Virus record (IMG/VR): IMGVR_UViG_3300031993_004551
Location: 1 to 64,000 of that record
DNA length: 64,000 nucleotides
From: a virus
Taxonomy: Duplodnaviria; Heunggongvirae; Uroviricota; Caudoviricetes
Strand: one strand, 5' to 3'
Of this stretch, positions 1 to 64,000 are shown one piece after another (positions within the stretch are counted from its first letter, which is position 1; every line of letters begins with the position of its first letter). Made by a program: the position numbers and the translations under genes. The notes beneath the pieces were generated by a model that did not search any database, was not told where the DNA came from, and saw nothing but the letters and a program-made list of their open reading frames with translations.

Positions 1-96
1 ATGGCCAAGCGTACCGAGAAAGGCCGCGAGGTCGTCTCGGAGAGCGGACAGTTGAGCTACAAGAACTTGGCGTATTATTGCGCATCTAGGTGGTAA
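1..96 (+). CDS. 3' end of an upstream gene (partial, unknown product)
   Basis: Frame-1 ORF runs from the window edge to TAA at 94-96. No recognisable motif. Confidence 0.3.
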   Translation: MAKRTEKGREVVSESGQLSYKNLAYYCASRW

Positions 97-98
97 GT

Positions 99-314
99 AT
101 GAAGAAGCTGATAGCTATTTCGATTTTGGGCATCTTGTTCGTAGGCTGCACGGAACCTACTATTGAGAACGGTTGCCGTGGCGACGTTATTGAAGACAAC
201 AACAAGTGCCTACGTGTCGTTAACGACCGACAGAGGCACCAGATCGACAGCCTGAACTACGAATTGAAGCTTCTGCAGCAGAAGTTCCACTACGAATGCA
301 CCGACCGCAAGTGA
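99..314 (+). CDS. putative lipoprotein (signal peptide + lipobox)
   Basis: MKKLIAISILGILFVGC: hydrophobic signal peptide ending in a Cys lipobox. The track start at 90 is a GTG; ATG at 99 preferred. Confidence 0.45.
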   Translation: MKKLIAISILGILFVGCTEPTIENGCRGDVIEDNNKCLRVVNDRQRHQIDSLNYELKLLQQKFHYECTDRK

Positions 315-317
315 GTC

Positions 318-1655
318 CTATAGCTTGACGTTGGTTTCCAGCCAAGTCGATATCGACTCCCTGCAGTTGCTGATGCAACGGTAGTGGCAGATTTCCTCGT
401 AAGTTGTTTCCGGGACATCGGCCTTCTCGTAGGTTAAACCTAACCGTTCCACCACTATCAGCTTTATCGTGCTGGTCATCGGCTTGTGGTCGGATTCCTT
501 GTAGTCCAGCGATGCGGCCTCGACCATAGAAGGCAGTGCTAGGCACTTGTACCTCACCTTGCCAGCCGACTTGCCGTACTTCCAGTCGAAATACTCGATG
601 TCGACGTTGACCAGTCCGCCCAAGTCCATTCCGCTGACCGGGTGTCCCTCGTACTCGGAGACGCCGAGAATCACGCCGGGGTAGCGGTAGCCGTTGAACT
701 CGACTTGGCTGTTGACGAAAGATGTCACGGCCATATTGTCCTGGATCCACGTCCAGTCGGCCTTCTGGCTATGGAAAGTGGCCTTCCAGTGGTTCTTCTT
801 CACGAGGTCCGGAAGGCTGTCTATTTTCTCCGCCCAGAACAGCTTCTTCTTTTCGGGGTCTTCCTTTGTGCCGACGTATTCGGCCTCGAACTCCTTGTCG
901 CCCATATACTTCCTCATATTCTGTTCGAACGCCTCTTCCTCCTTGGTTGTGGCACGCCAAGTGTTGACGGAGGCGTAGAACGGTATGTCGCAGTTCTTCC
1001 AGTACAGGGTGTTGGCCTCTGAATGTGCGCCGAATATCTGGGCGTTGGCAAGGACGAGGTGGGAACGTGCGCGGTTCTTTATACCCACGAACTCCGACTG
1101 GGTAAGTTCCAGCATCTTCTTGTCGGTCAGCCAGCCGAACTCGTCGATGAAAAGGTAGTCGGACGCGAACCCGGATATGCTTTTCTGGTCTGCCGGACGC
1201 GCTAGGATGGAGCTTCCGTTCTTGAAGGTGACTGTGTGTTCCGTCCAAGTCTTGACGCCGGGCTGGATGGCGTAGGGGAGCCTGATGATGGCCTGTCGGA
1301 TGTGCATCTCGAACTCGGCGTACGCCTGAGCCTTCTTGGGTGCGCAGTAGGTCAGTACCAGATTGGGCGTGAACATCGCCTTCCAAAGGAAATAGGAGAG
1401 CACGATGGTCGTGTAGCCGGACTGTCTGTACCAGTCCGACTTGATGAACCGCTGGTTCTGCAGAACTTCCAGCTCGGCTCGCTGTCTGGGGCTGGGTTTC
1501 AATATGTTGGTGCCGTCCTTGGAAGGCGTTTGCACGAATGAAGTGATGAACAGGTAGGGGTCGTTTTGGCAGAGCTTGAGCGTGTTCCGCTGCTCTTGTG
1601 TGAGTTCGACTACTTCGTCGGCGGATTTCAGGTTTTCTATTCCTCTATATGACAT
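318..1655 (-). CDS. terL: terminase large subunit (T4 gp17-like)
   Basis: RQSGYTTIV resembles gp17 RQMGKTTVV. IRQAIIRLPYAIQPGV...KNGSSI...DYLFIDEFGWL aligns with gp17 TKQAIELLPDFLQPG...DNGSSI...IYIDECAFI (Walker B). C-terminal nuclease-like region. ATG confirmed at 1653-1655. Confidence 0.92.
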   Translation of the reverse strand: MSYRGIENLKSADEVVELTQEQRNTLKLCQNDPYLFITSFVQTPSKDGTNILKPSPRQRAELEVLQNQRFIKSDWYRQSGYTTIVLSYFLWKAMFTPNLVLTYCAPKKAQAYAEFEMHIRQAIIRLPYAIQPGVKTWTEHTVTFKNGSSILARPADQKSISGFASDYLFIDEFGWLTDKKMLELTQSEFVGIKNRARSHLVLANAQIFGAHSEANTLYWKNCDIPFYASVNTWRATTKEEEAFEQNMRKYMGDKEFEAEYVGTKEDPEKKKLFWAEKIDSLPDLVKKNHWKATFHSQKADWTWIQDNMAVTSFVNSQVEFNGYRYPGVILGVSEYEGHPVSGMDLGGLVNVDIEYFDWKYGKSAGKVRYKCLALPSMVEAASLDYKESDHKPMTSTIKLIVVERLGLTYEKADVPETTYEEICHYRCISNCRESISTWLETNVKL

Positions 1656-1753
1656 AGTTTCCTCGGTTGTTTCGTAATCGAAGTTTATATCTCCGTCGGA
1701 TTTTTGAAAATCGCGGTCATTTTTCGAAAACCGAGGTTGATTTTCGGAATTCG

Positions 1754-1765
1754 TTGCTATATTTA
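1754..1765 (+). promoter_or_regulatory. promoter motif TTGCTATATTTA, plus-oriented, 28 nt upstream of the ATG at 1791
   Basis: Variant of the recurrent TTTTTGCTATATTTG element. Preceded by TTTCGAAAA-type palindromic repeats (1700-1750). Confidence 0.45.
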
Positions 1766-1790
1766 AAACAAATCAACAAAAGAGGACTAT

Positions 1791-1985
1791 ATGAACGTAG
1801 AAGAACTGAAAAAGGCAATCAAGGACAAGGTTCCGAACGTAGCAATCGAAGGCATTACCAAGGTCGTCGTCGCGAAGAAAAAGAAGCGCGGCGGCTACAG
1901 CATCTATCCGTGCGTGACCGAAGCTAATCTGGTCAATATCCCGCTTCTCGGCGGAGACTGTCTGGCCATCGTGTTCGAAGACTAG
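1791..1985 (+). CDS. hypothetical small protein (64 aa)
   Basis: ORF preceded by the promoter motif. Lys-rich. Confidence 0.4.
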   Translation: MNVEELKKAIKDKVPNVAIEGITKVVVAKKKKRGGYSIYPCVTEANLVNIPLLGGDCLAIVFED

Positions 1986-1988
1986 CCT

Positions 1989-2489
1989 ATGCGTAAACAG
2001 AGCAAACTCGAATTCTACCGTACCGTGACCGCAGTCTCGGTTCCGGTGTACAAGTACAGGTTTCCGAAGTCTGTGCTGAAGTACAAGTCGAAGGAGTATT
2101 ACGGCCAATGGAACTGGTATTGGGACCGTGACCTTCCGAAGAAGTCGGTGGACGACCTCCTGTCCAAGATCGCCGCCACGCTGACACAGACGACCTACGG
2201 TGTAGTGTTAGTCACTCGTCAAGGAAACGAGACCAGTTACAAGATTCCATACAAGGTCGTGTTCAAGGACAACCTTGTCAGGATTTACACGACACGGTAC
2301 CAGTTCATCAAGTCGCAGACCGGCAAGACTATCCTCACGACGCGCAAGGTGTATTTCTCGCCCACGCCGCATTTCGAGTGGGACTTCATTACATTGCGCG
2401 ACTTCAAGCAAGTCTTGTACTACTACGCATCGGACTGTGGATGCAAGAAGGCCAAAAAGCTTAGTGACAAGCTGACTGGTAATGGGTAA
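1989..2489 (+). CDS. hypothetical protein (166 aa)
   Basis: ORF tightly packed after the previous gene (3-nt spacer). No recognisable domain. Confidence 0.5.
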   Translation: MRKQSKLEFYRTVTAVSVPVYKYRFPKSVLKYKSKEYYGQWNWYWDRDLPKKSVDDLLSKIAATLTQTTYGVVLVTRQGNETSYKIPYKVVFKDNLVRIYTTRYQFIKSQTGKTILTTRKVYFSPTPHFEWDFITLRDFKQVLYYYASDCGCKKAKKLSDKLTGNG

Positions 2490-2865
2490 CCTACTTACTT
2501 TTGGAGAAAAAATGAGAGACTATATGGTACCTCCCTCGAAGGCCGAAGACCGTCGCGACAATCTATTGTGGATATCGGTTTTCTGGCCTATGCTTGCTGC
2601 GTACGTAGGATTGTTCTATCTGTTCTGGGTGGATAAGTTTAACCGATCGGTCGACCTGTTGTCGATTATGGGAAGTGTCGGCGTCGCCATCCTAGGTATG
2701 GTGCCGGTCGTATTCTTTTGGTTTATTTTTATCGTATATCCAGAGGTTAGAGACTGCCACTCGGAATACAATGACTGGAATTTCTACTGGTCGCACATCT
2801 TCGGTATCAACTTCTTTCCGTTAGCCGGTCTGTGCTGTTTTATCGGTTACAAGATATTCTGCTAG
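2482..2865 (+). CDS. hypothetical membrane protein (3-4 TM segments)
   Basis: Hydrophobic segments LLWISVFWPMLAAYVGLFYLFWV and VGVAILGMVPVVFFWFIFIV. Confidence 0.5.
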   Translation: MGNLLTFGEKMRDYMVPPSKAEDRRDNLLWISVFWPMLAAYVGLFYLFWVDKFNRSVDLLSIMGSVGVAILGMVPVVFFWFIFIVYPEVRDCHSEYNDWNFYWSHIFGINFFPLAGLCCFIGYKIFC

Positions 2866-3065
2866 GTTTTTTATAACATAGCGACGAGAAAACTCACCCA
2901 TCTTTAGTGGGTGAGATGAAAGCCGCTTGACGATTTTCGGAAAATTTGCTACATATATAAACTGATATACGAAGGCAACTCGCACTTGTCGTCGTGGGAA
3001 AGTTTAAGATGTACTTAGGTACATTGTGTCCTACCGGAAGTGCGAGTTCCGGTAGGATTTTTCGT

Positions 3066-4337
3066 ATGATAGTCAAGAAAGGCATAGAAATCAAGCTATA
3101 TCCGAACAAGGCGCAGAAGGTATTCTTTGCGAAGACCTTCGGTTGCTGTCGTTTCGTGTATAACCAGTGCCTTAAAATCAAGTCATATATCTACGAAGAG
3201 ACCAAGATGTCCTTCCAGCCGAAATTGAAGTCGTTTAAGGAAGAATGGGAATGGCTCAAGGAAGCCGACTCGCAAGGACTGGCTAATGCCTATATGGATA
3301 TGAACCAAGCCTACCAGAACTTCTTTACTGGTAAATCCAATTATCCGAGGTACAAGTCCAAGAAGGACAAGCAGAGCTACCGGAATGCTATGTGCCACAA
3401 GGATATTAAGAAACTAATTGTTGGCAATTCTATTGTACTGCCGAAGGTTGGTGCGGTCAAGTGCCGTTTCGGCAAGACATTCGAACACGAAAACATCGTT
3501 AAAATTTACAATGTTACAATCAAGAAAAGCAAGAAAGGCGACTATTATTGCTCAATATGTTGTGATGTTGATGTGCCGGAAATGGAACATACTGGCGAAT
3601 GCGTAGGACTCGACCTCGGCATCAAGTCGTCCATCGTGATGTCCAACGGAGAAGTGATTAAGAATCCACATTTCGATAAGAAGTCGGAACGAAAGATTAG
3701 GCATTTGCAGAGGAAACTCGCAAAGGCGAAGAAAGGCGGCAGTCGATACGAGAAAGTCCGTATTCAACTGGCCGCAGCCTATGAAAAACTGGGTAACAGA
3801 AGGAAAAACTTCCTTCATCAAGTATCGCACAGATTAGTCCGTGACTACGATATCATCTGTATGGAGAACCTTAACATAAAGGGAATGCAGAAAAACCATT
3901 GTCTTGCTGGCGCGTTGGCCAATCAGGCACTCGGTACACTAACTAAGATGATAGAGTACAAAGCTCAATGGCATAACCGTACGGTCGTTAAGGTAGGACG
4001 GTTCTTCCCCAGTTCGCAACTATGCAACAACTGTGGGCATAGATACCATACATTGAAACTTAGCGAACGCGAGTGGATATGTCCAGACTGTGGTAGCGTA
4101 ATAGATAGGGACTGGAATGCCGCCAAGAACATACTTGATGAAGGTCTTAGAATACTAGATAATGAAGGTACCCCGCGAACCGGGGAAGCCGTGGTCTTGC
4201 GACCGCTATGCCTTGCGGAGAACCCAACTGTGGATGAACGTCCTTGTGACCTAAAAAGCAGTGGTGCTATGATGCGGGAAATTCAACTGGTTGCATCGGT
4301 GGTTAACGAAACCCACCGGTCTTTAGCCGGTGGGTAG
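3066..4337 (+). CDS. tnpB: TnpB (IS605 OrfB-family RNA-guided nuclease)
   Basis: LYPNKAQ...GCCRFVYNQ N-terminus. RuvC-I GLDLGIKS. Zn finger CNNCGH...WICPDCGSVIDRDWNAAKNIL. Start moved to ATG 3066 (MIVKKGIEIKLYP). Confidence 0.85.
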   Translation: MIVKKGIEIKLYPNKAQKVFFAKTFGCCRFVYNQCLKIKSYIYEETKMSFQPKLKSFKEEWEWLKEADSQGLANAYMDMNQAYQNFFTGKSNYPRYKSKKDKQSYRNAMCHKDIKKLIVGNSIVLPKVGAVKCRFGKTFEHENIVKIYNVTIKKSKKGDYYCSICCDVDVPEMEHTGECVGLDLGIKSSIVMSNGEVIKNPHFDKKSERKIRHLQRKLAKAKKGGSRYEKVRIQLAAAYEKLGNRRKNFLHQVSHRLVRDYDIICMENLNIKGMQKNHCLAGALANQALGTLTKMIEYKAQWHNRTVVKVGRFFPSSQLCNNCGHRYHTLKLSEREWICPDCGSVIDRDWNAAKNILDEGLRILDNEGTPRTGEAVVLRPLCLAENPTVDERPCDLKSSGAMMREIQLVASVVNETHRSLAGG

Positions 4338-4532
4338 TTCATGCCTTGCTTTCATCCGGTTTCTTCCGGGCGGCCGCGAAGTATGTGCAGCCGTCGTCGT
4401 CCATGCAGTCCTCGTACTGCTGAGCGCGGTCCATTGCGGAAAGGAGGGTCGCACACGGCTGGACCATCTTGGTTTCCCCGGTATTTGTGTTACGACGGAA
4501 CACTCCGTACGGCTTTTCTTCTATAGTGCTCA
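4150..4532 (+). ncRNA. putative TnpB omega-RNA/RE region overlapping the tnpB 3' end
   Basis: In TnpB systems the omega-RNA is established to overlap the 3' end of tnpB. Hairpins seen here (ACCGGTCTTTAGCCGGTGGGT). No confident downstream ORF. Confidence 0.35.
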
Positions 4533-4931
4533 TTAGTGCAGTTCCTTAAGGTGAGGTTTTAAAACAGATATGAAGCTTTTGTATTGCTGTTCAGTCATCG
4601 ATGTCTTATGCATCTCGACCAAAGTATAAGCTTCAATAAATTTTGCCTTCGCCATATGGTTGTATGGCGCACAAAATGCCATAAAATAGATAGCTAAAGA
4701 CAACACAAGAATACCACCACCACTTAATGCCCAATTATAATATCCGCCCTGTTGATTAGAAAGTTGCGATGGTGATTTCCGAATATACAAGACGGCTGCC
4801 ATTACAATAAAAACAATTCCAATTGAAGTCAGAATTATTAAAAATATCGTTAGTGCCGTTTCAACACTATTGTAATTGTATGCTGTTTCAATACAATAAG
4901 TTATTTTATTGATGATATCATTAGACAGCAT
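4533..4931 (-). CDS. hypothetical membrane protein (2 TM)
   Basis: TALTIFLIILTSIGIVFIVMAAVLYI and ILVLSLAIYFMAFCAPY hydrophobic segments. Confidence 0.5.
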   Translation of the reverse strand: MLSNDIINKITYCIETAYNYNSVETALTIFLIILTSIGIVFIVMAAVLYIRKSPSQLSNQQGGYYNWALSGGGILVLSLAIYFMAFCAPYNHMAKAKFIEAYTLVEMHKTSMTEQQYKSFISVLKPHLKELH

Positions 4932-4933
4932 AA

Positions 4934-5530
4934 TTAAGTTTCCTCTTTAGGTTGATTGTCGATGGCAAATACCTTGAGCTTCTTGAGAATTTCAATCGCA
5001 TACGGAAGCCCACCAAGTTCGGGAAGCGTCTTGAGATACTCCATATTCCGCTCACACGCAACGATTACAGCTGGAAGTAGCGCTAACGCATTCTTGGTAA
5101 TCGATGCCTCGGCCATCTTAGAATAGTCGACATGTATCGGAGGAACATTGATTCCACGCTCGGCATTGAATACATCGATGATTTTCTGTTTGTATTCCTT
5201 ATCAGCGTTAGGTTCCGGAAAAATGTGGTAAACTCCCTCATCGTCCAGCTTAACCTGATAGGAACTACCGTCGACCGTTACAAGTCCGCGCCGCTTGTCC
5301 AACGGGGGAAGCTCGATTTTTCCAGCCAAACGGATGATATCGGCTGCCCTGTCAAGCATCCGGCACTTGTACTTGGTTTCCATAAACCCTCTTAGGGTTT
5401 CATCATCCATCAGCTTAAACTTTTTGTGGTTGAGCGTCTGAATCGCATACGCAAAGATATTTGGCCCTTCAACAGGGATATTCGAAGCGTCATCAACCAT
5501 TGGACTTATATTAGAGGCGTCATCAGCCAT
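4934..5530 (-). CDS. hypothetical protein with N-terminal tandem 10-aa repeat
   Basis: ORF runs to 5569. Starting at ATG 5530 avoids a 46-nt overlap with the upstream gene (start uncertain). PMADDASNIS/PMVDDASNIP is encoded by a 30-bp tandem repeat. Confidence 0.45.
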   Translation of the reverse strand: MADDASNISPMVDDASNIPVEGPNIFAYAIQTLNHKKFKLMDDETLRGFMETKYKCRMLDRAADIIRLAGKIELPPLDKRRGLVTVDGSSYQVKLDDEGVYHIFPEPNADKEYKQKIIDVFNAERGINVPPIHVDYSKMAEASITKNALALLPAVIVACERNMEYLKTLPELGGLPYAIEILKKLKVFAIDNQPKEET

Positions 5531-6530
5531 TGGATTTATTCTCCCTATTAGCAGCGCGGCACACCGCACAGTCGAATGTTGCGGTCACCTTGATTGGATG
5601 GAACATCAGGATTTTGTAAGTGTCCGGCAACCCTTCGATATTCCCGTGGGAATCGAACTTGCACTTCAAGGAGATGAGCAACGGGACATCATCGATGTTG
5701 TCGCCGCACCATATGATAGCCCGGCCATAGAAATGTATGTTTTCTACGCCAGGGTCGGACATCTGATACGGGACTACATGCTTGGTATAGTCATTGAGCG
5801 CAAATTCATGCACATCACCAATGTCGATTGAGCATTTCTTGTCACGAAGGGCTTCTTTCGGAATGGAATAAATTAAAGAATCTTTCGGAATGGAATAAAT
5901 TAAATCTTCGTAATACCTGTACGAATCGCTCACCGTTTCGTTTTGCTTCAACGGAAGAGCATACCACGGCTTCTTCCCGTTAGTGAACATTTTAGCACTA
6001 ATTATTCCCTGTTCAGGGGCGACTTCGGTAAGCCTTCCATTAACAATTTTAGGAGGAATCTTCCTGAAATATGCATACGGGGCTACCAACTTGGAAACAT
6101 TGTCCGCCGTCGCCTGTACCCAGTACGCAAGCTTAAATGCCCGAAGCGCCTGTTTAAGCGTCTTCAGTTCTTCAAGATATGGCTTACGAGCTTCAAGATA
6201 GAAGTTCTTAACCTGGGTTCTAGCCGGAAGCAAAGACTCCACCTTGTCCTTACCGAGCGAAGCTTCCCAGATAGTCTTCCCGGTCTTTTCACGGATAGCC
6301 CGTCGGTCGTCAAATGTAATTAAAGTATACACCGTATTGGAGCTTTTGTATGCCACCTTCAGGAGAGAGAGATTGGCGTTAACTTCGTCGATTCGCTTGC
6401 CGCACTTGTCTATGTAAGTAGGAATACTCCAATATGAATGCCCGTTGAACAAGAAACCAGAGTTGGTATGCTGTTCAGTCTTGATTTTCTGGATTATATT
6501 ATCCAGCTCTTTAAAGTTAGTAATTTTCAT
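5523..6530 (-). CDS. hypothetical protein (335 aa) with internal 9-aa tandem duplication
   Basis: Long ORF. DLIYSIPKDS-LIYSIPKEA is encoded by a perfect 24-nt repeat spaced 27 bp (5854-5904). Confidence 0.55.
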   Translation of the reverse strand: MKITNFKELDNIIQKIKTEQHTNSGFLFNGHSYWSIPTYIDKCGKRIDEVNANLSLLKVAYKSSNTVYTLITFDDRRAIREKTGKTIWEASLGKDKVESLLPARTQVKNFYLEARKPYLEELKTLKQALRAFKLAYWVQATADNVSKLVAPYAYFRKIPPKIVNGRLTEVAPEQGIISAKMFTNGKKPWYALPLKQNETVSDSYRYYEDLIYSIPKDSLIYSIPKEALRDKKCSIDIGDVHEFALNDYTKHVVPYQMSDPGVENIHFYGRAIIWCGDNIDDVPLLISLKCKFDSHGNIEGLPDTYKILMFHPIKVTATFDCAVCRAANRENKSNG

Positions 6531-6826
6531 TTTGCTTTCTCCATTAGTCGGCTAGCATTCTTCAGGATTTCGGTACCTACCGAGTCCATCCAATGTCGGA
6601 GTTCGATTTCATTCCGTTCAGTACCGCGCGGGATATTCTTGAATTTCACCGTAATATCATCGCACATGTGTATCCGGGAGGTTGCGTTATAGTAACAGTA
6701 TTCTATCTGTACGGAGGAGTCACGGCTGAATGCACCGAGCTGTATAGCGACTATTATCAACGCGGTAAGCCCGAAGCCCCACTTAAACAAAAACCCGATA
6801 ATCTTCAAAATAGTGTCTGTATTCAT
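6527..6826 (-). CDS. small membrane protein (99 aa)
   Basis: TM segment ILKIIGFLFKWGFGLTALIIVAI. Promoter motif lies 7 nt upstream. Confidence 0.5.
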   Translation of the reverse strand: MNTDTILKIIGFLFKWGFGLTALIIVAIQLGAFSRDSSVQIEYCYYNATSRIHMCDDITVKFKNIPRGTERNEIELRHWMDSVGTEILKNASRLMEKAK

Positions 6827-6833
6827 GATACTA

Positions 6834-6848
6834 CAAATATAGCAAAAA
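6834..6848 (-). promoter_or_regulatory. promoter motif (minus-oriented TTTTTGCTATATTTG) 7 nt upstream of the ATG at 6826
   Basis: Plus-strand text CAAATATAGCAAAAA. Confidence 0.5.
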
Positions 6849-6864
6849 CGATAAACACCTGATT

Positions 6865-7566
6865 ATGAAAGGCGACAAACTAGACTGCATAGTATCTCTC
6901 ACATCGTGGAAAGGACGGATATACACCGAATCGGTCCCGCTTCACCTATATTGCTTGACCCACCAGAAAACCTCATACAATTACAAGGTGGTGCTCGTCC
7001 TGTCCGACGAGGAATTCCCGGGGAAGGAAAAGGACATCCCCAAGACGATATTCGCGATGAGCAAGATGTTCCCGAACTTCGAGATTCTCTGGACCCACAA
7101 GAACACCCGGGCGCTGAAGAAGCTAGACCCGACGATGAAGCGATACCCGACGGTACCGATTATTACGACGGACGACGACATAATGGTACAGGAGAATTTC
7201 GTACAGTGCTTCATGGATTGCCACCGGAGGAACCCGAAGCACATCATCTATGCCCACATGTTCGACTTCCCGGGGAACCACGCCATAAAGGTTTCCGGAT
7301 GGGGACGGCTGTTCCCGCCGCTATCGCTATGCCCGCTCGACAACAAGTACTTCGACACCATATTCAAGGGGCTGGAGGACGATGTGTGGAACGGAATCCG
7401 CGCGTGGCTCGCCGGAACACCTATAATGAAGCTCGGGGCGTGGCCATTCGTGGAGCAGAAGGAAATCGGTAACACCGCGTTCTACCGCCAGTACTCCAAG
7501 GTAGACCCCGTGGCTTGCTACAATCGACTGATGGCGGAGCTTGCAAAGAAAAAATCCAAGGCATAA
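6865..7566 (+). CDS. putative glycosyltransferase (DxD-type)
   Basis: VVLVLSDEEF...PIITTDDDIMV has a GT-A-like DxD signature. Weak. Confidence 0.4.
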   Translation: MKGDKLDCIVSLTSWKGRIYTESVPLHLYCLTHQKTSYNYKVVLVLSDEEFPGKEKDIPKTIFAMSKMFPNFEILWTHKNTRALKKLDPTMKRYPTVPIITTDDDIMVQENFVQCFMDCHRRNPKHIIYAHMFDFPGNHAIKVSGWGRLFPPLSLCPLDNKYFDTIFKGLEDDVWNGIRAWLAGTPIMKLGAWPFVEQKEIGNTAFYRQYSKVDPVACYNRLMAELAKKKSKA

Positions 7567-7580
7567 AGCCTTGGATTCTT
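7555..7580 (+). terminator. intrinsic terminator hairpin after the gene at 6865-7566
   Basis: TCCAAGGC-ATAAA-GCCTTGGA is a perfect 8-bp stem, followed by TTCTT. Confidence 0.45.
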
Positions 7581-7653
7581 ACCCCTTTACAAAAAATATG
7601 GAATCATACCGTTGCCGGGACGCTTCCACTAACAAAAAGGAGGGTTAAGCTTA

Positions 7654-8934
7654 TTATTTAGCAGATAGCTTTTCGGTCAAGTTCATAAGCATATTCAAGC
7701 CTACGGCATCCATTGCGGTACCGGCGCCACCCTTAGAATCGCCACCGGTCATCATGATTTCCGGGACGAGCGGATGTGCGGACTTGGCGAGAGCTTCAGC
7801 AACGCCGACCTTGGTCTTGTAGTCCCATTCGGCGCGTTCCTGCGGGGTCAAACCAGCACTGACGAGAGCCCTGTTGGCTGCTGCTTCAGCTTCCTTCTCT
7901 GCCTTGATTTTCTTAGCGACTTCGAGAGCTCTCAGAGCTTCGAGACGGGCAACTTCCTGTTCCTTCTGAGCCTGGAGGACCGCCACATCGCGTTCCTTTT
8001 CAGCCTGGGTAACAGCCTTGATTTTTTCGACTTCCTGGTCAGCCTTTGCCTGAGCGATACGGGCCTTACCTTCAGCTTCGGCGGTAACGGCAGCCTGTTT
8101 TGCGGTTTCTGCCGCAGTAGCATTAGAAACACGCTTCATTTCGCGGTCCTTCACGATATCGAGCTGCTGCTGGGCCTTCTGGTCTAGACGGACATTCTGG
8201 ATTTCGAACTGGACAACCTTGATGCCATACTGGCGGAGCGCTGACGGCTTCGTGATAATACGGTTGCTGTTCTTATCGAGCTTCAACTTGGTGACTTTGT
8301 ATTCTTGCGTTTCAGCCTTCTTAATAATCTTTCCTTCGGCATTATATTCATCGTCACCGGCCTTTTCAGTAAGCACTTCGATTGCGGTAAGGTATTCGCC
8401 TTCGGTAAGCTGGTCTTCAGCAAGACGGCGGAATTCGGCAATCTTGGTAACCTTGGCTTCTTCGGCTGTGAAAAGCGGTGCGGTTTTTCTAACGGCCGAA
8501 AGCACGGAGTTTCTGATGAGGTCGTGCTTGAGCTTCTTGTCGGAGCGCTGTTCACGATGGATTTTCACTAGGTCTTCACAGTCAGACGGCAACTGGTACT
8601 TGAGGTAGCCACTGATTTCTGCGTTGGCGTTACGCGACAAAGTGACCGAGATGTCGTCTTCGTCATCGTCACCGCCTTCCCATCCTTCGCCCTTCACCTT
8701 TTCGGACGAAGAGTTGAAGTAGAAGTCCTTGGTGCGGTCATAGGAATAGATGCTTGCAAAACCCTTGAAGTAGAAACCGGCGTGGTCGATGCAGGACATC
8801 GTTCCGAACGGAGACTGCTTGACGAGAAGCTGTGTGGCACTATTATAGCCGATGCAGCACTTGAGCAAAATCAAGACAATGATTACGATACCGGCGAAAA
8901 TGATGTACTTAGAGTGCGATTTGATGTTTGCCAT
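7654..8934 (-). CDS. SPFH/band-7 (flotillin/stomatin-like) membrane protein
   Basis: N-terminal TM (IIFAGIVIIVLILL). Long Ala/Glu/Lys-rich coiled coil (AEAEGKARIAQAKADQEVEKIKAVTQAEKERDVAVLQAQKEQEVARLEA) typical of the flotillin C-terminus. Confidence 0.65.
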   Translation of the reverse strand: MANIKSHSKYIIFAGIVIIVLILLKCCIGYNSATQLLVKQSPFGTMSCIDHAGFYFKGFASIYSYDRTKDFYFNSSSEKVKGEGWEGGDDDEDDISVTLSRNANAEISGYLKYQLPSDCEDLVKIHREQRSDKKLKHDLIRNSVLSAVRKTAPLFTAEEAKVTKIAEFRRLAEDQLTEGEYLTAIEVLTEKAGDDEYNAEGKIIKKAETQEYKVTKLKLDKNSNRIITKPSALRQYGIKVVQFEIQNVRLDQKAQQQLDIVKDREMKRVSNATAAETAKQAAVTAEAEGKARIAQAKADQEVEKIKAVTQAEKERDVAVLQAQKEQEVARLEALRALEVAKKIKAEKEAEAAANRALVSAGLTPQERAEWDYKTKVGVAEALAKSAHPLVPEIMMTGGDSKGGAGTAMDAVGLNMLMNLTEKLSAK

Positions 8935-8964
8935 TTTGTTTTGTTTCCTTGTTTGGATGTTTTG

Positions 8965-9561
8965 TTATTTAGATGTTTCAAATGCGACGGCCGGCTTTCC
9001 TGCCTTCACAAGCTCGATTCGGCGCTTGATATCGGCAATCAGGTCGTCCATCGTCTGGAAGTCGAGCGCCATTCGGGAGACAGACATGCCCGTAAGGATA
9101 TACGGGAAGATATTGCGGTGTTCCGGGTACTTCTTGGCGATATTCACCGCGAGTTCGGACCCATTCACCTTGATGACGAAGTTCCAGTCGTCGCGGGTCT
9201 TTACCTTGTGAAGCTTGTGGGTTTCCTTGTCGATGTTGGCATCGGCCTTCTTGAACATTTCACGGAGTGCGGCGATTTCTTCATCGGAGAAGGATACATC
9301 GCGGGTTATGCTCTTCAGGTGTTCGCCGTCGACAAGATACTTGTCAAGCTCGTTATCCTTGACCTTTCCGAGTTCTTCCATGGCATTCTTGAGAAGCGCC
9401 GGGTCATACTTCTCCGGATTTTCCTTAACAAGTTTTTCCATAAGTTCGCTAGCTTCCTTACGGAGCTTTGAAATACGAACACGGTCCGGCGTAGCAAGAC
9501 GGGGAACGCTGTTGTCTTCGGAATCCAAGTCATTAATATTGGTGTTCACGGTTTCAGACAT
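8965..9561 (-). CDS. hypothetical protein (199 aa)
   Basis: Start set to ATG 9561 (MSETVNT) so that the promoter motif at 9586-9600 lies upstream. Confidence 0.5.
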   Translation of the reverse strand: MSETVNTNINDLDSEDNSVPRLATPDRVRISKLRKEASELMEKLVKENPEKYDPALLKNAMEELGKVKDNELDKYLVDGEHLKSITRDVSFSDEEIAALREMFKKADANIDKETHKLHKVKTRDDWNFVIKVNGSELAVNIAKKYPEHRNIFPYILTGMSVSRMALDFQTMDDLIADIKRRIELVKAGKPAVAFETSK

Positions 9562-9585
9562 AAAATCCTCACTAATTATCTGTTT

Positions 9586-9600
9586 CAAATATAGCAAAAA
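9586..9600 (-). promoter_or_regulatory. promoter motif (minus-oriented) 25 nt upstream of the ATG at 9561
   Basis: CAAATATAGCAAAAA on the plus strand. Confidence 0.5.
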
Positions 9601-9619
9601 GTTTCACTCGTGGATTGAC

Positions 9620-9632
9620 TTGCTATATTTGT
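9620..9632 (+). promoter_or_regulatory. promoter motif (plus-oriented TTGCTATATTTG) 4 nt upstream of the ATG at 9636
   Basis: Divergent partner of the 9586 motif. The very short spacer suggests a leaderless transcript. Confidence 0.4.
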
Positions 9633-9635
9633 GAT

Positions 9636-9911
9636 ATGAATATTAAATTATTTGCCAAATACATCATCATATTAGTTGCTGCAATCATCACCTTTCCGTT
9701 CATCCTGGCGACCTTCATCGTGAGCATGCTCGCACTCGGCATCTACTACCTAGCCTATGTAGTCCTGCTCCCAGCAATCGCTATATACAAGTTCGCCGGC
9801 ACCATTACCTTTATAGCAGATGAAACCAAAGCAAACCAGAAGAAATTAAAAAGCCCTCTATTACGGTTAGAGGACTGGCTTCTTGACCTTGCCGACTGGA
9901 AGGGCGTCTAG
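9636..9911 (+). CDS. small membrane protein (2 TM)
   Basis: IIILVAAIITFPFILATFIVSMLALGIYYLAYVVLLPAIAI. Confidence 0.45.
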   Translation: MNIKLFAKYIIILVAAIITFPFILATFIVSMLALGIYYLAYVVLLPAIAIYKFAGTITFIADETKANQKKLKSPLLRLEDWLLDLADWKGV

Positions 9912-10312
9912 AACAATTTCTTAACCCAACCGGCTACCCGCTCAAACAACCGCTTAGGTATAGACTTGGGCGGCTTTGGAGGATATATTGCTGCTACCGG
10001 GGGTACGTTATGAACGACAAAACGGCCATCTTCATATGGGCCAACCGTGCATTGTTTCTTCAATGCCTCAAGCAGTACCTTTTCCTGATGTGCCGGCTTT
10101 CCGGTGATTCGCTTCCAACGGACGAACAGCTTACCGTGGTCCCACCTCAGACCATTGATAAAATGGAAATAACCAAGCCACTGCTTACCATCTTCCCGCC
10201 AGTAATCCTTCGGTAAGTCCTGTGCGACATCCAGCTCATCGGGTTTGAACTCGAAGAACCGTGCAAACGGATAATATGCACTGACGCAAATCTTGAAATG
10301 TTCGCGTTCCAT
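9908..10312 (-). CDS. hypothetical protein (134 aa)
   Basis: ORF with 4-nt stop/start overlaps to its neighbours. Confidence 0.5.
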   Translation of the reverse strand: MEREHFKICVSAYYPFARFFEFKPDELDVAQDLPKDYWREDGKQWLGYFHFINGLRWDHGKLFVRWKRITGKPAHQEKVLLEALKKQCTVGPYEDGRFVVHNVPPVAAIYPPKPPKSIPKRLFERVAGWVKKLF

Positions 10313-10596
10313 CAGTTAATCCTTATTTTTTCTTCAGGAACCAGCCCAAGCGTAATACGGTAATTCCCGGTTGATTCAGCAACGCTTTTCAGCGTCTTAA
10401 GCCCATTGGAGACACATCCTACACTCGATGTGGGGTTACTATGGTCCTGAAGCCACTTCTCTAGCTTGGAGTTAAACTCGGTGGCAGCACGGGATTCCCC
10501 GATGGTAGCCTCGTACTTAGGCTTCCTAAGGGTTTCCATCGTCGGCTCGATGAGCCTACTGCAGGTTGCATCGACTAAAAGTTCTTTAGTGTACAT
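10312..10596 (-). CDS. hypothetical protein (94 aa)
   Basis: ORF packed against neighbours. Confidence 0.45.
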   Translation of the reverse strand: MYTKELLVDATCSRLIEPTMETLRKPKYEATIGESRAATEFNSKLEKWLQDHSNPTSSVGCVSNGLKTLKSVAESTGNYRITLGLVPEEKIRIN

Positions 10597-10715
10597 GGGT
10601 CATTTCCTCCTTTTATCCTTTTCATTACTGCTGGAAGGCCAAAACCAAAACCATATATCAACAATCAAATCAAGCAGCTCAAAAAGGTATTCCATATAGT
10701 GCCTCGATACACAAT

Positions 10716-11564
10716 CTATTTCTTTTTCGGCGTGAAAACCGGCAAATCCGCCTTTACGATTTTATGTTTCAACTCAAGGAGAATCCGCTGAGCTTCAAGT
10801 TTCATCCCCTGGCAGACCTCGATATAGGGGGAATCCCCGGCATTCTTTCCGGTGAACCCGAGGTTCTTGCCTTCCATGCTAGAATGGGTCATATCGACGG
10901 AATACTTCAAGGAAAGCTTGTTGTCCGCGGTAACGACCGGATTGAAATCAATCCAGAAAAAGAATTCATCATCGCCGACATCATGTATGTTGATGCCGAG
11001 GCTTTCATCGGTCTGCGCCTCGATAATACTGAACCTGACCTCGTTTGATTCGGAATCTTTCACGAATACCGGACGAAGGAACTTGTCAGCCAGATAATAC
11101 AGGAACACGAGCTGATACATCTTTTTACCCGGGGAACCGACCGTGTACTCAATCGGAACAGCGTGGGACTTAATTTTCTTGCCCATCTCGAATGGTTCGT
11201 CGTTAAGAATACTGTCCATAGAAATTTGGCGCAGTTCGGTCATAAATGGAGTAATCCAGTCATCCCCGTTTTCCCTTATCAGATTCCATAGCTCAAGCCG
11301 CCGGGTAACATTCCACATAAGCCGTTCGGTACATAGCAAGAGGAATGGATAGCGGGACAATTCAAGCTTCCTAATACCGGAATAGAAGAAGTCCGTAATA
11401 ATTTCCCGCATTTCGAGACCGGTCTTCCGGTAGTCCGGGTTATCCGGCAATTTCCTTTCATCCGGACGGTACAACAGGTTCATTTCGTATTCGGAAGCTT
11501 CCCAATGCGTCTCAAAGTCGCCGGAATCCCATGAACCCTTCTGTTGGGTATTAATATAAGGCAT
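10716..11564 (-). CDS. hypothetical protein (282 aa)
   Basis: Long ORF. No recognisable domain. Confidence 0.55.
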   Translation of the reverse strand: MPYINTQQKGSWDSGDFETHWEASEYEMNLLYRPDERKLPDNPDYRKTGLEMREIITDFFYSGIRKLELSRYPFLLLCTERLMWNVTRRLELWNLIRENGDDWITPFMTELRQISMDSILNDEPFEMGKKIKSHAVPIEYTVGSPGKKMYQLVFLYYLADKFLRPVFVKDSESNEVRFSIIEAQTDESLGINIHDVGDDEFFFWIDFNPVVTADNKLSLKYSVDMTHSSMEGKNLGFTGKNAGDSPYIEVCQGMKLEAQRILLELKHKIVKADLPVFTPKKK

Positions 11565-11581
11565 ACGTTTCCTCTCAAAAA

Positions 11582-12106
11582 CTAGTTATTATAGTAAAAG
11601 CCGTAGTAAGTGTCCACTTCCTGCATTACAGGGCGGATTACGCTATCCAAGGAATTTGCCGAGTGCTTCAAAAGTTCGTGAAACTCTTCCGGAAAATCTT
11701 CGTATATGTGATACGCTTTCTCGGCACGGTTAAGAAAGTATGAAACGGACTTCCTTCCGATGAAGCCATACAGTACCTGGAATTTATTTTTCCGCAAGCA
11801 TGCCAACGCTTGCATAATCATCGACTTTTCATCACGGCACAATATTACACGAGTAGTGTCTGGAGTAACCGGCATCTTGTTTCGAAGGAAAGTCGAGAAG
11901 TAGCACTTGTGGATATGCTCGGCATAGGTAATTATGTATGCCAGGCCCGGAGTAAACCCTATTTGAATTGCATCAATCGGGATATCCGGCAGCATCGAAA
12001 AAACATTATCCAATTTAACCTTACCGTTCAGGGTAATCGCAAAATGGCAACCCTTTACAGTTTGAACATCATCACATTTAATAATACCGTTGATAAAATT
12101 CGCCAT
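11582..12106 (-). CDS. hypothetical protein (174 aa)
   Basis: ORF with the promoter motif 29 nt upstream. Confidence 0.5.
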   Translation of the reverse strand: MANFINGIIKCDDVQTVKGCHFAITLNGKVKLDNVFSMLPDIPIDAIQIGFTPGLAYIITYAEHIHKCYFSTFLRNKMPVTPDTTRVILCRDEKSMIMQALACLRKNKFQVLYGFIGRKSVSYFLNRAEKAYHIYEDFPEEFHELLKHSANSLDSVIRPVMQEVDTYYGFYYNN

Positions 12107-12130
12107 GTTTCAAAAAATCCTGTTCAACTA

Positions 12131-12161
12131 CAAATATAGCAATTTCCTTTTGCTATATTTG
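12131..12161. promoter_or_regulatory. divergent promoter pair: CAAATATAGCAA (12131-12142, for the minus gene) and TTGCTATATTTG (12150-12161, for the plus gene)
   Basis: Two inverted copies of the motif separated by 7 nt between divergent genes. Confidence 0.55.
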
Positions 12162-12212
12162 TATTCACAACAGTTTCCTAATTAATATCTACCGACCTAT
12201 GGAGGGCCCATC

Positions 12213-12635
12213 ATGCCTATGTTATCACCTGAAGAGCAATGGCAGCGAGCGCTAGCCGCGCAAATGCCGCAGGCACCTAAGCCTACGACATCCATACATG
12301 AGGAAGTTGCCGCAGACCGGCGCAAACGCAACCTGCTCGCCAACAAGAAGTACCGCCACACCGAAAAGGGGCGCGAACGGAACAAGGAACACTGCCACAA
12401 GTACTACGAGAAACACAAGGACGAGTTCATCAAGGCTGTCGCGCAGTACAAGGTAAACTTCGCACTGTTCTACGGAATCGAGTTCAGCTCGTGGGACTAC
12501 TGGCGCAGAAAGATTCTTGCCAACAAGTGCCAGACTACCGAAGTTCCCGAAATGTACGGGAAGATACTCGCCGACTGGCTCGCCAAGGGAAAGAAGGGCT
12601 ACGGGTTCACCTCCGCAGACTTCAAGAAGAAATGA
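12213..12635 (+). CDS. hypothetical basic protein (140 aa)
   Basis: Lys/Arg-rich. Terminator follows. Confidence 0.5.
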   Translation: MPMLSPEEQWQRALAAQMPQAPKPTTSIHEEVAADRRKRNLLANKKYRHTEKGRERNKEHCHKYYEKHKDEFIKAVAQYKVNFALFYGIEFSSWDYWRRKILANKCQTTEVPEMYGKILADWLAKGKKGYGFTSADFKKK

Positions 12636-12654
12636 GTTTTGTTTACCTCAGGGG

Positions 12655-12681
12655 GCCGTCGGGAAACCGGCGGCTTTCTTT
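12655..12681 (+). terminator. intrinsic terminator
   Basis: GCCGTCGG-GAAA-CCGGCGGC stem with one G-U pair, followed by TTTCTTT. Confidence 0.5.
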
Positions 12682-12740
12682 ATGTACGAATAATGCCGCC
12701 CGGGAAACCCGGACGGCACCATTATGGCAACTAGTATCTT

Positions 12741-13025
12741 TTATGCGATTCGCACGAAACGCTTTTCCTCTGTAGCATCCGGGTACTTCAGCCTGTCCAC
12801 CTCCGAAAGGAACATATCGAGCGGACGGGCATAAATTCCGTTCCCATGGTTGCTTTCCTTGGTGTTGCCGGTGCAACGATAGATTACCAGGGGCTCCCCG
12901 GTTTCACTATGCGATGCCACCGTGATTACGACCGCCGTACTGCCCTTGAAATGGCGCCATACGCTGAACGGTTCGATAGCAACGGACGATTCGTCCGACT
13001 TAAGTTCTTCTGGTGTAGTGCTCAT
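12741..13025 (-). CDS. small protein, DUF1653-like
   Basis: Start at the internal ATG (MSTTPEEL). FSVWRHFKGSTAVVITVASHSETGEPLVIYRC resembles the DUF1653 core. Weak. Confidence 0.4.
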   Translation of the reverse strand: MSTTPEELKSDESSVAIEPFSVWRHFKGSTAVVITVASHSETGEPLVIYRCTGNTKESNHGNGIYARPLDMFLSEVDRLKYPDATEEKRFVRIA

Positions 13026-13026
13026 T

Positions 13027-13380
13027 CTATTTTCCTTTCTTGATGTAGTTGTAATAGCGCGGCGCCCGGTTGGTGGAATCCTTCTTGTACGATACATATT
13101 CCGAAAGGCAATCCGTGCTTAACGTGTCCAGCATTGTGTGTGTCCCTATACAGCTCGGCGGCACCACATTTTCGTTGAAATAGTCCATCGAGCCCCTGTA
13201 CATCGTTTCCATATCGGGTAACGCCAGCCATGAATATAGCAAGGCTACACCGGATATAGGAAGTAACACAAGAGCCATCTTCTTGTGGAAGGATAAAGCG
13301 CATGCACATCCGAATCCAGAGCAAATTATAGCCAATACCTTGCAAAATACATAGCAGTCGAAATCAGTTGCGAATATCAT
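13027..13380 (-). CDS. Cys-rich small membrane protein
   Basis: Start set to ATG 13380, directly (4 nt) downstream of the promoter motif at 13385-13400. Confidence 0.45.
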   Translation of the reverse strand: MIFATDFDCYVFCKVLAIICSGFGCACALSFHKKMALVLLPISGVALLYSWLALPDMETMYRGSMDYFNENVVPPSCIGTHTMLDTLSTDCLSEYVSYKKDSTNRAPRYYNYIKKGK

Positions 13381-13384
13381 AATA

Positions 13385-13400
13385 CAAATATAGCAAAAAA
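13385..13400 (-). promoter_or_regulatory. promoter motif (minus-oriented) with ATG 4 nt downstream
   Basis: CAAATATAGCAAAAAA. Confidence 0.45.
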
Positions 13401-13445
13401 GGCGCCTCCCCGAAGGAAGACGCCCATAAGAGCAAAACTCTTTTA

Positions 13446-15092
13446 CTAGCGGCGGCGCATCTTGGCGGCCTTGTTCTTTGCCGCGTAAGCCTTCCACGGG
13501 GCATCAAATGTCTGCCCGTCGACGGTATCGACATGCGGCTCGGCGGCCATAAGATGGTCGTCAATCTGGCCAGTACTGTACGAAAGTTCATTAGGCGGAG
13601 TCCACAGGGTCATCCCGCGGAAGAACTTGTCCATGAACAGCTGAGCCTTCTTCGGCCACACCATCTGGCTGACATCGTGGTTCTTCACCTCGTACTCGCA
13701 CTGGCAGGCAACCTTGTACGCCTGCTTGATGTCGTTCATCAGGTTCTTGCGCCCGTGGCCGTTGTCGGACTGGTTCGTGCCGGAGAACGGAATTCCGCTA
13801 TTGAAAGACCGGCTCTCTTCCGTGCCGAGATGTTCCTGAGCATACCTGAGAATGCTGTCGTCAGTCTTAATCTTCAGCTTAGTGGTATGCATACCTGTCT
13901 TGGGCATTTCCACCCAGTCACCGGTGGCAACTAGGAACTTGTACAGCGGACGGAGGTCACTGCAGACCACGCCGCCTTCCAAAATCGCCATATACCCCTC
14001 GACCAGAACCTTGCGCAAGTTCGCATCGGTAATGTGGCTCATGCACTCAGTAATCGCGTTCATCTTTTTCTCTCCTGTAGTTTCGGATTCGCGCAGCGGG
14101 AGTCCGTCCCACATACGCATCTGGGATGCATAGCTGTCCCCGTTCTCGGAAATCCAGTTAAGGCAATCCCTGTAAGTTTTCTTGGCAAGCAGCGGTCTCG
14201 ACGGGTTCTTCCCGTAGACCGACCAGTTCGCCGTGTCAAAATTTGCCGTATCCATCACCCCGTCGTACTTGACGAGAAAGCAGCTCTTTGGCTCGTTAAT
14301 GTCGAATATGACCTGCCGTTCCCGGTCGCCATCATGGTCCACCACGACACCGCTACCCCGGAACACTATACTTGCACCCGGTTCGGCATAAGTATACTTC
14401 AGCCCGTGGTTACGGTGGCGCTCGCCCGGTGCAGGTGCATCGGCAAGCCTGTATGCGAACCCATACTTTCCCTGGCGGTCATTCGCCTTGTAGCCATATG
14501 CAAGGTACCCGAGGTAGTTCCCGCGGCGGAACCCGGAATTGTAAATCTGGCCGGCGTGGTCCGAATTATGGACTAGCCACCCGTTGATTACCCGCCGGTC
14601 CGCAGTGTCTTCAGGCTGGCTCAAGTTCCGCTCGTCAGAAAGGTCCCAGTCGCTTATGATTGGGTCCAGCACTATAGACGAAAGGATGTTCGGAATAGTC
14701 TCCATTACGGTTATTACGGTGTCCACGCTCAGCGGCATTTCGTCGCGAGCGGCGCGTAGCATATCCTTTTCCTTATTGGAAAGCCTAAGCGCCTCGTATT
14801 CGCAGGCCTCGGAATTACGCATATCCCTGATGTCCATCCCGAGCGCATAGTCGATAGCCCTACGGAAAGCCCTCAGGGCATCGCGGTTTCCGCTGACGAG
14901 GTAATGCACGACCTTTTCCGGGTCGCCCTTGGTAGAATAGTCGTTCGTGAAGGCGGTGGCGAACTTACTGCGGTCCAGATGTTCCGGCGAGTCCACCTCG
15001 CGGATGTACCTTGACAGGGCATTGAAGCCCGGCGTGATGCCCTCGAGTATAGTATCCTGTATTTTTTCAGCACATCCGTCCATAATACACAC
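13446..15092 (-). CDS. hypothetical protein (548 aa)
   Basis: Long ORF. No recognisable motif, and no canonical promoter motif upstream. Confidence 0.55.
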   Translation of the reverse strand: MCIMDGCAEKIQDTILEGITPGFNALSRYIREVDSPEHLDRSKFATAFTNDYSTKGDPEKVVHYLVSGNRDALRAFRRAIDYALGMDIRDMRNSEACEYEALRLSNKEKDMLRAARDEMPLSVDTVITVMETIPNILSSIVLDPIISDWDLSDERNLSQPEDTADRRVINGWLVHNSDHAGQIYNSGFRRGNYLGYLAYGYKANDRQGKYGFAYRLADAPAPGERHRNHGLKYTYAEPGASIVFRGSGVVVDHDGDRERQVIFDINEPKSCFLVKYDGVMDTANFDTANWSVYGKNPSRPLLAKKTYRDCLNWISENGDSYASQMRMWDGLPLRESETTGEKKMNAITECMSHITDANLRKVLVEGYMAILEGGVVCSDLRPLYKFLVATGDWVEMPKTGMHTTKLKIKTDDSILRYAQEHLGTEESRSFNSGIPFSGTNQSDNGHGRKNLMNDIKQAYKVACQCEYEVKNHDVSQMVWPKKAQLFMDKFFRGMTLWTPPNELSYSTGQIDDHLMAAEPHVDTVDGQTFDAPWKAYAAKNKAAKMRRR

Positions 15093-15117
15093 AGTTTATA
15101 CAGTAGAGGCACCAGTA

Positions 15118-15132
15118 TTTTGCTATATTTGG
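15118..15132 (+). promoter_or_regulatory. promoter motif (plus-oriented TTTTGCTATATTTGG) 28 nt upstream of the ATG at 15161
   Basis: Motif match. Confidence 0.5.
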
Positions 15133-15160
15133 AATAACCCTCTTTACAAAGAGTGAACCT

Positions 15161-16048
15161 ATGGAATACAAAATGGACAAGATTAACGCCTTGGAACTCC
15201 CGTACACCAAGGGCATATCCCTCGTGGATGACCACCTAGAGTACGGGGCCAGGGTAATAATACCCGAGAACAAGTGGACCATAATCCGGGTAGACGGCCA
15301 CAACTTCAAGCGCTTTGCGAAGCCCTTCAAGAAAATCAACCCGTTCCACCCGCTGGTTAACCTCGCGATGAAGACCGCGATGGAAGCGCTCATCAAGGAG
15401 TTCTCCCCGAAGGTCGCATATACGCAGAGCGACGAGATAACCCTCGTCATCGACCCTGGCCACCGGAAATACTCCGGAAGGACATGCAAGCTAGCCTCGC
15501 TGTCCGCGTCGATTGCCACGATGGCGTTCGACGACGCGATGAACCGCAACAACAAACTTGTTCCCGAGGAACTGCGGAAGGCATCGCCGGACGGCATCTA
15601 CCGGTGCGACGCCATCTTCGACGGAAGGGCGTACGCCGCCAACGAGAATGAGATAGCGGGTACCCTCCGGTGGCGCCAGAGGGACTGCATTCGAAACTCG
15701 ATTTCGAACCAGGCAAACCGCTACTTCTCCAACAAGCAGCTGCTCGGAAAGAACAATACCCAGCGGCTGGAGATGCTGAGGGAAATCGGGCATCCTTGGG
15801 AAGACCTGCCCTTCTGCGACAAGTACGGCATAATAGCCGTTCCGGTCCTGGAGGTGGTCGAGGTCGACATCGAGAAGCGCCGGGCGGAAGGCGCAAGCGA
15901 ACGCGAACTTGCCAACATCGCAGCGCACGATGGCCACACCCTGCGCTCCGTAGTAACCTACCCGTTGTACCCGCCGATGAAAGACATCAGCAACCTAATG
16001 GAAGTCCTGATTGAACACAAGGACCCTATCCTGAGAGGACAAAAATGA
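15161..16048 (+). CDS. Thg1-like protein (tRNA-His guanylyltransferase family, 3'-5' nucleotidyltransferase)
   Basis: [20 protein letters not shown] resembles Thg1 [33 protein letters not shown] resembles AYGQSDEYSFVF (catalytic acidic residues). [11 protein letters not shown] resembles SWRQADCHINN. Confidence 0.85.
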   Translation: [295 protein letters not shown]

Positions 16049-16506
16049 AAAAACTGTTTAAATTCATCTACACCTGCTATGAAATCTGGTGGCTTGCCAT
16101 AATCGCAAACACGGTCATCGGCATACTTGAAAAATGGATGCTGAAGAACCGCAAGAAACCAGCAAAGCCGGCCAACCCGCAGAAAGCCCTGTTCGAATCC
16201 AAAGAGGAACTTCTTCGTAAGGAAAGGGAAAAGCATGCTCAGACGAAGGCATTTTACGACAACTATCCCAAGATAGAACCGTTCGGCATCTCCGCGCAGG
16301 TAGCTACGCCGATTTCCACTGGCGAACGAGGAAAACAACTGATGCTCGAATCGTTCTCCCCGGAAGAACGCGAGCAGTTCATGGCTGCCGAGCCGACATC
16401 GAGCGCAAAGGAACTCACCAAGGAATGCATGAAGCAGTTCGACAAGCTGATGCGCGTGTTCGAGAAGAAAGAAGAAGACAAGATTCGCAGCGAGGAGGAT
16501 TTCTAA
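16045..16506 (+). CDS. hypothetical membrane-anchored protein (153 aa)
   Basis: N-terminal TM (IWWLAIIANTVIGIL). Overlaps neighbours by 4 and 1 nt. Confidence 0.5.
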   Translation: MKKLFKFIYTCYEIWWLAIIANTVIGILEKWMLKNRKKPAKPANPQKALFESKEELLRKEREKHAQTKAFYDNYPKIEPFGISAQVATPISTGERGKQLMLESFSPEEREQFMAAEPTSSAKELTKECMKQFDKLMRVFEKKEEDKIRSEEDF

Positions 16507-17258
16507 TGCCAAAGGCAATATCTTGCGGGTTCATCATCTTCGACCAGCACACCGGGGAAATACTCGGGTGCCACCCGACGGGACGCCCGGGAGGACCCGA
16601 GATGTCATTCGACATCCCCAAGGGCCACCTGGAGGAAGGAGAGGAACCGCTGGTCACCGCTCTCCGTGAACTTTACGAGGAAACCGGGCTTATCCTGCCG
16701 CAGGACTACCCGGTACACCAAATCGGCCTCCGCCCGTACCAAAAGCAGAAGTCCCTGTTTCTGTTCTCGACCGAAGTCGACAATCTTAAAGCAATGCTGC
16801 CGAACCTGAAATGCAACTCAATGTTCACCGACAGCTTCGGTAACCAGAAGCCAGAAGTCGACCGCTATACCGCAGTTGCCGACCCGAACTGGTTTTTCCA
16901 CAACATGCAGCCGCACATCAAGGCGGAAATCGAACGGGCAAAGTGCGAACCCGTGTGTCGCGTAGAGGCGACCGTAGACGATACCACTACCTATGTGAAG
17001 CTTCAGCTGACTGAAGAACTCAGGAACAAATCCCGCGATTCAATCGTGTACCTCAAGGACTCCAATGTGTATCCGAACGGGATTTCCTTCGATGTGAAGC
17101 TATCCACCGGCGATTATGCCAACATCGACATGGACGACCTGCAGAAAGCACTTGTCAACCCGGTCGTGGTAGATGTTACCGGCCTTACCGGGGCATTGCC
17201 CACATTCGACATCAACGAATGGCTCGACCAGGCACTCGCCCACGAGTCGTTGCACTAA
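16506..17258 (+). CDS. Nudix hydrolase
   Basis: Nudix box GHLEEGEEPLVTALRELYEETGL. Start at ATG 16506 (TAATG overlap with the upstream gene) rather than the track's 16425. Confidence 0.8.
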   Translation: MPKAISCGFIIFDQHTGEILGCHPTGRPGGPEMSFDIPKGHLEEGEEPLVTALRELYEETGLILPQDYPVHQIGLRPYQKQKSLFLFSTEVDNLKAMLPNLKCNSMFTDSFGNQKPEVDRYTAVADPNWFFHNMQPHIKAEIERAKCEPVCRVEATVDDTTTYVKLQLTEELRNKSRDSIVYLKDSNVYPNGISFDVKLSTGDYANIDMDDLQKALVNPVVVDVTGLTGALPTFDINEWLDQALAHESLH

Positions 17259-17290
17259 CGAAATTGATACGCAATCAATGTCTTCATATT

Positions 17291-17324
17291 AAAAAACAAG
17301 GCAGCCGCAAGGCTGCCTTTCTGC
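17291..17324. terminator. bidirectional intrinsic terminator between convergent genes
   Basis: AAAAAAC-AGGCAGCC-GCAA-GGCTGCCT-TTCT: an 8-bp stem flanked by A and T runs. Confidence 0.55.
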
Positions 17325-17345
17325 GTCTTAAAGAAGACCGGCCGA

Positions 17346-17711
17346 TTATTCGTCGCTAGCCTCGCGTACTGTCTTGCGAAGAATCTCCTGAGCTTCCTCT
17401 GAAAGCCCCGGGATTTCATCAATAGGGGTTTCAGGAATCTCATATATGCGGAGTATCTCGATATTCCCGCGGAGCGCAGGAACGGCATCGTAGAAAGCCT
17501 TTGCAAGGTGCCTAGCCTCGCCACGGTGCAGGTCGCTGACGATGGCATACTTGTGGTACAGCCGGATTGCGTACCAGTCGTCTTCATCCATCTTCACCAT
17601 CGGGATGACATCATCCATTTCCTCCACGATTTTAGCCAGTGTACGGCGAGTGAAGTGGAAGAATATAATGAGATAGACTGCGCTAAATACTTGTTTCATT
17701 ATCTTGTCCAT
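17346..17711 (-). CDS. hypothetical protein (121 aa)
   Basis: ORF. N-terminal hydrophobic segment. Confidence 0.45.
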   Translation of the reverse strand: MDKIMKQVFSAVYLIIFFHFTRRTLAKIVEEMDDVIPMVKMDEDDWYAIRLYHKYAIVSDLHRGEARHLAKAFYDAVPALRGNIEILRIYEIPETPIDEIPGLSEEAQEILRKTVREASDE

Positions 17712-17753
17712 AAGGTTTCTCCTTACATATCCCTTGCACCACCATACAGTAAA

Positions 17754-19481
17754 CTAGTCCATTTTGGACATCTGTTTCGTGTTCGGGTCGAAAAGATACA
17801 AGTTATTTTCAAAATCTTCCAGTTCGATAAGGAAGCTACCTGATTCATTGTTGATATCAATGTAGTTGAACGGCTGGTCCAGTGCCGGCTTGCTATCCTT
17901 ATAGAGATAATAAGCCCTAGACTTACGCTCTTGAGAGAACCTTGCGATGCGATAATATCCATCAGGAGTAAGAATGTCATCGACATACAACTCGACACCG
18001 GGATTCGTTATCTTAATGCATTCGTCCAGCCTAGACCCGGCCTTTCGCACGATATAGATATCGTCGCCTACCGCGGCAGCCCAGAAATCGGTATCCTTCA
18101 TGCCGACCAGGGCAGGCTTCTTGTTTACGCAAGAGCAGAACTTTGCCTCAGTAAGTTCACATTCGGTATCCTTTGAAAGGAACAGGGGCATCCCGGCTTC
18201 ATACAAGAATATCCCATTGGCTATCCGGTGGGAACCAGGCTTGTATACACGGAGCATCGAGTGATTTTCATCCAAGTATATCTGCCCGTCGGTTGAAATA
18301 TTCATATTCTTTGTATCAAGGACAACATTCCCATCGGTATAGTCTACAAGCAAATGCCCGTTAGCCACGACAAAATCACCGGCCTCGTTATCATTGAATG
18401 CCTCGATACTGTCATATACATCTGTAGTGTAACTGGGAATATTATCGTCATGCAGGATGCAATACCCTCTTTGCCCATTGCCGGAAAAGCCAACTATGCA
18501 GTATTCCGATTTATTAAGTCGTTCGCAGTCGGGAAACACGCTTTCCGGGTCAAGCCGTTCGTGCTTCATCACATCGATAGCATTGCCGAAACTGGACGCT
18601 TCCGATGTATTGAGCCCGGAGTTCTCAACGATTTGCCGGACGATATTCTTGCTTACGACATCGTTTGCCCGGTCAAACGCGAACACAACATCGCCGTATG
18701 CGTTCAGGGTGACACCAATCACCGAATACTTGTCGTAAGACTTTGACTGGTCGGCGCCGCGGCGGACAAGCAAGTAGAACCTCCCATCGCCATATAAGCT
18801 GTAGCGGTCCCAGTCATCCTCATGCTGTACATTGCACCAACGGTCGAGGTGGAACCTTTCGGAAAGCCTGCGCAGCTCATCCCACGAATTTACCCGTATT
18901 GCCTCGTAGTTAAGGGAACCGATGTCCTGCTCGATATCAGAACCGCTGACCTCGGTGGCCAAGTTATCGAAAGCGTCGTCACTCATCTCGGGTGCGCCGT
19001 TCGGGTAGTGCTGCTTGCAATACTCTACGAACTTGGTGGAAAATTCTTCAGCCGCTTCCCTACGGTATGAAGGGCTTCCCATGCGGTACCGGTCGACCAT
19101 CATAAAAGTCAACTGAGGGAACAGCGGAAGCATCTTCTTGAAAGTCGGGTCCGTAGTCGGGCTAACCCCGGGAGCAGCAAGGGGGTCCAGGAAGAGATGC
19201 CTTGTAGCAAGGACTACCTGATTTGCCAGTTCCTTGCTCATCCCGCGGGCATGTACCAGTCCATCACGGGTCCCGTCGATGATGCGACAGACCATCCCCT
19301 TCCCTTCCAGAATAGCACGGTAGCCGCTGTTGAGCGCCTCGGCAAGTGCAGCATCTTTAATTCTAATCTTCCTGTCCATAACCCGGAGTTTATACAATAA
19401 ATCCGCCGGATATAAAAAAAAAGAACGGACCTGGTGCGCGATGCCTTCGTCAATACGCAAGGTAGAGGCGTGTCCGTTCAT
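17754..19481 (-). CDS. hypothetical protein (575 aa)
   Basis: Long ORF. No motif recognised. Confidence 0.55.
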   Translation of the reverse strand: MNGHASTLRIDEGIAHQVRSFFLYPADLLYKLRVMDRKIRIKDAALAEALNSGYRAILEGKGMVCRIIDGTRDGLVHARGMSKELANQVVLATRHLFLDPLAAPGVSPTTDPTFKKMLPLFPQLTFMMVDRYRMGSPSYRREAAEEFSTKFVEYCKQHYPNGAPEMSDDAFDNLATEVSGSDIEQDIGSLNYEAIRVNSWDELRRLSERFHLDRWCNVQHEDDWDRYSLYGDGRFYLLVRRGADQSKSYDKYSVIGVTLNAYGDVVFAFDRANDVVSKNIVRQIVENSGLNTSEASSFGNAIDVMKHERLDPESVFPDCERLNKSEYCIVGFSGNGQRGYCILHDDNIPSYTTDVYDSIEAFNDNEAGDFVVANGHLLVDYTDGNVVLDTKNMNISTDGQIYLDENHSMLRVYKPGSHRIANGIFLYEAGMPLFLSKDTECELTEAKFCSCVNKKPALVGMKDTDFWAAAVGDDIYIVRKAGSRLDECIKITNPGVELYVDDILTPDGYYRIARFSQERKSRAYYLYKDSKPALDQPFNYIDINNESGSFLIELEDFENNLYLFDPNTKQMSKMD

Positions 19482-19490
19482 AATTCCTGT

Positions 19491-20255
19491 TTATACAGCC
19501 GGAATCATTTTTTGGAACTTTTCAGCCGTTTCCTTCAAAAAAATATCGGGAGGCAACCTAAGTACCTTGCATAATGAAACCGCAAGCCGCCACGCCTCAA
19601 ACTGCGTCGGGGTGACATTTCCGCGGCCGGGCTTGGTCATGTTTACCACGAACTGCGTCTCCGGCGGTTCATAGGTCAACTGTCCCGGATTGGACACCAA
19701 GTCGAACACGACGGGATTCTCGCCGTTCTCCATGTACTCCACGCGGCACCCCGGGTCGATTGACTTGGTTACATCCGGCGAAGGACACTTGCGGGTGATG
19801 AAGGTCATCTTGTCCTTGAGCGCCGCAAGGGCTACACGGGAAGTCCAGTCGTCATCGTAAACGAGCCCTATCGGGTTCTCCGTCTTTTCGATGAAGGGAA
19901 GGACGAGCCTCCGGTAAGCCTCTACGGCACAGCAGTCACCAACAAGGTTCCAGTTCGTCTTGTCGACAAAGATGGTATCCACCATACCGGCAAGAATTGC
20001 ATCCCCCGTCACGGAATCCATGTAGTCCATCGCGGCTTCCCCGAAGGCAGGGTCCACGAGCATCCCGCGGAATATCCCGGCGCGAACCGTATTGGTAGCC
20101 GATTCAAGGCGGATGCGCTTTATACGGCAAGGGACTATAACCGACGAAGGGTCGGCTGATAGCATTGTCGCGAAAGCATTCATCCGGGGAACCCGGGAAC
20201 CTTCCTCGTGGAGGTACCCGAATACCATCGTTTCGGATGTGACCGTACTAGCCAT
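19491..20255 (-). CDS. hypothetical protein (254 aa)
   Basis: ORF. Confidence 0.5.
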   Translation of the reverse strand: MASTVTSETMVFGYLHEEGSRVPRMNAFATMLSADPSSVIVPCRIKRIRLESATNTVRAGIFRGMLVDPAFGEAAMDYMDSVTGDAILAGMVDTIFVDKTNWNLVGDCCAVEAYRRLVLPFIEKTENPIGLVYDDDWTSRVALAALKDKMTFITRKCPSPDVTKSIDPGCRVEYMENGENPVVFDLVSNPGQLTYEPPETQFVVNMTKPGRGNVTPTQFEAWRLAVSLCKVLRLPPDIFLKETAEKFQKMIPAV

Positions 20256-20550
20256 TCTTGCTCACCAAGACAACTTCGGCCTTGAATATCATCTTTGCAA
20301 CTTCAAGGTCTGCCGAAGCCTTTGCTGCCGCATCGCGAAGCGCAATAATGGACTTGTTACTGTCAATCGTGGCAAGAATCATCGATTCGGACGGCTTCTT
20401 GGAACCGTCGGTCGGGTTGCTGAGGCGTACAAATTCGGCAGCTTTTGCCGTGCGGTATGTACTGTCGGCCTCATTGGAAGCGGCGTAAAGTTTTTCGAGT
20501 TCTTCCTTGTATGCAGGAATTGTTTCTGCGGTAATAGGCTTGATTTCCAT
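20248..20550 (-). CDS. hypothetical protein (about 100 aa)
   Basis: Start moved to ATG 20550 (MEIKPI) so the gene does not overlap the terminator hairpin. Confidence 0.45.
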   Translation of the reverse strand: MEIKPITAETIPAYKEELEKLYAASNEADSTYRTAKAAEFVRLSNPTDGSKKPSESMILATIDSNKSIIALRDAAAKASADLEVAKMIFKAEVVLVSKNG

Positions 20551-20565
20551 AGGTTTCTCCTTATT

Positions 20566-20593
20566 AAAAAACACGGGTTTCCCCGTGTTTAAA
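20566..20593 (-). terminator. intrinsic terminator for the gene at 20614-20925
   Basis: ACACGGG-TTTC-CCCGTGT stem. On the minus strand it is followed by TTTTTAATAA. Confidence 0.45.
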
Positions 20594-20613
20594 TATAATA
20601 TAATGTATCGGAG

Positions 20614-20925
20614 TTATACCGCACCGTCGGGCAGAGAATACCGTTTAAAGTCGCACTTTGCCCACTTTGACGTGCCGCCGTCTGATACGAACACATGGTA
20701 GCCCTCTGCAGGCAATGCCGACGGGACGCTATCGATTGACTTCTCGGAAATATTGATTTCGCCATCGACACCAGGGACAAGGATTTTCTTGCCAACCCGA
20801 GGGTCAGCCGGCGATTCAATGTTAAGTTTCTTCGCGGCATCGATATTCGAGCGGGCATGCTGCTTCTGCGTTTGGTCCAAACCCTGATTTCCTGTCGTAA
20901 GAACTTTTGATTTAATCACTGGCAT
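20614..20925 (-). CDS. hypothetical protein (103 aa)
   Basis: ORF. Confidence 0.45.
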   Translation of the reverse strand: MPVIKSKVLTTGNQGLDQTQKQHARSNIDAAKKLNIESPADPRVGKKILVPGVDGEINISEKSIDSVPSALPAEGYHVFVSDGGTSKWAKCDFKRYSLPDGAV

Positions 20926-20956
20926 ATAATTTCTCCCGTCGATTTTAACCTAGTTT

Positions 20957-21424
20957 ATGTACCGAGAGGAAATTATGACCGATACAAATACAACACCAGA
21001 TATTATTGAAGCCACATTACACACCCCAACCGCAGCCGAGGAACTCCTGAAGATAGCCAAGGCATACCAGAACCGCACGATGGCGCAGAAGTACTACGAC
21101 GACATCTACGAGCAGATGGCCAAGCGTGCGGCACACGGGGTTACCCAGCTCAGGGATGAAAAGAAGAGCTTCGCGTTCTTCCAGCTGAGCTTCAGGGGCA
21201 TGCCGATTCCGTCGAACGTGACAGACATTGAACAGCATCTCAAGGACCTCTACAACGGACAGGAGGAATGCTACAAGATGCTCGAAGCGAACGGTTTCAA
21301 GGTGACAAAGGAAGAACCGCGGTTCCCGAGCCTTCTCGACCCGAACCTCACCGAGCAGCAACGGCAGCTCATCCATAACGAACAGATGAGCATCGAAGCT
21401 ATCGTCACGATTTCCTTGGAATAA
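20957..21424 (+). CDS. hypothetical protein (155 aa)
   Basis: ORF. Alternative ATG at 20975. Confidence 0.5.
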   Translation: MYREEIMTDTNTTPDIIEATLHTPTAAEELLKIAKAYQNRTMAQKYYDDIYEQMAKRAAHGVTQLRDEKKSFAFFQLSFRGMPIPSNVTDIEQHLKDLYNGQEECYKMLEANGFKVTKEEPRFPSLLDPNLTEQQRQLIHNEQMSIEAIVTISLE

Positions 21425-21450
21425 TGCCTCAGACATCGTTGTAAATAACA

Positions 21451-21487
21451 CAAAAATCCACCGGATACCTCCGATGGATTGTTTATT
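21451..21487. terminator. bidirectional terminator-like hairpin between convergent genes
   Basis: AATCCACCGG-ATACCT-CCGATGGATT (10-bp stem, 1 mismatch) flanked by CAAAA and GTTTATT. Confidence 0.4.
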
Positions 21488-21502
21488 ATGATTTCGAATG
21501 TC

Positions 21503-23470
21503 CTAATCGAACTTCTTCGAAGCGTTCTGGCGGCTTGTAAGTATGCGCTCAACGGAAACCTCAAGGTCTGCCGGCGTAAATGTGCCGTCTTCCTCGGGGG
21601 TTGCATAAAGCGAAATGTTGCTCACCGCCTCAGTAATATCGGCAAGGCTGAACTTCGCTTCGCTCATCTTACCAATAGCTACATTGAACGCCGGGTTCGT
21701 ATAGTCAGTCGGGTCTGATTCCGCCTTAATACGGTTGATTATGCTAGCAATTCTTCCCGCGTTAGGAGGCGGAACCTCGATAACCTCGTCAAGACGACCT
21801 GCTCGCTTAATGATTGTTGAATGGATTAAGGTCGGGTCATTGATGGTCGCCATGAAGATTAGCGAGATACCCATTGCATTAGCTCGGAGACGCAATCCAT
21901 CAATCAATAATATGATGAGCTCGACCAAGGCATTCTTGTTTTCGAGCTGAGCGGAATCGATATCGTCGCAGCAGATGAATACCTGGTTAAACCCAGCACC
22001 GGAAAGCGACTCGATAATCTCCTCGAATTCAAACAATGGCTGCGTATGCTCTATCATAAGCGAGCTGACGCTGAAGAACAGTACAGGGACATTTGGGAAT
22101 TCCCAGGTCAACTGGTTCATCATGATAGTCTTTCCGGTACCCGGATAACCGACAAACGCGAGACCGCGGGACTTCTTAGCCTTGAAGCACTGTTCAATCG
22201 AGTGGCGGATTGCACCATATTCGGGAATGACATGGAAATCCGTCGGTGAACAATGGGTTGAAATTCGCGACATGAACCGAATACTCGACGAACGGCGATA
22301 TGCCCAGTCACCCGGATTAATCGGGGTAGGTACATACCGCAAACTCGTCCGTTTCGGTTCGAACAGTCTAAACCGCATCTTCTTGTAGATTGAATGCGCA
22401 ATACTGTCGCCTTGCTGGGAATTTATCTGGTTACCGATACCCGATATTCCAGTACTAATACCATATAGGGGCGTCTTGGAAACATAGAGTGCGGCGAGCA
22501 TCTGCTGTCCAATCTTAGGACTGCTCGGATTTTGGCGCTCCATTCGGTTCATAAAGTAATACACATAGCCAACAATATTGTCCTTGGACATGTCGACCTT
22601 GCCATTACTCGCTTTACGGACTTCAAACACCTGCAGCCAATACCAGTATTTTCCGGCCGGCAACAAAGCGAACTCGGTCTTCGATTCGCCAGAAATCATA
22701 TCAATATGCGGAGCATAAAGGTATATAGATTTGGCAAACAGCAAACTGCCATTCAGGGTTCCAGCTCCACCATTCGGCTTGATAGCAATCCATTCGGACT
22801 TACGATGGGCATCCTGCAAGGAATACAATTCCTGGGCAGCTACAGAGAACGGGTTCAATGGCGTTATGCACATGTCCCGGTCATTAATGTTAGCCGGCAA
22901 GAACGGCTTCGGCATCGGATTGGAAGCATCCTTGATGTCAATCGTCTTAAAGCCAGCAAGCAAATCATCCTTGTTGGAACCGCCTTCGATAACAAACTTA
23001 GACTTGATATCGTGGTACAGTTGGCTCAATGCAAGAGTATTCCGGATGAACTGTGCAAATTTCTTGAGCCTCGGGCAACCGATTGGGTCACAAAGGTCGC
23101 ACAATATGGATGCGCCCAGCATACTAAACCGGAGCAACTCACGCTTCATCGTAGAGTTGTTCAATATAGCAGTCTGGAAATTGGTATGCCTTGCATCAAT
23201 GTTAACCGCCGGCAACGCATCGGTAAGCACGGTCAGATACTTCATGAACACAGGAAGATTTCCCCGTGAAGAAGCATCGTTCGACGGACCGTGAAGGTTA
23301 GCCACCTCGGGCCCAGCCAATGCACGAAGCATTTCCGGAGTCATATTGAACTCGACCGGAACCGGAGCACCCTGGGGTGTTCCCGGTTGCGACGACTGCG
23401 TAGTCGGCTGAGAACCCGGCTGCATAGCTGCCGGGTTTATCCGGTGCCTTATTTGGTATTCATACGCCAT
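21503..23470 (-). CDS. AAA+ ATPase with large N-terminal domain
   Basis: Walker A GYPGTGKT. Walker B FICCDDIDS. Sensor/arginine region in LIFMATINDPTLIHSTIIKRAGRLDEVIEV. N-terminus is P/Q-rich. Confidence 0.7.
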   Translation of the reverse strand: MAYEYQIRHRINPAAMQPGSQPTTQSSQPGTPQGAPVPVEFNMTPEMLRALAGPEVANLHGPSNDASSRGNLPVFMKYLTVLTDALPAVNIDARHTNFQTAILNNSTMKRELLRFSMLGASILCDLCDPIGCPRLKKFAQFIRNTLALSQLYHDIKSKFVIEGGSNKDDLLAGFKTIDIKDASNPMPKPFLPANINDRDMCITPLNPFSVAAQELYSLQDAHRKSEWIAIKPNGGAGTLNGSLLFAKSIYLYAPHIDMISGESKTEFALLPAGKYWYWLQVFEVRKASNGKVDMSKDNIVGYVYYFMNRMERQNPSSPKIGQQMLAALYVSKTPLYGISTGISGIGNQINSQQGDSIAHSIYKKMRFRLFEPKRTSLRYVPTPINPGDWAYRRSSSIRFMSRISTHCSPTDFHVIPEYGAIRHSIEQCFKAKKSRGLAFVGYPGTGKTIMMNQLTWEFPNVPVLFFSVSSLMIEHTQPLFEFEEIIESLSGAGFNQVFICCDDIDSAQLENKNALVELIILLIDGLRLRANAMGISLIFMATINDPTLIHSTIIKRAGRLDEVIEVPPPNAGRIASIINRIKAESDPTDYTNPAFNVAIGKMSEAKFSLADITEAVSNISLYATPEEDGTFTPADLEVSVERILTSRQNASKKFD

Positions 23471-23472
23471 TA

Positions 23473-23676
23473 TTACTTCTTAACCTTGAAGCGGAGTTTA
23501 GAAACCTGGGAGATAAGATACACCAAAATGCGGCCAACGATGAAACCATAGGTAGCCCACTGTGCGTACTTAAGTACATCGTCAACGGACGGGAGGCTCG
23601 GCTTCGGGAGCTTGAGCTTCGGAAGTTTGAGCTTGGGGAACTTGAACTTGGAGAGTTTCGGGAATTTGATAGCCAT
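23473..23676 (-). CDS. small membrane protein with KLKLP repeats
   Basis: FPKLSKFKFPKLKLPKLKLPKPSLP followed by a TM segment. Confidence 0.4.
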   Translation of the reverse strand: MAIKFPKLSKFKFPKLKLPKLKLPKPSLPSVDDVLKYAQWATYGFIVGRILVYLISQVSKLRFKVKK

Positions 23677-23698
23677 TGTATTTAGCCTCGTGTTAATG

Positions 23699-23977
23699 TT
23701 AAAGGGAACGGATAGTCACCCATTCGATACGGCCCGGGTAGACATCCTTGCGAAGGACAGCTGCGCTGTTTCCGTCTTCATCCAGGATTTCAGCACTGTC
23801 CAGCGATGTAACTTTCCTGTTCTTGAGAAGGGTCGTCGCTTCAGCCTTGCCGGTATCTACCGAGTTGGCGGTAAATTCGCCGGCACAGAACTTGTTGCCC
23901 ATCGTGGTGAACATGACCTTGAAGGTCTGCCTCTTGAAAGAGGAAGTGTCTTGCAGTGTAGTTTTCTTTTTTGACAT
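23699..23977 (-). CDS. hypothetical protein (92 aa)
   Basis: ORF. Promoter motif 19 nt upstream. Confidence 0.45.
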   Translation of the reverse strand: MSKKKTTLQDTSSFKRQTFKVMFTTMGNKFCAGEFTANSVDTGKAEATTLLKNRKVTSLDSAEILDEDGNSAAVLRKDVYPGRIEWVTIRSL

Positions 23978-23995
23978 TTGCTATATCCTTTTGTT

Positions 23996-24010
23996 ACAAA
24001 TATAGCAAAA
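23996..24010 (-). promoter_or_regulatory. promoter motif (minus-oriented)
   Basis: CAAATATAGCAAAAA. Confidence 0.5.
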
Positions 24011-24011
24011 A

Positions 24012-25124
24012 TCACAGGGAAAACAGCTTCTTTATGCGAGTCCGTATACCGAATGTCGCATAAAGCCATATCAGCTTCCATTTGATTGCACAGTCTTCAG
24101 TTTTACGGCAAGCCGTGATGCACAGTTCGATTAGCGATTTTGCCAGTCTACTGTCATCCGTCTTAGTAGCATTACAGAATCCGATAAGGGAATCATCGGT
24201 AATTCCCGGGATAGACTTGGTTTTCTTGTCGAAATAGTTGTTGGATACCAACTCGATATACCACTGCCTTCCAGGGACACGGGCAACAATCGCATCATCA
24301 TTGGTGACCATTATGACATCGCCAAGGTCAAACTTCGTCATGTCGGATATCGTAATACCACCCAGCATATGAATATCATCATCCGCGTGGCATACTGCAT
24401 ATAAACCGGTCAAATTTGCCCCGTCGACTGAATAAGGTGGATTTGATACATTCTCAACATTTAAACCCATACCACGAGGAACACCATGATAATCGATGAT
24501 TGAATTTGTTATGTGACAGTTGCTCAGCTGAGCTGGCCCCAGAATCCTAGACGAGAAGAGAAAGCAGCCATCGACCATTGTCGCTTTATGCAATTCAGAA
24601 TCCTTGAACTCTGAATTATTGATACGCATATTATGCAAGTCAATGATTGGAACCTCGGTATCGCCAATCTTCGACCGATTAATGACGACTTTTCCAGATA
24701 TATGGACATTCATGCACCGTATCGTGCTCTGCTCCATCTTTAACGAGGCAGAGTAAAGAAGTGCACATTTTTCAGCAACCAATATCTTAGAGTCACGCAA
24801 GCAGATGTTGGTATGGAAATCAGTGCTACCGGAGACAATACCGTTAACCTCCGAATGACTAATATCCCCATAAAATCCACCCATTCGGCAATTAGTCAAT
24901 TTCGACCCGACAATATGCAAATCACCGTATACAGAAGTATTGACCAACATAGAGGTTTTATCCGCCCAAGAATCATCTTCCTGTGAAATGTTCGAATCTT
25001 CATCTATGATGGCGCCAAGGTCACCCTCGCTGAAAAACTGACCGTCCCTCAGCGCCTTTATGCGGCGTTCAAGTTGGCCGTTATCGTTCTTAACAGTAAC
25101 AATCTTGTATTTCTTCTTAAACAT
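24012..25124 (-). CDS. beta-helix-like repeat protein (possible glycan-modifying enzyme or fibre/spike)
   Basis: Periodic short repeats rich in N/G/S/I/V (GDISHSEVNGIVSGS..., NCHITNSIIDYHG...) suggest a parallel beta-helix. Adjacent to glf. Confidence 0.4.
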   Translation of the reverse strand: MFKKKYKIVTVKNDNGQLERRIKALRDGQFFSEGDLGAIIDEDSNISQEDDSWADKTSMLVNTSVYGDLHIVGSKLTNCRMGGFYGDISHSEVNGIVSGSTDFHTNICLRDSKILVAEKCALLYSASLKMEQSTIRCMNVHISGKVVINRSKIGDTEVPIIDLHNMRINNSEFKDSELHKATMVDGCFLFSSRILGPAQLSNCHITNSIIDYHGVPRGMGLNVENVSNPPYSVDGANLTGLYAVCHADDDIHMLGGITISDMTKFDLGDVIMVTNDDAIVARVPGRQWYIELVSNNYFDKKTKSIPGITDDSLIGFCNATKTDDSRLAKSLIELCITACRKTEDCAIKWKLIWLYATFGIRTRIKKLFSL

Positions 25125-25134
25125 ATACTTATCC

Positions 25135-26277
25135 TTACTTTAAGTAACAATCGGCAAGCTGCAAAGCCTGCGAAATAGTGTCGTCCATGTCGTTATAGCG
25201 GTACATCCCGAGGCGCCCCGTGGGTACCACATTGAGTGGGAGCATTTCACGGTACTTCCTGTACAGCTCGGAGCTTTCCTTGCTCTTCACCGGGTAGTAT
25301 ACCTCTGTATCACGGGTCATTTCCTGCGGGTACTCGAAGCTCACTATGGACTTGGATTCCATCATGGCAAGCTGGTTCCACGGCTCGAAATGCTTGTGCT
25401 CGATGGTACGGGTGTAGTCCGGGTGGCGCTGGGTATAGTTCACTACGGCAACACCCTGATAGTTGTCGGTATCCTTTTCCTCGGTAACGAACTTCAGGCT
25501 GCGATACGGGAGGTCACCGAGCGAATAGTCAAAGTATTCGTCAAGCCGCCCGGAGTAAAATACCAAATTAGCCCGGTCATTCCATTCGTCCTTGCACTTG
25601 AGGTAGTCCTCTCCGGTGATGACCTGTGCAACCCCGTCGAACATATTGGAAATCCACTGGGTGTACCCGTTCTTCGGGATTCCCTGGTAGATATCGTTAA
25701 AGTAATTATTGTCGAAGCGGAACCTGAGCGGGATGCGGGTAATGATGTTCGAGTCAAGCTCTTTACAAGACTTCCCCCACTGCTTCTCGGTGTATCCCTT
25801 GATGAACAGCTCGTAGATTTCCTCGCCGACCATCGAAAGCGCCCTTTCTTCGAGGTTGGTATAGACCAGCTTCTGGAACTTCTTGGCGGATTCCTCGATG
25901 CGCTTCTTGGCGTCGGCTACGCTGAGCACATCGGGCCAGAGTTTTGTGAAGGTGTTCATGTTGAACGGGAGGTTGAACACTTCCGGATTCGTGTGACCCT
26001 CGCGGGTAACCATAGCAACCGGGCTGTTCACGAACGGCATCATCTCGTCAAAAAGGTTGGCGAAATCCCATACCTTCTTCTCGGATGTATGGAAAATATG
26101 CGCACCGTACTTGTGGACATTGATAGTGCCCATCCGTTCAGTAGCACAGTTTCCGCCCAGTTCTCCGCGGCGTTCAATGACAAGGACTTTCTTGCCCGCG
26201 TTGCCGAACTTATTGGCCAACACCGCGTTAAACAGGCCGGCGCCGACAAAGATAGCATCAAACTTTTGTTCTGACAT
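25135..26277 (-). CDS. glf: UDP-galactopyranose mutase
   Basis: FDAIFVGAGLFNAVLANKFGNAGKKVLVIERRGELGGNCATE...INVHKYGAHIFHT matches the Glf flavin-binding N-terminus nearly motif for motif. Start at ATG 26277 (MSEQKFD). Confidence 0.9.
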   Translation of the reverse strand: MSEQKFDAIFVGAGLFNAVLANKFGNAGKKVLVIERRGELGGNCATERMGTINVHKYGAHIFHTSEKKVWDFANLFDEMMPFVNSPVAMVTREGHTNPEVFNLPFNMNTFTKLWPDVLSVADAKKRIEESAKKFQKLVYTNLEERALSMVGEEIYELFIKGYTEKQWGKSCKELDSNIITRIPLRFRFDNNYFNDIYQGIPKNGYTQWISNMFDGVAQVITGEDYLKCKDEWNDRANLVFYSGRLDEYFDYSLGDLPYRSLKFVTEEKDTDNYQGVAVVNYTQRHPDYTRTIEHKHFEPWNQLAMMESKSIVSFEYPQEMTRDTEVYYPVKSKESSELYRKYREMLPLNVVPTGRLGMYRYNDMDDTISQALQLADCYLK

Positions 26278-28312
26278 TGTAGCTCCTCTTTGGAATGACG
26301 GCATCGTGCGCCTCTGTCTTTACTTCGACTACAGTGGACTCTTCGTTCACCGGGGCCTCTACCGGCTTCGGTTTTTCCTTGACCGGCTCAGTAAAGAACT
26401 TGATGAGCGTATCGCGGTCCATCTTGGTAAGGTCGAGGTCGACTTCACCCTGGTAATCCGCATTGACCGGATGGAAGCCAAATAGCTTGAGAACAGACAC
26501 GAGGCTAATCGTGCGGCCAATCTGCATAATGAGGGAGTCTACCATATTTACGGTATCGCCGTTCTTCATCGGGGCGCGGTTGTTACCGGTAGCCTTACCG
26601 ATGAGCATCACGAAGGAATGGTTAGCGATAGCAAGCGTAGTCCTCTTGGCGGCAATCCTGGAGTCAAGCTGAACGATAATTTCCTCGGGCTTCACCATGC
26701 ACTCCCCGTCTGCCAACGGGCAGGCATCCTTCTTGGCGAAGAACATACGGTAGCGCCCCTGCTTGGCCGAACCGCTGAACTGGTGGAGATTGAAGATGAC
26801 GCCACCATTAGCATAGCCACCGAAATAGATACATTCCGTTGCTTCCGGGTCAGCATTCGTCATGTCCCCGGAGTAGCGCAGATGGAACATCTTCTTCTTC
26901 GGGTCCTCGCCCGGGATATCCGACTTGAAGGTAGTATTCCAGGAAACAGTAGTGCCTTCCAAAGTGGACGCCGAGAGGTCAAAGTCATGCGTACCCCATT
27001 CGTTTCTCCAGTATACCCCAATTACATTGTGCTCGTAGCGGCGAAGCTTGGTACCCATCGGGTAGTCGCCGACGAAGTTTTTTTCGGAGGTCGGGAGCGC
27101 GACCGCGATATTATCGTCAACCTTGATGAACCCAGTCTTCTTCTTTTTGGTGATGAAGTTCGAGATAGACGCGATGATAAGACCCTGCACACTCTGGAGC
27201 CAGAGCATGGATTCCGGGGAACGCTTCGGAGCGTATCCCTTGCGGACAAAGAGTCTACCCGTACGGATAGTGTACACGCTATTCTGGAGAGGTCTCGGGG
27301 CAAGACGGTCGGCGACCGCCTGAAGGAGCCTGAGACGGCGGAACATCGGAGTCTTTTCGAGGGCTTCGGCAACGGCGTCAAGCTTGGCACGGTCACCCGG
27401 AACAAAAATGCAGTCGAGAACGCCCGGTTCATAAGGCTGTTTCAACTTCTTGGCAAGGTGGCTGATGCGGTTGATTGCCATATGGACGGAGTACTTTTCG
27501 ACATCGCCGTAGTCCACCCCGCGGAGCGCCATGAAAAGCTTCTTGAAGCGGAAGTAAACGGTAGCAAGGATTTTATACTCGGTCTCACCAAGGTTCTCGA
27601 AAATCTCGAGCAGTTCTTCATCGTTCTCGGTCGCCCGAATCTCCTGGCATGTCTTCTTGGTGTTCACCAGCATCGCGCTTCCGGTCGCCACATACACGAG
27701 GTAGCGAACGAATTCCACCGGGTCCGTGGGAGTAGTTGCCGTATCCTGATAAATCAGGCAGCGCGCTTCCCTGTTGCGGATTTCTGAAATGTCGCACCCG
27801 CCGTGGGCCTTGATATAACCATAAACGAGAAGCACCGTATCGGCACTGAGGGCAATCCCGGAAGCAAGCATCTTGATGCAGCGCTGCTTGAGTTCATCTG
27901 CAGTGACCGAAGGAATCGTGGTAAGCTTGCTGAAGTCGATTACATAGGTTTCCTGTTCGATTACCTTTTCAGTTTCACGGTTATTCGGCACATAGCCGTT
28001 CCCACAGGCAAAGTCCGTCCCGTAGGTGGACATATAGTGTACCATCTGGTCGAATGCAAGCTGGACTTCGGAGCGGCTTTCGATGTCGTTCCAAGCCTTG
28101 TAGAAGGTGCTGTTCGGGTCGGTAGCTGTATCGAGGAGCCAGTCGCGCACCAGTTCGGTACACGACTCGGGAGCCACCATGAATCCCCTCATGCAGGCGA
28201 GGCGGTTCACCTCGTTAAAGCTTACAAGTTCCCCGCATTCCCCGGGAACTACACAGTGGAACAACTTCAAAAGCTCCACCGGCATCACATATTTTTCAAT
28301 AGCTTCGGACAT
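26258..28312 (-). CDS. hypothetical protein (684 aa)
   Basis: Long ORF. Start at the internal ATG 28312 (MSEAIEK). 20-nt overlap with glf. Confidence 0.55.
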   Translation of the reverse strand: MSEAIEKYVMPVELLKLFHCVVPGECGELVSFNEVNRLACMRGFMVAPESCTELVRDWLLDTATDPNSTFYKAWNDIESRSEVQLAFDQMVHYMSTYGTDFACGNGYVPNNRETEKVIEQETYVIDFSKLTTIPSVTADELKQRCIKMLASGIALSADTVLLVYGYIKAHGGCDISEIRNREARCLIYQDTATTPTDPVEFVRYLVYVATGSAMLVNTKKTCQEIRATENDEELLEIFENLGETEYKILATVYFRFKKLFMALRGVDYGDVEKYSVHMAINRISHLAKKLKQPYEPGVLDCIFVPGDRAKLDAVAEALEKTPMFRRLRLLQAVADRLAPRPLQNSVYTIRTGRLFVRKGYAPKRSPESMLWLQSVQGLIIASISNFITKKKKTGFIKVDDNIAVALPTSEKNFVGDYPMGTKLRRYEHNVIGVYWRNEWGTHDFDLSASTLEGTTVSWNTTFKSDIPGEDPKKKMFHLRYSGDMTNADPEATECIYFGGYANGGVIFNLHQFSGSAKQGRYRMFFAKKDACPLADGECMVKPEEIIVQLDSRIAAKRTTLAIANHSFVMLIGKATGNNRAPMKNGDTVNMVDSLIMQIGRTISLVSVLKLFGFHPVNADYQGEVDLDLTKMDRDTLIKFFTEPVKEKPKPVEAPVNEESTVVEVKTEAHDAVIPKRSYNVRTKV

Positions 28313-28359
28313 CGTAAATCCTCGTAGATACAAAAAAGTACCGGCCACAGCCGATACTT

Positions 28360-28374
28360 TAAATATAGCAAAAA
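28360..28374 (-). promoter_or_regulatory. promoter motif variant (TAAATATAGCAAAAA, minus-oriented) 47 nt upstream of the ATG at 28312
   Basis: Motif match with TTTA in place of TTTG. Confidence 0.4.
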
Positions 28375-28384
28375 TACGGAAACC

Positions 28385-28897
28385 TTACGGCTTCAGCATA
28401 TTCCTGACAGTGGTAATAGCCTTGCCGAGAAGGTTCTGACCGCGCCAGTTAGCCTCGTCGTCAATGCCGTTGGCACCCATAGGCATCAGGATTCCCCAAA
28501 TTCCGTCTACCGGGGAAGCCTCGACGAAAGTCTTCCCGTCGAAGCGAGGGTCGAGCAACTTCTCCAGCAAATCCGGATTCTGCCGGTACTTCTCGAGATT
28601 GACCTGAATCATTATGTCGTACCGTACCTTGGCCCACTTTTCGTTATCAAACGGCTTCACCTGACGGCCAAGCGACTTGGCATCCATCGGGGTAGCCGCC
28701 TTGAGTATGGCGTCCGCCGTCCTGGTGTCGCCGAAGTAGTTCGCCTTTTCCCACATGAACGCCTGTTCCGTGCAGAAGAAAGTTTCCGTCTTCTTGGTTG
28801 TGCCGTCGATATGGCTGCTGTAGGCGAAGCTGCACCGCCTGAAGTTGGATGGCCATTCCTTGTAGAAGAATACATGCGTATCAGTGATATCCAGCAT
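28385..28897 (-). CDS. NADAR-domain protein (YbiA/DUF1768-like)
   Basis: FFYKEWPSNF...FCTEQAFMWEKA...WAKVRYDIM...GIWGIL matches the NADAR fold signature. Start at ATG 28897. Confidence 0.72.
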   Translation of the reverse strand: MLDITDTHVFFYKEWPSNFRRCSFAYSSHIDGTTKKTETFFCTEQAFMWEKANYFGDTRTADAILKAATPMDAKSLGRQVKPFDNEKWAKVRYDIMIQVNLEKYRQNPDLLEKLLDPRFDGKTFVEASPVDGIWGILMPMGANGIDDEANWRGQNLLGKAITTVRNMLKP

Positions 28898-28905
28898 GGC
28901 TACCC

Positions 28906-29529
28906 CTATGCGTCGTTGATGACGCGGCTGAGCCACCGTCCGAAACGGTTATCGTACATGTTAAGTTCCGGGAGATGCTTGGCGATAGCATCGATGCAAT
29001 CGCTGACGCACTCGTCGATACCCTTACGGCCATCCACATAGACCACCGGCGTATTCCCGAGGAACTTCTCGGTCTCCGCATACGCGGTACGCAAATTCTC
29101 GAGACGCCCCGGAGTTTCCTTGAGCTTGGGTTCGCGGTCATAGCAGGTCTCGAGCGGGGTCTCCATGAAGATGTACAGGTCGGGCTGCTTGAAGATGTTG
29201 AAGTCCTGATACAGCTCCTCGCAGAACGAATAGATGCTCGGGGAGAATGCCTTGGCATAGGCAAGCCCGCTCCATAGGTACCTGTCGAGCAGAACCATAT
29301 TCCCGTTGTAGAACTTCTGCTGACGGAGACGGCCTTCGAGGAAAAACACCTCGCGCTTGGCGTCCTTGCCCTTGAACTCGTCCGAGTTGAGCCGGTCAGC
29401 CTCCTCGGTGGAAAACAGGGGTTCCTTGCTCCACTTGAATTCCGGGTAGCGCTTGGCGATAATCTTGGAAATCGTGGTCTTGCCGGAGTTGTCCACGCCT
29501 TCAAACACGATAAGCGGATTATGCTTCAT
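28906..29529 (-). CDS. tmk: thymidylate kinase-like P-loop kinase
   Basis: P-loop IVFEGVDNSGKTT. LDRYLWSGLAYAKA resembles the dTMP kinase DRY..S..AYQ motif. Start at ATG 29529 (MKHNPL), not 29652. Confidence 0.68.
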   Translation of the reverse strand: MKHNPLIVFEGVDNSGKTTISKIIAKRYPEFKWSKEPLFSTEEADRLNSDEFKGKDAKREVFFLEGRLRQQKFYNGNMVLLDRYLWSGLAYAKAFSPSIYSFCEELYQDFNIFKQPDLYIFMETPLETCYDREPKLKETPGRLENLRTAYAETEKFLGNTPVVYVDGRKGIDECVSDCIDAIAKHLPELNMYDNRFGRWLSRVINDA

Positions 29530-30382
29530 TCTTCGGGCCCTCCTTGGGCTTCTGTAAACGGGTCTCCACGAGGGCAGTGGTCGCGTCAGCGTGAACAATA
29601 TTATATCCCGGGTATTTCCCTGACGCATTAAAGTTCTTGGTGTACGGGTCAATCTGCATCTGGATGGCCGGGGCGGTATACTGGATAAGCCCGGTACGGT
29701 GGCAAATCTTGGTGTTTGCGTGGTGGTAATGGCCGCAGCAGACGGTAGTAACCTTAGCGCTCTTCATAAGCACCCGGACGAACTCAAAGTTTACCGGAAG
29801 CGTGAACTGTTCCTGGTTCATGAAGCGGTGGAACGGACGGACAAGCGGCATATGAGTGAACGCAGTCATCGTATGTTCGCCGACATCTGGCATTGCCAAC
29901 AGGCGGAACAGCCCTTCGACCGGATAGTCCTTATGCGCCGTATCGAGCAGGCATAACCTTGTATTGGAACTCTTGCCCTTGGCAAATGCAATAGCCTGTC
30001 CCGGGACATTAAACGAGCCGTCGAACCGAAATTCGAAAAATGCATTCTTATTGTAAAGGTATACGAACTTTTTACGGAACGCCGTAAATGCTTCCTCAAG
30101 AGCAGCACGGTTATCGTGGTTACCCGGGGTTACCAAGATTGCCGGCTGATACTCTTCAGGCAAGTCCCCCCCGAACGCCCGTTGCAATCCCTCGAGAAGA
30201 TTAGTGTAATCTTCGACCGTAGCGTCATCCACGAGGTCGCCGGTAAGGACGATAAGGTTGTAATGGCTGTACTGCCTTCCGGCATCAGCCAGTACGGCGT
30301 CCAGGTTTCCCTGGACATCGAACATACCCTTCTGGTCCCCCTTGAGGTGTATATCCGAAAGTTGAAGTATTAATGATTCCAT
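29519..30382 (-). CDS. calcineurin-like metallophosphoesterase (CpdA/Icc-type cyclic nucleotide phosphodiesterase-like)
   Basis: Motif series SDIHL, GDLVDD, GNHDN, GHYHH. Confidence 0.7.
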   Translation of the reverse strand: MESLILQLSDIHLKGDQKGMFDVQGNLDAVLADAGRQYSHYNLIVLTGDLVDDATVEDYTNLLEGLQRAFGGDLPEEYQPAILVTPGNHDNRAALEEAFTAFRKKFVYLYNKNAFFEFRFDGSFNVPGQAIAFAKGKSSNTRLCLLDTAHKDYPVEGLFRLLAMPDVGEHTMTAFTHMPLVRPFHRFMNQEQFTLPVNFEFVRVLMKSAKVTTVCCGHYHHANTKICHRTGLIQYTAPAIQMQIDPYTKNFNASGKYPGYNIVHADATTALVETRLQKPKEGPKNEA

Positions 30383-30401
30383 AGGTTTCTAGGTTCCTTA
30401 T

Positions 30402-30869
30402 TTATTTGTAAACAATCTTGATTACATGCGGTGTTTCCAAGAACACTCCCTTGATTATCTCGGAGACGACCTCCCATTCCAACCGGTCAAGCCCGCAGCC
30501 GATTTTCGGCATCACGATGACCTTAGGCTCGGCAAAGTTCATCGCAAGGTACTGCCGAAACGCAACCAGGGACTTAGTGAGCGTAAGATAGGTCGGCTTA
30601 TCCCACGAATGCTCCTTCGTTATCAAGTTAATAAAAGTCCCTTTATCTGTAACGACCGGCATCGCCATTCCCGGGAACAAGTCGATAGTATTGCCTTCCG
30701 GGTTATTGCTGCACCTGTACCGGCACTTCTTTTCCGCATTGTACATATCGCGGATGATTACCGGGGCTATTCCGCTGCCCCATGCGAGGTCGGCCGCGAT
30801 GCAATGGGCAATGATTACTCCGGTCGTATCGACGGTCGTGATATCACGCTTTTCTTCAAAATATCTCAT
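30402..30869 (-). CDS. macro-domain protein (ADP-ribose binding/processing)
   Basis: VIIAHCIAADLAWGSGIAPVI resembles the macro-domain phosphate-binding loop (VVNAAN...G.GIA). Size 155 aa. Confidence 0.55.
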   Translation of the reverse strand: MRYFEEKRDITTVDTTGVIIAHCIAADLAWGSGIAPVIIRDMYNAEKKCRYRCSNNPEGNTIDLFPGMAMPVVTDKGTFINLITKEHSWDKPTYLTLTKSLVAFRQYLAMNFAEPKVIVMPKIGCGLDRLEWEVVSEIIKGVFLETPHVIKIVYK

Positions 30870-31713
30870 CGGCTTTAATTTCCTTCGTTATCAGGCGCGA
30901 ATAAAGGTTCGCGTATGCTTTAAACTCCTCGGCATCGATGAACGGCCCAAGATTCACTACCGGGTTGTTATGCTCGTTCACCACCTCGAATACGCACTGC
31001 GGATGTTCTTTAGTAGCGCGGTAGTAGGTATTCTTCTTGAGCAGGAGAATCTTCCTCGTCGTATATGGCGTATTGGCATAGTTGATTGCCATGCCATAAT
31101 TGCCCTCAAATGCTATCCCGTAACCGTTGCCAAGCTTAAGTCTAGGGAACAACTTGCGGTCGGACGCATCCTTGCCGCATATTTTCTTAACCCATACAAG
31201 AAAACGGTAATCCTCGTCGTGGTAGGCATTCCATATCCGGGAAACCTCCTGCACACTCTCCACGCCCAGTTCGGAGTCTTCCGTTATCATATAACGGACG
31301 CCTTCCGGAATATCAACAATGCGAAGCGTATTGTTGTCGTTCAGCTTGTCGAGCATCTTGTAGTCGCCACCGAGAGCATCCACATAGGAAACAAGGGTGT
31401 CGCGCAGTTCGCTACCGGTAGTGTCAAAAGAAAGGTTCACCGATGCGGTATCGGGCACATCTCCATGTAGAGGATTACCGGAATCGTCATAGCAGGACTT
31501 TGTAGCGTTAAAGTGGACAAGCCAAGCCTTGATGAGCTTGCTCGAACCCCCGAAAACAGCCAAGGCTTTCCCGTTGGAGTCCGCAGGTAAAAAATAAGGG
31601 TCGGGGGATACGGTATCCCCTACCCTTTCGGCCAAATACATTGCCGCCCCGAGAGATATCTGGGGTACGCCGATACTTGTCGAGACGAGCACCTTTGGCA
31701 TTATACGCCCCAC
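30856..31713 (-). CDS. hypothetical protein (285 aa) inside the NAD island
   Basis: ORF overlapping both neighbours (14 and 13 nt). No recognisable motif. Confidence 0.5.
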   Translation of the reverse strand: MGRIMPKVLVSTSIGVPQISLGAAMYLAERVGDTVSPDPYFLPADSNGKALAVFGGSSKLIKAWLVHFNATKSCYDDSGNPLHGDVPDTASVNLSFDTTGSELRDTLVSYVDALGGDYKMLDKLNDNNTLRIVDIPEGVRYMITEDSELGVESVQEVSRIWNAYHDEDYRFLVWVKKICGKDASDRKLFPRLKLGNGYGIAFEGNYGMAINYANTPYTTRKILLLKKNTYYRATKEHPQCVFEVVNEHNNPVVNLGPFIDAEEFKAYANLYSRLITKEIKADEIF

Positions 31714-32486
31714 TTCGGAATACGGACGATATCGCGCTTGAACTGCGATGCCTTTACACGGGCCTGGATTTTACCCAAAACGCCAATATTAAGTGTTTCC
31801 GGATTATTGACATAAGTCCGGATGTCATCGTAAGTAAAGCCGAGGTTGTCCTCGTCCGTCTTACCACTGAGGCCGTCGGACGGAGCCTTGTAGACAAGAT
31901 GTTCCGGGAGGCCAAGCGCCATTCCCAGCTTGCAGACATCCTGCTTGAACAGGGTACCAATCGGAGCCAAATCGCCAGCAAGGTCGCCCCACAAGGTACA
32001 GTATCCGACGAGAGCTTCTGAGAAGTTTCCCGTGCAGAGAACGCGGCCTTCACCGAGCGCCTGTGCAACCATGTACAGCTTTTCCATACGGATACGCGGG
32101 GCGAGATTGATTTCTGCCTGACGGTCATACATGTGCTTCGTACCGAGACCCTTGATGAGTTCAATCTGCTTCAGCCCAATCTGGTAATCGTCGTGGATGT
32201 TGATTGTAAGCGTACGGGTAATCCCGGCAGCTACTGCACAATTGTGAGCATCTTCAAGGTCTGGCTGGACTCCGTTCGGGAGGAACACGCCGATTACCTT
32301 GTCCGCGCCTAAAGTCCTCGTGGCAAGCTTGCCGACAACCAAGGAGTCGGTTCCGCCGGACATACCGAGAACGAGAAATTCGCCGTGATTTTCTTGCATC
32401 GTGAGCTTAATCCACTGTCCGATGCTATCGGCCATTTCGATGAACTTGGCGGTTTCTTCTTCAGTCATTTTATCTGGCGTGAGCAT
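31701..32486 (-). CDS. nadE: NH3-dependent NAD+ synthetase
   Basis: PP-loop LVLGMSGGTDSLV. Downstream LCTGNFSEALVGYCTLWGD is characteristic of NadE. Start at ATG 32486 (TAATG coupling to pncA). Alternative ATG at 32467. Confidence 0.85.
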   Translation of the reverse strand: MLTPDKMTEEETAKFIEMADSIGQWIKLTMQENHGEFLVLGMSGGTDSLVVGKLATRTLGADKVIGVFLPNGVQPDLEDAHNCAVAAGITRTLTINIHDDYQIGLKQIELIKGLGTKHMYDRQAEINLAPRIRMEKLYMVAQALGEGRVLCTGNFSEALVGYCTLWGDLAGDLAPIGTLFKQDVCKLGMALGLPEHLVYKAPSDGLSGKTDEDNLGFTYDDIRTYVNNPETLNIGVLGKIQARVKASQFKRDIVRIPKWGV

Positions 32487-33106
32487 TATGCGGCTCCTTT
32501 GTAAATAGTGGGGACGACATCGCAGAGCATGGAACGGGCAAGCGTGAATGCCGCTTCCTGAGCCTGCTTGTTCTGTTCGGCATTGATGAAGCAAGCCGCA
32601 GTAGCACCGTCGACCACCTCAATTTTTGCATCCGGGAACCAAGCGCGGTCGATTGCCCAGTTGGAGGCATCACAGATGTCCGTGCAGGTACCGGTATAGC
32701 GAATGACGATGTTCTTGCCACGGGTAAGTGCGGCAACGGCATCCTGGTCCGTAGAGTCGATATCGAACATAACCTTCGGCCAGTTGATGAAACCAAAGTT
32801 ATGCTTGTCGATGATGATGGCATTCTTCTTCTTGAGAGCAGCCATGATTCTCGGCTCGATTTCCCATTCCGGTGTGCCGTAGACACAGTGAATCGGGAGA
32901 CGCTTGCCTTCAATAGACTGGTAATAGGAATCGTCGTCGAAGTGCGTATCGCGGGTGGCGATAATGATGCCGTCCCACGCCTCGATTTCGGCGATTACGG
33001 CGTCAATGATGGCTTCTGCAGCCGGATTCTTGAGGACTCCGGTTATGAATCCTATCTGCATGTCGATTACTTTGAGAATCTTGAGAGCTTTATCTATCAG
33101 GTTCAT
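32486..33106 (-). CDS. pncA: nicotinamidase (isochorismatase/cysteine hydrolase family)
   Basis: VIDMQIGF (D), conserved K region, GTCTDICD catalytic Cys. Confidence 0.82.
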   Translation of the reverse strand: MNLIDKALKILKVIDMQIGFITGVLKNPAAEAIIDAVIAEIEAWDGIIIATRDTHFDDDSYYQSIEGKRLPIHCVYGTPEWEIEPRIMAALKKKNAIIIDKHNFGFINWPKVMFDIDSTDQDAVAALTRGKNIVIRYTGTCTDICDASNWAIDRAWFPDAKIEVVDGATAACFINAEQNKQAQEAAFTLARSMLCDVVPTIYKGAA

Positions 33107-33121
33107 TTTTGCTTCTGTTGG

Positions 33122-34777
33122 TTATAAGCGTATTCCGCCGAAAAGGCCACACTGGTCTACTCGGTCAAGCGGTTGTTTCTTGATTCCATCCGGGAACTTC
33201 CTAATGTAGTCGTCGAGGATGCGGTTGTGGTGGAAAGCCAGCTGCATCTTCTGCGCATCGGAGATAGCAACCCACTGGACTTCCTTGGCGTCATCGGCAG
33301 GTTCAGCCCCGATGATATGCGGAATTTCAACGGCGAGACCCACATCGTATGCGCCGTGGTCTGGCTTGATGCCTGCGCGGGGGTCCGTCGGATAGTAGAC
33401 GCCGACACACTCGACTTCGGACTTGTCGATTGTGGTGATACTCGTCTCTTCCTTGACCTCGCGTAGTGCGGCTTCCTCGATATCCTCACCCGGGTCGGCG
33501 AATCCGCCCGGGAAGCACCAGTAGCCCATATACGGGCCATACTTCCTGCGGACAAGAAGGACGAATCCCTTGGAAACAATCAGAGTAGTCGCCGTCACGG
33601 AGAATGACGGGTAGTTATCCGGGTTTGCACGGGCAATCGCTTCCTTCTCGGCGGCATCGTATTCTTCCTGGGTAACCTGCCCGTACAACTTATTGTCAAC
33701 GATGTACTCGAGGGCTTCGCCCGGAACATCGGTACCGGCATACATCGGGTTGTGCAGGAGATTGAACCGTGCCTGCGTAGAGGATGTCGCCGGTATCCTG
33801 GCATTGACAATCCTGAGACGCTCCCCGACATCATCGTTGGGACGGTTAATCCTCCGGTCATTTAACGGAATGTCATTGCGCCCGAACACCATGAAGGAGA
33901 ACTGGGTAAGCAATTCCTCGCTATGCTCCCACCGGTGGAAATCGTGGAGCATACGCCATTCATCGGCGCCCATGCAGATGGTGACCTTCGACGGGTCAAG
34001 TTTGAGGGTTTCGGTGAGGAACTGGTATGTGCGCACCGGCTGTTCGACAATCTGAACAACATTGTCATCCTCGGCCCAACGGTCGGAATAACGACAAATT
34101 TCCTGAAATACTGTACGGAGCATGCGCTTTCGTGTGCCTGCCCTTACAGTATATTTCTTTTCGTCATTATTACTTACCATAAGGATGAGTGCAACCGGAA
34201 GAGGTCTATCGATATCAACCGGCTTAAACCTTTCGTTGGCAATCGCAATCATCTGGTTCAACAGGGCACGGATAATTTCCTTGTGACCGGTTGTCACCGG
34301 GTCGAACGCTCCTCCGTAAACAAGGATGTGCTTCGCATTGCGAACATTGTCATACAGAGTGACCTTATCCTTGACCTCAGCCGGCTTATCATGTAACGAC
34401 ATAACTGCAAACGACTTCTTTGCAAAGGACTTGGCAACTTCAACAGACTTGTTAAACACCGTGTAAAACAGGTCGCCCGGTGTTAAATCGATATCACACG
34501 ACTGGAGCACCTTAGAAGTCCTCTGGCGGCCCAAATCGTTAAGTTGTCCGGCAGCTTCTGCAATTCCATAGGCTTCCTTGCGGTCGACAAAGCGGAAATT
34601 GTTGCTATCTTCGCCGGCAATAAAGCCAGTACAGCTAGGTACATCGCTTGCAACCCATTCGTAGTCATCCTTGAGAGACATCAGGTTCATAGATGCATCG
34701 CCGTGGTCCTTCGCGACTGCAAACGGCTGACTGAAATTAGGGGCAAATCCCTTGAATGCACAGATAATCTTTTCCAT
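33122..34777 (-). CDS. nadM: nicotinamide/nicotinate mononucleotide adenylyltransferase fused to Nudix hydrolase, with extra N-terminal domain
   Basis: YGGAFDPVTTGH is the (H/T)xGH nucleotidyltransferase motif. C-terminal Nudix box GGFADPGEDIEEAALREVKEETSI. About 160-aa unassigned N-terminal region. Confidence 0.82.
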   Translation of the reverse strand: MEKIICAFKGFAPNFSQPFAVAKDHGDASMNLMSLKDDYEWVASDVPSCTGFIAGEDSNNFRFVDRKEAYGIAEAAGQLNDLGRQRTSKVLQSCDIDLTPGDLFYTVFNKSVEVAKSFAKKSFAVMSLHDKPAEVKDKVTLYDNVRNAKHILVYGGAFDPVTTGHKEIIRALLNQMIAIANERFKPVDIDRPLPVALILMVSNNDEKKYTVRAGTRKRMLRTVFQEICRYSDRWAEDDNVVQIVEQPVRTYQFLTETLKLDPSKVTICMGADEWRMLHDFHRWEHSEELLTQFSFMVFGRNDIPLNDRRINRPNDDVGERLRIVNARIPATSSTQARFNLLHNPMYAGTDVPGEALEYIVDNKLYGQVTQEEYDAAEKEAIARANPDNYPSFSVTATTLIVSKGFVLLVRRKYGPYMGYWCFPGGFADPGEDIEEAALREVKEETSITTIDKSEVECVGVYYPTDPRAGIKPDHGAYDVGLAVEIPHIIGAEPADDAKEVQWVAISDAQKMQLAFHHNRILDDYIRKFPDGIKKQPLDRVDQCGLFGGIRL

Positions 34778-34781
34778 AGCT

Positions 34782-34813
34782 CAAATATAGCAAAAATCCC
34801 CGTTTCCGGGGAT
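34782..34813 (-). promoter_or_regulatory. overlapping terminator hairpin (34796-34813) and promoter motif (34782-34796). ATG of nadM lies 4 nt downstream
   Basis: ATCCCCG-TTT-CGGGGAT hairpin. Its 3' T-run is the TTTTT of TTTTTGCTATATTTG. Confidence 0.55.
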
Positions 34814-34823
34814 TCTTTTAAGT

Positions 34824-36074
34824 CTAATCGGGTAGTCCGGTGTACTTCTTTCCGGTATCCACGCGCTCAAACTTCGGCATCGTGAGCTTTACCGCCATGA
34901 AGTAATCCTCGCCCATAGGTGTCGCGTTCGGGATAGCCCTTACCGCAATCAGTGATGAAGACTCATCGCGGTATATCTGAATATACAGCTCGCCGTTCTC
35001 GCCGCGGTCACCATTGTAGTACAGGAGACGCTGACCATCCGCTGTGCAAAGCTCCTTGCGGAAATCCTTGTCCAGCGTCGCGTGTAGAACATGCGTCTCG
35101 GGGTTGTACGAACGCTCACAGCCGGCGCCGGAATACCCCTCCACCAACGCAAGCAGCATATAGGCTTCGTCAATGTGGCACTGCGATGCAACCGTAGGGT
35201 CATGCTGGCGCAACTGGTAGTGAATCTCGGTAAGCCTTGCGAGAAGCGCGGGAACCTTCGGGGAACGGTCCGCGACAGCCTGCATCGCGCCGTTCAGCGT
35301 ATCCCAGAACACATCAAGGATGTCCAGGGTCTTCGAGCGGAATTCCCGGTATACCCTGTCGATATCGGCCGTGCACTCGTTGTACTTTTTGATGACCGTC
35401 TTGGCGGCACGGTCAATGTAGTCGAAGTCACTTTCGTCAGGATGCTTCGCCTCGTCGATTACTGTGTAGTCATCGAGAAGGCATTCCACAATCCTTTCAG
35501 GACCCTTTACATTGCACCGGAATCCAAACTTACGCGGAACCAAGATATCATTGTCGACAATATTAATCAGGGAATTCGCCCCGAGCATGGAAATCTTGCG
35601 GATACCCTCGATATTTTCGTTTACAAGGATGTTCCCGTCAAGCATTCCCTGCATCGTCTTCCTACCGGGATTAAACCATTCTGCGGACGAAACCTGTGAC
35701 AACAGGATATGGAACCGGTTCATAGCAACCTTTGCTTCTTCTGCCGTCTCATCGGTAAAGGTATGGTCCTTGAAGTCACGGTAGGACGGCTTCGGCTTAT
35801 AGGTCTTTTCATTATCGAGAGTCATCCCGAAGTTCTCGATAATGTAGTTCCTTGCGTCGGCTATAGCCTCCTCGGGCCGTTTCATATCACGGTTAATCAC
35901 CATAGCCCTGCCATGGGGCTGCCGCTTGTTGAACTTGATGCCGAACCCGTAACGGGTAACATTCAGCGTACCGACGACCTTGCAGGCATTTTCACCATCC
36001 GTATCGACAATATCAGCGGAAAAAAGAAGGAATGGCTTTGGAGCCACCCCTTCCTCGAATATCACAGTACGCAT
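34824..36074 (-). CDS. hypothetical protein (416 aa), translationally coupled to pncB
   Basis: Start ATG overlaps the pncB stop (TAATG). No recognisable motif. Confidence 0.6.
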   Translation of the reverse strand: MRTVIFEEGVAPKPFLLFSADIVDTDGENACKVVGTLNVTRYGFGIKFNKRQPHGRAMVINRDMKRPEEAIADARNYIIENFGMTLDNEKTYKPKPSYRDFKDHTFTDETAEEAKVAMNRFHILLSQVSSAEWFNPGRKTMQGMLDGNILVNENIEGIRKISMLGANSLINIVDNDILVPRKFGFRCNVKGPERIVECLLDDYTVIDEAKHPDESDFDYIDRAAKTVIKKYNECTADIDRVYREFRSKTLDILDVFWDTLNGAMQAVADRSPKVPALLARLTEIHYQLRQHDPTVASQCHIDEAYMLLALVEGYSGAGCERSYNPETHVLHATLDKDFRKELCTADGQRLLYYNGDRGENGELYIQIYRDESSSLIAVRAIPNATPMGEDYFMAVKLTMPKFERVDTGKKYTGLPD

Positions 36075-37492
36075 TAGGCAGCCACCTCGAACTCGTCGAT
36101 GATATTACCCTTCGGGTCAAACTTAACCAGTTTTCCACCGTAGATAATCTCATCGAGCTGCTTACGGCTGAAGCGGTCAATCGGAGCCCAGTTGTATGCG
36201 AGCTTTGTATCGATGATTGTCTTCTGGTCGGTGCACATGCACTTGCCTTCACTGTCGGAAAGCTTGACGACATGCTGGCCGTTGCATTCGGTGACCTTCA
36301 TCACGATGGGCAACGGCTGCTTTGCACCCGGCTTGCAGCAGATTGTGGCAGAGAGGAATGTACCGATACCGAATGCGACATTGATATCCTTGTAGAACTC
36401 CCAGGCAATCTTGAGTGCCTTGTCCGCATCCAAGCTGTCGCTCCAGCAGGCCGTCTTGGACTTCGGGTCGACCTTTCCACGCCTGTAGTGGTCGATGAGC
36501 ATGTGCCCCCACTTGAACGGGTCGCCGCTGTCGTGGCGGCAGCCGTCGTAGAGCTTCATGAAGGACACGTCGAAGTCGCGGAGGAACGCAGCGAAACCGA
36601 AGTTGTCGCTCAAGGCGATACCGAGGGAACCGCGGAACTCGTCGTCCCAGTTGGAAAGGACCCACTTCTGGGCGTCCTTCAGGCGAATGCCCTTTGCCTG
36701 TGCGATTGCGTAAAGCTCGTGGGCAAATGTGCCAATCGCTTTACAGTCGCACTTGATTGCGAGCCAGACGTTGGATGTTCCCACGAATGCCGGGCAGAAC
36801 TTGAGGAGGTACATGACCATGTACTCGTTCCACTCGTTGCTGATGCCACGGCGGACACCGAAGTCGGAAACCGTGAAGCGGCATCCTTCGCGCCAAGCCT
36901 TGTTCCACTTGACGACGACTTCCTCGAGGTTCTTCTTGGCGTATTCCCAGTCGAACTCCTCGCCCTCGAAGTAGAGCTGCTGCACAATCTGCAGCACATA
37001 TATTTCGAACCAGAACACATCGAGCTGCGGACCTTCGGCAACGATGCGGACGCCGCCGTTCACGGACGGGTCGGCGAATACGCGGATGTACTTGCGGTCA
37101 AGCTGGAGCTTCTCGAGGTAACGGATGAAGTCATCGCTGAGCCACGGGAGCTTCTTGCGGATGCCCTCGATTTCTTCCTTGGTGTAGCGCAAGGTGCAGA
37201 GCCAGTCGAGTTCGGCACAGATGTCCTCAATGAGATAAGTGAGGTCTACGCCCTTCGTACGGAGGCAGAATTCCCATTTAGCCTTATCATTATAACAGCG
37301 ATGCTTGTAGAACTGACCCATTGAGTATTTATAAGTATCTGTTTGGGTCAGATGCTCAATGATATGCTTATCCGGGTTGCGCCGGGTAAACTTCTTGATA
37401 GCCTTCGTGATAATCTTCTTGCGCTTCGGACGGGTCTTGAACGGGTCAATTCCCTTCTTGAGCAAAGCCTTGTCACTTAGTTTCCGTGTCAT
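36074..37492 (-). CDS. pncB: nicotinate phosphoribosyltransferase
   Basis: TDTYKYSMGQ, WFVGTSN, GTFAHELY, LGIALSDNFGFAAFLRDF, GCRHDSGDP and KVTECNGQHVVKLSDSEGK all match E. coli PncB blocks. Extra 40-aa basic N-terminus. Confidence 0.9.
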   Translation of the reverse strand: MTRKLSDKALLKKGIDPFKTRPKRKKIITKAIKKFTRRNPDKHIIEHLTQTDTYKYSMGQFYKHRCYNDKAKWEFCLRTKGVDLTYLIEDICAELDWLCTLRYTKEEIEGIRKKLPWLSDDFIRYLEKLQLDRKYIRVFADPSVNGGVRIVAEGPQLDVFWFEIYVLQIVQQLYFEGEEFDWEYAKKNLEEVVVKWNKAWREGCRFTVSDFGVRRGISNEWNEYMVMYLLKFCPAFVGTSNVWLAIKCDCKAIGTFAHELYAIAQAKGIRLKDAQKWVLSNWDDEFRGSLGIALSDNFGFAAFLRDFDVSFMKLYDGCRHDSGDPFKWGHMLIDHYRRGKVDPKSKTACWSDSLDADKALKIAWEFYKDINVAFGIGTFLSATICCKPGAKQPLPIVMKVTECNGQHVVKLSDSEGKCMCTDQKTIIDTKLAYNWAPIDRFSRKQLDEIIYGGKLVKFDPKGNIIDEFEVAA

Positions 37493-38699
37493 TTTCGTTA
37501 TCCCTGTTGATGTTTTCCTGTTTAAATTCCTGCATTTTCAGATTCTCCAAGGTTACCTTGCGCATACCCTTGTAGATACTCTCGCGGATGGCCATCCAGC
37601 CTTCCTCGGATATCGAACCATTCAATGCCCACCGTCCCGCCGAAGCGGCCGCGCCGATGACCGTCGGGTAATCGTCGAACTCCTTGCGAGCCAGCTCGTA
37701 AACCGCCCGGCCGGCGTCAACCTTGTCGCTAACACATCTGTCGGCGAATCCCTGTATACGAGTATACAAGCTGTCGAAGATTTCGCCGAAGCTTTTCAGG
37801 AACGCCTTAATGTCCACCAGTTCCTCCGGGACGCTCTTGACGGTTTCGTCCGGGAACTTCCCGTCCTTCCACGAGAATATATCCAAGAGGTTCCTCGGGG
37901 TGAGGCTGTGGAACAGCTTCTGCGCGGCAAGGAACTCCGGACCCTTGAGCTTCACCTTGAACCCGTCGCCGTAGGTAAGGACGAGCCCTTCCTTGCTTGC
38001 CGGCAGCTTCTTGACATACTCGCAGGTAGCCTCGAAGGACGGAAGCTCGATGCGCTCGGCGAGAGGCACTCCCATCGCCTTGGCAATCATCTTCAGGTTC
38101 TCGTAGGAATATTCCCTGCCGGTAGCATTCAGGATTACCCCGGTAAGCACACAGGCCTCGTAGTCGTACCTGATAGGATGGACATCCTCCTTGCAGAGAA
38201 TCTCGAACATATAGGTACATCCGGAAGCCATGTAGTTCTGGATTCCCCTCTCGCGGAGCCACTTTTCGGCCCATTCGCCCTGGAAAGCCGTGAATGCACC
38301 CGAAGTGGTTACCAAAAGATTCCCGTCGACGATACCCGCGATGCACAGCGAACCGTCAAGCTTGTCGGTCGCGCTGAACCATCCTTTCGGGTCGAACTTC
38401 GGCTCGTACCCGGGAATCTTGCTGAGCAGGTCGAACAGCGAAGTATGCTGCATCGTCTCGCTATAGAGTTCCCCGAAGTTGAAGAACTTGGACCACGGGC
38501 GCAGTACGCACTCGCCGTCGCTGACCCTAAATACATGCCCCCTCGAGTTGAGGGTGATTTCGTCCCATCGCTGGTCGTATATCGTGTACTCGGTATACTT
38601 GAACTTGACATATTTCCTGTCAGGCGAATATGTCATGATTAAGTCCGGGCCGTCGGCACGGGCGATATACTCGGAAAGCGGGGGTAATTTTTCTACCAT
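37473..38699 (-). CDS. RNA ligase, T4 Rnl1 family
   Basis: LNSRGHVFRVSDGECVLRPWSKFFNFGE resembles T4 Rnl1 [31 protein letters not shown]. Motif I TDKLDGSL resembles KEDGSL. Confidence 0.85.
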   Translation of the reverse strand: MVEKLPPLSEYIARADGPDLIMTYSPDRKYVKFKYTEYTIYDQRWDEITLNSRGHVFRVSDGECVLRPWSKFFNFGELYSETMQHTSLFDLLSKIPGYEPKFDPKGWFSATDKLDGSLCIAGIVDGNLLVTTSGAFTAFQGEWAEKWLRERGIQNYMASGCTYMFEILCKEDVHPIRYDYEACVLTGVILNATGREYSYENLKMIAKAMGVPLAERIELPSFEATCEYVKKLPASKEGLVLTYGDGFKVKLKGPEFLAAQKLFHSLTPRNLLDIFSWKDGKFPDETVKSVPEELVDIKAFLKSFGEIFDSLYTRIQGFADRCVSDKVDAGRAVYELARKEFDDYPTVIGAAASAGRWALNGSISEEGWMAIRESIYKGMRKVTLENLKMQEFKQENINRDNENDTETK

Positions 38700-38730
38700 A
38701 GGTTTAAGCTCGCTTAAAATTTGTTAATTT

Positions 38731-38745
38731 CAAATATAGCAATTT
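38731..38745 (-). promoter_or_regulatory. promoter motif (minus-oriented) 31 nt upstream of the rnl ATG
   Basis: CAAATATAGCAATTT. Confidence 0.5.
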
Positions 38746-38775
38746 TACTGGCGGAGAGCGCCAAATACCGAACCT

Positions 38776-39351
38776 ATGAAATACAAGTGTGTGTATCCAA
38801 AGTGCGATTACGAGACAGACGAGCGTTCACTTATCCATTTCCACCATGTAGTCCCAAGGGAACTCAAGAGGAAGCTCAACAGGAGGCTGACGCTTCCTTT
38901 CTGCCCGATACACCACAACCTCATATTCCACCCGGACGCCCAGAGCGGCCAGCACTCGGAAATCAGGGAAGGCTCCCTTGTCATTGAGCAGGTGGCCCCG
39001 ACCAATACGGGCAAGGCGATTATCTACAGGGACATGGCGGGGAACGAAATAACTGTCAATGTGGATGTACGGAGGGTCACCGCGGGGACCATATCGGTGC
39101 TCCGGTGGGATATCGTGAACGGTCTGACCGAGGAAGAGCTCATCGAAAGCGACCCGAAGATTGAATCCGTTGTCGACCGTCGTGGATACTACACAGATGG
39201 GCACTCCATATACTTCACCGACGGGTTCCGCCATGTAGCAGTGGACCTCCTCCGCGGAATCATCTCCACCTACATAGCAAAGATGGAAGGTGAATACGAA
39301 AAGGCCCTGGCAAAAGCCAAGGCCGACCGCGACGAACTGGACAAAATCTAG
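38776..39351 (+). CDS. hypothetical protein with N-terminal HNH/Zn-finger-like motif
   Basis: CVYPKC...HFHHVVPRE...CPIHHNLIFH weakly resembles an HNH motif. Only plus-strand gene in this block. Confidence 0.4.
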   Translation: MKYKCVYPKCDYETDERSLIHFHHVVPRELKRKLNRRLTLPFCPIHHNLIFHPDAQSGQHSEIREGSLVIEQVAPTNTGKAIIYRDMAGNEITVNVDVRRVTAGTISVLRWDIVNGLTEEELIESDPKIESVVDRRGYYTDGHSIYFTDGFRHVAVDLLRGIISTYIAKMEGEYEKALAKAKADRDELDKI

Positions 39352-39713
39352 TTCTTCACTTCCTCTATATTGAGCATCTCGCGCATCTTCGCGTCGATGA
39401 TATCGAATGCCGTCGTCAATCCGCTATTGAACCCGGTACCGTAGGCATCGATAACACCCTGCGATATGTTGCGTGTAAGCTCCTCGGAAAACGCTACCCC
39501 CATTTGTTCCGGGGTAAGTATGTCAGCTTTCTCCTTACGAATCCTCTTCGCGTTCTTTTCGTAGGTATTGATAATCTTGACGACAATGGTCTCTATAGTC
39601 TGCTTATTCCCGTCAATCGCCCGGGATATCAGGTCCCCGATTTGGTCTTTGGAAAGAGTGACTTTAACCAGCCCCTCGATTGGCTTATTTTCTTCTCCGT
39701 TGGTTCCGTCCAT
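39348..39713 (-). CDS. hypothetical protein (121 aa)
   Basis: ORF. Confidence 0.45.
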   Translation of the reverse strand: MDGTNGEENKPIEGLVKVTLSKDQIGDLISRAIDGNKQTIETIVVKIINTYEKNAKRIRKEKADILTPEQMGVAFSEELTRNISQGVIDAYGTGFNSGLTTAFDIIDAKMREMLNIEEVKN

Positions 39714-39718
39714 GCCAG

Positions 39719-40483
39719 TTATTCCTCCTTGATGTCAGGGATGTATAGGTTTGTAACGCCGTCATCCTTGACAAGGGAATGACCCTTGGAATCCTTCCCG
39801 AACCGCTCGGTGAATGTCTTGGTGTTAAACGGCTTGGTAATCAGGTGAATCCCGGTGCGGCTATGGAGGACAGCAATTTTCTTGTCGCCATTGACCGGTG
39901 TGCAGGATTCGTTGATGAACTTCATGTAGGTATCGGAAATCTCCTCGACCGAACGAAATCCTTCGACATCCGGCTTAACGAGGTCCGCGTCGATATCGAT
40001 AATCCACTTTGTCGTAGAGCGGTCTTCGGAATTGTACATACCAAGCGCATTGGAGTATAAGCTTGCCGCAGACTTCAGCCGAGGGAATTTAAACGGCTTG
40101 CCGGTTACCGGGTCGACACGGTTGCCAGTCATTATCATCGAGGCATCCCCATGGCGGATAGCCTTGCGGATAGTGGCGTTATACTGGATTTCTCGACGGA
40201 GAATCTCAATCTGGACATAGAGGTTGGCTTCCTGTACATTCCTCTGGTTGAGTCGGATGATTGCGCGGGCGCCGAGACGGTCACATTCCGCCTTGATGCG
40301 GGGCTTGAGCGAATCCCACTCCTTGAAGGACTTAATATGGTAGTCGCGAACCATGCGTTCGCCAGTAGTCCCGTGGTCCTTGCCACGCCAAATAATTTCG
40401 ACGAAGTACATATCGCCGTTGAGTTCAAAGTGGATTAAGTCCCTAATCCTATCAAAATTGTCGACCATAATTTTTTCCTTCAA
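39719..40483 (-). CDS. hypothetical protein (254 aa)
   Basis: ORF. No motif. Confidence 0.5.
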   Translation of the reverse strand: MKEKIMVDNFDRIRDLIHFELNGDMYFVEIIWRGKDHGTTGERMVRDYHIKSFKEWDSLKPRIKAECDRLGARAIIRLNQRNVQEANLYVQIEILRREIQYNATIRKAIRHGDASMIMTGNRVDPVTGKPFKFPRLKSAASLYSNALGMYNSEDRSTTKWIIDIDADLVKPDVEGFRSVEEISDTYMKFINESCTPVNGDKKIAVLHSRTGIHLITKPFNTKTFTERFGKDSKGHSLVKDDGVTNLYIPDIKEE

Positions 40484-40499
40484 ATTATAGGGATTCGAG

Positions 40500-41006
40500 T
40501 TACCGCTTTAAATTTACATAATCGGTTGCTTCCCTTAGCAAAGATAGCAATTCCTCGGCAACAGGAGGTTCATACTTGCACAGCAACTCGTTGATATTCA
40601 AGTCTTTCTCGATAAAATAATTGGGGTCGGCCCACAGCAGGCATATTTCGTACTGCCCCTTGGTAAGCTTCAGGAATTTCTTCGCCGCATCAGTCTCGGC
40701 AAGCGCCGCAGCGATATACCCGGCATCCAAGTCGGATATCTTGATGTAGTTGCCGTACCGGTAGGTTTCCAAACGCATATCGATATACGGCGAAACATAT
40801 ATCGCATAATTCTTCGGCTCTTCTTCCGGCGCCCAACTGGCGGCAGCATCCTTGTGACCAACCCGGCGAAGCACCGAGGTAGACCTTCTCAGTATCCGTC
40901 TAAGCCAATGAAGAGCAATGAGCAGGTATAGCGCCTTCTTCAGCACAGTATAGATTCCCTCGCCTTCTTCAGCTTGAGATAGGTGTGGACATTGTAGTGG
41001 ACACAT
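40500..41006 (-). CDS. hypothetical protein (start uncertain)
   Basis: ORF. Its 5' end overlaps the phosphatase gene by 66 nt, so the true start is probably internal or non-ATG. Confidence 0.35.
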   Translation of the reverse strand: MCPLQCPHLSQAEEGEGIYTVLKKALYLLIALHWLRRILRRSTSVLRRVGHKDAAASWAPEEEPKNYAIYVSPYIDMRLETYRYGNYIKISDLDAGYIAAALAETDAAKKFLKLTKGQYEICLLWADPNYFIEKDLNINELLCKYEPPVAEELLSLLREATDYVNLKR

Positions 41007-41440
41007 GGATTATCCGGGTTAGTCTCGTTATGGTCCGGATAGAAGTCAAGCACATAGCGGGTGACCGCCTGGGAACGGGACTTGCCGGCCCTGCAGTGAA
41101 CCATTATGTCCATATCCTTGTGGGACTCGATGAACCGGACTATTTTCCCGGCGGTCTCATTGGTTATCCCGTGAGCAGTAAGCGGGTCGCTATTGTCGCC
41201 ATCGTCGCGCATATCGAAATAATCGACATCAACCGTTATGTCGTCGAACTCCACATTGAGGACATTTTCGTGGTCTTCGGAGAAGAAATGCGGGTCGCCG
41301 TCACGGAGAACCCGGTTAGCCACTTCCGGGTTGCAGCAGATGGAAATCACGGCGAAATCCTTGGGAGGATTAGCGTCGCTGAACCCGTGTTCACGGCAGT
41401 ACTTCTCGAAGTTTCGCTTGCTGAAACAGATTATCTTCAT
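40940..41440 (-). CDS. dual-specificity (CX5R) protein/RNA phosphatase
   Basis: VHCRAGKSRSQAV is the HCxxGxxRS P-loop of cysteine phosphatases. Confidence 0.7.
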   Translation of the reverse strand: MKIICFSKRNFEKYCREHGFSDANPPKDFAVISICCNPEVANRVLRDGDPHFFSEDHENVLNVEFDDITVDVDYFDMRDDGDNSDPLTAHGITNETAGKIVRFIESHKDMDIMVHCRAGKSRSQAVTRYVLDFYPDHNETNPDNPCVHYNVHTYLKLKKARESILC

Positions 41441-41449
41441 CGGGGGAAC

Positions 41450-41665
41450 CTACTTGAGCGAACTAGGAACCTTGAGCTTCTTGCCGCACGGGCACCTGAG
41501 AACCAAGTTCTTGTATCGTTCGAGCTCGGCCTTGAGGTTCTTGTTCTCGTTGCGCAAGGCGGCAAGCTCGATTGCAATCTTGCTATCAACTTTCGGGGAG
41601 CCGTCCGGGTTCATCCCGCACATATCCATAAGTTTTTCGTAGCTGAACGGATTATCATCAGCCAT
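41450..41665 (-). CDS. small hypothetical protein (71 aa)
   Basis: ORF with coiled-coil-like segment and a CPCG motif. Confidence 0.35.
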   Translation of the reverse strand: MADDNPFSYEKLMDMCGMNPDGSPKVDSKIAIELAALRNENKNLKAELERYKNLVLRCPCGKKLKVPSSLK

Positions 41666-41724
41666 AATAGTCTCCTTAATTTCCTTCCATAGGCATGTAT
41701 TGTCAGTTTAGCGGATGCCGCCGC

Positions 41725-42438
41725 TTATTCCAGCGCGACTACCGGATGTCCCTCGCACAGCCCGTGGTAGACATGGTTGGCCGTGTAGAGCTTTTCCGCC
41801 GGTATCGGGGCGTAGGCGACTTCCCAGGACACATTGTTCTGCATCTTGAAGTCCTTCCACGGGAGGGAGCTGAACCGTTCCTCCTCATGGGTATGCCCGT
41901 GTACAAGCACGGTCTTCGCCGGGTCGAGCTTCTGCCGGTACGCCATCAGGTTCCTGGAATCCGGACGGTCCACCTGACGCTTCGAGAAGAACGGAAAGTG
42001 CTGACAGAAATACACCTTGTCGTGCCAACGCAGTACGGCGTAGTCCCTGATGTCGACCAGGCCGCCATGTACGCTCTTGTCGTGGTTCCCGCGGATGTAC
42101 AGCTTGATACCCGGGAGCGGACCGTACAGAGCGTTGAACTTCTCGTCGAATTCCTCCTGCGTATCGGAGTGCCCCATCATGAAATCACCGAGGAACACCA
42201 CGACATCATCCGGCCGAATCAGCGTCATCCACTTATTGCGCATGTCGTCGTTCATTTCCTTAGTAGTCTGGTATGTCCGGATACGCTCGAAGTGCTTCGG
42301 GGACGCCGGAGTGAGCTTTGCGTGATTGAAATGGGTATCCGATATGAAGAACAGCCTGGAGCTATCCGGGATGACCTGGGAGAAATATGTTCGTTCGGAC
42401 TGTTCGTCCGGAATTGAAAGATTTAAAACTTCAGACAT
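41725..42438 (-). CDS. calcineurin-like metallophosphoesterase (lambda phosphatase-like)
   Basis: ISDTHFNH, GDFMMG, GNHD, VHGHTH. Start at ATG 42438 (MSEVLNL). Confidence 0.7.
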   Translation of the reverse strand: MSEVLNLSIPDEQSERTYFSQVIPDSSRLFFISDTHFNHAKLTPASPKHFERIRTYQTTKEMNDDMRNKWMTLIRPDDVVVFLGDFMMGHSDTQEEFDEKFNALYGPLPGIKLYIRGNHDKSVHGGLVDIRDYAVLRWHDKVYFCQHFPFFSKRQVDRPDSRNLMAYRQKLDPAKTVLVHGHTHEEERFSSLPWKDFKMQNNVSWEVAYAPIPAEKLYTANHVYHGLCEGHPVVALE

Positions 42439-43666
42439 TTTTATTTTCCTCTGGGAGTCTTCGGCGTTCCCGAAGTTCTCCCGGTGTGACACGGAATACC
42501 GGCAAGCTCGAAAACTCGTCTGGGAGCGACGCCAGCAAGTCGATGAACATTTCATCGAGCTGCTCGTCGGTTACCGGGTCGTGGAGATATTTAGAATCCT
42601 TGAAGCATTCCTCAACTTCCTTCACAAGGGAATCGCTCAGGTTCATCATATCTTCGTATGAATATGTACCCTTCTTGATACTGAGAAGGTAATCGCGCTT
42701 GTCGCTGCAGTCTACCGTCACTTTTCCGGTAAGCGCGATGTTCTTAGCTGTAAGCAGGAGACGGATGCAGTGCATCGTATTCTTTGCATCGTATCCCTTG
42801 CCGTGTTTTTCGGTTTCCGCATACCTGACCTCGTTGCGTTCCTTCTTTACCCAGTTCCAGTAATGGGTATGTTCCTTGCAGTCATGAGAGAACGCATCTG
42901 GGTTGAATGTCAGGAAGGCAACCGGATTGAGACCCTTCGGAATATGCTTGGCAAGCTGGATATCGCAGGCCTTCTTTTCGTCCGTGACGACGCCGTATGC
43001 CCAGCGCCATTTGTGTTCAGGAATTTCCTCGGGCGGACGGTCTGGCTGCAACAAGGAATAGCTAAGTCCTTCAGCTTTATCCTGATAGTACAGCGCATAG
43101 GTATTCTTGCAGTGGTCAATCTTTGCCAATCCGTACCACTTCTGGTCTTGTTTTGCCAGAGTATCCTGCTCAGCAAGGAACTGCTTGAACGGCTTGCACT
43201 TGATGTCCTGGCCGTACACATAACAGTAATCGAGAACCTGCGGAGCTTCCTCGGGGCACGGGTTATTGAATTTCTTGTTGAGGCCGTACGCGCGGCTCAA
43301 CTGAGTCTTGGCATATTCCTGGTAGGACTTGAGGACTCGGGTTGTAACCCAGATATCCTTCGGAATCGCGTCGAAAAGTTCCTTACCCTTGAGTATGCAC
43401 CTTTCGGGGCTATTGAGCAACTCCAGAGCGTTCGGGTTGCCCTGCTGCAAATACTGGAGGAAGTTGGAGAGTTCCCAGTATTCGGTGTTATTCTTGTCGT
43501 CAGCTACACGCATATCCGGCTTGAACGACACCCTTTCCTTCATCGGCAACACATAGACGCCGCGGACATCAGTATCAGATGTCTCGGTGGCAAGTCCGAA
43601 AGACTGGCTTCCCACGACAGCTTCCATGAGTATCCAGCCCTTTTCCTTGAGTTCTTCAATAGTCAT
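42431..43666 (-). CDS. Pol-beta superfamily nucleotidyltransferase (411 aa)
   Basis: VVGSQSFGLATETSDTDVRGVY matches the minimal NTase signature [GS]x9-13Dx[DE]. Confidence 0.6.
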   Translation of the reverse strand: MTIEELKEKGWILMEAVVGSQSFGLATETSDTDVRGVYVLPMKERVSFKPDMRVADDKNNTEYWELSNFLQYLQQGNPNALELLNSPERCILKGKELFDAIPKDIWVTTRVLKSYQEYAKTQLSRAYGLNKKFNNPCPEEAPQVLDYCYVYGQDIKCKPFKQFLAEQDTLAKQDQKWYGLAKIDHCKNTYALYYQDKAEGLSYSLLQPDRPPEEIPEHKWRWAYGVVTDEKKACDIQLAKHIPKGLNPVAFLTFNPDAFSHDCKEHTHYWNWVKKERNEVRYAETEKHGKGYDAKNTMHCIRLLLTAKNIALTGKVTVDCSDKRDYLLSIKKGTYSYEDMMNLSDSLVKEVEECFKDSKYLHDPVTDEQLDEMFIDLLASLPDEFSSLPVFRVTPGELRERRRLPEENKNV

Positions 43667-43682
43667 ATTTTTACCTCTATCC

Positions 43683-43716
43683 CAAATATAGCAAAAAGAC
43701 CGCCGAAGCGGTCTTC
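43683..43716 (-). promoter_or_regulatory. promoter motif (43683-43697) overlapping a terminator hairpin (43696-43715). 16 nt to the ATG at 43666
   Basis: AAGACCGC-CGAA-GCGGTCTT hairpin directly abuts CAAATATAGCAAAAA. Confidence 0.5.
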
Positions 43717-43770
43717 ATTGCTACCTGGCGACCTTCGATATGTTCGCCATAAGTTGACATACTCTCACGA

Positions 43771-44901
43771 CTAAAGTCGTGGGATTCTGGGAGTTGCCAC
43801 AGATGGGCAACATGTCCCAAAGGTAGATGCCCCTACCTTACATAAGTTAATTGCGGCATTCCTATCCCTATCGTGTTCCGCACCACATTTAGGACATATC
43901 CAATGACGGATTGACGCATCCTTCAATTTGTGGTTTTTATAACCGCATTCGGAGCATAGCTGACTGGATGGATACCACTTGTCTGCGTACATGACCGTCT
44001 TACCAGTCCTATGAGCTACATATTCGAGAACGCTCAAGAAGGTATCGAACCCGAAGTCATACATGGACTTTTTGTACTTCCTGGATAGATTACCCAAGTC
44101 CAGCGTTTCAAACACCATCACATCGTAATCACGGCAGAACCGCCGAGCCAACTTCCAGTGCATGTCCGAACGCTGATTAGCCACCTTCTCGTGTAGCTTC
44201 TGCAATGTACGCAGCGAGCCTCGCTTACCTTTAGACTTTCGGTATTTCTCCGATAAGTTCCTTAAAGAATTGAGGTTCTTCTGCAAGATTTTAGGCATAC
44301 TGCAATCATCACCGTTAGAGGAAACCAAGAAGTCATGCACACTGAAGTCGAAACCAACGATTTCACCCGATTTAGTCCACTCTGTCTGTGTACATTCTTG
44401 CTCTACGACTACATAAATATAGAAACCATTACTCTTGCGTTTGACGGTGAGCGTTTTAATCTTGCCGTCGAAATCCCTGCTGTTCCAGTAGGGAAAGTCT
44501 TTCTTGCCTATCTTAACATGATTTAAGTCGTGAAACTTGTATCCAGCTTGCTTCGTCGTGAATGAATGATATTTAGCCGTCTTCTGGAAGTGAGGAGGAT
44601 TAGTCTTCTTTCCAGCTTTCAAATTCGAGAAGAATAAATGGTATGCCCGGTCTATCCTATCCGTTATGTCTTGGATGGCTTGCGAAGGAACTTCGTTCCA
44701 CTCTGTATATTGTTTCTTCAACTTTGTGAGGTACTTCTGTAACTGGTACTTATTCAACATCTTATGGTAGATGCCATAGTACCGACGGTGCAGAGCAATA
44801 CAGTGGTTGAATATCCGACCAGCAATAACAAGTATATTGTCGAGATACTTCAAGGAATCCCGATTGTACAGCTTGTATTTGTATGTATTCAATTCAACCA
44901 T
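43771..44901 (-). CDS. tnpB: TnpB (IS605 OrfB family)
   Basis: RuvC-I VGFDFSV. SQLCSECGYKNHKLKDASIRHWICPKCGAEHDRDRNAAINL is the Zn finger plus RuvC-III. Start at ATG 44901 (MVELNTYKYKLY). Confidence 0.85.
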   Translation of the reverse strand: MVELNTYKYKLYNRDSLKYLDNILVIAGRIFNHCIALHRRYYGIYHKMLNKYQLQKYLTKLKKQYTEWNEVPSQAIQDITDRIDRAYHLFFSNLKAGKKTNPPHFQKTAKYHSFTTKQAGYKFHDLNHVKIGKKDFPYWNSRDFDGKIKTLTVKRKSNGFYIYVVVEQECTQTEWTKSGEIVGFDFSVHDFLVSSNGDDCSMPKILQKNLNSLRNLSEKYRKSKGKRGSLRTLQKLHEKVANQRSDMHWKLARRFCRDYDVMVFETLDLGNLSRKYKKSMYDFGFDTFLSVLEYVAHRTGKTVMYADKWYPSSQLCSECGYKNHKLKDASIRHWICPKCGAEHDRDRNAAINLCKVGASTFGTCCPSVATPRIPRL

Positions 44902-44955
44902 AGATAAGCAAAATGTCCACAGAACGCTTAATTTGCCCGTCAGCATTCCGTGGAC

Positions 44956-44983
44956 ATTCTAAATTCTAAATTCTAAATTCTAA
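44956..44983. repeat. tandem heptamer repeat (ATTCTAA)x4
   Basis: Four direct copies read from the sequence, 55 nt from the tnpB start. Confidence 0.8.
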
Positions 44984-45241
44984 TCGTGATAGGAGGACGG
45001 GCAAGAACTCTTATCTTAATAAAGTTTATAATAATATACTAAAACTTTTCCTACTTAGCAACCGTTTCCATCATCCTACGGCAAAAAAAAAACGTGACAT
45101 TTCGGTTCAGCGTAAGCCATTATAGCCGCGGATTGCGGTACTTGAACGGGTTCCGCAACGGATTCTACCTGGATATTTTCCTGTGGCGGAGACGGTATCT
45201 TATGTCTAGGAGTTTTAGTGGTCATACTTAAACCTTCCTTA

Positions 45242-46432
45242 TTAAATGTGGCCGTCAGAGGTTCCGAAACAGCGAATCGGAGAATACTCGATTAAATATG
45301 CCCAATCGTCGCCGACCGTCGTAATTTCGCCGACAAATACCGATTCCGTAATGCCGTCAAGCTGGAGTATCTTACGGTTATACATATTGTCCTTGAACGA
45401 GAAACATTCGGTCTTAAGATTATTGACCAATTCGTCGCAATGGGCCAATACTGCTCGTGCGAGCAGTTGCCTTAAGGTCTTCTCATTCATATTCAGCCAA
45501 GGTTCACGAGTCAATTCGCTGTTAAAATTGTTGGCATAGAATCTTTGCACATCGAGAATACCTGAAATATCCACCGAAGCAACGGCCAAGGTCGCCGCCT
45601 TATAGAACTTCGCCACATCGACTTCTTTGGCTGAAGCTTTAGGGTATATTGTCTCGAGGCCGCCCGTCTTTGGCGGTTCAGCCGTTTCGACCGGTTCTTC
45701 GGAAATGGTAGCTTCCGGCGCATCAGCGTCTACCGTGGTCACCTTGATAGCATTTGCCGCCTTCTTTACGGGAGGATGCACGACAGGTTCCGTATCATGA
45801 GAATCGTGCGGGTAATCACGGTCGACTACGGATATCGGCTGGCCGAAAGATTCGGACGCCAAAGTATTATATAGTTCAATTGTACCGATTCTAGCCAACA
45901 AGTCATTCATCATGATTGACGGTGAGCCAATCGTGGCGGCAGGAATATTATGCCATTCGGCAACATCAGGGTATACGGAATTATCATACAACAGTCCATC
46001 GGTATACCCAAGTTGAGTGTTATGTCCAAAACAAGCGCACAGCCAAATGCTATAATCGTTGTATTCAAGTATAAAGCCGGAATCAATCTTTTTATCAGTG
46101 GATAAAAAGTCTGCATAATCGCGCAAGCACAACGAACAATTAAAAGTCCATTCTGGGTAGTTGCTATCGTAAAAACGCGATTTCCCAACACGGTCAATAT
46201 AGGGAACACCCGAATTATTTTCAAGTGTAACATTAAGTTCTTTCTTTAAAAGCTCATTAATGGCGTCACAACGAGATGCAACTGAATCTAACGGTTGCTT
46301 ACCGTCCTTTCCCATTCGATATAAATATGATAACGCCTTGCCTAATGCAGAATCGGCTAATGATTCAATAAAGCGTTCTTGATTAGTAACACTCTTATGT
46401 ATATAGAAACTGATATTATAAGTAATTTTCAT
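45242..46432 (-). CDS. hypothetical protein (396 aa)
   Basis: Long ORF. Promoter motif 4 nt upstream of the ATG. Confidence 0.5.
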   Translation of the reverse strand: MKITYNISFYIHKSVTNQERFIESLADSALGKALSYLYRMGKDGKQPLDSVASRCDAINELLKKELNVTLENNSGVPYIDRVGKSRFYDSNYPEWTFNCSLCLRDYADFLSTDKKIDSGFILEYNDYSIWLCACFGHNTQLGYTDGLLYDNSVYPDVAEWHNIPAATIGSPSIMMNDLLARIGTIELYNTLASESFGQPISVVDRDYPHDSHDTEPVVHPPVKKAANAIKVTTVDADAPEATISEEPVETAEPPKTGGLETIYPKASAKEVDVAKFYKAATLAVASVDISGILDVQRFYANNFNSELTREPWLNMNEKTLRQLLARAVLAHCDELVNNLKTECFSFKDNMYNRKILQLDGITESVFVGEITTVGDDWAYLIEYSPIRCFGTSDGHI

Positions 46433-46436
46433 ATTT

Positions 46437-46451
46437 CAAATATAGCAAAAA
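46437..46451 (-). promoter_or_regulatory. promoter motif (minus-oriented) with ATG 4 nt downstream
   Basis: CAAATATAGCAAAAA. Confidence 0.5.
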
Positions 46452-46808
46452 CTACAGCTCGAGCAGTCGGTCCAGTTTCCCGGTCTCGACCATCGTGTCG
46501 ATTTGGGCATACGCCCTTTCGATAACAGCCAGTCCACCATCGATATCCTCGTCGCCGAACAGCAGCACGATGTCGTCATCAAGGTCGATTGACATGCTGT
46601 GAATCTGGTCCCCGAAGCATATCGTCCGCTTGTTTGGCGCAAGCACATCTATGTAGCAACGGTCGACACCAGGGTTGAATACCATCGGGTACCCGTGGAT
46701 GTCGCAGTACTTGACGAGCTTCATTATGCGCTCGTCTTCCCCGGTCCACTCCAGCAGGTTCACCCGGGCTGTCTTAGACGGGTCAAACGGCCCATTCTTC
46801 GGATTCAT
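46452..46808 (-). CDS. hypothetical protein (118 aa)
   Basis: ORF. 4-nt overlap with the upstream gene. Confidence 0.45.
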   Translation of the reverse strand: MNPKNGPFDPSKTARVNLLEWTGEDERIMKLVKYCDIHGYPMVFNPGVDRCYIDVLAPNKRTICFGDQIHSMSIDLDDDIVLLFGDEDIDGGLAVIERAYAQIDTMVETGKLDRLLEL

Positions 46809-47683
46809 ACCCGGTCCCCCACAAGCTCGGCAAGAGTCTTGAACTCGCCCTTGTACAACCCCTGCGACCTGAACAGGTACACCAGCTCCCTGCGCTTAGA
46901 CTCGAGCAGCTGCAGGAATGCGTCATGCTGGTAAATATTGGTTGGCCGGGGATGCTCTATATGGCATACACCGTCCCGTTCCATGACGGGCGTCGTCCGG
47001 ATAGGAATGCCACCGTAGAAGCACTCCATCCCGACGAAGCCGTCCTCCCCTCCCCATCTCCCGGCAAATGCCGGGCTGAAAACGGAACGGTGGCCATACA
47101 GTTTTCCGTTAAGGTCACTAAGGGCCTTGACGGCCTCCCCCGTAATACCGAAGTTGCAAGTCCATACCACCCCAGAATCGGCTATGTACCGTTCCGAAGT
47201 CACTGTACCCGGCTTGTCCGTAAAAATAGGAATCGGACGGGAAGCTATCGCCTCCCTCTGGTCGTGCGAACCCCACTTGCATTCCGTGCGGCGCCCCACG
47301 GTGACACACCCGGGCTCCATTGCGGCTACATGGGATTCAACCATCTGCGGCAACGGAATACAGTCGCCGTCGGTAAATATCACCAGGTCGCAGTCGTACA
47401 GCATAGCCAGCGCCAAGTCACGGCACCTCCCTGCGCCAAACGGAGGAACACCCGGCATCATCGGCGGCCGCCCCATCGGGTTCACACGGGTACTTACCGC
47501 AAGGAACTCGCATCCCGGAATTGCCGAGTACGCCCTGTTCACGGCGACCCGTTCGACGATTGACGGCCTGTCCATCACCACGAGCACACGGTCGGGCTTC
47601 ACCGTCTGGGAAAGAACGCCTTCCACGATGGCGGGGGCGTACTTTTCCTGTTCCTTGCACAATATAGTCAGAGCTATCTTCAT
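46805..47683 (-). CDS. putative family-2-like glycosyltransferase
   Basis: VLVVMDRPS...DCDLVIFTDGDCIP is a DxD region. Start at ATG 47683 (MKIALTIL). Degenerate promoter motif (TTTTGCTATAG) about 90 nt upstream. Confidence 0.45.
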   Translation of the reverse strand: MKIALTILCKEQEKYAPAIVEGVLSQTVKPDRVLVVMDRPSIVERVAVNRAYSAIPGCEFLAVSTRVNPMGRPPMMPGVPPFGAGRCRDLALAMLYDCDLVIFTDGDCIPLPQMVESHVAAMEPGCVTVGRRTECKWGSHDQREAIASRPIPIFTDKPGTVTSERYIADSGVVWTCNFGITGEAVKALSDLNGKLYGHRSVFSPAFAGRWGGEDGFVGMECFYGGIPIRTTPVMERDGVCHIEHPRPTNIYQHDAFLQLLESKRRELVYLFRSQGLYKGEFKTLAELVGDRV

Positions 47684-47759
47684 AAAATATTCGGCCAAGA
47701 AGATGCCACCTGCCGCGATTAGCGGTCCGGGACCCTTTAGGGTGGCATAGGAATAGCCG

Positions 47760-49165
47760 CCTCCAACAAAACTATAGCAAAATATATTGGAATTGGATAA
47801 AATATTTTGTAAATTATATAAACATTTTAATGTATCGGAATTATTGGCCTTCTTCTGGTACAAGATAGGAATTTTAGATGCTCGGTAGATACTGAAGGCC
47901 AAAATAAGTGTCTACCGGGCATTGCTTGTTTTATGGTGATTAGTTATAACGCAGTTCTCATCTTTCCTAATACGGAAACCGAATCGAGATACAAGGAAGT
48001 TCTCGATGCTGAGAAGGATTGCTATAACTATCTTAGCCAGATATTCGACCGAATAAACTTTAAGCACCATAGATTAAGTCGATACGATGTACAATCGGAA
48101 TATTACAAGGAACTTAGGGAGAAATTTCCATTATTAAGCAGCCAGATGGTCCTGAAGACTATATTGGAAGCTGTAGGCAACTGGACTACTTGCATAGCAA
48201 ACGAAAAGGACAATTTCGAACCGCCTATCAAAAAGAACCTTTCCATGGTTCTCGACAAGCGACTGTACAGCAATTTAACGCGTAATACCGTCGATTTGAC
48301 TATACCCGGTTTCAAACGGGTCCACTGTACCATTGAAACATACGAACAGCTAGACAAGTTGTTTGAGGTATACCGCCCGCAGAACTGCAATATATTCTAT
48401 CGAAACGGTCGGTTCTTCCTAACGATACAGTTCGATGTACCGGAAATTGAGCACACCGAAGGCGAAGCTATCGGTATCGACCGAGGAATTCGCCGTATAG
48501 TGACCTGTTCCGATGGAACCGGGTGGATTAACCGTGATTTCAACCGAGAACGAAGGAAGCTCCGCTATCTTCGCCGTTGCTTAAAGTCAAAGAATAGCAA
48601 GTCCGCTAAGCGTCATTTGAGGAAATTGTCAAAGACTGAACGAAATCGTTCGAAGAACGAAGTCCATCGAGTAGTGAACTGGCTTCTTACCAAGGACTAT
48701 ACTACCTATGTACTAGAAGATTTAAGCAAAATTAAGAAGTCTACTTCCAAGAAAACCATCAAGATATATGGGAAGAACACGGAAGTCAAACGAAAGAAGC
48801 ATAATAACCGGTTTGGGCAGATTCCTCTGAAAGAAATCCAGACCACGCTAGAGTACAAGGCACCGCTTCTCGGGAAGGAAGTGGTAACAGTTGAACCAGC
48901 TTATACATCCCGCCTCGACTACCGAGGATTGCCCGAAGGCAAACGGCTGGGTACTCGTTATTATGCCTCGAACGGAGAATTGCTTGATGCCGATGGTAAT
49001 GGCGCTTGCAATATCGCCCTCCGTCACCGCCCCGACTCAATCGTAGTCAAGCCGACATACGGCTCTATGATATTCTCGGGCAGGCCGATGTCAACCGGCC
49101 AATCGTGGTTACAACTATTTCAAACGGTTGCAACTACAAGCTCACCGCCTAAAGGCGGTGCGTAG
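47760..49165 (+). mobile_element. IS200/IS605-family tnpB-only element
   Basis: AT-rich noncoding LE-like region at 47760-47932. The tnpB 3' end carries the hairpin CACCGCCTAAAGGCGGTG. Confidence 0.4.
47933..49165 (+). CDS. tnpB: TnpB-like protein lacking the canonical Zn finger
   Basis: RuvC-I AIGIDRGIRR. RuvC-III-like GNGACNIAL. No CxxC...CxxC between them (YTSRLDYRGLPEGKRLGTRYYASNGELLD). Confidence 0.72.
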   Translation: MVISYNAVLIFPNTETESRYKEVLDAEKDCYNYLSQIFDRINFKHHRLSRYDVQSEYYKELREKFPLLSSQMVLKTILEAVGNWTTCIANEKDNFEPPIKKNLSMVLDKRLYSNLTRNTVDLTIPGFKRVHCTIETYEQLDKLFEVYRPQNCNIFYRNGRFFLTIQFDVPEIEHTEGEAIGIDRGIRRIVTCSDGTGWINRDFNRERRKLRYLRRCLKSKNSKSAKRHLRKLSKTERNRSKNEVHRVVNWLLTKDYTTYVLEDLSKIKKSTSKKTIKIYGKNTEVKRKKHNNRFGQIPLKEIQTTLEYKAPLLGKEVVTVEPAYTSRLDYRGLPEGKRLGTRYYASNGELLDADGNGACNIALRHRPDSIVVKPTYGSMIFSGRPMSTGQSWLQLFQTVATTSSPPKGGA

Positions 49166-49964
49166 TTGACTTTTTCCTCTCCTCGCAATGCTTGCGGTAG
49201 ACTTCGGGCGCATTCATCCCGACATCCTTCCAAAGCCCGTTATCAAGCACATGCTGAACCGTGCCAACAAGCTTATTAACCGGGCACTCGACAATAGCCT
49301 TCCCGAACTCGTTATGCGGGCTGCGCTCCGAAATGACACAAGCGCCATTGATTACCGGATAGAACATACGGACCTGTTCCTGCCGGCAGCCATCAACGAA
49401 AGAATGAACATTAAGAATTACCTTAGAACGGGCAATCATATCCTTCAGCTTGTCACCGGAAATCCCGGTAGCCCAGACGGTAGAATAAGAATTCCAGGTA
49501 TTCGCCATAAGAGCACCGAGAATACTCATCCGGCGCGGAGTAGGGAATCCATAGAAAAGGATGTCGATGTCCTTATCCTTCGGCTCGATATCCTTGAGCG
49601 CATCACAGAATACCATCGGGCGATAAACCGGCTTGAACCGGTGCCGTGCCATCCACTCCATATTCGACAGGTCGTATTCCCATATCTCGTCGGCGTTCGC
49701 CAGCCAGTTAGCCGAATGCGCCTGCTGCGGTGTACGCGGCGCATTCCCCCAAGCCCACTTGGAACTGTCAAACATCTGCTCCAACTGGTAGACAATAATC
49801 TTCTTCCCCGGATACTTCTTCCGGAGATGCATGGGAAGATACTTAGCGACATTGTAGCCAAGCACCACGACAGAATCGTCATAAGCCCTGTCCCCATCGT
49901 AGAGCGCGTGAAGCATGCGCTCCACTTCGGAGAACACGACCTTATTTTCAGAAACAACTATCAT
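49149..49964 (-). CDS. putative glycosyltransferase (GT-B C-terminal-like)
   Basis: SKVILNVHSF...EQVRMFYPVINGACVISE resembles the GT1/GT4 C-terminal nucleotide-sugar-binding region. Weak. Confidence 0.4.
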   Translation of the reverse strand: MIVVSENKVVFSEVERMLHALYDGDRAYDDSVVVLGYNVAKYLPMHLRKKYPGKKIIVYQLEQMFDSSKWAWGNAPRTPQQAHSANWLANADEIWEYDLSNMEWMARHRFKPVYRPMVFCDALKDIEPKDKDIDILFYGFPTPRRMSILGALMANTWNSYSTVWATGISGDKLKDMIARSKVILNVHSFVDGCRQEQVRMFYPVINGACVISERSPHNEFGKAIVECPVNKLVGTVQHVLDNGLWKDVGMNAPEVYRKHCEERKKSTTHRL

Positions 49965-51388
49965 CTGATTGCCGAGAAGTCAAAGAGACGGAGGTCGACT
50001 ACCTGCTTACCGTCAGTAATGAAACTGTAGCTAGAAGCCGGGAAGCCACCGTGTAGGTTATTGAGGGCGTATTCGTTCGGTCCAATCATACTCGGGTTGA
50101 AATACACCGGTGATACCGTGCCCGGTAGATACCAGAGACCGCCGATGTGCCAGTGTCCCATAATAGTAGCGTCGAAGTTCTGCCCCGTAGCGCCGAAGAT
50201 GGCCTGGTCCTTGAAGTTGTCGCGGATGACGGTGGAAAGCGGGGAAACAAATGCGGAGCCGCCCTTGAAACGGTCACCGTGTTCAATCTTCCAGCGCTGT
50301 TCGCCGACCGTCGTAAAGCGGACCGGAGAGTCGCCGAAGTTGACCTTGACATTATCGCTGCCCTTGAAGTGGTCCTGAATGAACGCATACAGGATGTACT
50401 CGTAGTTGGATATGCCCTTTTCCTTGAACTGGAACTTCATCGTGGTGCGGGCATGGTTACCGACAACGCAGTCAATGTAGATTTTCTTGTAAAGCTTAGC
50501 ATAAGAATCTATGAGCCCCGTAATGAACTGGTAGTACTCCACGATGCACTTGGTAATGCTCATCTCGTTAGATTCGCGGAGCTCGTCGTGGATGTTGCCG
50601 GAGAACATATCCCCGAGCATAAAGATGTGAAGCTCGTCGCAACCAAACTGGGAAGCGTACTCGTAGTTCTTCTGGAAGAAATCGATGTGGCGCCTGCGGG
50701 AAATGTCCGTATTGTACGCATTGGCGTTGTTGATTTCGCCCGGCTTGACCACTTCGCCCCAATGAATATCGGAAAGCGGGAGGATGTTATAGAACTTGCC
50801 CTTTACAATCCGCTTGGACGGAGTTACCTTGAGCTCGAACTTGTCGGGCTTTGCGGATTCGAGTTCGGCGCTAAGTTCCTTGACAAGCCGGCGGTGCTCA
50901 TACTCCATTATCTGGCTGTCGGTGTACTTCTTGCGAAGGTGGGTGATTTCCTTCTGCATCATCGCGACCATGCCGATATCCTGCGTTTCCACTGCGGATT
51001 CCACGAGTTCCGGGTCAATCCTTTCTTTCGGGGCCTTCTTGGACTTCTTCGGCTTTTCCTCGGCATCCTTGCGCGGACGCCCGCGCTTGGCCACCTGCGG
51101 AGGAGTAAGCATTTCCTCGCGGGACATCTGTGAAACTTTCTTGTCGACAAAGGAAGCGTACTTCGTGAGCTGCTTTTCCATTTCGCGCTCGGTCATATCC
51201 GATTCGACCCACCCAAGTTTCTTGAGCGTGTCGGTCCACCTGCACACCTGAGCAATATCCCCATTGAGATACTTCATTAGCTTGATGATGGCGGGGTTGG
51301 TCTTGACTGAATAGCTAGTTGTCGTGGTCGGTTTGCCAAGAAATGAAAGAATCTTCTCGGCCTCTGCGGTATCTTTCTTGCTGTTCAT
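49961..51388 (-). CDS. metallophosphoesterase with N-terminal Lys-rich domain
   Basis: C-terminal half has ELHIFMLGDMFSGNIHDE, VVGNHAR, GHWH. The N-terminal 200 aa is basic and coiled-coil-like. Confidence 0.6.
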   Translation of the reverse strand: MNSKKDTAEAEKILSFLGKPTTTTSYSVKTNPAIIKLMKYLNGDIAQVCRWTDTLKKLGWVESDMTEREMEKQLTKYASFVDKKVSQMSREEMLTPPQVAKRGRPRKDAEEKPKKSKKAPKERIDPELVESAVETQDIGMVAMMQKEITHLRKKYTDSQIMEYEHRRLVKELSAELESAKPDKFELKVTPSKRIVKGKFYNILPLSDIHWGEVVKPGEINNANAYNTDISRRRHIDFFQKNYEYASQFGCDELHIFMLGDMFSGNIHDELRESNEMSITKCIVEYYQFITGLIDSYAKLYKKIYIDCVVGNHARTTMKFQFKEKGISNYEYILYAFIQDHFKGSDNVKVNFGDSPVRFTTVGEQRWKIEHGDRFKGGSAFVSPLSTVIRDNFKDQAIFGATGQNFDATIMGHWHIGGLWYLPGTVSPVYFNPSMIGPNEYALNNLHGGFPASSYSFITDGKQVVDLRLFDFSAIR

Positions 51389-51551
51389 CGGTTAATTTTC
51401 TCCTACCTGTCGTACAAAACAACCGGTCTGTATCAACAAGCTACAAATATATCCACACGGTGTCAACAGCGAACAAATAAGATGTCAACAAAAAAACGGA
51501 AAGGTGCCCGGTCATCCCGGGCACCTTGAACACTATGAGCATTAAGAATAT

Positions 51552-52241
51552 CTATTTCTTGGACACTGGAGAGCAGAGCATCGTGTATGTGTTGCCCATC
51601 CCTACCGGGTCACCCACGGTAGCTCCCTTGACAATCTCGACAGCTTCATCATGGAGGAACGCCATGACATCTCCCGCGTGAGCCATCTCGCGGCCGCGGA
51701 ATCGGACACTGAGGCGAACCGGATGTCCTTCAGATACAAACTTGGCGGCCTGTCCAAAAAGCCTGAGACGGTCGGACTTGGATGAATCCGACTTGTCCGC
51801 CGGAAGCTTCAGTTCCTTGAGCTTGCTGGAGTTCGCGGCCTGACGCTGCTTCTTTTCCTTTTCTGCAGCAGCCTTCTTCTTTTCATACTCGTACTTCTTG
51901 AGGTCACCGAGCATACAGACATTCGGTGTGGAATTAGCGTTAAGTACAATAATGTCGAGTTCGGCTTCCTTCGCCTTAGCCCTGACTTCGGCGGCGGACA
52001 TAATGCCAATCATTTCGCGATTCGCATTGACCAGCCTGACCTGTTCACTGAGGATTCCATCTTTCTTGGGCGAGCCGAGCGAATATACAGGCGGGAAAGA
52101 CTTGTCGTTGACAGGTGTAAGGCGGATATTCTTCTTGTTGGCAATATCCTTAGCCTTGCCGGCGGGCATCACGCCCATTGAGCGTCCATTTTCGTCCAAG
52201 AGGGTCACCGACGGTGACGGAATGAAGAAATCGTTAAGCAT
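51552..52241 (-). CDS. infC: translation initiation factor IF-3 homologue with duplicated N-domain
   Basis: VRLVNANREMIGIMSAAEVRAKAKEAELDIIVLNANSTPNVCMLGDLKKYEYEKKK resembles the IF3 N-domain. RLSVRFRGREMAH matches the IF3 C-domain signature exactly. An extra N-domain-like copy (LLDENGRSMGVMPAGKAKDIANKKNIRLTPVNDKSFPPVYSLG) precedes it. Confidence 0.85.
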   Translation of the reverse strand: MLNDFFIPSPSVTLLDENGRSMGVMPAGKAKDIANKKNIRLTPVNDKSFPPVYSLGSPKKDGILSEQVRLVNANREMIGIMSAAEVRAKAKEAELDIIVLNANSTPNVCMLGDLKKYEYEKKKAAAEKEKKQRQAANSSKLKELKLPADKSDSSKSDRLRLFGQAAKFVSEGHPVRLSVRFRGREMAHAGDVMAFLHDEAVEIVKGATVGDPVGMGNTYTMLCSPVSKK

Positions 52242-52267
52242 TAGTTTCCTTTATATTTTTAATAATC

Positions 52268-52307
52268 CAAATATAGCAAAAAAGAAAAGTCCCGGTGGAA
52301 CCGGGAC
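52268..52307 (-). promoter_or_regulatory. promoter motif (52268-52283) plus terminator hairpin (52289-52307). 27 nt to the infC ATG
   Basis: GTCCCGG-TGGAA-CCGGGAC hairpin followed (minus strand) by a T-rich run merging into TTTTTTGCTATATTTGG. Confidence 0.5.
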
Positions 52308-52325
52308 CCGAATGAGCCGTTTCGA

Positions 52326-53669
52326 CTAGATTTTGTAATCCGGGGACTTCGCCTTGAAGGAGACCGAGAAGTCGTCCCTGCGGCGGAGCACAAGCCCTTC
52401 GCGGAGGTGGCTCAGGTTGTTCCCGTACACAGTCTTCGCCGTGGAAATCACGAGGAGATACTGGACATCTGCCGGGAGGCGGAAGTGGTCGTCGATGACC
52501 GGGACATACTGGAAGCCGTGCTTTTCGCAGAATGCAACGGTATCCTCGTAGTTATAGCGCTTTACAAACTTGCGGGTATCCGGGTCAATCGGGAACACAT
52601 CGTAGATACGGATGTCGTGTCCGCCGAGCTGGTAGATATTCTTCTGGATACCTTCACCGACATGCTCACCACGGATGAACCATTCGCCCGGAACTGCAAG
52701 GAGCTTCTTATCAAACCCGTAATCGACAACCGTCTTCCAGAACTGCATCTTCTTGCACTTACTGAACGGAAGGTTACGGGTGCGGCTCATGACATAGAGC
52801 TTCTTGGTCTTTTCGCCGGTAAAGCGTTCCTTCAACCTTGCAAAGAGGGAAGTGGAGTACCGGGTAGCGATGGAAATCGACTGGCCTTCTAGCTTTTCGG
52901 TAGCCACGAAATCCTCGTCCTTGTTCTTGTCATAGATGCTAGAGTAGATTTTCTGCGCGTTGGTCTCGTCGGACTTCAGAGGAGCCCAGTCTGGCCACCC
53001 AACAGGGTCATTGTTTACACACTGGCGCAGCCAACGGTACCACCTGAAACGCATGAGCTTCTTATGGATAATCCGGAACAGGAAGAACTTCGGCTCGTCA
53101 CCGCCAAGCCCTGCTTCCTCCTCGTCCTCCACCGGCTCGGTAATGCCGAGGAAATCGGTGAAGTCCGCGCCTTCCTTAATCTTGTTTTCCGGGATACCGA
53201 CTACCTTTGGGTCGAACAGGATACCCTCGGAAATCACGCCGAACTTCTTCATGAAGTTAAGGGACTTGATTTCAAAGTGGCGCTCGCGGAGGAACTCGAA
53301 GTACGGGTACTTGGACTTCTGCTGGGTAAGCTCCATAGCTTCCTTGAGCTTTTCGAGGGGGATATAATCAGCCGGTTCTTCCGGGACCGGCTCACCCTTG
53401 TCCAGCGCCTTCTGTACGGCGTTATTGTACTTCTTGGCAATGGAAGCCTTCTTGGCAAGAACATTGTAAGCATCCCGGTCGGCAATTTCGAGGCCGTCGG
53501 GCAAGATGGAACCGATTTCGACATAGAGTGCAAGGTCGCCTTCCTTGAACTCGCCCTTCTTGGCGATGAGGTTCCAGTCAAGAACGGTCACCCGTTCGAT
53601 ACGGTCGGCACCCTCGATAGGATGCACGGATTTTACTCTTTCGATATGAGCAAGCGATTTTCCAAACAT
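52326..53669 (-). CDS. RNA/DNA ligase-family nucleotidyltransferase with N-terminal OB (tRNA-binding-like) domain, DraRnl-like
   Basis: N-terminus VHPIEGADRIERVTVLDWNLIAKKGEFKEGDLALYVEIGSILPDG matches the Myf/EMAP-type OB fold. C-terminal motifs TEKLEGQS (I), WFIRGEHVGEG (III), DIRIYDVF (IV), REGLVLRRRD (V), KAKSPDY (VI). Confidence 0.65.
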   Translation of the reverse strand: MFGKSLAHIERVKSVHPIEGADRIERVTVLDWNLIAKKGEFKEGDLALYVEIGSILPDGLEIADRDAYNVLAKKASIAKKYNNAVQKALDKGEPVPEEPADYIPLEKLKEAMELTQQKSKYPYFEFLRERHFEIKSLNFMKKFGVISEGILFDPKVVGIPENKIKEGADFTDFLGITEPVEDEEEAGLGGDEPKFFLFRIIHKKLMRFRWYRWLRQCVNNDPVGWPDWAPLKSDETNAQKIYSSIYDKNKDEDFVATEKLEGQSISIATRYSTSLFARLKERFTGEKTKKLYVMSRTRNLPFSKCKKMQFWKTVVDYGFDKKLLAVPGEWFIRGEHVGEGIQKNIYQLGGHDIRIYDVFPIDPDTRKFVKRYNYEDTVAFCEKHGFQYVPVIDDHFRLPADVQYLLVISTAKTVYGNNLSHLREGLVLRRRDDFSVSFKAKSPDYKI

Positions 53670-53704
53670 AATTTACTCCTTACGGAGTAAACTATGTCAT
53701 TCTT

Positions 53705-54091
53705 CTAGAATGGAATGTCTTTTCCTAGACAATCTTTCCCCGGGGGAGGGTCCTTATCGAACCCGGCCGGGCAATACCCGTCCTTATCATGTGGAATCGG
53801 GTGCGGTGCAGATATACCGTTGCAGCAGAAACTTTCGTTTCTTTTCGCCATAGCTGCACCATCAGCCGGAGTAGCCTGAGGAAGCGCATCCAGCTGAGGC
53901 TTAACTTCTTCATGAGAAAGCTGTTTTCTTTTCGGTTTCTTCGGCTCCTTGCCGTCGTCATAGAAAAATGCGTACGCGCCGCCACCTCGGTTGGTATAGT
54001 GCACTACCTGGAACTCGTTAATCTTGAGCCCAAGCTCGTTAGCCCGCTTAGGCACATCCGGCAAACTCTTAATAGTTTCATAGGTTATCAT
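53705..54091 (-). CDS. hypothetical protein (128 aa)
   Basis: ORF. Cys/Pro-rich C-terminus. Confidence 0.4.
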   Translation of the reverse strand: MITYETIKSLPDVPKRANELGLKINEFQVVHYTNRGGGAYAFFYDDGKEPKKPKRKQLSHEEVKPQLDALPQATPADGAAMAKRNESFCCNGISAPHPIPHDKDGYCPAGFDKDPPPGKDCLGKDIPF

Positions 54092-54094
54092 TTT

Positions 54095-54514
54095 TTACTT
54101 CCCCTTTCTATTCATAAATTCCTGTATGGTCTGGCACAGGCTCGGGTCGTCGTACCAGTAGATATCGGCATCCTTGGTAACATCGGCCGCCGGTACCATA
54201 TCGAGATTCTTGGTACTCTTATGCTCGATAAGGACGGAGCCTACCCGGAGCACATCCGGGAGCTGCTCGGCGGCGCAACGCCACGGATGATTCTCCGAAT
54301 CGGTCTTCCAGTCGGCCCGCCGTTTCACCGGCTTCGTAAACCAGTACTCCACCTGGCACCATATCTGAACCGTCATCTTAGCCGAGATTGGAAGCATCAG
54401 GAAGCCACTGTCGGCAGACCAGGTTAGCCACATATTGCCAAACCGCTTCTCGTCCTTGGTAGGCACACGAGCAATCCCGTCTTCCACCGTTTTAATCCAA
54501 GTAGCGCCATTCAT
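54095..54514 (-). CDS. hypothetical protein (139 aa)
   Basis: ORF. Confidence 0.45.
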   Translation of the reverse strand: MNGATWIKTVEDGIARVPTKDEKRFGNMWLTWSADSGFLMLPISAKMTVQIWCQVEYWFTKPVKRRADWKTDSENHPWRCAAEQLPDVLRVGSVLIEHKSTKNLDMVPAADVTKDADIYWYDDPSLCQTIQEFMNRKGK

Positions 54515-54523
54515 AGTAATCTC

Positions 54524-55930
54524 CTAGATAAGCACATGAAGTTCCCGCGCGGCACGGGTGAACGCCGTGTACTTCAGCTTGTTGCGCTCGATGATATCCT
54601 GGTTCTCGTTCATGTCACGCTCGACGACAAATACATTCTGCACCGTAGTACCCTGCGCCTTGTGGGTCGTCATTGCATAGATGTAGTCCACCCAAAGGTA
54701 GTAGTTCCGGAGCTCCTTGTACGGCTTCCACGCCTCGGAATGGGTATAGAGCTTCCCCTTTCCGTCATGACCCGGTTCCTTCTCGCGCTCCTTGCATTCT
54801 GCAGCCTTCTGGGTAAGGAGGATATTGTATGCCTCTACCGAAGTGCTCTTCAGGATGTACGCGTACATGGTCATCTGGTTCTTCGGAAGTGCGCGGAAAT
54901 TGTTCACCTTCACTTTCCAGCACTCGAGTCCATAAACCGGGTCTGACTGGTCCTCCACCTCGAGAATCTTGAGGCGTTCCTCCTTGTTGTACACCGGGAA
55001 GTACGAGTCAGACTTTCCCGGGGTCTTACGACGGAGGGCTATCGCGGTGCGCACTTCTTCCCCCTCGGCATATTCATCGGTAAGGTCCGGGTAAATCCTC
55101 TTACGGATGTACTTGTTCAGCATATCGACAGCGTTATTGCGCCAGCATACCGCCATGCAGTAGTCGGTATCCTTCTTGTATTCTTCCGAGAGGAACCTGT
55201 TCATCATCTCTTGGAGAAAAAGGCCGCGGTTGTCATAAAACCGTACCCCGGAACCGTCTTCAAGAATATCATTATCATAGTCGAATTGGTCCTCAGGCTT
55301 CGTCATGTCCTGGCGCATCCGAGTAACAAGCTTGACTATCGGGTTGTCGAGAGCGGTACGCATTACCTGCCTGAGTTCAACCCATATCACCAGCCCGAAT
55401 ACTGCAGACTCGGTGAATCCATATTTCTTATCCTGTACAGGAGGGAGCTGACAAGGGTCGCCAATATAGAGAATCTTTGGACGGCTATGCTCAAGGAGGT
55501 CCTGCTCGATTTCCGCGATAACCTGACGGGGAAGCATGGAGGCCTCGTCCACCACGATGAGGTCATAGTTCTTCAGCTTGGATTCCGACCCGGGTTCCCT
55601 AACAATCCGTTCGCCCTTGTCGTCGTCATCCTTCACGGTAAGCCCCACGAGAGAATAAATCGTACGGTCGTATTCGCGGCCAGTATTCCTCGCAATGACT
55701 TCCACCGCCTTGTTGGTCGTAGCTGTACAAATATAGTCGAAGAACTTGCCACGCTTCTTTGCCTGGTCAATCTCGGCAAGCAGCACATTGACGATTGAAG
55801 TCTTGCCGGTACCGGCGGCGCCGCGGAGAATCATCTCACGGTTGGGGCCCTCAATAAATGCCTTGATGTATTTCAGGGCCGCCTTCTGGTCATCGGTCAA
55901 CATCGCGGCAGTCAAGCGCTTCTGGCTCAT
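54524..55930 (-). CDS. SF1 helicase, Dda/RecD-like
   Basis: Walker A GAAGTGKTS. Walker B LIVVDEASM. GDPCQLPPV. C-terminal YAMTTHKAQGTT. Confidence 0.85.
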   Translation of the reverse strand: MSQKRLTAAMLTDDQKAALKYIKAFIEGPNREMILRGAAGTGKTSIVNVLLAEIDQAKKRGKFFDYICTATTNKAVEVIARNTGREYDRTIYSLVGLTVKDDDDKGERIVREPGSESKLKNYDLIVVDEASMLPRQVIAEIEQDLLEHSRPKILYIGDPCQLPPVQDKKYGFTESAVFGLVIWVELRQVMRTALDNPIVKLVTRMRQDMTKPEDQFDYDNDILEDGSGVRFYDNRGLFLQEMMNRFLSEEYKKDTDYCMAVCWRNNAVDMLNKYIRKRIYPDLTDEYAEGEEVRTAIALRRKTPGKSDSYFPVYNKEERLKILEVEDQSDPVYGLECWKVKVNNFRALPKNQMTMYAYILKSTSVEAYNILLTQKAAECKEREKEPGHDGKGKLYTHSEAWKPYKELRNYYLWVDYIYAMTTHKAQGTTVQNVFVVERDMNENQDIIERNKLKYTAFTRAARELHVLI

Positions 55931-56706
55931 AGACGGTCAGCCGCCTCCCTGAACCACTTGCACCCGTCATCCTTAAGGAAGCAGACACGGGACAGCTCGC
56001 CTTCCCCGTACATGTAGCCCTGGATGATGAACGGGGGATGGTCGACTCCAGACACGAGCCATACAATCCTGCGATAGATTCTGCCGGCGATATCCTCGTC
56101 TGCAAGCAAAGAGACCTTTACCTTGTGGCCGTTAAGAAGCTCGACTTCAGAAAACGGAGTATCCTTGTTGACAAACTGTTCCAAGTCAAATGCAGTGTAC
56201 AGGTGAACGATGCAGTTGTAGTCGTCGCAGCCGGTACGAATCTGCTTCTGACGCCAAACGAACTTCTCGCGGAGCTTCGGCAGCCTTGACACCAGTCGGT
56301 TGAGGATATCGACAAGCCGTCGGTTCAACTCCTCGCGGAATTCCTTCGCGGATTCCTTCCCGGTAATCCAGCAGAGCTTCTCCTCGCGAAGATGGACCGG
56401 CTTCCCGTTTTCTCCCGTGGTCCACCCGAGCGAACGGCGTGTCTTGAAAATGGGCTTCACCAATCCCGGATGAAAACCCGCCCCGCACCTAGCCATTTCC
56501 TCTTGATTGCCGCCCAGAATGAACTGGTCGGCAAGGAAAATGTTCCCTGCCGGTGCATTGAACACATAGCCAAGCACTACGCCGGTATCGGCATAGGTAA
56601 ATACATAATCGCCATCATTTTTCTTCGTGACGGTGATGAAGTGCTTTTCGAGGTACTTCTTGTCGATAAGCGTGTCGAATTCGATATCTCTTTCGTTTGC
56701 AGTCAT
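55927..56706 (-). CDS. hypothetical protein (260 aa)
   Basis: Start at ATG 56706 (MTANERD), 33 nt downstream of the promoter motif. 4-nt overlap with the helicase gene. Confidence 0.45.
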   Translation of the reverse strand: MTANERDIEFDTLIDKKYLEKHFITVTKKNDGDYVFTYADTGVVLGYVFNAPAGNIFLADQFILGGNQEEMARCGAGFHPGLVKPIFKTRRSLGWTTGENGKPVHLREEKLCWITGKESAKEFREELNRRLVDILNRLVSRLPKLREKFVWRQKQIRTGCDDYNCIVHLYTAFDLEQFVNKDTPFSEVELLNGHKVKVSLLADEDIAGRIYRRIVWLVSGVDHPPFIIQGYMYGEGELSRVCFLKDDGCKWFREAADRL

Positions 56707-56739
56707 ATTTAACTTCCATTGGTGGGCCAATATTCTATT

Positions 56740-56755
56740 CAAATATAGCAAAAAA
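56740..56755 (-). promoter_or_regulatory. promoter motif (minus-oriented)
   Basis: CAAATATAGCAAAAAA. Confidence 0.5.
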
Positions 56756-56783
56756 TCATAAACTCCAGATAACGAGGTACAAA

Positions 56784-57578
56784 ATGTTCAAGCCGATTTT
56801 AAATGCACGACAGAAGCAGTTCATCCACAGCGTCGTTTCGAGGGATAACGGTGAAAACCGCCCCATTCTCGAAGCAATCGTAAAGTCCTACATCCTCAAC
56901 GAGGGACTGTTCCGCTCGGCGAAGATGCTCGCCTCCAATTTCCGGTCCGCACCGAAGCAGGCCGAACCCCCGAAGTGCCCCGAGCCAGACCCGAAGACAC
57001 TCCCGGACTACGCATCGCTCAGCCGTGCGATAATGTTCGAGAAGGACTGCTGGGAGAGGGACCTCCGCAAGTTCTACGAGAACTGCGAGCTCATCAAGTA
57101 CTACCTCTCCACCTACGGAATCCGGGACTTCAACCAGATAGTCCACTCGGAAGCGTTCAAGAACGCCCTGCGGATGGGTCAGCAGCTTGACAAGATGCGC
57201 ATCAACCCGTTAAAGCGGGACGAGGGTCGGCGCCAGAACATGCACGAGTGCCTCAATATGCTGAACCGCGGCGAGGACCGGGTGCTAATCGAGGGAATCC
57301 TGCTTGACTTCGACGACAGTGAACGGGTAGAAGTCGGGCTCCCGCCAGTCATGGAATCCCGTGAGGACAACCTCGGCCCGTTCAAGGAAGCGATGGCCGG
57401 CATAGCCAATTTCATGCGGCGCCACGGTAGCTACCCGTGGGAACAGTTCCTGAAGGAAAACCGGATGCTTCTCGCCCGTGCAAACCGATTCGACGAACCG
57501 ATAAAACCGGACCACTCGAATGCGAAGTCACCGAACAGCGACTTCCGCTACTCGTTAAACTTGAAGGCAACCGCCTAG
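56784..57578 (+). CDS. hypothetical protein (265 aa)
   Basis: ORF from ATG 56784 (MFKPILN). The track start at 56697 would overlap the divergent promoter. Confidence 0.45.
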   Translation: MFKPILNARQKQFIHSVVSRDNGENRPILEAIVKSYILNEGLFRSAKMLASNFRSAPKQAEPPKCPEPDPKTLPDYASLSRAIMFEKDCWERDLRKFYENCELIKYYLSTYGIRDFNQIVHSEAFKNALRMGQQLDKMRINPLKRDEGRRQNMHECLNMLNRGEDRVLIEGILLDFDDSERVEVGLPPVMESREDNLGPFKEAMAGIANFMRRHGSYPWEQFLKENRMLLARANRFDEPIKPDHSNAKSPNSDFRYSLNLKATA

Positions 57579-58141
57579 ATAATATCATTTTCGATTGAAT
57601 TTATTATGCCGAGGGAGATGGCTTCCTCGGCATTCAAGTATACATCGCCGGACATCATCTTGTCGCATTCGGTATCGGATACTCCGACATTCTTGAGTAT
57701 GCGCTTGAACATCCCGTTGAACATCTCGAGCTCCTCATACATTTCCTTAAGTTCTTTCGGTGTAAGGGTCTTGCTTTCATCACCCTCCTCGTAGCGGCCC
57801 GGATGGAACATCATTCTTGAATGGGAGTACATCGTACGAGTGTCCCCGATGCATGTAATCAGTGCGGCCATAGAATAAGCTTTTCCGGATACTACCGTGT
57901 GGATATGACAATTCTTCGTCTTAGCTATGGTAAGAGCATCTATGATGCGGAGTCCCTCCTCTATATCCCCACCGTCACTAGAAATAATAACGGTGATGTT
58001 GCCCGGGACTTTAGCGACTCTGTGCAATGAGAGAACGAACTTCTCCGAGGAATCCTCGTCGATTTCCCCCGTAATCCTTATTATTCTTTCCGCCTCTTCG
58101 TCCCGGGCAATATCAACATCGTCAAAATCGTCGTCGCACAT
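57575..58141 (-). CDS. clpP: ClpP-family serine protease (likely prohead/scaffold protease)
   Basis: ISSDGGDIEEGLRIIDAL...GKAYSMAALI (Ser)...RMMFHPG (His) align with the ClpP catalytic core. Confidence 0.78.
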   Translation of the reverse strand: MCDDDFDDVDIARDEEAERIIRITGEIDEDSSEKFVLSLHRVAKVPGNITVIISSDGGDIEEGLRIIDALTIAKTKNCHIHTVVSGKAYSMAALITCIGDTRTMYSHSRMMFHPGRYEEGDESKTLTPKELKEMYEELEMFNGMFKRILKNVGVSDTECDKMMSGDVYLNAEEAISLGIINSIENDII

Positions 58142-58299
58142 ACCTGAAGATTATATGACTTAGCATGCCGGGTGTGCACTTTTCATTGTTGATATCCTGT
58201 TGATAAAATGTTATTATCTTGGTTATAGTGTTGATAGATTTTCAAAAGCGTCATTTCCGTATTAAAAACGCTATTTCCAACTTGGAATATTCCAATATA

Positions 58300-58750
58300 T
58301 GTAAATGGACGCATTTTATACAAAAAATATCAAAAGTATAGCCAAAATAGCTAAATAGATGCTAGATTTGAATATAGCAAGCACCAATAATCAATATTTG
58401 TGTGTTGCATTTAGCAACATATATGTATTCATAAGGAATGCTCGCATCAACGGCCCATAGATGTATAATCTAAAAGTGAATCTTGAACTCTTTGCTCTGG
58501 ATAACACTTTTCGTTGATTAGACTCAGTGAAGCATAATAATATGCTGAACTATGTTAAAAAGACCATGACACCCTGAGATATTTGGCCAAGTCTCTCGCC
58601 CTGTCGAACGATATTAAACAACCCAGATGGGTAAGGGTAGTGTATCGTTCATAAAAATCTTTTTAACCTTGTCGATGGTCACCCACAGGGATTAATCCCT
58701 GCATTACCTATTAAATTAGGTATAAAAGGATAGCGAAATGGTTTATGTGT
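58300..58750 (+). ncRNA. putative IscB omega-RNA (upstream of and overlapping the iscB 5' end)
   Basis: IscB omega-RNAs are established to lie directly 5' of iscB. Hairpins GTTGCATTTAGCAAC and CAGGGATTAATCCCTG are seen. Exact boundaries unknown. Confidence 0.4.
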
Positions 58751-60021
58751 TGAACAAGTCGGGAACCCCACTAATGCCAACTAGACGGTATGGTAAGGTT
58801 CGCCGTCTTATCAAAACCGGATTAGCTATTGTAATTCAGCACCAACCGTTCACTATCAAATTATTATATGATACTCTTAACAAAGTACAATTTGTTAATC
58901 TAGGTGTTGATGCGGGAAGTAAACATGTTGGCTTTTCGGCATCTACAACACAAACAGTATTGTTTGAAGCTCAACTAGATTTACGAACCGACATCACTAA
59001 AAAAATAGCAACTCGCAAACAATATCGTATTGGACGACGCTACCACAAAACACGGTATCGAGAAGCTAGATTTAATAATCGTATCAAATCAAAACGACAT
59101 AATTGGGTAGCGCCATCAATTAAAAATAAAATCGATAGCCATATATATTGGATTACTCGAATATGTTCTTTTTTACCAATTAAAAAAATAATAATTGAAG
59201 TAGGACAATTTGATACTCAATTATTAAAAGCAAATGATAATAATGAACTTGCTCCCAGGGGACGTGACTATCAAACTGGTGTGCAACTCGCCTTTTGGAA
59301 TACACGCGAATATATATTATACCGCGACAATCACACTTGTCAATGTTGCAAAGGGAAAAGTGGCGATTCGATACTGAACATTCATCACATTGAAAGCCGC
59401 AAGATTGGCGGAAATCGACCAGATAATTTAATTACCTTATGTAAAACATGCCATCGCAACTATCACGCTGGTATTTTAAAATTACCTAGTCGAATAAAAC
59501 GACCCAAATCATATCGGGATGCCGCTACAATGAATATGTTTCGAAACCACATGTATAAACAATTAAAACAAATGCTTGAACCAATTATTCAAGTAAATGT
59601 AACATATGGATATATCACTAAGCATTGCCGCATTAAGTATAACCTACCTAAAACACATATAATAGATGCTAGATGCATTAGCGAACACCCATTAGCTAAA
59701 CCGAGTTCAACATATTGGCGTATCAAAAAACGAAGAAACCATAATAGACAATTGCACAAATCTACCATTCTTAAAGGTGGGTTAAGAAAAAATAATCAAG
59801 CACCATATGAAGTATTTGGATTTCGATTATTTGACGCTGTTAAATATCACCAAATGACTTGTTTTGTAACGGGACGCCGTTTAACCGGGTTATTTGCAAT
59901 AAACAATATTGATAAAACTATACGGGACAATTCAATTAGTTATAAAAAATTATCTCATATGTATCACACTAATTCTAACCTAATGGAGGAAATGATGTAT
60001 CATTCATCTAATACCAACTAA
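58738..60021 (+). CDS. iscB: IscB (OMEGA RNA-guided nuclease: PLMP-RuvC-bridge helix-HNH-RuvC)
   Basis: N-terminal GTPLMPT (PLMP domain). RuvC-I LGVDAGSKHVGFS. Arg-rich bridge helix RKQYRIGRRYHKTRYREARFNNRIKSKRHNW. RuvC-II IIIEVGQFD. HNH CQCCKG...NIHHIESRKIGGNRPDNLITLCKTCH. RuvC-III THIIDARCIS. Confidence 0.85.
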   Translation: MVYVLNKSGTPLMPTRRYGKVRRLIKTGLAIVIQHQPFTIKLLYDTLNKVQFVNLGVDAGSKHVGFSASTTQTVLFEAQLDLRTDITKKIATRKQYRIGRRYHKTRYREARFNNRIKSKRHNWVAPSIKNKIDSHIYWITRICSFLPIKKIIIEVGQFDTQLLKANDNNELAPRGRDYQTGVQLAFWNTREYILYRDNHTCQCCKGKSGDSILNIHHIESRKIGGNRPDNLITLCKTCHRNYHAGILKLPSRIKRPKSYRDAATMNMFRNHMYKQLKQMLEPIIQVNVTYGYITKHCRIKYNLPKTHIIDARCISEHPLAKPSSTYWRIKKRRNHNRQLHKSTILKGGLRKNNQAPYEVFGFRLFDAVKYHQMTCFVTGRRLTGLFAINNIDKTIRDNSISYKKLSHMYHTNSNLMEEMMYHSSNTN

Positions 60022-60024
60022 TGA

Positions 60025-61152
60025 GTGTATACATCATATATTTACATTATGAACCCTGTCATTTCATACTCAGATGAACACTATCACGGGTACCGCGGGT
60101 CCGAAATCATCCGGACCAAGCACGGTGAACCAATCTACGCCAAGACAGAAGGGCAGCAGCGCCTCGTCGAAGCAATCGCCAATAACGACATCATCTTCGT
60201 GAACGGTCCTTCGGGCACCGGCAAGACCGCCATATCCACCTGGCTAGGCATCGCCGGAATCGACAGGGGCATTTACAAGCATCTCGTCCTGACCCGCCCG
60301 GTGGTTACCTCGGGCGAAGAAATCGGGTTCCTCCCGGGTACGATGGATGAAAAGGTGGCTCCCTACATGGAGCCCCTGTATTCCGCCATCAGCCTCATCA
60401 AGGGTAGGCGCGACGAGAGGCCGGTAGAATCCAAGGAGCAGCTCCCGGTCGATTTGTCCACCAAGGAGAAACGCAAGAAGCGCGCCGAAAAGAAAGTGGA
60501 AGCAGTCGAAGAGCACAAGTCATTCTACGATATCGTACAGGTTTGCCCGCTCGCGTTCATCCGCGGCTCCACGCTCGCCAGTTCATTCATTGTCTGCGAC
60601 GAATTTCAGAACACGACCATCGCGCAGATGAAGACGATGCTCACCCGCATCGGCCGCGGCTCCAAGATGGTAATCTGCGGGGACAGCAAGCAGTGCGACC
60701 TCCCGGAAAATGTAGAATCCGGATTCACCCACGCGATGAAGCTCCTCAAGGGCCTCAAGCGCGTAGCCTTCGTGGAACTGGGCATCGACGACATCGTTCG
60801 TCACGGGCTCATCAAGAACATCATCCTTCGCTACGAGCGCCCCGAGGAAGCCAAGAATCTCTCCGAGGAGGAAGCCGCCATGGACTATGTGAAGAAGACA
60901 CACACGCCTGGCTGGATGAAGGAAGATGACGGAATCGACTTCTCCAAGGATGATATCGAAGACCAAGACGAAAACACCCACGACATCGACCCGGTGGAAC
61001 CCAAGGAAGAAAGCAGCGAGCCGTCCGGTTTCGAGCCGTTCGACGAGCAGGAGCTCATCAACCGAGAAAACGAGAAGTACGCCGCCGAATACCAGGAGCA
61101 AATGGAAGCTCGCCGCGGGCCTCACCACGGGAACTGGCGAAGGACCCGATAG
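60025..61152 (+). CDS. phoH: PhoH-like ATPase with internal Lys-rich insertion and acidic C-terminal tail
   Basis: Walker A GPSGTGKTA. LTRPVVTSGEEIGFLPG. CPLAFIRGSTL. VCDEFQNTT. ICGDSKQCDL. Confidence 0.88.
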   Translation: MYTSYIYIMNPVISYSDEHYHGYRGSEIIRTKHGEPIYAKTEGQQRLVEAIANNDIIFVNGPSGTGKTAISTWLGIAGIDRGIYKHLVLTRPVVTSGEEIGFLPGTMDEKVAPYMEPLYSAISLIKGRRDERPVESKEQLPVDLSTKEKRKKRAEKKVEAVEEHKSFYDIVQVCPLAFIRGSTLASSFIVCDEFQNTTIAQMKTMLTRIGRGSKMVICGDSKQCDLPENVESGFTHAMKLLKGLKRVAFVELGIDDIVRHGLIKNIILRYERPEEAKNLSEEEAAMDYVKKTHTPGWMKEDDGIDFSKDDIEDQDENTHDIDPVEPKEESSEPSGFEPFDEQELINRENEKYAAEYQEQMEARRGPHHGNWRRTR

Positions 61153-61174
61153 CCTTCCAAAATGAAAAATAAGT

Positions 61175-61207
61175 GCCTCCGGGTAAATGCCCGGAGGCAT
61201 CTTTTGT
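61175..61207 (+). terminator. intrinsic terminator after phoH
   Basis: GCCTCCGGG-TAAATG-CCCGGAGGC is a perfect 9-bp stem, followed by ATCTTTT. Confidence 0.6.
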
Positions 61208-61245
61208 ATAAACTTCGAAACATTAAGCAACGAGGAAATTCCACT

Positions 61246-61824
61246 ATGCTCTTGGAAACTCTCACTCCGCACATCCAGACGGCGACATCGTTCCTTATCG
61301 CGGTATCCGGGCTGCTAGCAATACTTGGTGCCTTTTTCAAGCCAGTACGAAGCTGGATATCAAGACGGTTTGCCGACAGTGAAGAACGCAAGAAGGAAAA
61401 GGAAGAACACCAGAAGGAAATCCTAGCCATCAAGGCAGCAATCGAAAAGACGAACTTGCGGCTGGACGAATACAAGGATATACTGGGCAAGGACCGCGAA
61501 GAACAGAAGCTCCTCAAGGAGGCGCTCGTGGGAATGCTCCGGGACAGGCTGACAACGATATACAACCAGGCGGAAACCCGGGGGTATATCGACACTACCT
61601 ACCGAGCAAACTTCATAGAGATGTACGACATCTACCGCTCGCTAGGCGGGAACCACTATGTGCACGACCTGTATGAAAAAATTAAGACGATGCCCGGGAA
61701 ACCCCCGAGGACAACCAAGAAGAAAGTGGTATTCTGGTCAGCCGATACCGAAAGAACCGTCGAGGAGCCAAGCGTGGTTCGCCGGCCGAGGACGACAAGG
61801 ACAAGAGCATATACGAGGATTTGA
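61246..61824 (+). CDS. hypothetical membrane-anchored coiled-coil protein
   Basis: Start at the internal ATG (MLLETL). TM segment SFLIAVSGLLAILGAFF. Lys/Glu-rich coiled-coil segment. Confidence 0.4.
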   Translation: MLLETLTPHIQTATSFLIAVSGLLAILGAFFKPVRSWISRRFADSEERKKEKEEHQKEILAIKAAIEKTNLRLDEYKDILGKDREEQKLLKEALVGMLRDRLTTIYNQAETRGYIDTTYRANFIEMYDIYRSLGGNHYVHDLYEKIKTMPGKPPRTTKKKVVFWSADTERTVEEPSVVRRPRTTRTRAYTRI

Positions 61825-61825
61825 C

Positions 61826-62119
61826 ATGAAAAAGACTTTATTTGACCGGGTTACCCCGATTTACAGGAGCGTGGTGATTCCCCAGTCACACTGGATGGCC
61901 GTAAGGCACCCGTACTTCATCCCGATTCAGCCCCCGCCGCCCCCGGGATGTTGCTGCCCGGTTCACGGGAGGCCAATCCTGAGGCCGACAAAGTACGGCC
62001 CGGAATGCATACTGAACCAGGCCAATATACCCTGCTGCATGGTGAGCGAAAAGCCGAGGTTCCCTGTAGCCAACCCGGCGGTACCCGACCCGATGATTCC
62101 GGAAGACCGAATGTACTAA
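61826..62119 (+). CDS. small Cys/Pro-rich protein (97 aa)
   Basis: ATG at 61826 (MKKTLFD). PPPPPGCCCP motif. Confidence 0.35.
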   Translation: MKKTLFDRVTPIYRSVVIPQSHWMAVRHPYFIPIQPPPPPGCCCPVHGRPILRPTKYGPECILNQANIPCCMVSEKPRFPVANPAVPDPMIPEDRMY

Positions 62120-64000
62120 TTGAAAAACCGTTGTCAAAAATCTAACAAAACCTACCAGTAGTAGATAATTGCTGATTTTCTATAGCTTGCTTGAACAAGC
62201 CATCGCAACGGCATTTTTCCAGACACTTCTTCACCTTCCACCTAGTAAGGAGTCCTTTCGGAATGAAGTACCTGTATTCGCTATCCCCTGCTCTTATGAG
62301 CAGGTTCCCTCTTAACACGGTCGAGGTAAGGCGAAATTTAATGTTCTCGGCCGAATGGATGTCGGCATTCTCGGAATGTCCGCATTCCACGCAGCAAAAT
62401 TCTTCTTGGGTCTGTCGGTTGCGGTCGTCGATGCAACCGCACTCACCGCACATCTTGGATGTATATTCGGGCTGTACAAGCGATACTAGCAAGCCGTACT
62501 TGGGTGCAATATGTATGAACTCGTCCTTCAACGAAGATAGTCCAGTCCGCAGATGCAACCTACCTAGATTAAATCCTTTTGAGTCATTAGCATGGAGTTT
62601 GCTCCCTTTGAAGCCGTCGAGGTTCTCCATTGCGATGTGCTTGAGTCCCTTAGCAGCAAAGGCTTGACAGAGCAGTACAATGGCTCGCTTGTTGGACTCG
62701 TTCAGCTTTAAGGTGATTGATTCAATGCGAGCTTTGTCCTTCTTGGATATCTTGAACGCATCGTGTTCCTCGCCTTCCTTAAACTTGGTATTGTAATTCT
62801 TCTGCTTCTGGTCTATATTGAGTAGTTCGGTTTCTAGGTCAGCTATCAGAGCATCGTCATTCGGCATGAACTCGCCGTTGCTCAATGCAAACATATTGTG
62901 CTTGGAATTGACATCTATACCGAGGGTATTTTCTTCGGTAATTTCCTCATTATTCTTGTATCGGTATCCGTCCCTAGCAAGAACAAAATGGATGTCCTTA
63001 CCACGGATAACTATTGTATAGGAAGTATCGGTTCCGTTGCAGTAACGGTTCAATGAACGGTGGTATGCCTTGTTATACTTGAACGGAATACATAGTGTGT
63101 TCTTACTATCGCCACGGTAGCCTTTGTCGTACCAATCCCAAGAAATTTCAATATAGTAGTCGAACTTTCCGGTCTCGTTCCTTCTGGCATCTACGATAGG
63201 ACGCTTGATGCGACTTCTGCCACTGAACGTAAGCGATTCGAAGGTAATCTTGCCTCGTTTCTCGTATTCAGAAAATACGGCAGACCGTCTTGATAGAGCC
63301 AACCGCATAAGGCGGTCAAACCCGAACTTCCTAATCTTATCCAATATGGTGCGGTAGAATTTCTGCTTTGTTGCATCAACCGTAGGAATTACTGATTCCA
63401 GCCAGTAGACAGTTTCATCCTTACCGTATCGTGCAAGCCAAGTCAGCACTTTGGTAAGTTCTGTCTTCTTTGTGCGAACTTCAACAGATTTAAGGTCACC
63501 TTTCTTGTGTCCCTTGACATTTATCTTGTAGAAAAATGGTACTAATTCATCAACCTTGACGAACTCAATCTTCCGGCGGATTGCATCGAACCGGAGCTGA
63601 TAGGCTCGCCATACATCCTCAATGGTCTTCTTCAAATAGTGACTAGACAGACGTGTATTGAATGTAGGGTTGAAGAAATTGAAAGCATCAAACTTGCTCA
63701 TATCTTGGAAACCGAGCATATCCGAGAAGAACACTTCGGATATGTCGTTTCTTACTGCACGGATTTCCTCAGCACGGTGGATGATTTCGGCTCGCTTCGT
63801 GTCGGACAAAAACATAGGATAGAACGCAGCCGAAAACTGCGATTCAAACCTATCTTTCAATGTCCAACAGTGCTTGCTCATATAAACAGAAATGGCTCGT
63901 AAGGAACTTATTGTGAGATTCAATTCCAAACGAGCCATCATAAATGGCTTCTACCTAGCCCAATGAAGAATCTCACTAATTCATTGAACCTCGATACATC
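62105..64000 (-). mobile_element. IS200/IS605-family element with long tnpB (extends past the window end)
   Basis: tnpB ORF 62142-63941. Only 59 bp of 5' flank lies in the window. Confidence 0.4.
62142..63941 (-). CDS. tnpB: TnpB-like protein, long form (599 aa)
   Basis: RuvC-I LGIDVNSKHN. Zn finger CGECGCIDDRNRQTQEEFCCVECGH plus ADIHSAENIKF (RuvC-III). About 200 aa longer at the N-terminus than the other copies. Confidence 0.78.
   Translation of the reverse strand: MMARLELNLTISSLRAISVYMSKHCWTLKDRFESQFSAAFYPMFLSDTKRAEIIHRAEEIRAVRNDISEVFFSDMLGFQDMSKFDAFNFFNPTFNTRLSSHYLKKTIEDVWRAYQLRFDAIRRKIEFVKVDELVPFFYKINVKGHKKGDLKSVEVRTKKTELTKVLTWLARYGKDETVYWLESVIPTVDATKQKFYRTILDKIRKFGFDRLMRLALSRRSAVFSEYEKRGKITFESLTFSGRSRIKRPIVDARRNETGKFDYYIEISWDWYDKGYRGDSKNTLCIPFKYNKAYHRSLNRYCNGTDTSYTIVIRGKDIHFVLARDGYRYKNNEEITEENTLGIDVNSKHNMFALSNGEFMPNDDALIADLETELLNIDQKQKNYNTKFKEGEEHDAFKISKKDKARIESITLKLNESNKRAIVLLCQAFAAKGLKHIAMENLDGFKGSKLHANDSKGFNLGRLHLRTGLSSLKDEFIHIAPKYGLLVSLVQPEYTSKMCGECGCIDDRNRQTQEEFCCVECGHSENADIHSAENIKFRLTSTVLRGNLLIRAGDSEYRYFIPKGLLTRWKVKKCLEKCRCDGLFKQAIENQQLSTTGRFC

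Follow-up and report, generated by a model that had tools for sequence, protein, structure and literature searches.

The -7 promoter element of the Bacteroidota is well described. Differential RNA sequencing (dRNA-seq) in B. thetaiotaomicron identified a TAnnTTTG element centred at -7, and in F. johnsoniae the -7 element (T-12 A-11 T-8 T-7 T-6 G-5) is followed by 4-5 nt to the transcription start site (TSS). Cellular leaderless mRNAs are known from B. thetaiotaomicron, F. psychrophilum and F. johnsoniae, with the -7 box 4-5 nt before a TSS at the start codon. These mRNAs are rare: leaders shorter than 10 nt make up 3.7% and 5.5% of the total in mapped cellular Bacteroidota, and leaders of 10 nt or less make up 13% in F. 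johnsoniae. Bacteroidia ribosomes work without Shine-Dalgarno pairing, and their choice of start codon is an active question. The classical phage example is the lambda cI mRNA, where the PRM promoter sets the start of transcription at the A of the AUG and the 5'-terminal AUG is translated. The middle and late promoters of Thermus phage P23-45 reportedly lack a -35 element and produce many leaderless transcripts. A search of the literature for leaderless transcripts in phages of Bacteroidota found nothing usable.

We analysed a 64,000-nt stretch of viral DNA (referred to throughout as the window), whose source is a T4-like phage of gut Bacteroidota. A search for the host in 185,579 genomes by means of a TnpB copy gave no relative. 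The sequence TATATTTG was present in 16 copies in the window, with 2.02 +/- 1.48 expected, and none of 100 shuffled sequences reached 16. The generic form TANNTTTG was at background (39 in the window, 31.4 in shuffles), so the excess is specific to the exact box. In 14 of these copies the prefix TTGC, mostly as TTTTTGC, stands in front, making them part of a longer box, (T)TTTTGCTATATTTG. All 14 prefixed boxes are located at gene boundaries and face an ORF that begins no more than 51 nt away. The two unprefixed copies are at 55728-55735, within a gene, and at 51444-51451.

This box closely resembles the promoters of Bacteroidota sigma-A (sigma-ABfr; -7 TAnnTTTG or TAHHTTTG, -33 TTTG or TTG at variable spacing), as all 14 sites are perfect matches to TAnnTTTG. 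Like them, it is intergenic, aimed at genes and commoner than chance. It differs in being nearly invariant over the 14 sites, whereas cellular Bacteroidota promoters vary. It also has a T-run and GC directly upstream (-19 to -13) that often double as the U-tract of a terminator, and no conserved -33 element: in the 50 nt upstream, no base was conserved outside the adjoining T-run and GC. At several boxes a terminator hairpin occupies the place expected for the -33 element, which is weak or absent in F. johnsoniae too. Sigma-70-type promoters in the window were not above shuffles (27 versus 20.2, and 26 versus 24.6), and a second promoter class, TTGAC-N16-21-TAnnTTTG, present in the related loci L124 and L258, was absent from the window.

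The 15-mer followed by 4-5 nt and an ATG was also found in bacterial genomes, and 68 of 120 among the matches listed were from Bacteroidota. These included an orthologous gene for a secreted protein of about 293 aa in four Alistipes MAGs, and the same arrangement precedes ordinary cellular genes in other Bacteroidales MAGs. Whether the motif was followed by an ORF of 100 aa or longer did not distinguish Bacteroidota (26/44) from other genomes (17/36), and we therefore used only the taxonomic share of the matches, as a lead. Most likely, the (T)TTTTGCTATATTTG 15-mer is a strong phage promoter that would be read by the sigma-A polymerase of the Bacteroidota host. We regard it as unlikely that the box instead belongs to a middle-type, phage-specific class of promoters dependent on a phage-encoded factor or sigma, with the TSS at a distance other than 4-5 nt, which would place some ATGs outside the transcript or make leaders longer than predicted. 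T4-type phages do reprogramme the host polymerase stepwise, a nearly invariant 12-15-mer is typical of such promoter classes, and few copies of the box occur in L124-L127, the structural-gene loci; lacking a conserved -33 element, the box could depend on a phage factor that might affect the choice of start site. However, its perfect fit to the host-type -7 consensus and the identical 15-mer, 4-5 nt and ATG before cellular Alistipes and Bacteroidales genes argue for the host polymerase, and the conserved ATGs and N-terminal residues described below require transcripts that include the ATG.

We measured the gap between box and gene as the number of nucleotides from the final G of the box to the ATG. 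The coordinates confirmed the gaps of 4 nt at ATG 34777, 13380 and 46432 (minus strand) and 9636 (plus strand), and of 7 nt at ATG 6826 (minus strand), that had been listed in the initial annotation. The nine remaining gaps were 16, 19, 24, 24, 26, 29, 31, 33 and 51 nt, matching the leaders of 16-50 nt it had given for other genes. The probability of at least four of 14 ATGs falling at one given offset is 7.9e-5, or 4.8e-3 when corrected for 61 offsets. Predicted leaders shorter than 10 nt thus occur at 5 of 14 boxes, compared with 3.7-5.5% in mapped Bacteroidota transcriptomes (P = 1e-4 to 7e-4). Four of the five short-gap sites are on the minus strand. PhoH (ATG 60049), which has TATATTTA and 4 nt before its ATG, was considered as a sixth member and rejected because the arrangement is not kept in the related loci L255 or L257 and the edge of an IscB insertion lies there.

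The first of the short-gap genes (33122-34777, minus strand) labelled nadM in the initial annotation, encodes a 551-aa NadM-like protein with cytidylyltransferase and NUDIX domains and a T4_Y16D-like N-terminal region. The intergenic region in front of it is 46 nt long. Here an intrinsic-terminator hairpin of 11 bp with a GAAA loop (34792-34817; -17.0 kcal/mol) shares its T-run with the T-tract of the promoter box TTTTTGCTATATTTG (34782-34796), which is TATATTTG with its T-rich/GC extension, and the spacer agct (34778-34781) leads to the ATG. A 117-aa small hydrophobic ORF of membrane type (13027-13380, minus strand), without known relatives, has the same layout: an 11-bp hairpin (13400-13425; -22.0 kcal/mol) fused to the promoter T-tract, a box at 13385-13399 and the spacer tatt. 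Both terminators consist of a GC-rich hairpin and a T-run. The 396-aa gene of unknown function (45242-46432, minus strand) has its box at 46437-46451 and the spacer aaat; this box directly adjoins the stop codon (46452-46454) of the upstream 118-aa gene, and there is no hairpin. On the plus strand, a 91-aa membrane-type ORF (9636-9911) is preceded by a box without the T-run (TTGCTATATTTG, 9620-9631) and the spacer tgat. This box is one half of a divergent back-to-back pair with 9586-9597 (minus strand). The ORF has a probable positional counterpart, with a 5-nt spacer, in locus L033, to which it shows weak pairwise similarity (E = 1e-4). The fifth gene, a 99-aa ORF with a hydrophobic stretch at its N-terminus (6527-6826, minus strand), has its box at 6834-6848 and the 7-nt spacer tagtatc, and is predicted to be near-leaderless with a leader of 2-3 nt.

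The leadered boxes of the class include those of the IF3 gene (52268-52282, minus strand; 26-nt leader), with a GC-rich terminator hairpin and T-run before it at 52287-52309, and of the RlaP gene (43683-43697, minus strand; 16-nt leader), which serves as a leadered control. The others are 9586-9597, 12131-12142, 23997-24008, 38731-38742 and 56740-56751 on the minus strand and 12150-12161 and 15120-15131 on the plus strand.

The significance of these gaps depends on the ATGs being genuine start codons. Two codons before the NadM ATG there is an in-frame TGA, and in a 417-aa NadM homologue the start chosen by the gene caller is the 4-nt-spaced ATG, with the N-terminus MEK as in the window. The 396-aa protein begins with MKITYN, an N-terminus invariant in homologues (M1, K2, I3, Y5, N6, S8 and F9 in 10 homologues of 50-100% identity). 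For both genes, differences between orthologues are mostly at third positions from codon 2 on. The annotated ATG is thus the real protein start for NadM and the 396-aa gene, and internal start codons, the alternative raised in the initial annotation, are excluded for these two because N-terminal conservation begins at Met1. For the 117-, 91- and 99-aa ORFs, tblastn against all fetched loci gave no homologues, and support for the starts comes from ORF geometry and from the agreement of independent gene callers; the only exception was JGI, which extended the 91-aa ORF to a TTG inside the promoter. The opening codon was ATG in all five window cases and in every relative with a 4-8-nt gap, in a scan restricted to ATG. 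An AUG start is a strong requirement of leaderless initiation. That the true starts are generally internal and the box-proximal ATGs coincidental finds some room in these three small ORFs, which lack a comparative check, but is extremely improbable given four ATGs at one offset (P = 7.9e-5), the mostly synonymous substitutions and the concordant gene callers.

We then compared the arrangement with that of related loci. Megablast of 10 kb against INPHARED phages gave no relative, and IMG/VR single-protein scans with NadM and the 396-aa protein gave no match; an alignment-based scan found none in IMG/VR and a single locus, 97% identical, in the JGI metagenomes. A scan of IMG/VR with TTTTGCTATATTTG returned mostly chance singletons, and a histogram of ATG offsets over all 127 TTGCTATATTTG sites in IMG/VR loci was uninformative. 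Only L071/L078, L033, L023 and L039 were kept as motif users from IMG/VR, and among these protein homology to the window was limited to L071/L078, plus a TnpB-type match in L033.

The 4-nt gap before the NadM orthologue is kept in three lineages (100, 44 and 38% protein identity). The spacer reads agct both in the window and in L128, and aact in L129. It is tgac in L130/L131, where identity is 44%, the N-terminal domain is lacking and the hairpin stem differs, and gggt in L258 (box TATATTTA, 38% identity). The 396-aa gene keeps its 4-nt gap at four loci, with the spacers aaat (window), aagc (L132, 48%), aagt (L133, 56%) and gggc (L257). The gap thus stays constant while spacer letters, hairpin sequence and the N-terminal architecture of the protein vary. 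In the non-redundant promoter sets of the relatives, comprising 31 boxes with a downstream ORF, or 33 with three more loci, gaps were bimodal: 4-8 nt at 13/31 or 15/33 boxes and 13-85 nt at the other 18, with none of 0-3 or 9-12 nt. Orthologous sites are statistically non-independent. All 11 distinct 4-nt spacers, and five of the six distinct ones of 5 nt, have a pyrimidine just before the ATG (16/17), which fits the Y(-1)R(+1) initiator preference. Of 18 leadered promoters, 13 have a purine at the fifth position downstream of the box; this fits a TSS there but is not decisive.

These data bear on whether the tight gaps simply reflect genome compaction, with real promoters but with protein made mainly by re-initiation, past the stop codon of the preceding gene, on read-through or polycistronic mRNA, the promoter-proximal transcripts being little translated or untranslated. 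Phages have compact genomes, mapped Bacteroidota have few leaderless mRNAs (3.7-5.5% of leaders below 10 nt), and at the 396-aa gene the box adjoins the upstream stop codon with no hairpin; a polycistronic mRNA could serve for the translation of this gene as well. However, 11-bp GC-rich terminators stand directly upstream of NadM and the 117-aa gene, so a supply by read-through is unlikely there, and the divergent pair at 9586-9631 has no upstream co-directional gene to provide a transcript. Compaction alone would neither fix a 4-5-nt gap and the preceding pyrimidine across lineages nor leave gaps of 9-12 nt empty, and we consider it a rather unlikely account of the class as a whole.

The wide range of gaps also bears on a reading of the motif as an A/U-rich, unstructured translation enhancer acting in longer mRNAs, and not as a promoter. 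Bacteroidia do rely on A-rich unstructured upstream sequence in place of Shine-Dalgarno pairing. Yet the distance from motif to ATG spans 4 to 85 nt, the motif often directly follows a terminator, it is an exact fit to a DNA promoter consensus, and the window contains divergent back-to-back pairs between divergent genes, which share no transcript. An RNA-level role of this kind is very improbable.

We consider it probable that the tight-gap genes yield leaderless mRNAs from a sigma-A-type box, with the TSS 4-5 nt after its final G. With the element at -12 to -5 and mapped starts 4-5 nt downstream, a 4-nt gap would place +1 on the A of the ATG, this distance being taken from cellular promoters of other Bacteroidota. 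The preservation of the 4-nt spacing in relatives suggests that the genes concerned are very probably leaderless. At the four genes with 4-nt gaps the mRNA would begin with AUG, and at the 7-nt gene (ATG 6826) it would carry two or three extra nucleotides before the AUG, while the nine other promoters of the class would give conventional leaders of 16-51 nt. Translation would then follow the leaderless route, in which a ribosome with initiator tRNA binds the 5'-terminal AUG. The first 40 nt of the five predicted 5' ends have folding energies of -0.7 to -5.9 kcal/mol, with z-scores that are all positive (+0.4 to +1.2) and none individually significant. At NadM and the 117-aa gene, hairpin, shared terminator/promoter T-run, -7 box, 4 nt and ATG would form a single cassette. 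The motif, its enrichment and placement, the spacings with their conservation in relatives, and the start codons of two genes are direct observations, whereas the polymerase, the precise TSS and the translation mode are inferred. As far as sequence can tell, the published -7 geometry, the spacing conserved while the spacer varies, and the N-termini conserved from Met1 bear out the proposal of the initial annotation that the box lies so near the ATG that transcripts start at or next to it.

Leaderless phage genes are of a kind already known, and their occurrence here is a well-supported prediction. The predicted geometry is that of cellular leaderless mRNAs in Bacteroidota, but the class is far from rare in this phage group (5/14 in the window; 13/31 or 15/33 across relatives) and the arrangement is conserved gene by gene. 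In lambda, leaderless translation concerns one regulatory gene in lysogens, whereas here it would concern a class of lytic-phage genes, comprising an NAD-salvage enzyme, the 396-aa protein of unknown function and small membrane proteins, on host ribosomes that make no use of Shine-Dalgarno sequences. Thermus phage P23-45 differs in host phylum and promoter consensus, and we treat the possible resemblance as a lead.

The window also encodes a translation initiation factor. The IF3 homologue noted previously at 51552-52241 (minus strand; 229 aa) is real, matching IF3_N (3.6e-25) and PDB IF3 chains (1e-18); its RFRGREMAH segment is conserved, and its match to IF3_C (1.2e-7, 32.0 bits) is just below the Pfam cut-off of 34.8. 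Residues 7-55 alone also match IF3_N (3e-8, 34.1 bits, cut-off 26.9), giving the architecture IF3_N - IF3_N - IF3_C, which departs from the usual single N-domain form of about 170-200 aa. A BLASTP comparison of the first 62 aa with the second N-domain yielded no match, while the Pfam profile detects it. The gene is conserved across relatives, two IF3_N stretches are also found in L071 and L255, and about 60 protein clusters share the length of 229 aa. We found no description in the literature of an IF3 with a duplicated N-terminal domain. Phage-encoded IF3 is likewise known from huge phages, where it was interpreted as redirecting host translation (Al-Shayeb et al. 2020). The present clade differs in its duplicated N-terminal domain (IF3_N x2 + IF3_C), and its recovered contigs, of about 110-200 kb, do not exceed the 200-kb limit that defines 'huge' phages.

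In E. coli, raised IF3 inhibits leaderless translation. The suggestion that the phage IF3 could tune the leaderless genes describes a possibility; the sequence itself shows no link between the factor and these genes. It is doubtful that the double-N-domain IF3, confined to this phage group, is functionally coupled to the leaderless class. If it were, phage IF3 might time 5'-AUG initiation, stopping it once enough of the factor has accumulated; alternatively, it might be a variant resembling mitochondrial IF3 that allows the Shine-Dalgarno-blind Bacteroidia ribosomes to prefer the leaderless mRNAs of the phage to those of the host. In that event the phage would possess a mode of initiation of its own together with a matching promoter-ATG architecture.

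If the prediction of leaderless mRNAs fails, the strict 4-5-nt spacing still needs another explanation. This phage group has a conserved and sharply bimodal promoter set, with predicted mRNAs that have either no leader or a leader of at least 13 nt. Such a set would provide matched natural substrates for comparing 5'-terminal with leadered AUGs on Bacteroidia ribosomes, and the co-resident IF3 with its duplicated N-domain would be a concrete factor to consider for both mRNA types. The cassette of terminator, promoter and ATG, about 45 nt in all, is a compact module that is potentially useful for Bacteroides engineering.

Upstream of nadM, which encodes a NUDIX and cytidylyltransferase protein (33122-34777, minus strand), the region 34777-34797(-) reads ...ATCCCCGGAAACGGGGAT TTTTGC TATATTTG AGCT ATG GAA AAG.... 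There are 16 copies of TATATTTG in the window against 2.0 expected, and no enrichment of the generic TANNTTTG was seen there. Fourteen of these copies form a longer box, TTGCTATATTTG, most commonly as TTTTTGCTATATTTG, and all 14 longer boxes lie at gene boundaries, oriented toward an ORF. The gap from the final G of the box to the ORF-opening ATG is 4 nt at 34777(-), 13380(-), 46432(-) and 9636(+), 7 nt at 6826(-), and 16, 19, 24, 24, 26, 29, 31, 33 and 51 nt at the other nine, so that the spacers and coordinates from which the initial annotation had predicted leaderless mRNAs were accurate in every particular. Promoters without hairpins also carry the T-run, indicating that it is part of the promoter. 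No conserved -33 element was found upstream of the boxes, and sigma-70-type promoter matches in the window occurred only at shuffle level.

Some boxes form back-to-back divergent pairs (9586-9631 and 12131-12161). In the second pair the 12-mers are just 7 nt apart, so two polymerases could hardly bind simultaneously; an equivalent pair in L033, one of the fetched loci used for comparison, has a 5-nt gap to ATG on both sides (3599-3648). At 28360-28371(-) the box has the variant form TTGCTATATTTA, where relatives L128 (16411) and L129 (16405) have TATATTTG. This variant is followed by a terminator-like hairpin in the 46-47-nt leader of a 696-aa gene, which may be an attenuator.

The Bacteroidota primary sigma factor uses TAnnTTTG as its -7 element. 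The F. johnsoniae element has conserved T-12, A-11, T-8, T-7, T-6 and G-5 and lies 4 or 5 nt from the TSS at bona fide promoters, and in B. thetaiotaomicron dRNA-seq the element is likewise centred at -7. Combined with this distance, a 4-nt gap places the predicted +1 on the A of the ATG. In the most likely mechanism, which we consider probable, the host sigma-A polymerase would initiate at this A, and the 5'-terminal AUG would then be taken up by the leaderless translation route, described in published work as 70S-based and strongly AUG-dependent. Folding of the predicted 5' ends is weak, with z-scores that are all positive and individually non-significant. Dependence of the promoter on a phage factor, with a different start distance, is an unlikely alternative; the lack of a conserved -33 element speaks for it, and the match to the host -7 consensus against it.

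With an ATG frequency of 0.0173, the probability of ATG at one offset in 4 of 14 sites is 7.9e-5, or 4.8e-3 after correction for 61 offsets. In published transcriptome maps, 3.7% of leaders are shorter than 10 nt in B. thetaiotaomicron, 5.5% are leaderless in F. psychrophilum, and 13% measure at most 10 nt in F. johnsoniae; against these rates, five short gaps in 14 give P = 1e-4, 7e-4 and 0.03, respectively.

The main new evidence is comparison with relatives. At nadM, hairpin, box, 4 nt and ATG are all kept in L128 and L129 (89-91% protein identity; spacer agct or aact). The arrangement also persists in L130/L131 (44% identity), where the protein has 417 aa and lacks the N-terminal domain, the hairpin stem differs (ATCCCGCCAGACGGCGGGAT) and the spacer is tgac, and in L258 (38% identity, different gene order), which has a hairpin, TTTTGCTATATTTA, gggt and ATG. 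For a gene encoding a 396-aa protein (45242-46432, minus strand), the spacer is aaat in the window, aagc in L132 (48% identity), aagt in L133 (56% identity) and gggc in L257. Across these loci the spacer letters drift and the spacer length is constant. Other promoters with 4- or 5-nt gaps in relatives stand before unrelated genes: a 179-aa gene in L071 (6703, equivalent in position to the window's 46444 promoter), a lipoprotein-like 153-aa ORF in L131 (5824), three sites in L033, and L258 7020.

Non-redundant pooling gave 31 boxes with a downstream ORF, and 33 after three more loci were added. Gaps were 4-8 nt in 13/31 and 15/33, and 13-85 nt at the other 18; none was 0-3 or 9-12 nt in either set. 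The sample is small, but its vacant 9-12-nt range would agree with two separate modes of initiation. A pyrimidine directly precedes the ATG in 11/11 distinct 4-nt spacers and 5/6 5-nt spacers (nominal P ~ 1e-4, orthologous sites being non-independent), matching the Y(-1)R(+1) preference common at start sites. Longer leaders are also kept across relatives (RlaP 15-16 nt, IF3 25-26 nt, RNA ligase 31 nt). That the box, found at both short and long distances from the ATG, is an RNA-level enhancer is very improbable. Geometry and conservation together make the predicted leaderless class well supported.

The internal-start alternative raised in the initial annotation is excluded for nadM and the 396-aa gene, as homologues match both N-termini from Met1. 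NadM has an in-frame TGA two codons upstream of its ATG, its first 14 codons show three synonymous changes and one non-synonymous change between relatives, and its 417-aa homologue has a called start at the same 4-nt spacing with the same MEK beginning. MKI(T/K)YN opens the 396-aa protein in 10/10 homologues (50-100% identity), with M1, K2, I3, Y5, N6, S8 and F9 invariant, and from codon 2 onward DNA changes are chiefly at third positions. The 117-, 91- and 99-aa ORFs encode hydrophobic products, for which tblastn against all fetched loci gave no known relatives. Independent pipelines agree on their starts, except that JGI places that of the 91-aa ORF at a TTG within the promoter; this ORF probably has a positional counterpart in L033, with the same divergent-promoter layout and a 5-nt gap. 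Of the alternatives, internal start codons are the one to which we give least weight.

Box and intrinsic terminator are merged at nadM, the 117-aa gene, RlaP and IF3, where the terminator's U-tract doubles as the promoter T-run. At nadM the 46-nt intergenic region comprises terminator, promoter and a predicted zero-length leader; that of the 396-aa gene consists entirely of stop codon, box and 4 nt. Supply of the proteins mainly through read-through transcripts is the least implausible alternative to initiation at the ATG, and still unlikely.

Other upstream regions differ in layout. Upstream of ClpP (57575-58141), 58142-58215(-) contains two TATCAACA direct repeats, followed by CATATAAT and 8 nt before the ATG, a pattern unlike the box and conserved in L255 (about 2970-3039) and L257 (about 2370-2439). 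It may represent a second promoter or operator class, likewise with a very short leader. Upstream of a 475-aa gene, 51389-51551(-) has TGTTGACA / TTGTTGATACA boxes repeated around a TATATTTG without the TTGC prefix, a strong terminator (51501-51527) and AGGAG 13 nt before the ATG, and is conserved in L133. TATATTTA and 4 nt precede the PhoH ATG at 60049 (60037-60051, plus strand), directly after the IscB ORF. We rejected PhoH as a class member; its layout is probably coincidental or insertion-made, since it is missing at the orthologues in L255 and L257.

The IF3 homologue at 51552-52241(-), proposed in the initial annotation to tune translation of these genes, is real: it matches IF3_N (3.6e-25), IF3_C (1.2e-7, slightly under the Pfam cut-off) and the E. 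coli and Thermus IF3 chains (1e-18), with RFRGREMAH conserved. Residues 7-55 form a second, tandem IF3_N domain (3e-8, 34.1 bits; Pfam cut-off 26.9), and the double IF3_N followed by IF3_C recurs in L071 (2512-3198) and L255 (6512-7222). This form is seen in around 60 protein clusters (227-240 aa), in a clade well apart from cellular IF3s, which show at most 42% identity across 52-76% of length. A separate box-class promoter stands before the gene, with a 25-26-nt leader, and the gene is syntenic in L071, L132 and L133. Huge phages were already known to encode IF3. Raising IF3 levels in E. coli inhibits leaderless translation, whereas low levels can help. If coupled to the leaderless genes, the phage IF3 would be at least as likely to shut them off as to stimulate them.

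The window also carries a HEARO RNA (Rfam RF02033, 97.7 bits, full length; 58446-58686, plus strand) directly upstream of an RRXRR and HNH ORF (58738-60021, plus strand), an IscB-type OMEGA element within a phage. Four TnpB / OrfB_IS605 (Cas12f-like TNB) ORFs lie in the 64 kb (2994-4337(+), 43771-44946(-), 47933-49165(+) and 62142-63941(-)), with more in relatives, and their insertion sites vary among otherwise syntenic relatives; that between the 396-aa gene and RlaP is absent in L133. A NAD-related block at about 28385-37492(-), which relatives as distant as L258 retain, appears to encode a full Preiss-Handler-type salvage route: NAPRTase (36074-37492), NadM/NUDIX (33122-34777), an isochorismatase-family nicotinamidase-like protein (32486-33106), NAD synthase (about 31701-32594) and NADAR (28385-28936), all on the minus strand. 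An RNA-repair-type set (37473-38699(-), 42431-43666(-), 52326-53669(-) and 15161-16048(+)) comprises a T4 Rnl1-type RNA ligase, the RlaP nucleotidyltransferase with adjacent metallophosphatase, a second RNA ligase with a PHA02142 OB domain and a Thg1-like enzyme.

The source is a metagenome-assembled T4-like phage: contigs whose terminase is identical to that of the window encode a Gp23-type capsid and T4-type portal, and a 109-kb ENA contig holds the nadM gene. Megablast of 10 kb found no close relative among deposited phages (INPHARED), and a search of 185,579 genomes with a TnpB copy found no relative that would identify the host. Leaderless phage mRNAs and leaderless Bacteroidota mRNAs are both already known; our literature search turned up no account of a leaderless gene class in a phage of Bacteroidota. 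The identical 15-mer, again with 4-5 nt between it and an ATG, occurs at more than 120 places in a species-representative genome collection; among the matches listed, 68 of 120 were in Bacteroidota, mostly gut and rumen Bacteroidales. This suggests that the box is host-type and that host genomes use the same layout. In four Alistipes MAGs (L135, L234, L239 and L253; genome GC 47-60%), TTTTTGCTATATTTG with 4-5 nt and ATG lies upstream of an orthologous gene for a secreted protein of ~293 aa, a candidate for conserved leaderless expression in a cellular host.

Follow-up and report, generated by a model that had tools for sequence, protein, structure and literature searches.

A putative RNA break-repair island built around an Rnl1-family ligase and an RlaP nucleotidyltransferase in a Caudoviricetes genome

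Do the four minus-strand genes between positions 37473 and 43666 of this phage DNA, which encode a ligase, a cysteine phosphatase, a metallophosphoesterase (MPE) and a nucleotidyltransferase (NTase), form one RNA-repair system, and which of them act on RNA? The original prediction read them as a tRNA-repair counter-defence module. The conserved, co-oriented set of Rnl1 ligase, RlaP-type NTase and MPE fits such a module, whereas the full healing set and the CCA-adding type proposed with it do not hold. We put at about 0.55 the probability that with this island of genes the phage repairs broken RNA, most likely tRNA, by a variant form of T4's Rnl1 system.

The four open reading frames (ORFs) are real genes. 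A check of the minus strand of the window (the whole 64-kb stretch analysed) found all of them where they had been called, and orthologues at 43-65% identity occur in the same order, RlaP-MPE-DSP-x-AEP-...-HNH-Rnl1-NAPRT (DSP being the cysteine phosphatase and AEP a primase-like gene), in independent metagenomic contigs and related megaphages. Their co-orientation stood, but not the order in which they were first written, transcription running from the NTase through the MPE and DSP genes and eventually to Rnl1. The RlaP, MPE and DSP genes abut or overlap and are translationally coupled, by overlaps of 8 nt and 1 nt. Direct reading of the sequence places the RlaP stop codon (TGA) at 42433-42431 and the MPE start (ATG) at 42438-42436, so that the overlap proposed at 42431-42438 is exact. 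In the MPE-DSP gap lies a 71-aa ORF (41450..41665, minus strand), a doubtful gene with no family match and no homologue in L001 or L004, loci in which the MPE gene directly adjoins that of the DSP. The DSP and Rnl1 genes are not contiguous; between them are a 168-aa ORF of uncertain start (40500..41006, minus), which overlaps the 3' end of the DSP gene, the conserved 254-aa primase-like gene, a conserved 121-aa protein (39348..39713, minus; same-position homologues of 27% identity in L001 and 35% in L004) and, on the opposite strand beside Rnl1, a 191-aa Cys/His-rich, HNH-like protein (38776..39351, plus). Neither the 168-aa nor the 121-aa product has a family match; the former evolves fast and takes the position occupied in relatives by a 144-aa gene, the L004 copy of which looks unrelated but has a similarly hydrophobic/basic N-terminus. 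The 191-aa protein is without a Pfam match and was called HNH-like by inspection only, and its orthologues (51-53% identity) lie divergently beside Rnl1 in L001, L004, L015, L094 and L095. Because this synteny covers the entire region, gene order in close relatives is weak functional evidence.

The ligase (37473..38699, minus; 408 aa) is, as predicted, an Rnl1-family ATP-dependent RNA ligase. It matches Pfam RNA_lig_T4_1 (PF09511) at E 7e-12, which exceeds the gathering score, and phrog_562 at E 4.5e-37, and its homologues are annotated as RNA ligase 1 in 591 phage records. Identity to T4-type Rnl1 is only about 23%, far short of the NCBIfam equivalog cut-off, but the equivalents of T4 R54, K75, F77, K99, D101, G102, E159, E227, G228, K240 and K242 are all kept, the sole catalytic residue changed being K119, which is Ser here. 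Repair of tRNA is the known role of the Rnl1 family. The 411-aa Pol-beta NTase (42431..43666, minus), the first gene of the run, belongs to the RlaP family (PF10127 at E 5.2e-22, scoring 79.2 bits where the cut-off is 23; phrog_388 at E 2.9e-38). Its G19-S20 and D31-x-D33 are invariant in an alignment with relatives, and it is about 30% identical to RlaP homologues of cultured phages (Pectobacterium, Cronobacter, Tenacibaculum and Lak). The suggestion that it is a CCA-adding-type enzyme was rejected, as the PF01743 profile is unmatched and RlaP is matched instead. Members of the RlaP family have been shown biochemically to attach one or two NMP at the 3'-OH of broken RNA, to prefer broken-tRNA mimics and to restore aminoacylation of tRNA missing one nucleotide (PMC12776372). 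Moreover, the distribution of RlaP in jumbo phages mirrors that of RNA ligases (PMC7824862). The core idea is therefore not new, since the pairing of Rnl1 with RlaP has been described in phages before, T4 included (PMC7824862; PMC12776372).

The MPE (41725..42438, minus; 237 aa from the ATG at 42438) matches Metallophos_2 (E 3.4e-8; 34.1 bits, cut-off 27) and phrog_547 (E 1.8e-31), and its binuclear metal-binding motifs are complete, with D34, H36, D85, N118, H119, H147, H182 and H184 invariant. It had been described as lambda-phosphatase-like, but sequence and profile comparison detected no kinship with either lambda phosphatase or the CthPnkp phosphatase; the nearest relative is aq_1665 (PDB 1xm7, E 1e-11; family profile, E 9e-27), and judged by its sequence the MPE is an active-looking member of the uncharacterised aq_1665 clade. 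In the bacterial Pnkp and Pnkp-Hen1 systems, as in Clostridium thermocellum, a binuclear MPE turns 2',3'-cyclic phosphate ends into 3'-OH ends, after which ATP-dependent ligation follows (PMC3675462). However, the phosphatase there resembles lambda phosphatase and forms part of one protein with a kinase and a ligase, whereas the MPE here is a stand-alone protein of the aq_1665 clade in a locus without kinase and without Hen1. Calcineurin-like phosphatases have also been mentioned as occasional components of RNA repair in a few jumbo phages (PMC7824862).

The CX5R cysteine phosphatase (40940..41440, minus; 166 aa) was correctly recognised as such, and its HCRAGKSRS motif and predicted structure give it a DSP/PTP fold, but an RNA end-healing role does not follow, as it resembles protein-directed DUSPs more than RNA phosphatases. 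The best 50 Foldseek matches of its AlphaFold model (pLDDT 93.7) in the PDB are all PTP-superfamily cysteine phosphatases or complexes containing one, mostly DSPs with some PTEN-like, PRL and classical PTPs (top match 6i28, E 3e-3, TM 0.48), and its profile matches DUSP10, STYX and DUSP22 at about 1e-4; the RNA 5'-phosphatases BVP, PIR1 and Mce1 are absent among the Foldseek and profile matches listed. It shares the HCxAGxSRS P-loop and the fold with viral and other DSPs such as baculovirus PTP-2 and poxvirus VH1. It is nonetheless divergent from them, with a score against Pfam DSPc of 18.8 bits (cut-off 33.5), TM-scores of only about 0.45-0.5 and a conserved acidic pair (FDD) that precedes the Cys by about 50 residues; D66, D67, C116, A118, G119, S121, R122, S123 and Q124 are invariant among 34 homologues. 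In locus L205 a DSP homologue and Rnl1 overlap directly. The link of the DSP to repair is the weakest in the island.

The earlier reading overlooked the primase-like (AEP-like) gene (39719..40483, minus; 254 aa, or 249 aa from the ATG at 40468), where the cross-lineage link to RNA ligases is stronger. Its product is a member of the large uncharacterised phage family phrog_14949; profile searches matched no AEP family or PDB entry, and Foldseek was likewise empty. It departs from the AEP/PrimPol superfamily in lacking a conserved motif III acidic residue and in being a stand-alone protein of only about 200 aa, unlike the divergent AEPs predicted in RNA-repair systems, which are multidomain and mainly kinetoplastid. 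Among 35 dereplicated lineages of the gene, the MPE family lies within 10 kb in 13 and an Rnl1 or Rnl5-like ligase in seven. RNA_ligase is the most frequent Pfam family among 150 neighbours from 33 other lineages, and RtcB, HAD_PNKP and SmpB are also found there. The gene adjoins RlaP in contigs L014, L015, L016 and L040 and in Lak megaphages; its neighbour in Cellulophaga phage phi17:2 is a CCA-adding enzyme. Several unrelated contigs also have Rnl1 and MPE genes that overlap each other. Tested against the other anchor sets, the enrichment is modest (p = 0.014 for the MPE and p = 0.07 for the ligase), and most of the distant RlaP loci are without these neighbours (MPE in 5 of 43 clusters; ligase in 2 of 43, as detected by narrow HMMs). 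In our reading the AEP-like and DSP genes, both conserved, belong to the same island as the putative RNA-repair genes.

In the repair pathway that we propose, host defence RNases would cut tRNA or other translation RNAs, and the MPE may strip 2',3'-cyclic or 3'-phosphate groups to leave a 3'-OH. RlaP, in keeping with the activity known for its family, would restore one or two nucleotides where the 3' fragment has been trimmed, and Rnl1, whose sealing activity we infer because its active site is intact, would join 3'-OH to 5'-phosphate ends. The AEP-like protein may be a second nucleotide-adding or RNA-end-processing enzyme, since its family recurs beside RNA ligases and the MPE family in unrelated phages. 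The claim that all the activities needed to heal such ends are present did not survive a search of the block and the whole 64-kb window, which contain neither a polynucleotide 5'-kinase nor a Pnkp-type phosphatase, the four P-loop proteins being PhoH, an SF1 helicase, an AAA protein and thymidylate kinase. The healing pathway is therefore incomplete as encoded here. A kinase may be encoded elsewhere in the genome, or the module may target metal-dependent nucleases that leave 5'-P/3'-OH ends, such as the tRNA nuclease AriB of PARIS, after which a kinase is unnecessary (PMC12409363). The window has no tRNA genes, and no host nuclease was identified.

It is possible, if rather unlikely, that only Rnl1 and RlaP act on RNA and that the MPE, DSP and AEP-like genes are independent early or auxiliary genes sharing a syntenic accessory region. 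The DSP could then be a protein phosphatase directed against host kinase-based immunity or used in host takeover, the other possible roles being a second-messenger nucleotide phosphodiesterase and a replication primase. DSP homologues do occur away from RNA-repair genes: in Pseudomonas phages of 45-50 kb and in PA5oct/MIJ3-like phages, one carrying a virion-protein annotation; in Lak phages, some 370 kb distant from RlaP; and in megaphage loci and the P0025 locus, with no repair genes nearby. The DSP profile is nearest to MAPK-phosphatase-type DUSPs. In the same direction point MPPED2 and other phosphodiesterases, which rank after aq_1665 among the PDB matches of the MPE profile, the placing of P0110, a remote AEP-like homologue, close to helicase and methylase genes, and the span of gene-order conservation in close relatives. 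However, independent genes would not account well for the RlaP-MPE-DSP coupling, for the repeated direct adjacency of Rnl1-MPE, AEP-MPE, AEP-RNA ligase, Rnl1-Pnkp-AEP and Rnl1-DSP in lineages less than 45% identical, or for the rank of RNA ligase above every replication family among the AEP-like neighbours.

We give little credence to the view that the ligase, primase-like enzyme and MPE form an NHEJ/LigD-like 'ribo-patch' set acting on DNA breaks or nicks that carry ribonucleotides, and so protecting the phage genome rather than tRNA. It would explain the weak matches of the MPE to PdeM, a ligase-associated DNA-damage endonuclease (TIGR04123, E 5e-5, far below cut-off), and to the 'Nuclease MPE' structure 6nvo (E 0.016), as well as an ATP-dependent DNA ligase 2.4 kb from the AEP-like gene in phi17:2. 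The window also holds a second ligase, of the DraRnl/Rnl5 type, described in PMC4408790 as sealing nicks with RNA as the 3'-OH strand. Nevertheless, the partners of these genes (RNA ligases, RtcB, Pnkp, CCA-adding enzyme and SmpB) are all RNA or translation factors, and the established role of the Rnl1 family is in tRNA repair. RlaP, moreover, is inactive on DNA (PMC12776372). It seems similarly improbable that both phosphatases serve NAD+ salvage. In that view, for which Adpp, the Macro-domain phosphatase of NARP1-AP, offers an analogy, they would remove phosphate from, or cleave, phosphorylated products of NAD+ breakdown or immune signals derived from ADPR, and so allow NAD+ to be made again. 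The block does continue without strand change into an operon for NAD+ salvage, which comprises NAPRTase, NMNAT-Nudix, a PncA-like gene and NadE and beyond which lie NADAR and a further MPE. The Rnl1 stop overlaps the NAPRTase start by 20 nt, 3 of 23 DSP lineages have NAPRT homologues no more than 10 kb from the DSP homologues, and there is a precedent for a phage NAD+ reconstitution operon enlarged by a phosphatase (bioRxiv 10.64898/2026.01.28.702374). Yet the ADPR-1''-P phosphatase that is known belongs to the Macro domains, not to the DSPs or MPEs; it is to RlaP that the MPE and DSP genes are coupled, 5 kb away from the NAD genes and separated from them by Rnl1; and in other lineages the MPE family partners Rnl1 and the AEP-like gene, not NAD genes.

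As a probable break-repair island, the locus resembles T4 tRNA repair in its Rnl1-family ligase with matching catalytic residues, in the presence of an RlaP-family NTase in the same genome (NrdC.11 in T4, encoded elsewhere; PMC12776372) and in a presumed counter-defence role against tRNA-cleaving host nucleases. It differs in that the window is without Pnkp, having neither P-loop kinase nor HAD DxDxT phosphatase, and 3'-end healing would presumably fall to the MPE; RlaP is clustered with the ligase rather than dispersed, and the DSP and primase-like genes are extra. The known RlaP RNA-repair systems likewise combine a PF10127 NTase with an ATP-dependent 5'-phosphate RNA ligase (Burroughs & Aravind 2016; Iyer et al. 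2021, PMC7824862; Carruthers et al. 2025, PMC12776372), and the 3'-OH end that RlaP produces suits Rnl1. The characterised RlaPs come from Pseudomonas RtcB-RtcA operons, whereas this one is a 411-aa phage protein, and in the papers on RlaP repair systems that we consulted we found no description of the tight RlaP-MPE-DSP coupling or of the neighbouring primase-like family. Because the island is co-oriented and overlapping with the operon for NAD+ salvage, we read the entire stretch as a region of counter-defence.

All four genes named in the original prediction are present and real, and they belong to a long series of minus-strand genes in the window transcribed in the order nucleotidyltransferase (NTase; 42431-43666, 411 aa), metallophosphoesterase (MPE; 41725-42438, 237 aa, matching Metallophos_2 and phrog_547), CX5R cysteine phosphatase (DSP; 40940-41440, 166 aa, motif HCRAGKSRS) and, further downstream, the RNA ligase Rnl1 (37473-38699, 408 aa). 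The 8-nt overlap proposed for the NTase and MPE genes is exact, the minus strand reading ...GAG GAA AAT AAA AAT GTC TGA with the phosphoesterase ATG embedded within it. The block genes are not contiguous: intervening are a doubtful ORF of 71 aa, an ORF of 168 aa, a conserved gene for a 254-aa protein (39719-40483, minus strand), a 121-aa gene and, on the opposite strand, a Cys/His-rich gene of 191 aa (38776-39351, plus strand) that is HNH-like by eye and has no Pfam match. This last gene also stands divergently beside Rnl1, at about 50% identity, in five viral contigs (L001, L004, L015, L094 and L095) and seems to be something other than a sporadic homing endonuclease. A TnpB gene directly upstream of the NTase (43771-44946, minus strand; OrfB_IS605 and Cas12f1-like TNB domains) looks like a recent insertion between the NTase and a 396-aa gene (45242-46432), since the close relatives L001 and L004 lack TnpB there; a second, weaker TnpB-like ORF lies at 47933-49165 (plus strand). 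No GenBank phage was matched by the 7-kb block in a megablast search, and therefore no annotated close relative is available. The window contains no tRNA genes, and its sole Rfam match is a HEARO RNA (RF02033, 97.7 bits) distant from the block, followed directly by a 427-aa ORF (58738-60021) within 58446-60021 (plus strand), the arrangement expected of an IscB-type element; GC content drops sharply there, to 0.36 in 58-60 kb.

The suggestion that the NTase might be a CCA-adding enzyme has to be given up. RlaP (PF10127; 79.2 bits, cut-off 23) is the sole Pfam match of the 411-aa protein at E<=0.01, PF01743 is not matched, and an NCBIfam search returned nothing relevant. Judged by this profile, the enzyme is a member of the RlaP, or "RNA-ligase-associating Pol-beta", family, in which G19-S20 and D31-x-D33 (the Pol-beta signature G[GS] ... 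DxD) are invariant, as is E65, a candidate third carboxylate. As in L001 and L004, the RlaP gene is followed on its own strand by Rnl1, in the window 3.7 kb downstream, and the distribution of RlaP mirrors that of RNA ligases in jumbo phages (Iyer et al. 2021; PMC7824862). A 2025 preprint reports that Pseudomonas RlaPs extend RNA 3'-OH ends by one or two NMPs, favour the break in a cleaved-tRNA mimic and partly restore aminoacylation of a tRNA that has lost a nucleotide; its authors place T4 NrdC.11 in the family and propose RlaP as an antidote to RloC-type nucleases, which excise a nucleotide (PMC12776372). This extension has been demonstrated for the Pseudomonas enzymes only, and by family membership the window RlaP may carry it out too.

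Rnl1 passes the curated Pfam threshold for RNA_lig_T4_1 (PF09511; 46.1 bits, cut-off 28.3) and matches phrog_562 with an E value of 4.5e-37. The residues that we take to be essential in T4 Rnl1 are the nucleophile K99 (of KxDG), R54, K75, F77, G102, K119, E159, E227, G228, K240 and K242, a list reportedly derived from mutagenesis in the Shuman laboratory. In an alignment with the T4 sequence, cross-checked with the T4-like Rnl1 of phage Brandy (L010), R53, K71, F73, K113, D115, G116, E166, E237, G238, K250 and K252 of the window enzyme align with T4 R54, K75, F77, K99, D101, G102, E159, E227, G228, K240 and K242; K119 alone is replaced (S133), as it is in L001 and L004. The score against the T4 RnlA equivalog model of NCBIfam (TIGR02308) is 28.7 bits, the cut-off being 242, and identity to T4-type enzymes is about 23%, so that by sequence the protein is best described as a divergent family member and not as a T4 RnlA equivalog. 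It carries a C-terminal extension of about 150 aa, a candidate for the helical domain to which Rnl1 enzymes owe their tRNA specificity; the T4 alignment is poor there, and the phrog_562 alignment runs to profile position 328 of 377. A second RNA ligase of 447 aa (52326-53669, minus strand) is DraRnl/Rnl5-like, having a PHA02142 OB-fold at its N terminus and a PF09414 RNA_ligase domain at its C terminus. This ligase is also conserved in L001, and its gene adjoins that of an SF1 helicase (54524-55930).

The MPE scores above the cut-off for Metallophos_2 and has all metal-binding motifs, with SDTH, GD, GNHD, H147 and GHTH invariant in 11 family members. Its description as lambda-phosphatase-like does not hold, as neither the sequence nor the family profile matched lambda PP in the PDB at E<=1; nor did either match the CthPnkp phosphatase module under the same limit. 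The sole close structural relative is the uncharacterised Aquifex protein aq_1665 (E 1e-11; 9e-27 with the family profile), followed by MPPED2 and purple acid phosphatases, and a weak PDC-S10 match to the MPE was the sole result of a PADLOC scan of the block. The prediction of a CX5R phosphatase is borne out by invariant C116 and R122 in HCRAGKSRS and by a PTP fold in a confident model (pLDDT 93.7). Its best 50 Foldseek matches are all PTP-superfamily cysteine phosphatases, mostly DSPs, or complexes containing one, albeit weakly similar (best E 3e-3, TM about 0.48), and with the family profile DUSP10, STYX and DUSP22 rank first (about 1e-4). The protein reaches 18.8 bits against Pfam DSPc, for which the gathering score is 33.5, and 5 of 42 homologues among the matches listed have a precomputed PF00782 match. 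The RNA 5'-tri/diphosphatases BVP, PIR1 and Mce1 do not appear among the profile and fold matches listed, in which similarity is weak overall. A rhodanese, suggested by the best single-sequence PDB match (HP1203), was ruled out by the CX5R loop and the DSP fold and profile. A 367-kb phage contig with a DSP homologue (L008) also encodes a 361-aa protein (6043-7128) with nucleoside 2-deoxyribosyltransferase-like and Metallophos_2 domains.

T4-type healing requires a 5'-kinase. The full set of end-healing activities first proposed for the block is incomplete in this respect, as we found neither a Pnkp P-loop kinase nor a HAD DxDxT phosphatase in the 64-kb window. A six-frame Walker-A search of the window yielded four motifs, none in a polynucleotide kinase by Pfam; they belong to PhoH (60049-61152, plus strand; PF02562, E 5.9e-64), the SF1 helicase, an AAA protein and a thymidylate-kinase-like protein. 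Likewise, tblastn of a T4-like PseT against the window gave no match. The module as encoded there therefore cannot phosphorylate 5'-OH ends. A kinase may be encoded elsewhere in the genome, which is probably several hundred kb long given that contigs of relatives reach 170-430 kb. It is also possible that the targets are tRNAs cut by metal-dependent nucleases such as PARIS AriB, which leaves 5'-P/3'-OH ends (PMC12409363).

The conserved 254-aa protein belongs to phrog_14949, a large family (2,666 cluster representatives at E<=1e-3) without annotated function or characterised member. It has no match in Pfam, NCBIfam, PADLOC or PDB sequences, and in a domain-fusion search of the best 150 of the 2,666 representatives nearly all were stand-alone proteins of about 200 aa. 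Across 147 diverse representatives R28, K30, D158, D160, G206 and H208 are invariant, the last four falling in the motifs "WIIDID" and "sKxGxHLITKPF". The DxD and GxH of these motifs correspond, in order, to AEP motifs I (hhhDhD/E) and II (sxH) as defined in PMC5862659. A counterpart of motif III (hD/E) is missing: beyond motif II the family has no invariant acidic residue, and several members have Asn or Met in place of the candidate Asp of "KDxPT". The predicted model is confident (pLDDT 90.7) and gave nothing beyond noise in a Foldseek search against the PDB; Pfam scans of 39 alignment members and a profile search against PDB sequences likewise returned only noise. Because motifs I and II occur in order while motif III and a Foldseek match are missing, we call the protein primase-like (AEP-like) with moderate confidence. 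Readings of its motifs as 2H-phosphoesterase, ligase KxDG or Pol-beta G[GS]-DxD were dropped by eye alone. Divergent AEP domains are described in predicted RNA-repair systems, mainly in kinetoplastid multidomain proteins, at least as summarised in PMC5862659 from Burroughs & Aravind 2016.

Close relatives keep the series RlaP-MPE-DSP-x-AEP-like-...-HNH-Rnl1-NAPRT at 43-65% identity, with RlaP, MPE and DSP abutting; as the whole region is syntenic, this is weak evidence on its own. We next turned to distant homologues of RlaP, the AEP-like protein and DSP, around which 80 viral loci were fetched for each anchor, scanned over ±10 kb with purpose-built HMMs and dereplicated at 60% identity by anchor, "MPE" denoting the family of the window enzyme and "RNA ligase" either Rnl1 or Rnl5-like proteins, for which the HMMs are narrow. 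Near the AEP-like gene (35 lineages) we found MPE in 13, RNA ligase in 7, Pnkp in 3, RlaP and DSP in 2 each and NAPRT in 1. The corresponding counts for RlaP (43 lineages) were MPE 5, RNA ligase 2, Pnkp 7, AEP-like 4, DSP 3 and NAPRT 2, and for DSP (23 lineages) MPE 5, RNA ligase 4, Pnkp 1, RlaP 3, AEP-like 2 and NAPRT 3. Fisher tests, which compare each anchor with the other anchor sets and not with random genes, were modest (MPE, p = 0.014; ligase, p = 0.07). Direct adjacencies recur among lineages with <45% identity: Rnl1 and MPE overlap in L114, L119, L127 and L148, AEP-like and MPE genes are adjacent in L104, L116, L131 and L154, AEP-like and Rnl5-like ligase genes adjoin in L146 and L159, L138 has the series Rnl1-Pnkp-AEP, RlaP and AEP-like genes are adjacent in L014, L015, L016 and L040, and Rnl1 overlaps the DSP homologue of L205. 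In Lak megaphages RlaP lies 0.9 kb from the AEP-like gene, and in Cellulophaga phage phi17:2 an annotated PF01743 tRNA nucleotidyltransferase directly follows it. The phi17:2 locus (L253, 17907-20415) runs from primase-like gp033 through CCA-type gp032 to gp031, annotated with a PARP-family domain, and an ATP-dependent DNA ligase lies two genes beyond gp031. In a Pfam census of 150 neighbours of the AEP-like gene (>=130 aa, ±2.5 kb, 33 lineages, the window's own left out), RNA_ligase was commonest (8 proteins), followed by Metallophos (6) and SmpB (3), and RtcB, HAD_PNKP and an exoribonuclease occurred once each. Within 2.5 kb of primase-like homologues in L099-L172 there are SmpB (3 lineages), DUF2828 and DUF7788 (3 each), RtcB and an Rv2179c-like 3'-5' exoribonuclease, which hints at a wider translation-rescue/RNA-repair neighbourhood around the family.

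The neighbourhood link is strongest for MPE with the AEP-like gene and RNA ligase, and weakest for DSP, whose homologues also occur in small Pseudomonas phages, one being annotated as a virion protein. One alternative is that the accessory genes are functionally independent. Many family members lie in unrelated contexts, and the adjacencies recur at low identity. Another alternative is a LigD-like DNA or ribo-patch repair set; Pseudomonas RlaPs are inactive on DNA (PMC12776372).

According to a further alternative, the phosphatases would act for the NAD+ operon next to the block. Immediately after Rnl1, and without a change of strand, comes a complete Preiss-Handler-like NAD+ route (31701-37492, minus strand). 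It begins with an NAPRTase whose start is overlapped by the Rnl1 stop (36074-37492) and continues with a 416-aa protein that is conserved (34824-36074), a fusion of NMNAT and Nudix (33122-34777), an isochorismatase/PncA-like gene (32486-33106) and the NAD synthase NadE (31701-32486); its composition differs from those of the published NARP1, NARP2 and NARP3. Adjoining these genes, all on the minus strand, are those of a NADAR-domain protein (28385-28936), of a metallophosphoesterase different from the MPE of the block (29519-30382) and, in an overlapping frame region, of the thymidylate-kinase-like protein (28906-29652). What speaks against such a role of DSP and MPE is that the ADPR-1''-P phosphatase known from phages is neither a DSP nor an MPE but a Macro domain.

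We favour a role in RNA repair, in which a tRNA would be cut by host RNases, MPE, acting like the MPE module in bacterial Pnkp (PMC3675462), would clear the 2',3'-cyclic or 3'-phosphate, RlaP might restore one or two lost nucleotides, as demonstrated for its family only, and Rnl1, with its intact active site, would seal the break. The AEP-like enzyme may supply a further nucleotide-adding or end-processing activity. A bolder version, which we regard as a long shot, casts phrog_14949 as a novel RNA-end polymerase and partner of RNA ligases, which makes or extends a short RNA patch at the break, DSP trimming the patch 5'-triphosphate to a ligatable 5'-monophosphate and MPE clearing the 3' end; if true, tRNAs from which nucleotides are missing could be repaired by "patch and seal" independently of a kinase.

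Earlier comparative-genomics work has described both the association of Rnl1 with RlaP and the occasional use of calcineurin-like phosphatases when phages repair RNA. Different here are the kinase-less composition within the 64-kb window, the translational coupling of the RlaP-MPE-DSP trio and the recurrence beside RNA ligases of a primase-like family that is large and unannotated. The cleavage of tRNA has come to be seen as a widespread defence against phages, and T4 Rnl1/Pnkp is, to our knowledge, the sole phage repair pathway that has been worked out. The locus, whose closest cultured homologues are in Bacteroidota phages, would represent a compact conserved alternative in large phages, consisting of a ligase, RlaP and a stand-alone MPE without a kinase, and it flags two unstudied partners. 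Most of the remaining value lies in the primase-like family, which, being large, without annotated function and recurrent beside RNA ligases, offers a concrete lead to a possible new activity in RNA repair, testable by simple biochemistry. The repair island is also physically fused to the NAD+ salvage operon, which suggests that megaphages combine their responses to the two commonest abortive-infection effectors, namely cleavage of tRNA and depletion of NAD+.

What the first reader, a model, noticed from the sequence alone, without database searches (positions are those of the whole stretch)
58142..60021. AT-rich IscB (OMEGA) element with about 600-bp upstream omega-RNA region inserted between the protease gene and phoH
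IscB is the compact PLMP-RuvC-HNH ancestor of Cas9. All catalytic signatures are present. Its codon usage is conspicuously A/T-rich against GC-rich neighbours, suggesting recent horizontal arrival. The long noncoding leader has the hairpins and repeats expected for an omega-RNA. No CRISPR array or tnpA accompanies it.
Basis: partly seen in the sequence, partly recalled or inferred. Interest (0 to 1): 0.7.

Follow-up and report, generated by a model that had tools for sequence, protein, structure and literature searches.

The report
Phage IscB guide-RNA nuclease element
A complete 1.6-kb IscB nuclease element with its guide RNA sits between the ribosome-binding site and start codon of a phage phoH gene, and its guide matches the uninterrupted site in sister phages, so it looks like an RNA-guided homing element spreading among phages.

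Summary
The finding is real and the identification is correct.

- **Protein:** the ORF at 58738-60021 (+) is an intact IscB. It has the RRXRR/PLMP domain, a split RuvC and an HNH domain, and every catalytic residue is present.
- **RNA:** a HEARO/omega-RNA scaffold lies upstream at 58446-58686, scoring 97.7 bits against a gathering score of 83.
- **Boundaries:** Sister phages about 94-95% identical (L023, L024, L025) have an empty site, which places the element at 58446-60048 (1603 bp, GC 0.35).
- **Leader:** the first ~290 bp of the "leader" is the native clpP-phoH intergenic region, not omega-RNA.
- **Insertion site:** the element lies exactly between the phoH ribosome-binding site and its ATG.
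- **Guide and target:** the 16-nt guide, CATAAGGAATGCTCGC, is identical to the empty site. There it is followed by ATGAGA, a motif compatible with known IscB target-adjacent motifs. In the occupied site it is followed by ATCAAC.
- **Flanks:** sequence next to the element is far more diverged (37-66% identity) than the rest of the genome (92-99%). This looks like a co-conversion tract.
- **Absent:** no tnpA and no CRISPR array were found.
- **Also present:** four TnpB-family genes in the window, and a different IscB element at another RBS/ATG junction in L025.

Best reading: a non-autonomous IS200/IS605-type OMEGA element that homes between co-infecting phages. It is a new member of a known kind, of moderate interest.

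The parts
57575..58141 (-). clpP-like protease gene; the left neighbour, not part of the element
   Evidence: Pfam CLP_protease 5.5e-22. It is 88-91% aa identical in sister phages L023-L025.
58142..58291 (.). Native clpP-phoH divergent intergenic region, not part of the element. It carries three GTTGATA repeats and promoter-like hexamers reading towards the guide
   Evidence: 91-93% identical to the phages with an empty site. Sigma-70-like sites at 58189-58217 and 58200-58229 on the + strand. These are consensus matches only.
58292..58426 (.). Left flank with abnormally high divergence; a putative co-conversion tract from a diverged donor phage
   Evidence: 58292-58375 is 60-66% identical to L023-L025 and 58376-58426 is 37% identical, against 92-99% genome-wide.
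58430..58445 (+). Omega-RNA guide, CATAAGGAATGCTCGC. It is the former phoH ribosome-binding site (AAGGAA) plus spacer
   Evidence: It lies immediately 5' of the HEARO scaffold. Positions 58427-58447 are 21/21 identical to the empty sites of L023 and L024. It occurs once in the window.
58446..58686 (+). Omega-RNA scaffold (HEARO), which is also the transposon end next to the guide. Its first bases, ATCAA (58446-58450), are the transposon-encoded motif that differs from the target-adjacent motif
   Evidence: RF02033 at 97.7 bits against a gathering score of 83. DNA similarity to the other elements (L025, L045, L048) begins exactly at this position.
58687..58737 (+). Two short hairpins (CAGGGA-TTAA-TCCCTG and ACCTA-TTAAAT-TAGGT) and the iscB ribosome-binding site (AAGGA)
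   Evidence: Nearly identical in the L025 element although the rest of the two elements is about 70% identical.
58738..60021 (+). iscB ORF, 427 aa: PLMP/RRXRR, RuvC-I, bridge, RuvC-II, HNH, RuvC-III and a C-terminal beta-rich domain
60022..60048 (+). Terminal 27 nt of the element past the iscB stop (the conventional left end, read in reverse complement)
   Evidence: The empty-site comparison puts the junction at 60048|60049. Three related elements also end TT|ATGAA, 24-36 nt past their stop codons. The hairpin prediction is not significant.
60049..60054 (+). Target-adjacent motif position, ATGAAC. The ATG is the phoH start codon
   Evidence: The empty sites read ATGAGA at the same position. 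ATGAA is the reverse complement of the TTCAT motif of GstIscB (PMC10055086).
60049..61152 (+). phoH-like ATPase gene; the right neighbour. Its first ~45 nt are strongly diverged from sister phages (putative right co-conversion tract), and it is 96-99% identical from 60095 onwards
   Evidence: Pfam PhoH 6e-64.
58446..60048 (+). The whole inserted IscB-omega-RNA element, 1603 bp. Each junction is ambiguous by about 2 nt because both begin with AT
   Evidence: Occupied and empty sites compared. GC is 0.349.

Best explanation
**What it is (shown).** This is a non-autonomous IS200/IS605-type OMEGA element, 58446-60048. It consists of an omega-RNA scaffold and an intact iscB gene, and it lies in a large uncultured phage genome.

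**Where it sits (shown).** It is inserted exactly between the ribosome-binding site and the ATG of phoH. No target duplication was made.

**How it most likely works (inferred).**
1. Transcription from the native phoH promoter in the clpP-phoH intergenic region runs through the old ribosome-binding site into the element.
2. This produces an omega-RNA whose 5' guide is CAUAAGGAAUGCUCGC.
3. IscB loaded with this RNA recognises the uninterrupted phoH start region of sister phages, CATAAGGAATGCTCGC followed by ATGAGA, and cuts it with its HNH and RuvC domains.
4. Its own locus is spared because there the guide sequence is followed by ATCAAC.
5. In a cell co-infected by a phage with the element and a phage without it, the break is repaired from the genome that carries the element. 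The element and some flanking sequence are copied in.

This is RNA-guided homing, comparable to the free-standing homing endonucleases of T4-like phages. It needs no TnpA.
For: **Identity of the parts.**
- Pfam RRXRR and HNH, and matches to solved IscB structures.
- Catalytic residues present and invariant in the family.
- HEARO above the gathering score, 51 nt upstream of the ATG on the same strand.

**Insertion polarity.**
- Three sister phages at 93-95% nucleotide identity have clpP and phoH separated by about 300 bp with no IscB there.
- Ten more distant relatives also lack IscB at this site.
- Joining the window's left and right flanks reproduces the empty site...GCTCGC|ATGA..., without a duplication.

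**Guide and target.**
- 21/21 identity at 58427-58447 with L023 and L024, next to flank that is 37-66% identical.
- The 16-mer occurs once in the window, followed by ATCAAC. In L023 and L024 it is followed by ATGAGA.

**Motif.**
- ATGAGA fits the NWRRNA motif of OgeuIscB (PMC12660989).
- ATGAA is the reverse complement of the TTCAT motif of GstIscB.
- The published geometry matches: scaffold at one transposon end, guide outside it, the target-adjacent motif abutting the other end, and an internal motif that differs at about two positions (PMC10055086).

**Replication in other elements.**
- A different IscB element in L025 sits at another RBS/ATG junction. Its empty site in L023 is again followed by ATGAGA.
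- Four of four close elements end TT|ATGAA at the start codon of the next gene.

**Co-conversion-like signature.**
- Identity to L023 falls to 0.62-0.65 only in the bins touching the element, and is 0.96-0.99 just outside them.

**No TnpA** in the window.

**Literature.** Homing into co-infecting phages is described as theoretically expected. TnpA-independent spread has been shown for TnpB on plasmids (PMC13565253).
Against: - No expression or cleavage data exist; everything about activity is inferred from sequence.
- The motif is not identical between the occupied flank (ATGAAC) and the empty sites (ATGAGA). If this IscB strictly needs ATGAA, the sampled sister alleles may be resistant rather than susceptible.
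- The guide region is also a conserved ribosome-binding site. Even distant relatives match 13/16, so its perfect conservation is not explained only by guide function.
- The window has other mosaic patches unrelated to the element. For example, orf 56697-57578 is 52% aa identical to L023. Ordinary phage recombination could therefore have produced the diverged flanks.
- Only one phage lineage carries this exact element, in three contigs that are 99.99-100% identical where compared. Spread is not directly observed.
- The end hairpins expected for an IS200/IS605 end are not statistically supported.
Confidence: 0.6

Rival explanations
1. **Classical transposition plus restorative homing only.** The element was placed at this site by a Y1 TnpA supplied in trans, from the host chromosome or another mobile element. 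It inserted 3' of a TTCAT-like site. IscB serves only to restore the element after TnpA excision, using a replicated copy of the same phage genome, and does not serve to invade other phages.
For: - The architecture, the seamless insertion and the two end motifs are exactly those of IS200/IS605-family IscB elements studied in Geobacillus (PMC10055086).
- Different elements occupy different ATGAR sites in sister phages, as de novo transposition would give.
Against: - No tnpA in 64 kb, nor in the gene tables of four related loci.
- Transposition does not explain why the flanks next to the element are 37-66% identical while the genome is 92-99% identical.
- The closest family members are all in phage-like contigs.
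Confidence: 0.22
2. **Inter-phage weapon.** The nuclease is kept by the phage mainly to destroy or exclude co-infecting relatives by cutting their phoH start region. Copying of the element is incidental.
For: - The guide matches sister phages and not the phage's own locus.
- Competitor killing by phage homing endonucleases is documented for protein-guided enzymes (PMC13565253).
- The phage carries five OMEGA-type nucleases in 64 kb.
Against: - A single cut in a genome that can recombine is normally repaired from the co-infecting template, and that is homing.
- The insertion removes the ribosome-binding site from phoH, which looks like a cost to the phage rather than a domesticated arrangement.
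- The guide is simply the flanking DNA, as in any selfish OMEGA element.
Confidence: 0.1
3. **Inactive passenger.** The element is a stranded remnant that no longer produces a working ribonucleoprotein and merely hitch-hikes in this phage lineage.
For: - No TnpA.
- Only one lineage carries it.
- The HEARO score (97.7 bits) is lower than for most relatives (100-143 bits), and the first hairpins align poorly.
- The structure model was uninformative.
Against: - The ORF is intact at full family length.
- Every catalytic and zinc-binding residue that is invariant across 26 homologues is kept.
- The scaffold is above Rfam's gathering score.
- The guide still matches the empty site 21/21.
Confidence: 0.08

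Closest known systems
IS200/IS605-family IscB-omega-RNA elements (ISC family; e.g. ISGst5 IscB of Geobacillus stearothermophilus, Meers et al. 2023, PMC10055086)
   Same: - The order guide, scaffold, iscB on one strand.
- A guide made of flanking DNA outside the transposon end.
- Seamless insertion.
- A target-adjacent motif abutting the far end: ATGAA here, TTCAT for GstIscB (reverse complements of each other).
- An internal motif at the scaffold end (ATCAA) that differs from it at one or two positions.
- Dependence on read-through transcription from an upstream gene or promoter in the same orientation.
   Different: - It lives in a phage genome, not a bacterial chromosome.
- No TnpA anywhere in 64 kb.
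- It sits exactly between a ribosome-binding site and a start codon, so the motif contains the ATG.
- Diverged flanks suggest acquisition by recombination rather than by transposition.
- Sequence identity to characterised IscBs is low.
OgeuIscB (solved structures 7UTN, 7XHT, 8CSZ)
   Same: - Same domain order and catalytic residues; E = 1e-36 alone and 4e-63 with a family profile over residues 1-345.
- HEARO-type omega-RNA.
- The empty-site motif ATGAGA fits its NWRRNA motif (PMC12660989).
   Different: - 427 aa against 496 aa.
- The C-terminal ~80 residues do not align by sequence.
- OgeuIscB comes from a human gut metagenome and has not been described as phage-borne.
Free-standing homing endonucleases of T-even phages (SegF, SegB, Mob; intronless homing)
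   Same: It appears to work like them. The gene sits between two conserved phage genes. Its nuclease target is the allele of related phages that lacks it. Flanking sequence appears to be co-converted (PMC13565253).
   Different: Target recognition is by a ~16-nt RNA guide plus a short motif, not by protein-DNA contacts. Self is told from non-self by the presence or absence of the element, not by substitutions in a nearby gene. There is no protein homology to GIY-YIG or LAGLIDADG enzymes.
TnpB-driven gene drive of IS605 on plasmids (Mears et al. 2025, cited in PMC13565253)
   Same: TnpA-independent spread of an OMEGA element into element-free copies of a multicopy replicon, by guide-directed cutting and repair.
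   Different: That work used TnpB, plasmids and experiments. This case involves IscB and phages, and is inferred from natural sequence variation.
Type II CRISPR-Cas9
   Same: Split RuvC with an inserted HNH; RNA-guided; the motif lies 3' of the target.
   Different: No CRISPR array, no cas1/cas2, no REC lobe; a single fixed guide taken from flanking DNA.

Membership tests
IscB (OMEGA RNA-guided nuclease) | N-terminal PLMP/RRXRR domain | tested here: met
   PF14239 at 5.3e-54 over residues 2-167; the motif GTPLMPT starts at residue 9.
IscB (OMEGA RNA-guided nuclease) | Split RuvC with catalytic D (I), E (II) and H..D (III) | tested here: met
   D58, E154, H307 and D310 align to the catalytic positions of solved IscB and are invariant in 26 homologues.
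IscB (OMEGA RNA-guided nuclease) | HNH domain inserted in RuvC, with a zinc-binding cysteine cluster | tested here: met
   PF01844 at 1.6e-8 over residues 201-244. H216/H217, N230, H239/H243 and C201/C203/C204/C235/C238 are present.
IscB (OMEGA RNA-guided nuclease) | C-terminal domain that reads the target-adjacent motif | tested here: inconclusive
   Residues 345-427 are conserved in the family (G361, D366, V368, R380, G384 invariant) and predicted beta-rich. They do not align to solved IscBs by sequence, and the structure model was too poor to search with (pLDDT 46).
IscB (OMEGA RNA-guided nuclease) | RNA-guided cleavage of double-stranded DNA | not testable with these tools
   Needs a biochemical or interference assay.
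HEARO / IscB omega-RNA (Rfam RF02033) | Covariance-model score at or above the gathering score, immediately upstream of iscB on the same strand | tested here: met
   97.7 bits against 83; full model 1-211; ends 51 nt before the ATG. The same arrangement is seen in 12 related loci.
IS200/IS605-type transposon (ISC subgroup) | Y1 (HUH) TnpA transposase | tested here: not met
   No PF01797 in the gene tables or scans covering nearly all of the window. The element is at best non-autonomous, as most ISC elements are said to be (PMC13565253).
IS200/IS605-type transposon (ISC subgroup) | Insertion without target duplication, next to a short specific motif, with presence/absence polymorphism | tested here: met
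   Occupied site compared with three empty sites. The flanks rejoin as ...GCTCGC|ATGA....
IS200/IS605-type transposon (ISC subgroup) | Subterminal imperfect hairpins at both ends | tested here: inconclusive
   The scaffold's first stem could serve at one end. At the other end a 9-bp-plus stem is predicted, but with z = -0.4.
Type II CRISPR-Cas | CRISPR array and adaptation genes | tested here: not met
   No repeat array. No Cas1/Cas2 domains in the gene tables.
Homing genetic element (functional class) | The nuclease's recognition sequence is the allele without the element, and is disrupted in the allele with it | tested here: met
   Shown by sequence only. Guide plus ATGAGA is present in L023 and L024; in the window the guide is followed by ATCAAC.
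Homing genetic element (functional class) | Super-Mendelian transmission in mixed infection, with co-conversion of flanks | tested here: inconclusive
   A flank-divergence pattern compatible with co-conversion is present. Transmission itself cannot be tested here.

The most novel reading that the evidence does not exclude
A clade of IscB-omega-RNA elements has become a phage-borne, TnpA-independent gene drive. Its target-adjacent motif (ATGAR) contains a start codon, so the elements lodge between the ribosome-binding site and the ATG of phage genes. They take the ribosome-binding site as their guide and are transcribed from the host gene's promoter. They then home into co-infecting relatives, dragging flanking sequence with them. 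Together with several TnpB elements, they would drive mosaicism in large rumen or gut phages in the way protein homing endonucleases do in T4-like phages.
Probability: 0.4. Interest if true: 0.65.

Novelty: new member of a known kind. Interest (0 to 1): 0.45.

Why it matters
IscB-omega-RNA systems are the ancestors of Cas9 and are being developed as compact genome editors. Their natural role has been shown in bacteria as transposon maintenance. Spread into co-infecting phages has only been proposed on theoretical grounds (PMC13565253).

This locus offers a natural matched set:
- an occupied allele;
- three empty alleles in near-identical phages;
- an intact guide-target pair with a candidate motif;
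- an apparent co-conversion tract.

That set makes RNA-guided homing between phages directly testable with synthetic constructs. It also supplies a short (427 aa) IscB with a predicted guide and motif. Finally, it shows that IscB genes, which are labelled only "HNH endonuclease" or "hypothetical protein" in the deposited phage records listed, may be overlooked mobile elements that shape phage mosaicism.

Tried and rejected
- **DNA search of deposited phage genomes** with the 6-kb neighbourhood: only short phoH matches and no relative. Relatives had to be found by protein-seeded scans of viral and metagenome contigs.
- **First syntenic relative (L001):** it has an unrelated GC-rich 222-aa ORF between clpP and phoH. 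It is too distant to define boundaries and was superseded by L023-L025.
- **Boundary at the iscB stop codon:** I considered placing the right boundary at 60024, with a duplicated target. The reason was that 60025-60038 (GTGTATACATCATA) resembles the empty-site sequence GTGTAAACATTCATA. I rejected this because it would need an extra 24-nt indel, and because three related elements also extend 24-36 nt past their stop codons to TT|ATGAA. The resemblance is left as probable chance.
- **Motif search downstream of 13 family members:** ATGAR is present within 31 nt of the stop codon in 7 of them. The loci are too diverged for a clean family logo.
- **DNA folding of the far end:** not better than shuffled sequence.
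- **AlphaFold2 model from a 26-sequence alignment:** pLDDT 46, so no fold search was run.
- **One exact-protein look-up** found nothing.
- **Literature searches** for phage-borne IscB or TnpB homing found only a 2026 review that treats it as theoretical.
- **"Ancestral, then lost" polarity:** rejected because 13 relatives lack IscB at this site and the element's GC3 is 0.26 against 0.57-0.76 for its neighbours.
Full report
**1. The observation**

The segment 58142-60021 contains one long ORF, 58738-60021 on the + strand, 427 aa.

- Pfam assigns it the RRXRR/PLMP domain (5.3e-54, residues 2-167) and an HNH domain (1.6e-8).
- Against solved structures, the best matches are IscB proteins: 1e-36 to 1e-38 with the single sequence and 8e-66 with a family profile. 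They are followed by IsrB and small Cas9s.
- The RuvC residues D58, E154, H307 and D310, the HNH residues H216/H217, N230 and H239/H243, and the zinc cysteines C201/C203/C204/C235/C238 are all present. All are invariant among 26 homologues.
- The composition contrast is real. GC is 0.32-0.39 across 58100-60000 against 0.50-0.58 on both sides. GC3 is 0.257 for iscB, 0.761 for phoH and 0.571 for clpP.
- A covariance-model scan finds HEARO (RF02033), the RNA family now known as the IscB omega-RNA, at 58446-58686 on the same strand. It scores 97.7 bits against a gathering score of 83 (E = 1e-19). It is the only Rfam family above threshold in all 64 kb.
- The RNA 58430-58737 folds much better than shuffled sequence (z = -3.7).
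- There is no CRISPR-like array and no tRNA gene.
- No Y1 transposase domain appears in the Pfam gene tables or scans that together cover almost the whole window.

**2. Where the window comes from, and its relatives**

The window is 100% identical to an ENA metagenome contig over the 13,263 bp compared, and differs at one base in 8,983 from a JGI contig. Neighbouring genes are phage-like: terminase, RNA ligases, a PIF1-type helicase, ClpP, PhoH and a tail-fibre gene.

Deposited phage genomes hold no close relative. Protein-seeded scans found two useful sets:
- syntenic large phages at 60-72% PhoH identity;
- three sister phages (L023, L024, L025) that are 93-95% identical in DNA over the neighbourhood.

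**3. The empty site and the true boundaries**

In L023, L024 and L025, clpP and phoH are separated by about 300 bp and there is no IscB between them. Ten more distant relatives also lack IscB at this site.

The alignments show the empty site as ...GTGTAAACATTCATAAGGAATGCTCGC|ATGAGACAAG..., where AAGGAA is the phoH ribosome-binding site and ATG is its start codon.

In the window:
- the left junction reads ...ATTCATAAGGAATGCTCGC|ATCAACGG..., and ATCAACGG is the first base of the HEARO scaffold (58446);
- the right junction reads ...TATATTTACATT|ATGAACCC..., and this ATG (60049) is the phoH start codon.

Joining the two flanks restores the empty site with no duplication. The element is therefore 58446-60048 (1603 bp, GC 0.349). 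Each junction is ambiguous by about 2 nt because both begin with AT.

| Coordinates | What it is |
|---|---|
| 58142-58291 | Native intergenic DNA, 91-93% identical to the empty-site phages. Carries the GTTGATA repeats and promoter-like hexamers that face phoH |
| 58292-58426 | Diverged flank |
| 58430-58445 | Guide |
| 58446-58686 | Scaffold |
| 58687-58737 | Two small hairpins and the iscB ribosome-binding site. This stretch is almost identical in the otherwise ~70%-identical element of L025 |

**4. Guide, target and motif**

In characterised IS200/IS605-family IscB elements, the scaffold derives from one transposon end and the guide is the flanking DNA just outside it. The target-adjacent motif abuts the opposite end. 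The motif at the scaffold end differs from it at about two positions, which protects the locus from self-cleavage. The GstIscB motif is TTCAT, whose reverse complement is ATGAA (PMC10055086).

The window fits this geometry point by point:
- The 16-nt guide CATAAGGAATGCTCGC occurs once in the window, followed by ATCAAC.
- It occurs with zero mismatches in L023 and L024, followed by ATGAGA.
- ATGAGA fits the NWRRNA motif of OgeuIscB (PMC12660989).
- The window's own right flank reads ATGAAC.
- L025 has a 1-nt deletion inside the protospacer. This could be an escape allele, but that is speculation.

**5. Independent replication**

L025 carries a different IscB element (59% aa identity) about 2 kb away, in front of a different gene.
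- Its scaffold also starts ATCAAC and its far end reads ...TATTTTATT|ATGAAG.
- The corresponding site in L023 is uninterrupted and reads ...CGAGGAATCGACA|ATGAGAAAG. That is again a ribosome-binding site, a spacer and a start codon with ATGAGA. Three of the five guide bases nearest the motif differ there.

Two further close homologues, L045 and L048, end TT|ATGAAA at the start codon of the next gene. DNA similarity between these elements starts exactly at the scaffold's first base. In 6 of 13 family members the guide contains a Shine-Dalgarno-like sequence 5-9 nt before the scaffold.

The family therefore tends to lodge between ribosome-binding site and start codon, as expected if its motif contains ATG.

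**6. Flank divergence**

With the element removed, identity between the window and L023 is 0.92-0.99 in nearly all 100-nt bins. It drops to 0.62-0.65 in the two bins that touch the element and returns to 0.99 at 60095.

| Coordinates | Identity to the sister phages (L023-L025) |
|---|---|
| 58292-58375 | 60-66% |
| 58376-58426 | 37% |
| 58427-58447 | 21/21 to L023 and L024; 20/21 to L025 |

The first codons of phoH also differ: MNPVISYSDEHYH in the window against MRQDTAYADEHKY in the sister phages.

This is the pattern expected if the element entered this lineage by break-induced recombination from a more diverged donor phage. The flanks would be donor-derived, and the guide would necessarily be identical to the recipient's target.

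Two caveats apply. The guide is also a conserved ribosome-binding site, matching 13/16 even in distant relatives. The window also has other mosaic patches unrelated to the element, namely 56892-57591 and part of clpP.

**7. Mechanism**

- **Shown:** an intact IscB gene with its omega-RNA scaffold; a seamless insertion that is polymorphic among near-identical phages; a guide identical to the empty allele, with a compatible motif there and an incompatible one at the occupied locus; and no TnpA in the window.
- **Inferred:** transcription from the native phoH promoter yields the guide-bearing omega-RNA. The ribonucleoprotein cuts element-free phoH alleles in co-infecting relatives. Repair from the carrier genome copies in the element and its adjacent flanks. 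This is "non-restorative" homing, which a 2026 review calls theoretically expected for phages and which has been shown for TnpB on plasmids (PMC13565253).
- **Likely side effect:** phoH loses its ribosome-binding site and now starts 27 nt after the iscB stop codon, so its translation probably depends on read-through or coupling. This is also inferred.

Rival readings are TnpA supplied in trans with only restorative homing, a weapon against competing phages, and an inactive relic. They are weighed in the rival-explanations section of this report.

**8. Comparison with known systems, and novelty**

By every testable criterion except an accompanying TnpA, this is a member of the IscB/ISC branch of IS200/IS605 OMEGA elements. 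Most ISC elements are reported to lack TnpA. It is not a CRISPR system.

IscB homologues already exist in 30 deposited phage genomes, including Clostridium phage c-st and phages of Ralstonia, Staphylococcus and Nodularia. The listed records label them "HNH endonuclease" or "hypothetical protein", or carry no annotation. An IscB in a phage is therefore not new in itself.

What adds value here:
- the matched occupied and empty alleles;
- the placement at a start codon;
- the co-conversion-like flanks;
- the density of OMEGA nucleases.

The closest homologues (56-62% identity) also sit in phage-like contigs. These include scaffolds of about 350-470 kb labelled as Fibrobacter MAGs that encode a phage sheath protein and TnpB.

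Verdict: a new member of a known kind, of moderate interest (0.45). It would rank higher if phage-to-phage RNA-guided homing were demonstrated.

Noticed in passing
window 2994-4337 (+), 43771-44946 (-), 47933-49165 (+), 62142-63941 (-): Four mutually divergent TnpB-family ORFs (Pfam OrfB_IS605 and/or Cas12f1-like_TNB; at most 31% pairwise identity). Each lies in a lower-GC patch. With IscB, that makes five OMEGA-type nucleases in 64 kb of phage genome and no TnpA.
   Followed up: partly
window 62120-63941 compared with L023 8065-8110: The 599-aa TnpB-like gene is absent from sister phages L023 and L024. There the 97-aa ORF is followed directly by a terminator hairpin and a convergent 758-aa gene. 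This is a second presence/absence polymorphism of an OMEGA-type gene next to the finding. Its omega-RNA and ends were not mapped.
   Followed up: partly
L025 4753-6336: Sister phage L025 has an empty clpP/phoH site but carries a different IscB-omega-RNA element (59% aa identity; HEARO 120 bits). It follows the orf-61162 homologue and lies in front of a metallophosphatase-like gene. Downstream of it, L025 shares no DNA similarity with L023 or the window.
   Followed up: partly
L025 2960-2990 (phoH upstream): L025's copy of the protospacer has a 1-nt deletion (CATAAGG-ATGCTCGC) relative to the window's guide and to L023/L024. This is a possible resistant allele.
   Followed up: no
window 56892-57591 (orf 56697-57578): This gene of unknown function is only 52% aa identical to its L023 counterpart although its neighbours are 95-99% identical. 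It is a separate mosaic or hypervariable patch next to clpP.
   Followed up: no
window 58180-58235: Three direct copies of GTTGATA lie in the conserved part of the clpP-phoH intergenic region, overlapping promoter-like hexamers. They are conserved in L023-L025 and may be a regulator-binding site.
   Followed up: no
window 60025-60038: The element's last bases, GTGTATACATCATA, resemble the empty-site sequence GTGTAAACATTCATA just upstream of the guide match (13 of 15 with one gap). This is probably chance, but it is unexplained.
   Followed up: partly
L045-L047 (ENA scaffolds of up to 347 kb; the homologue is named Fibrobacter sp. MAG): Contigs carrying the IscB homologue P0048, which one source names as from a Fibrobacter MAG, encode a 1235-aa protein with a faint phage-sheath domain hit, plus TnpB. 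They look like very large phages, or prophages, binned as bacterial.
   Followed up: no
L015 2376-2451 (-): A Pistol ribozyme (RF02679, 65.6 bits) lies about 3.5 kb from an IscB element in a viral contig. tRNA clusters lie next to the IscB elements in L007, L009 and L013.
   Followed up: no
window 44956-44983: A perfect four-copy tandem repeat of ATTCTAA lies immediately upstream of the TnpB gene 43771-44946.
   Followed up: no
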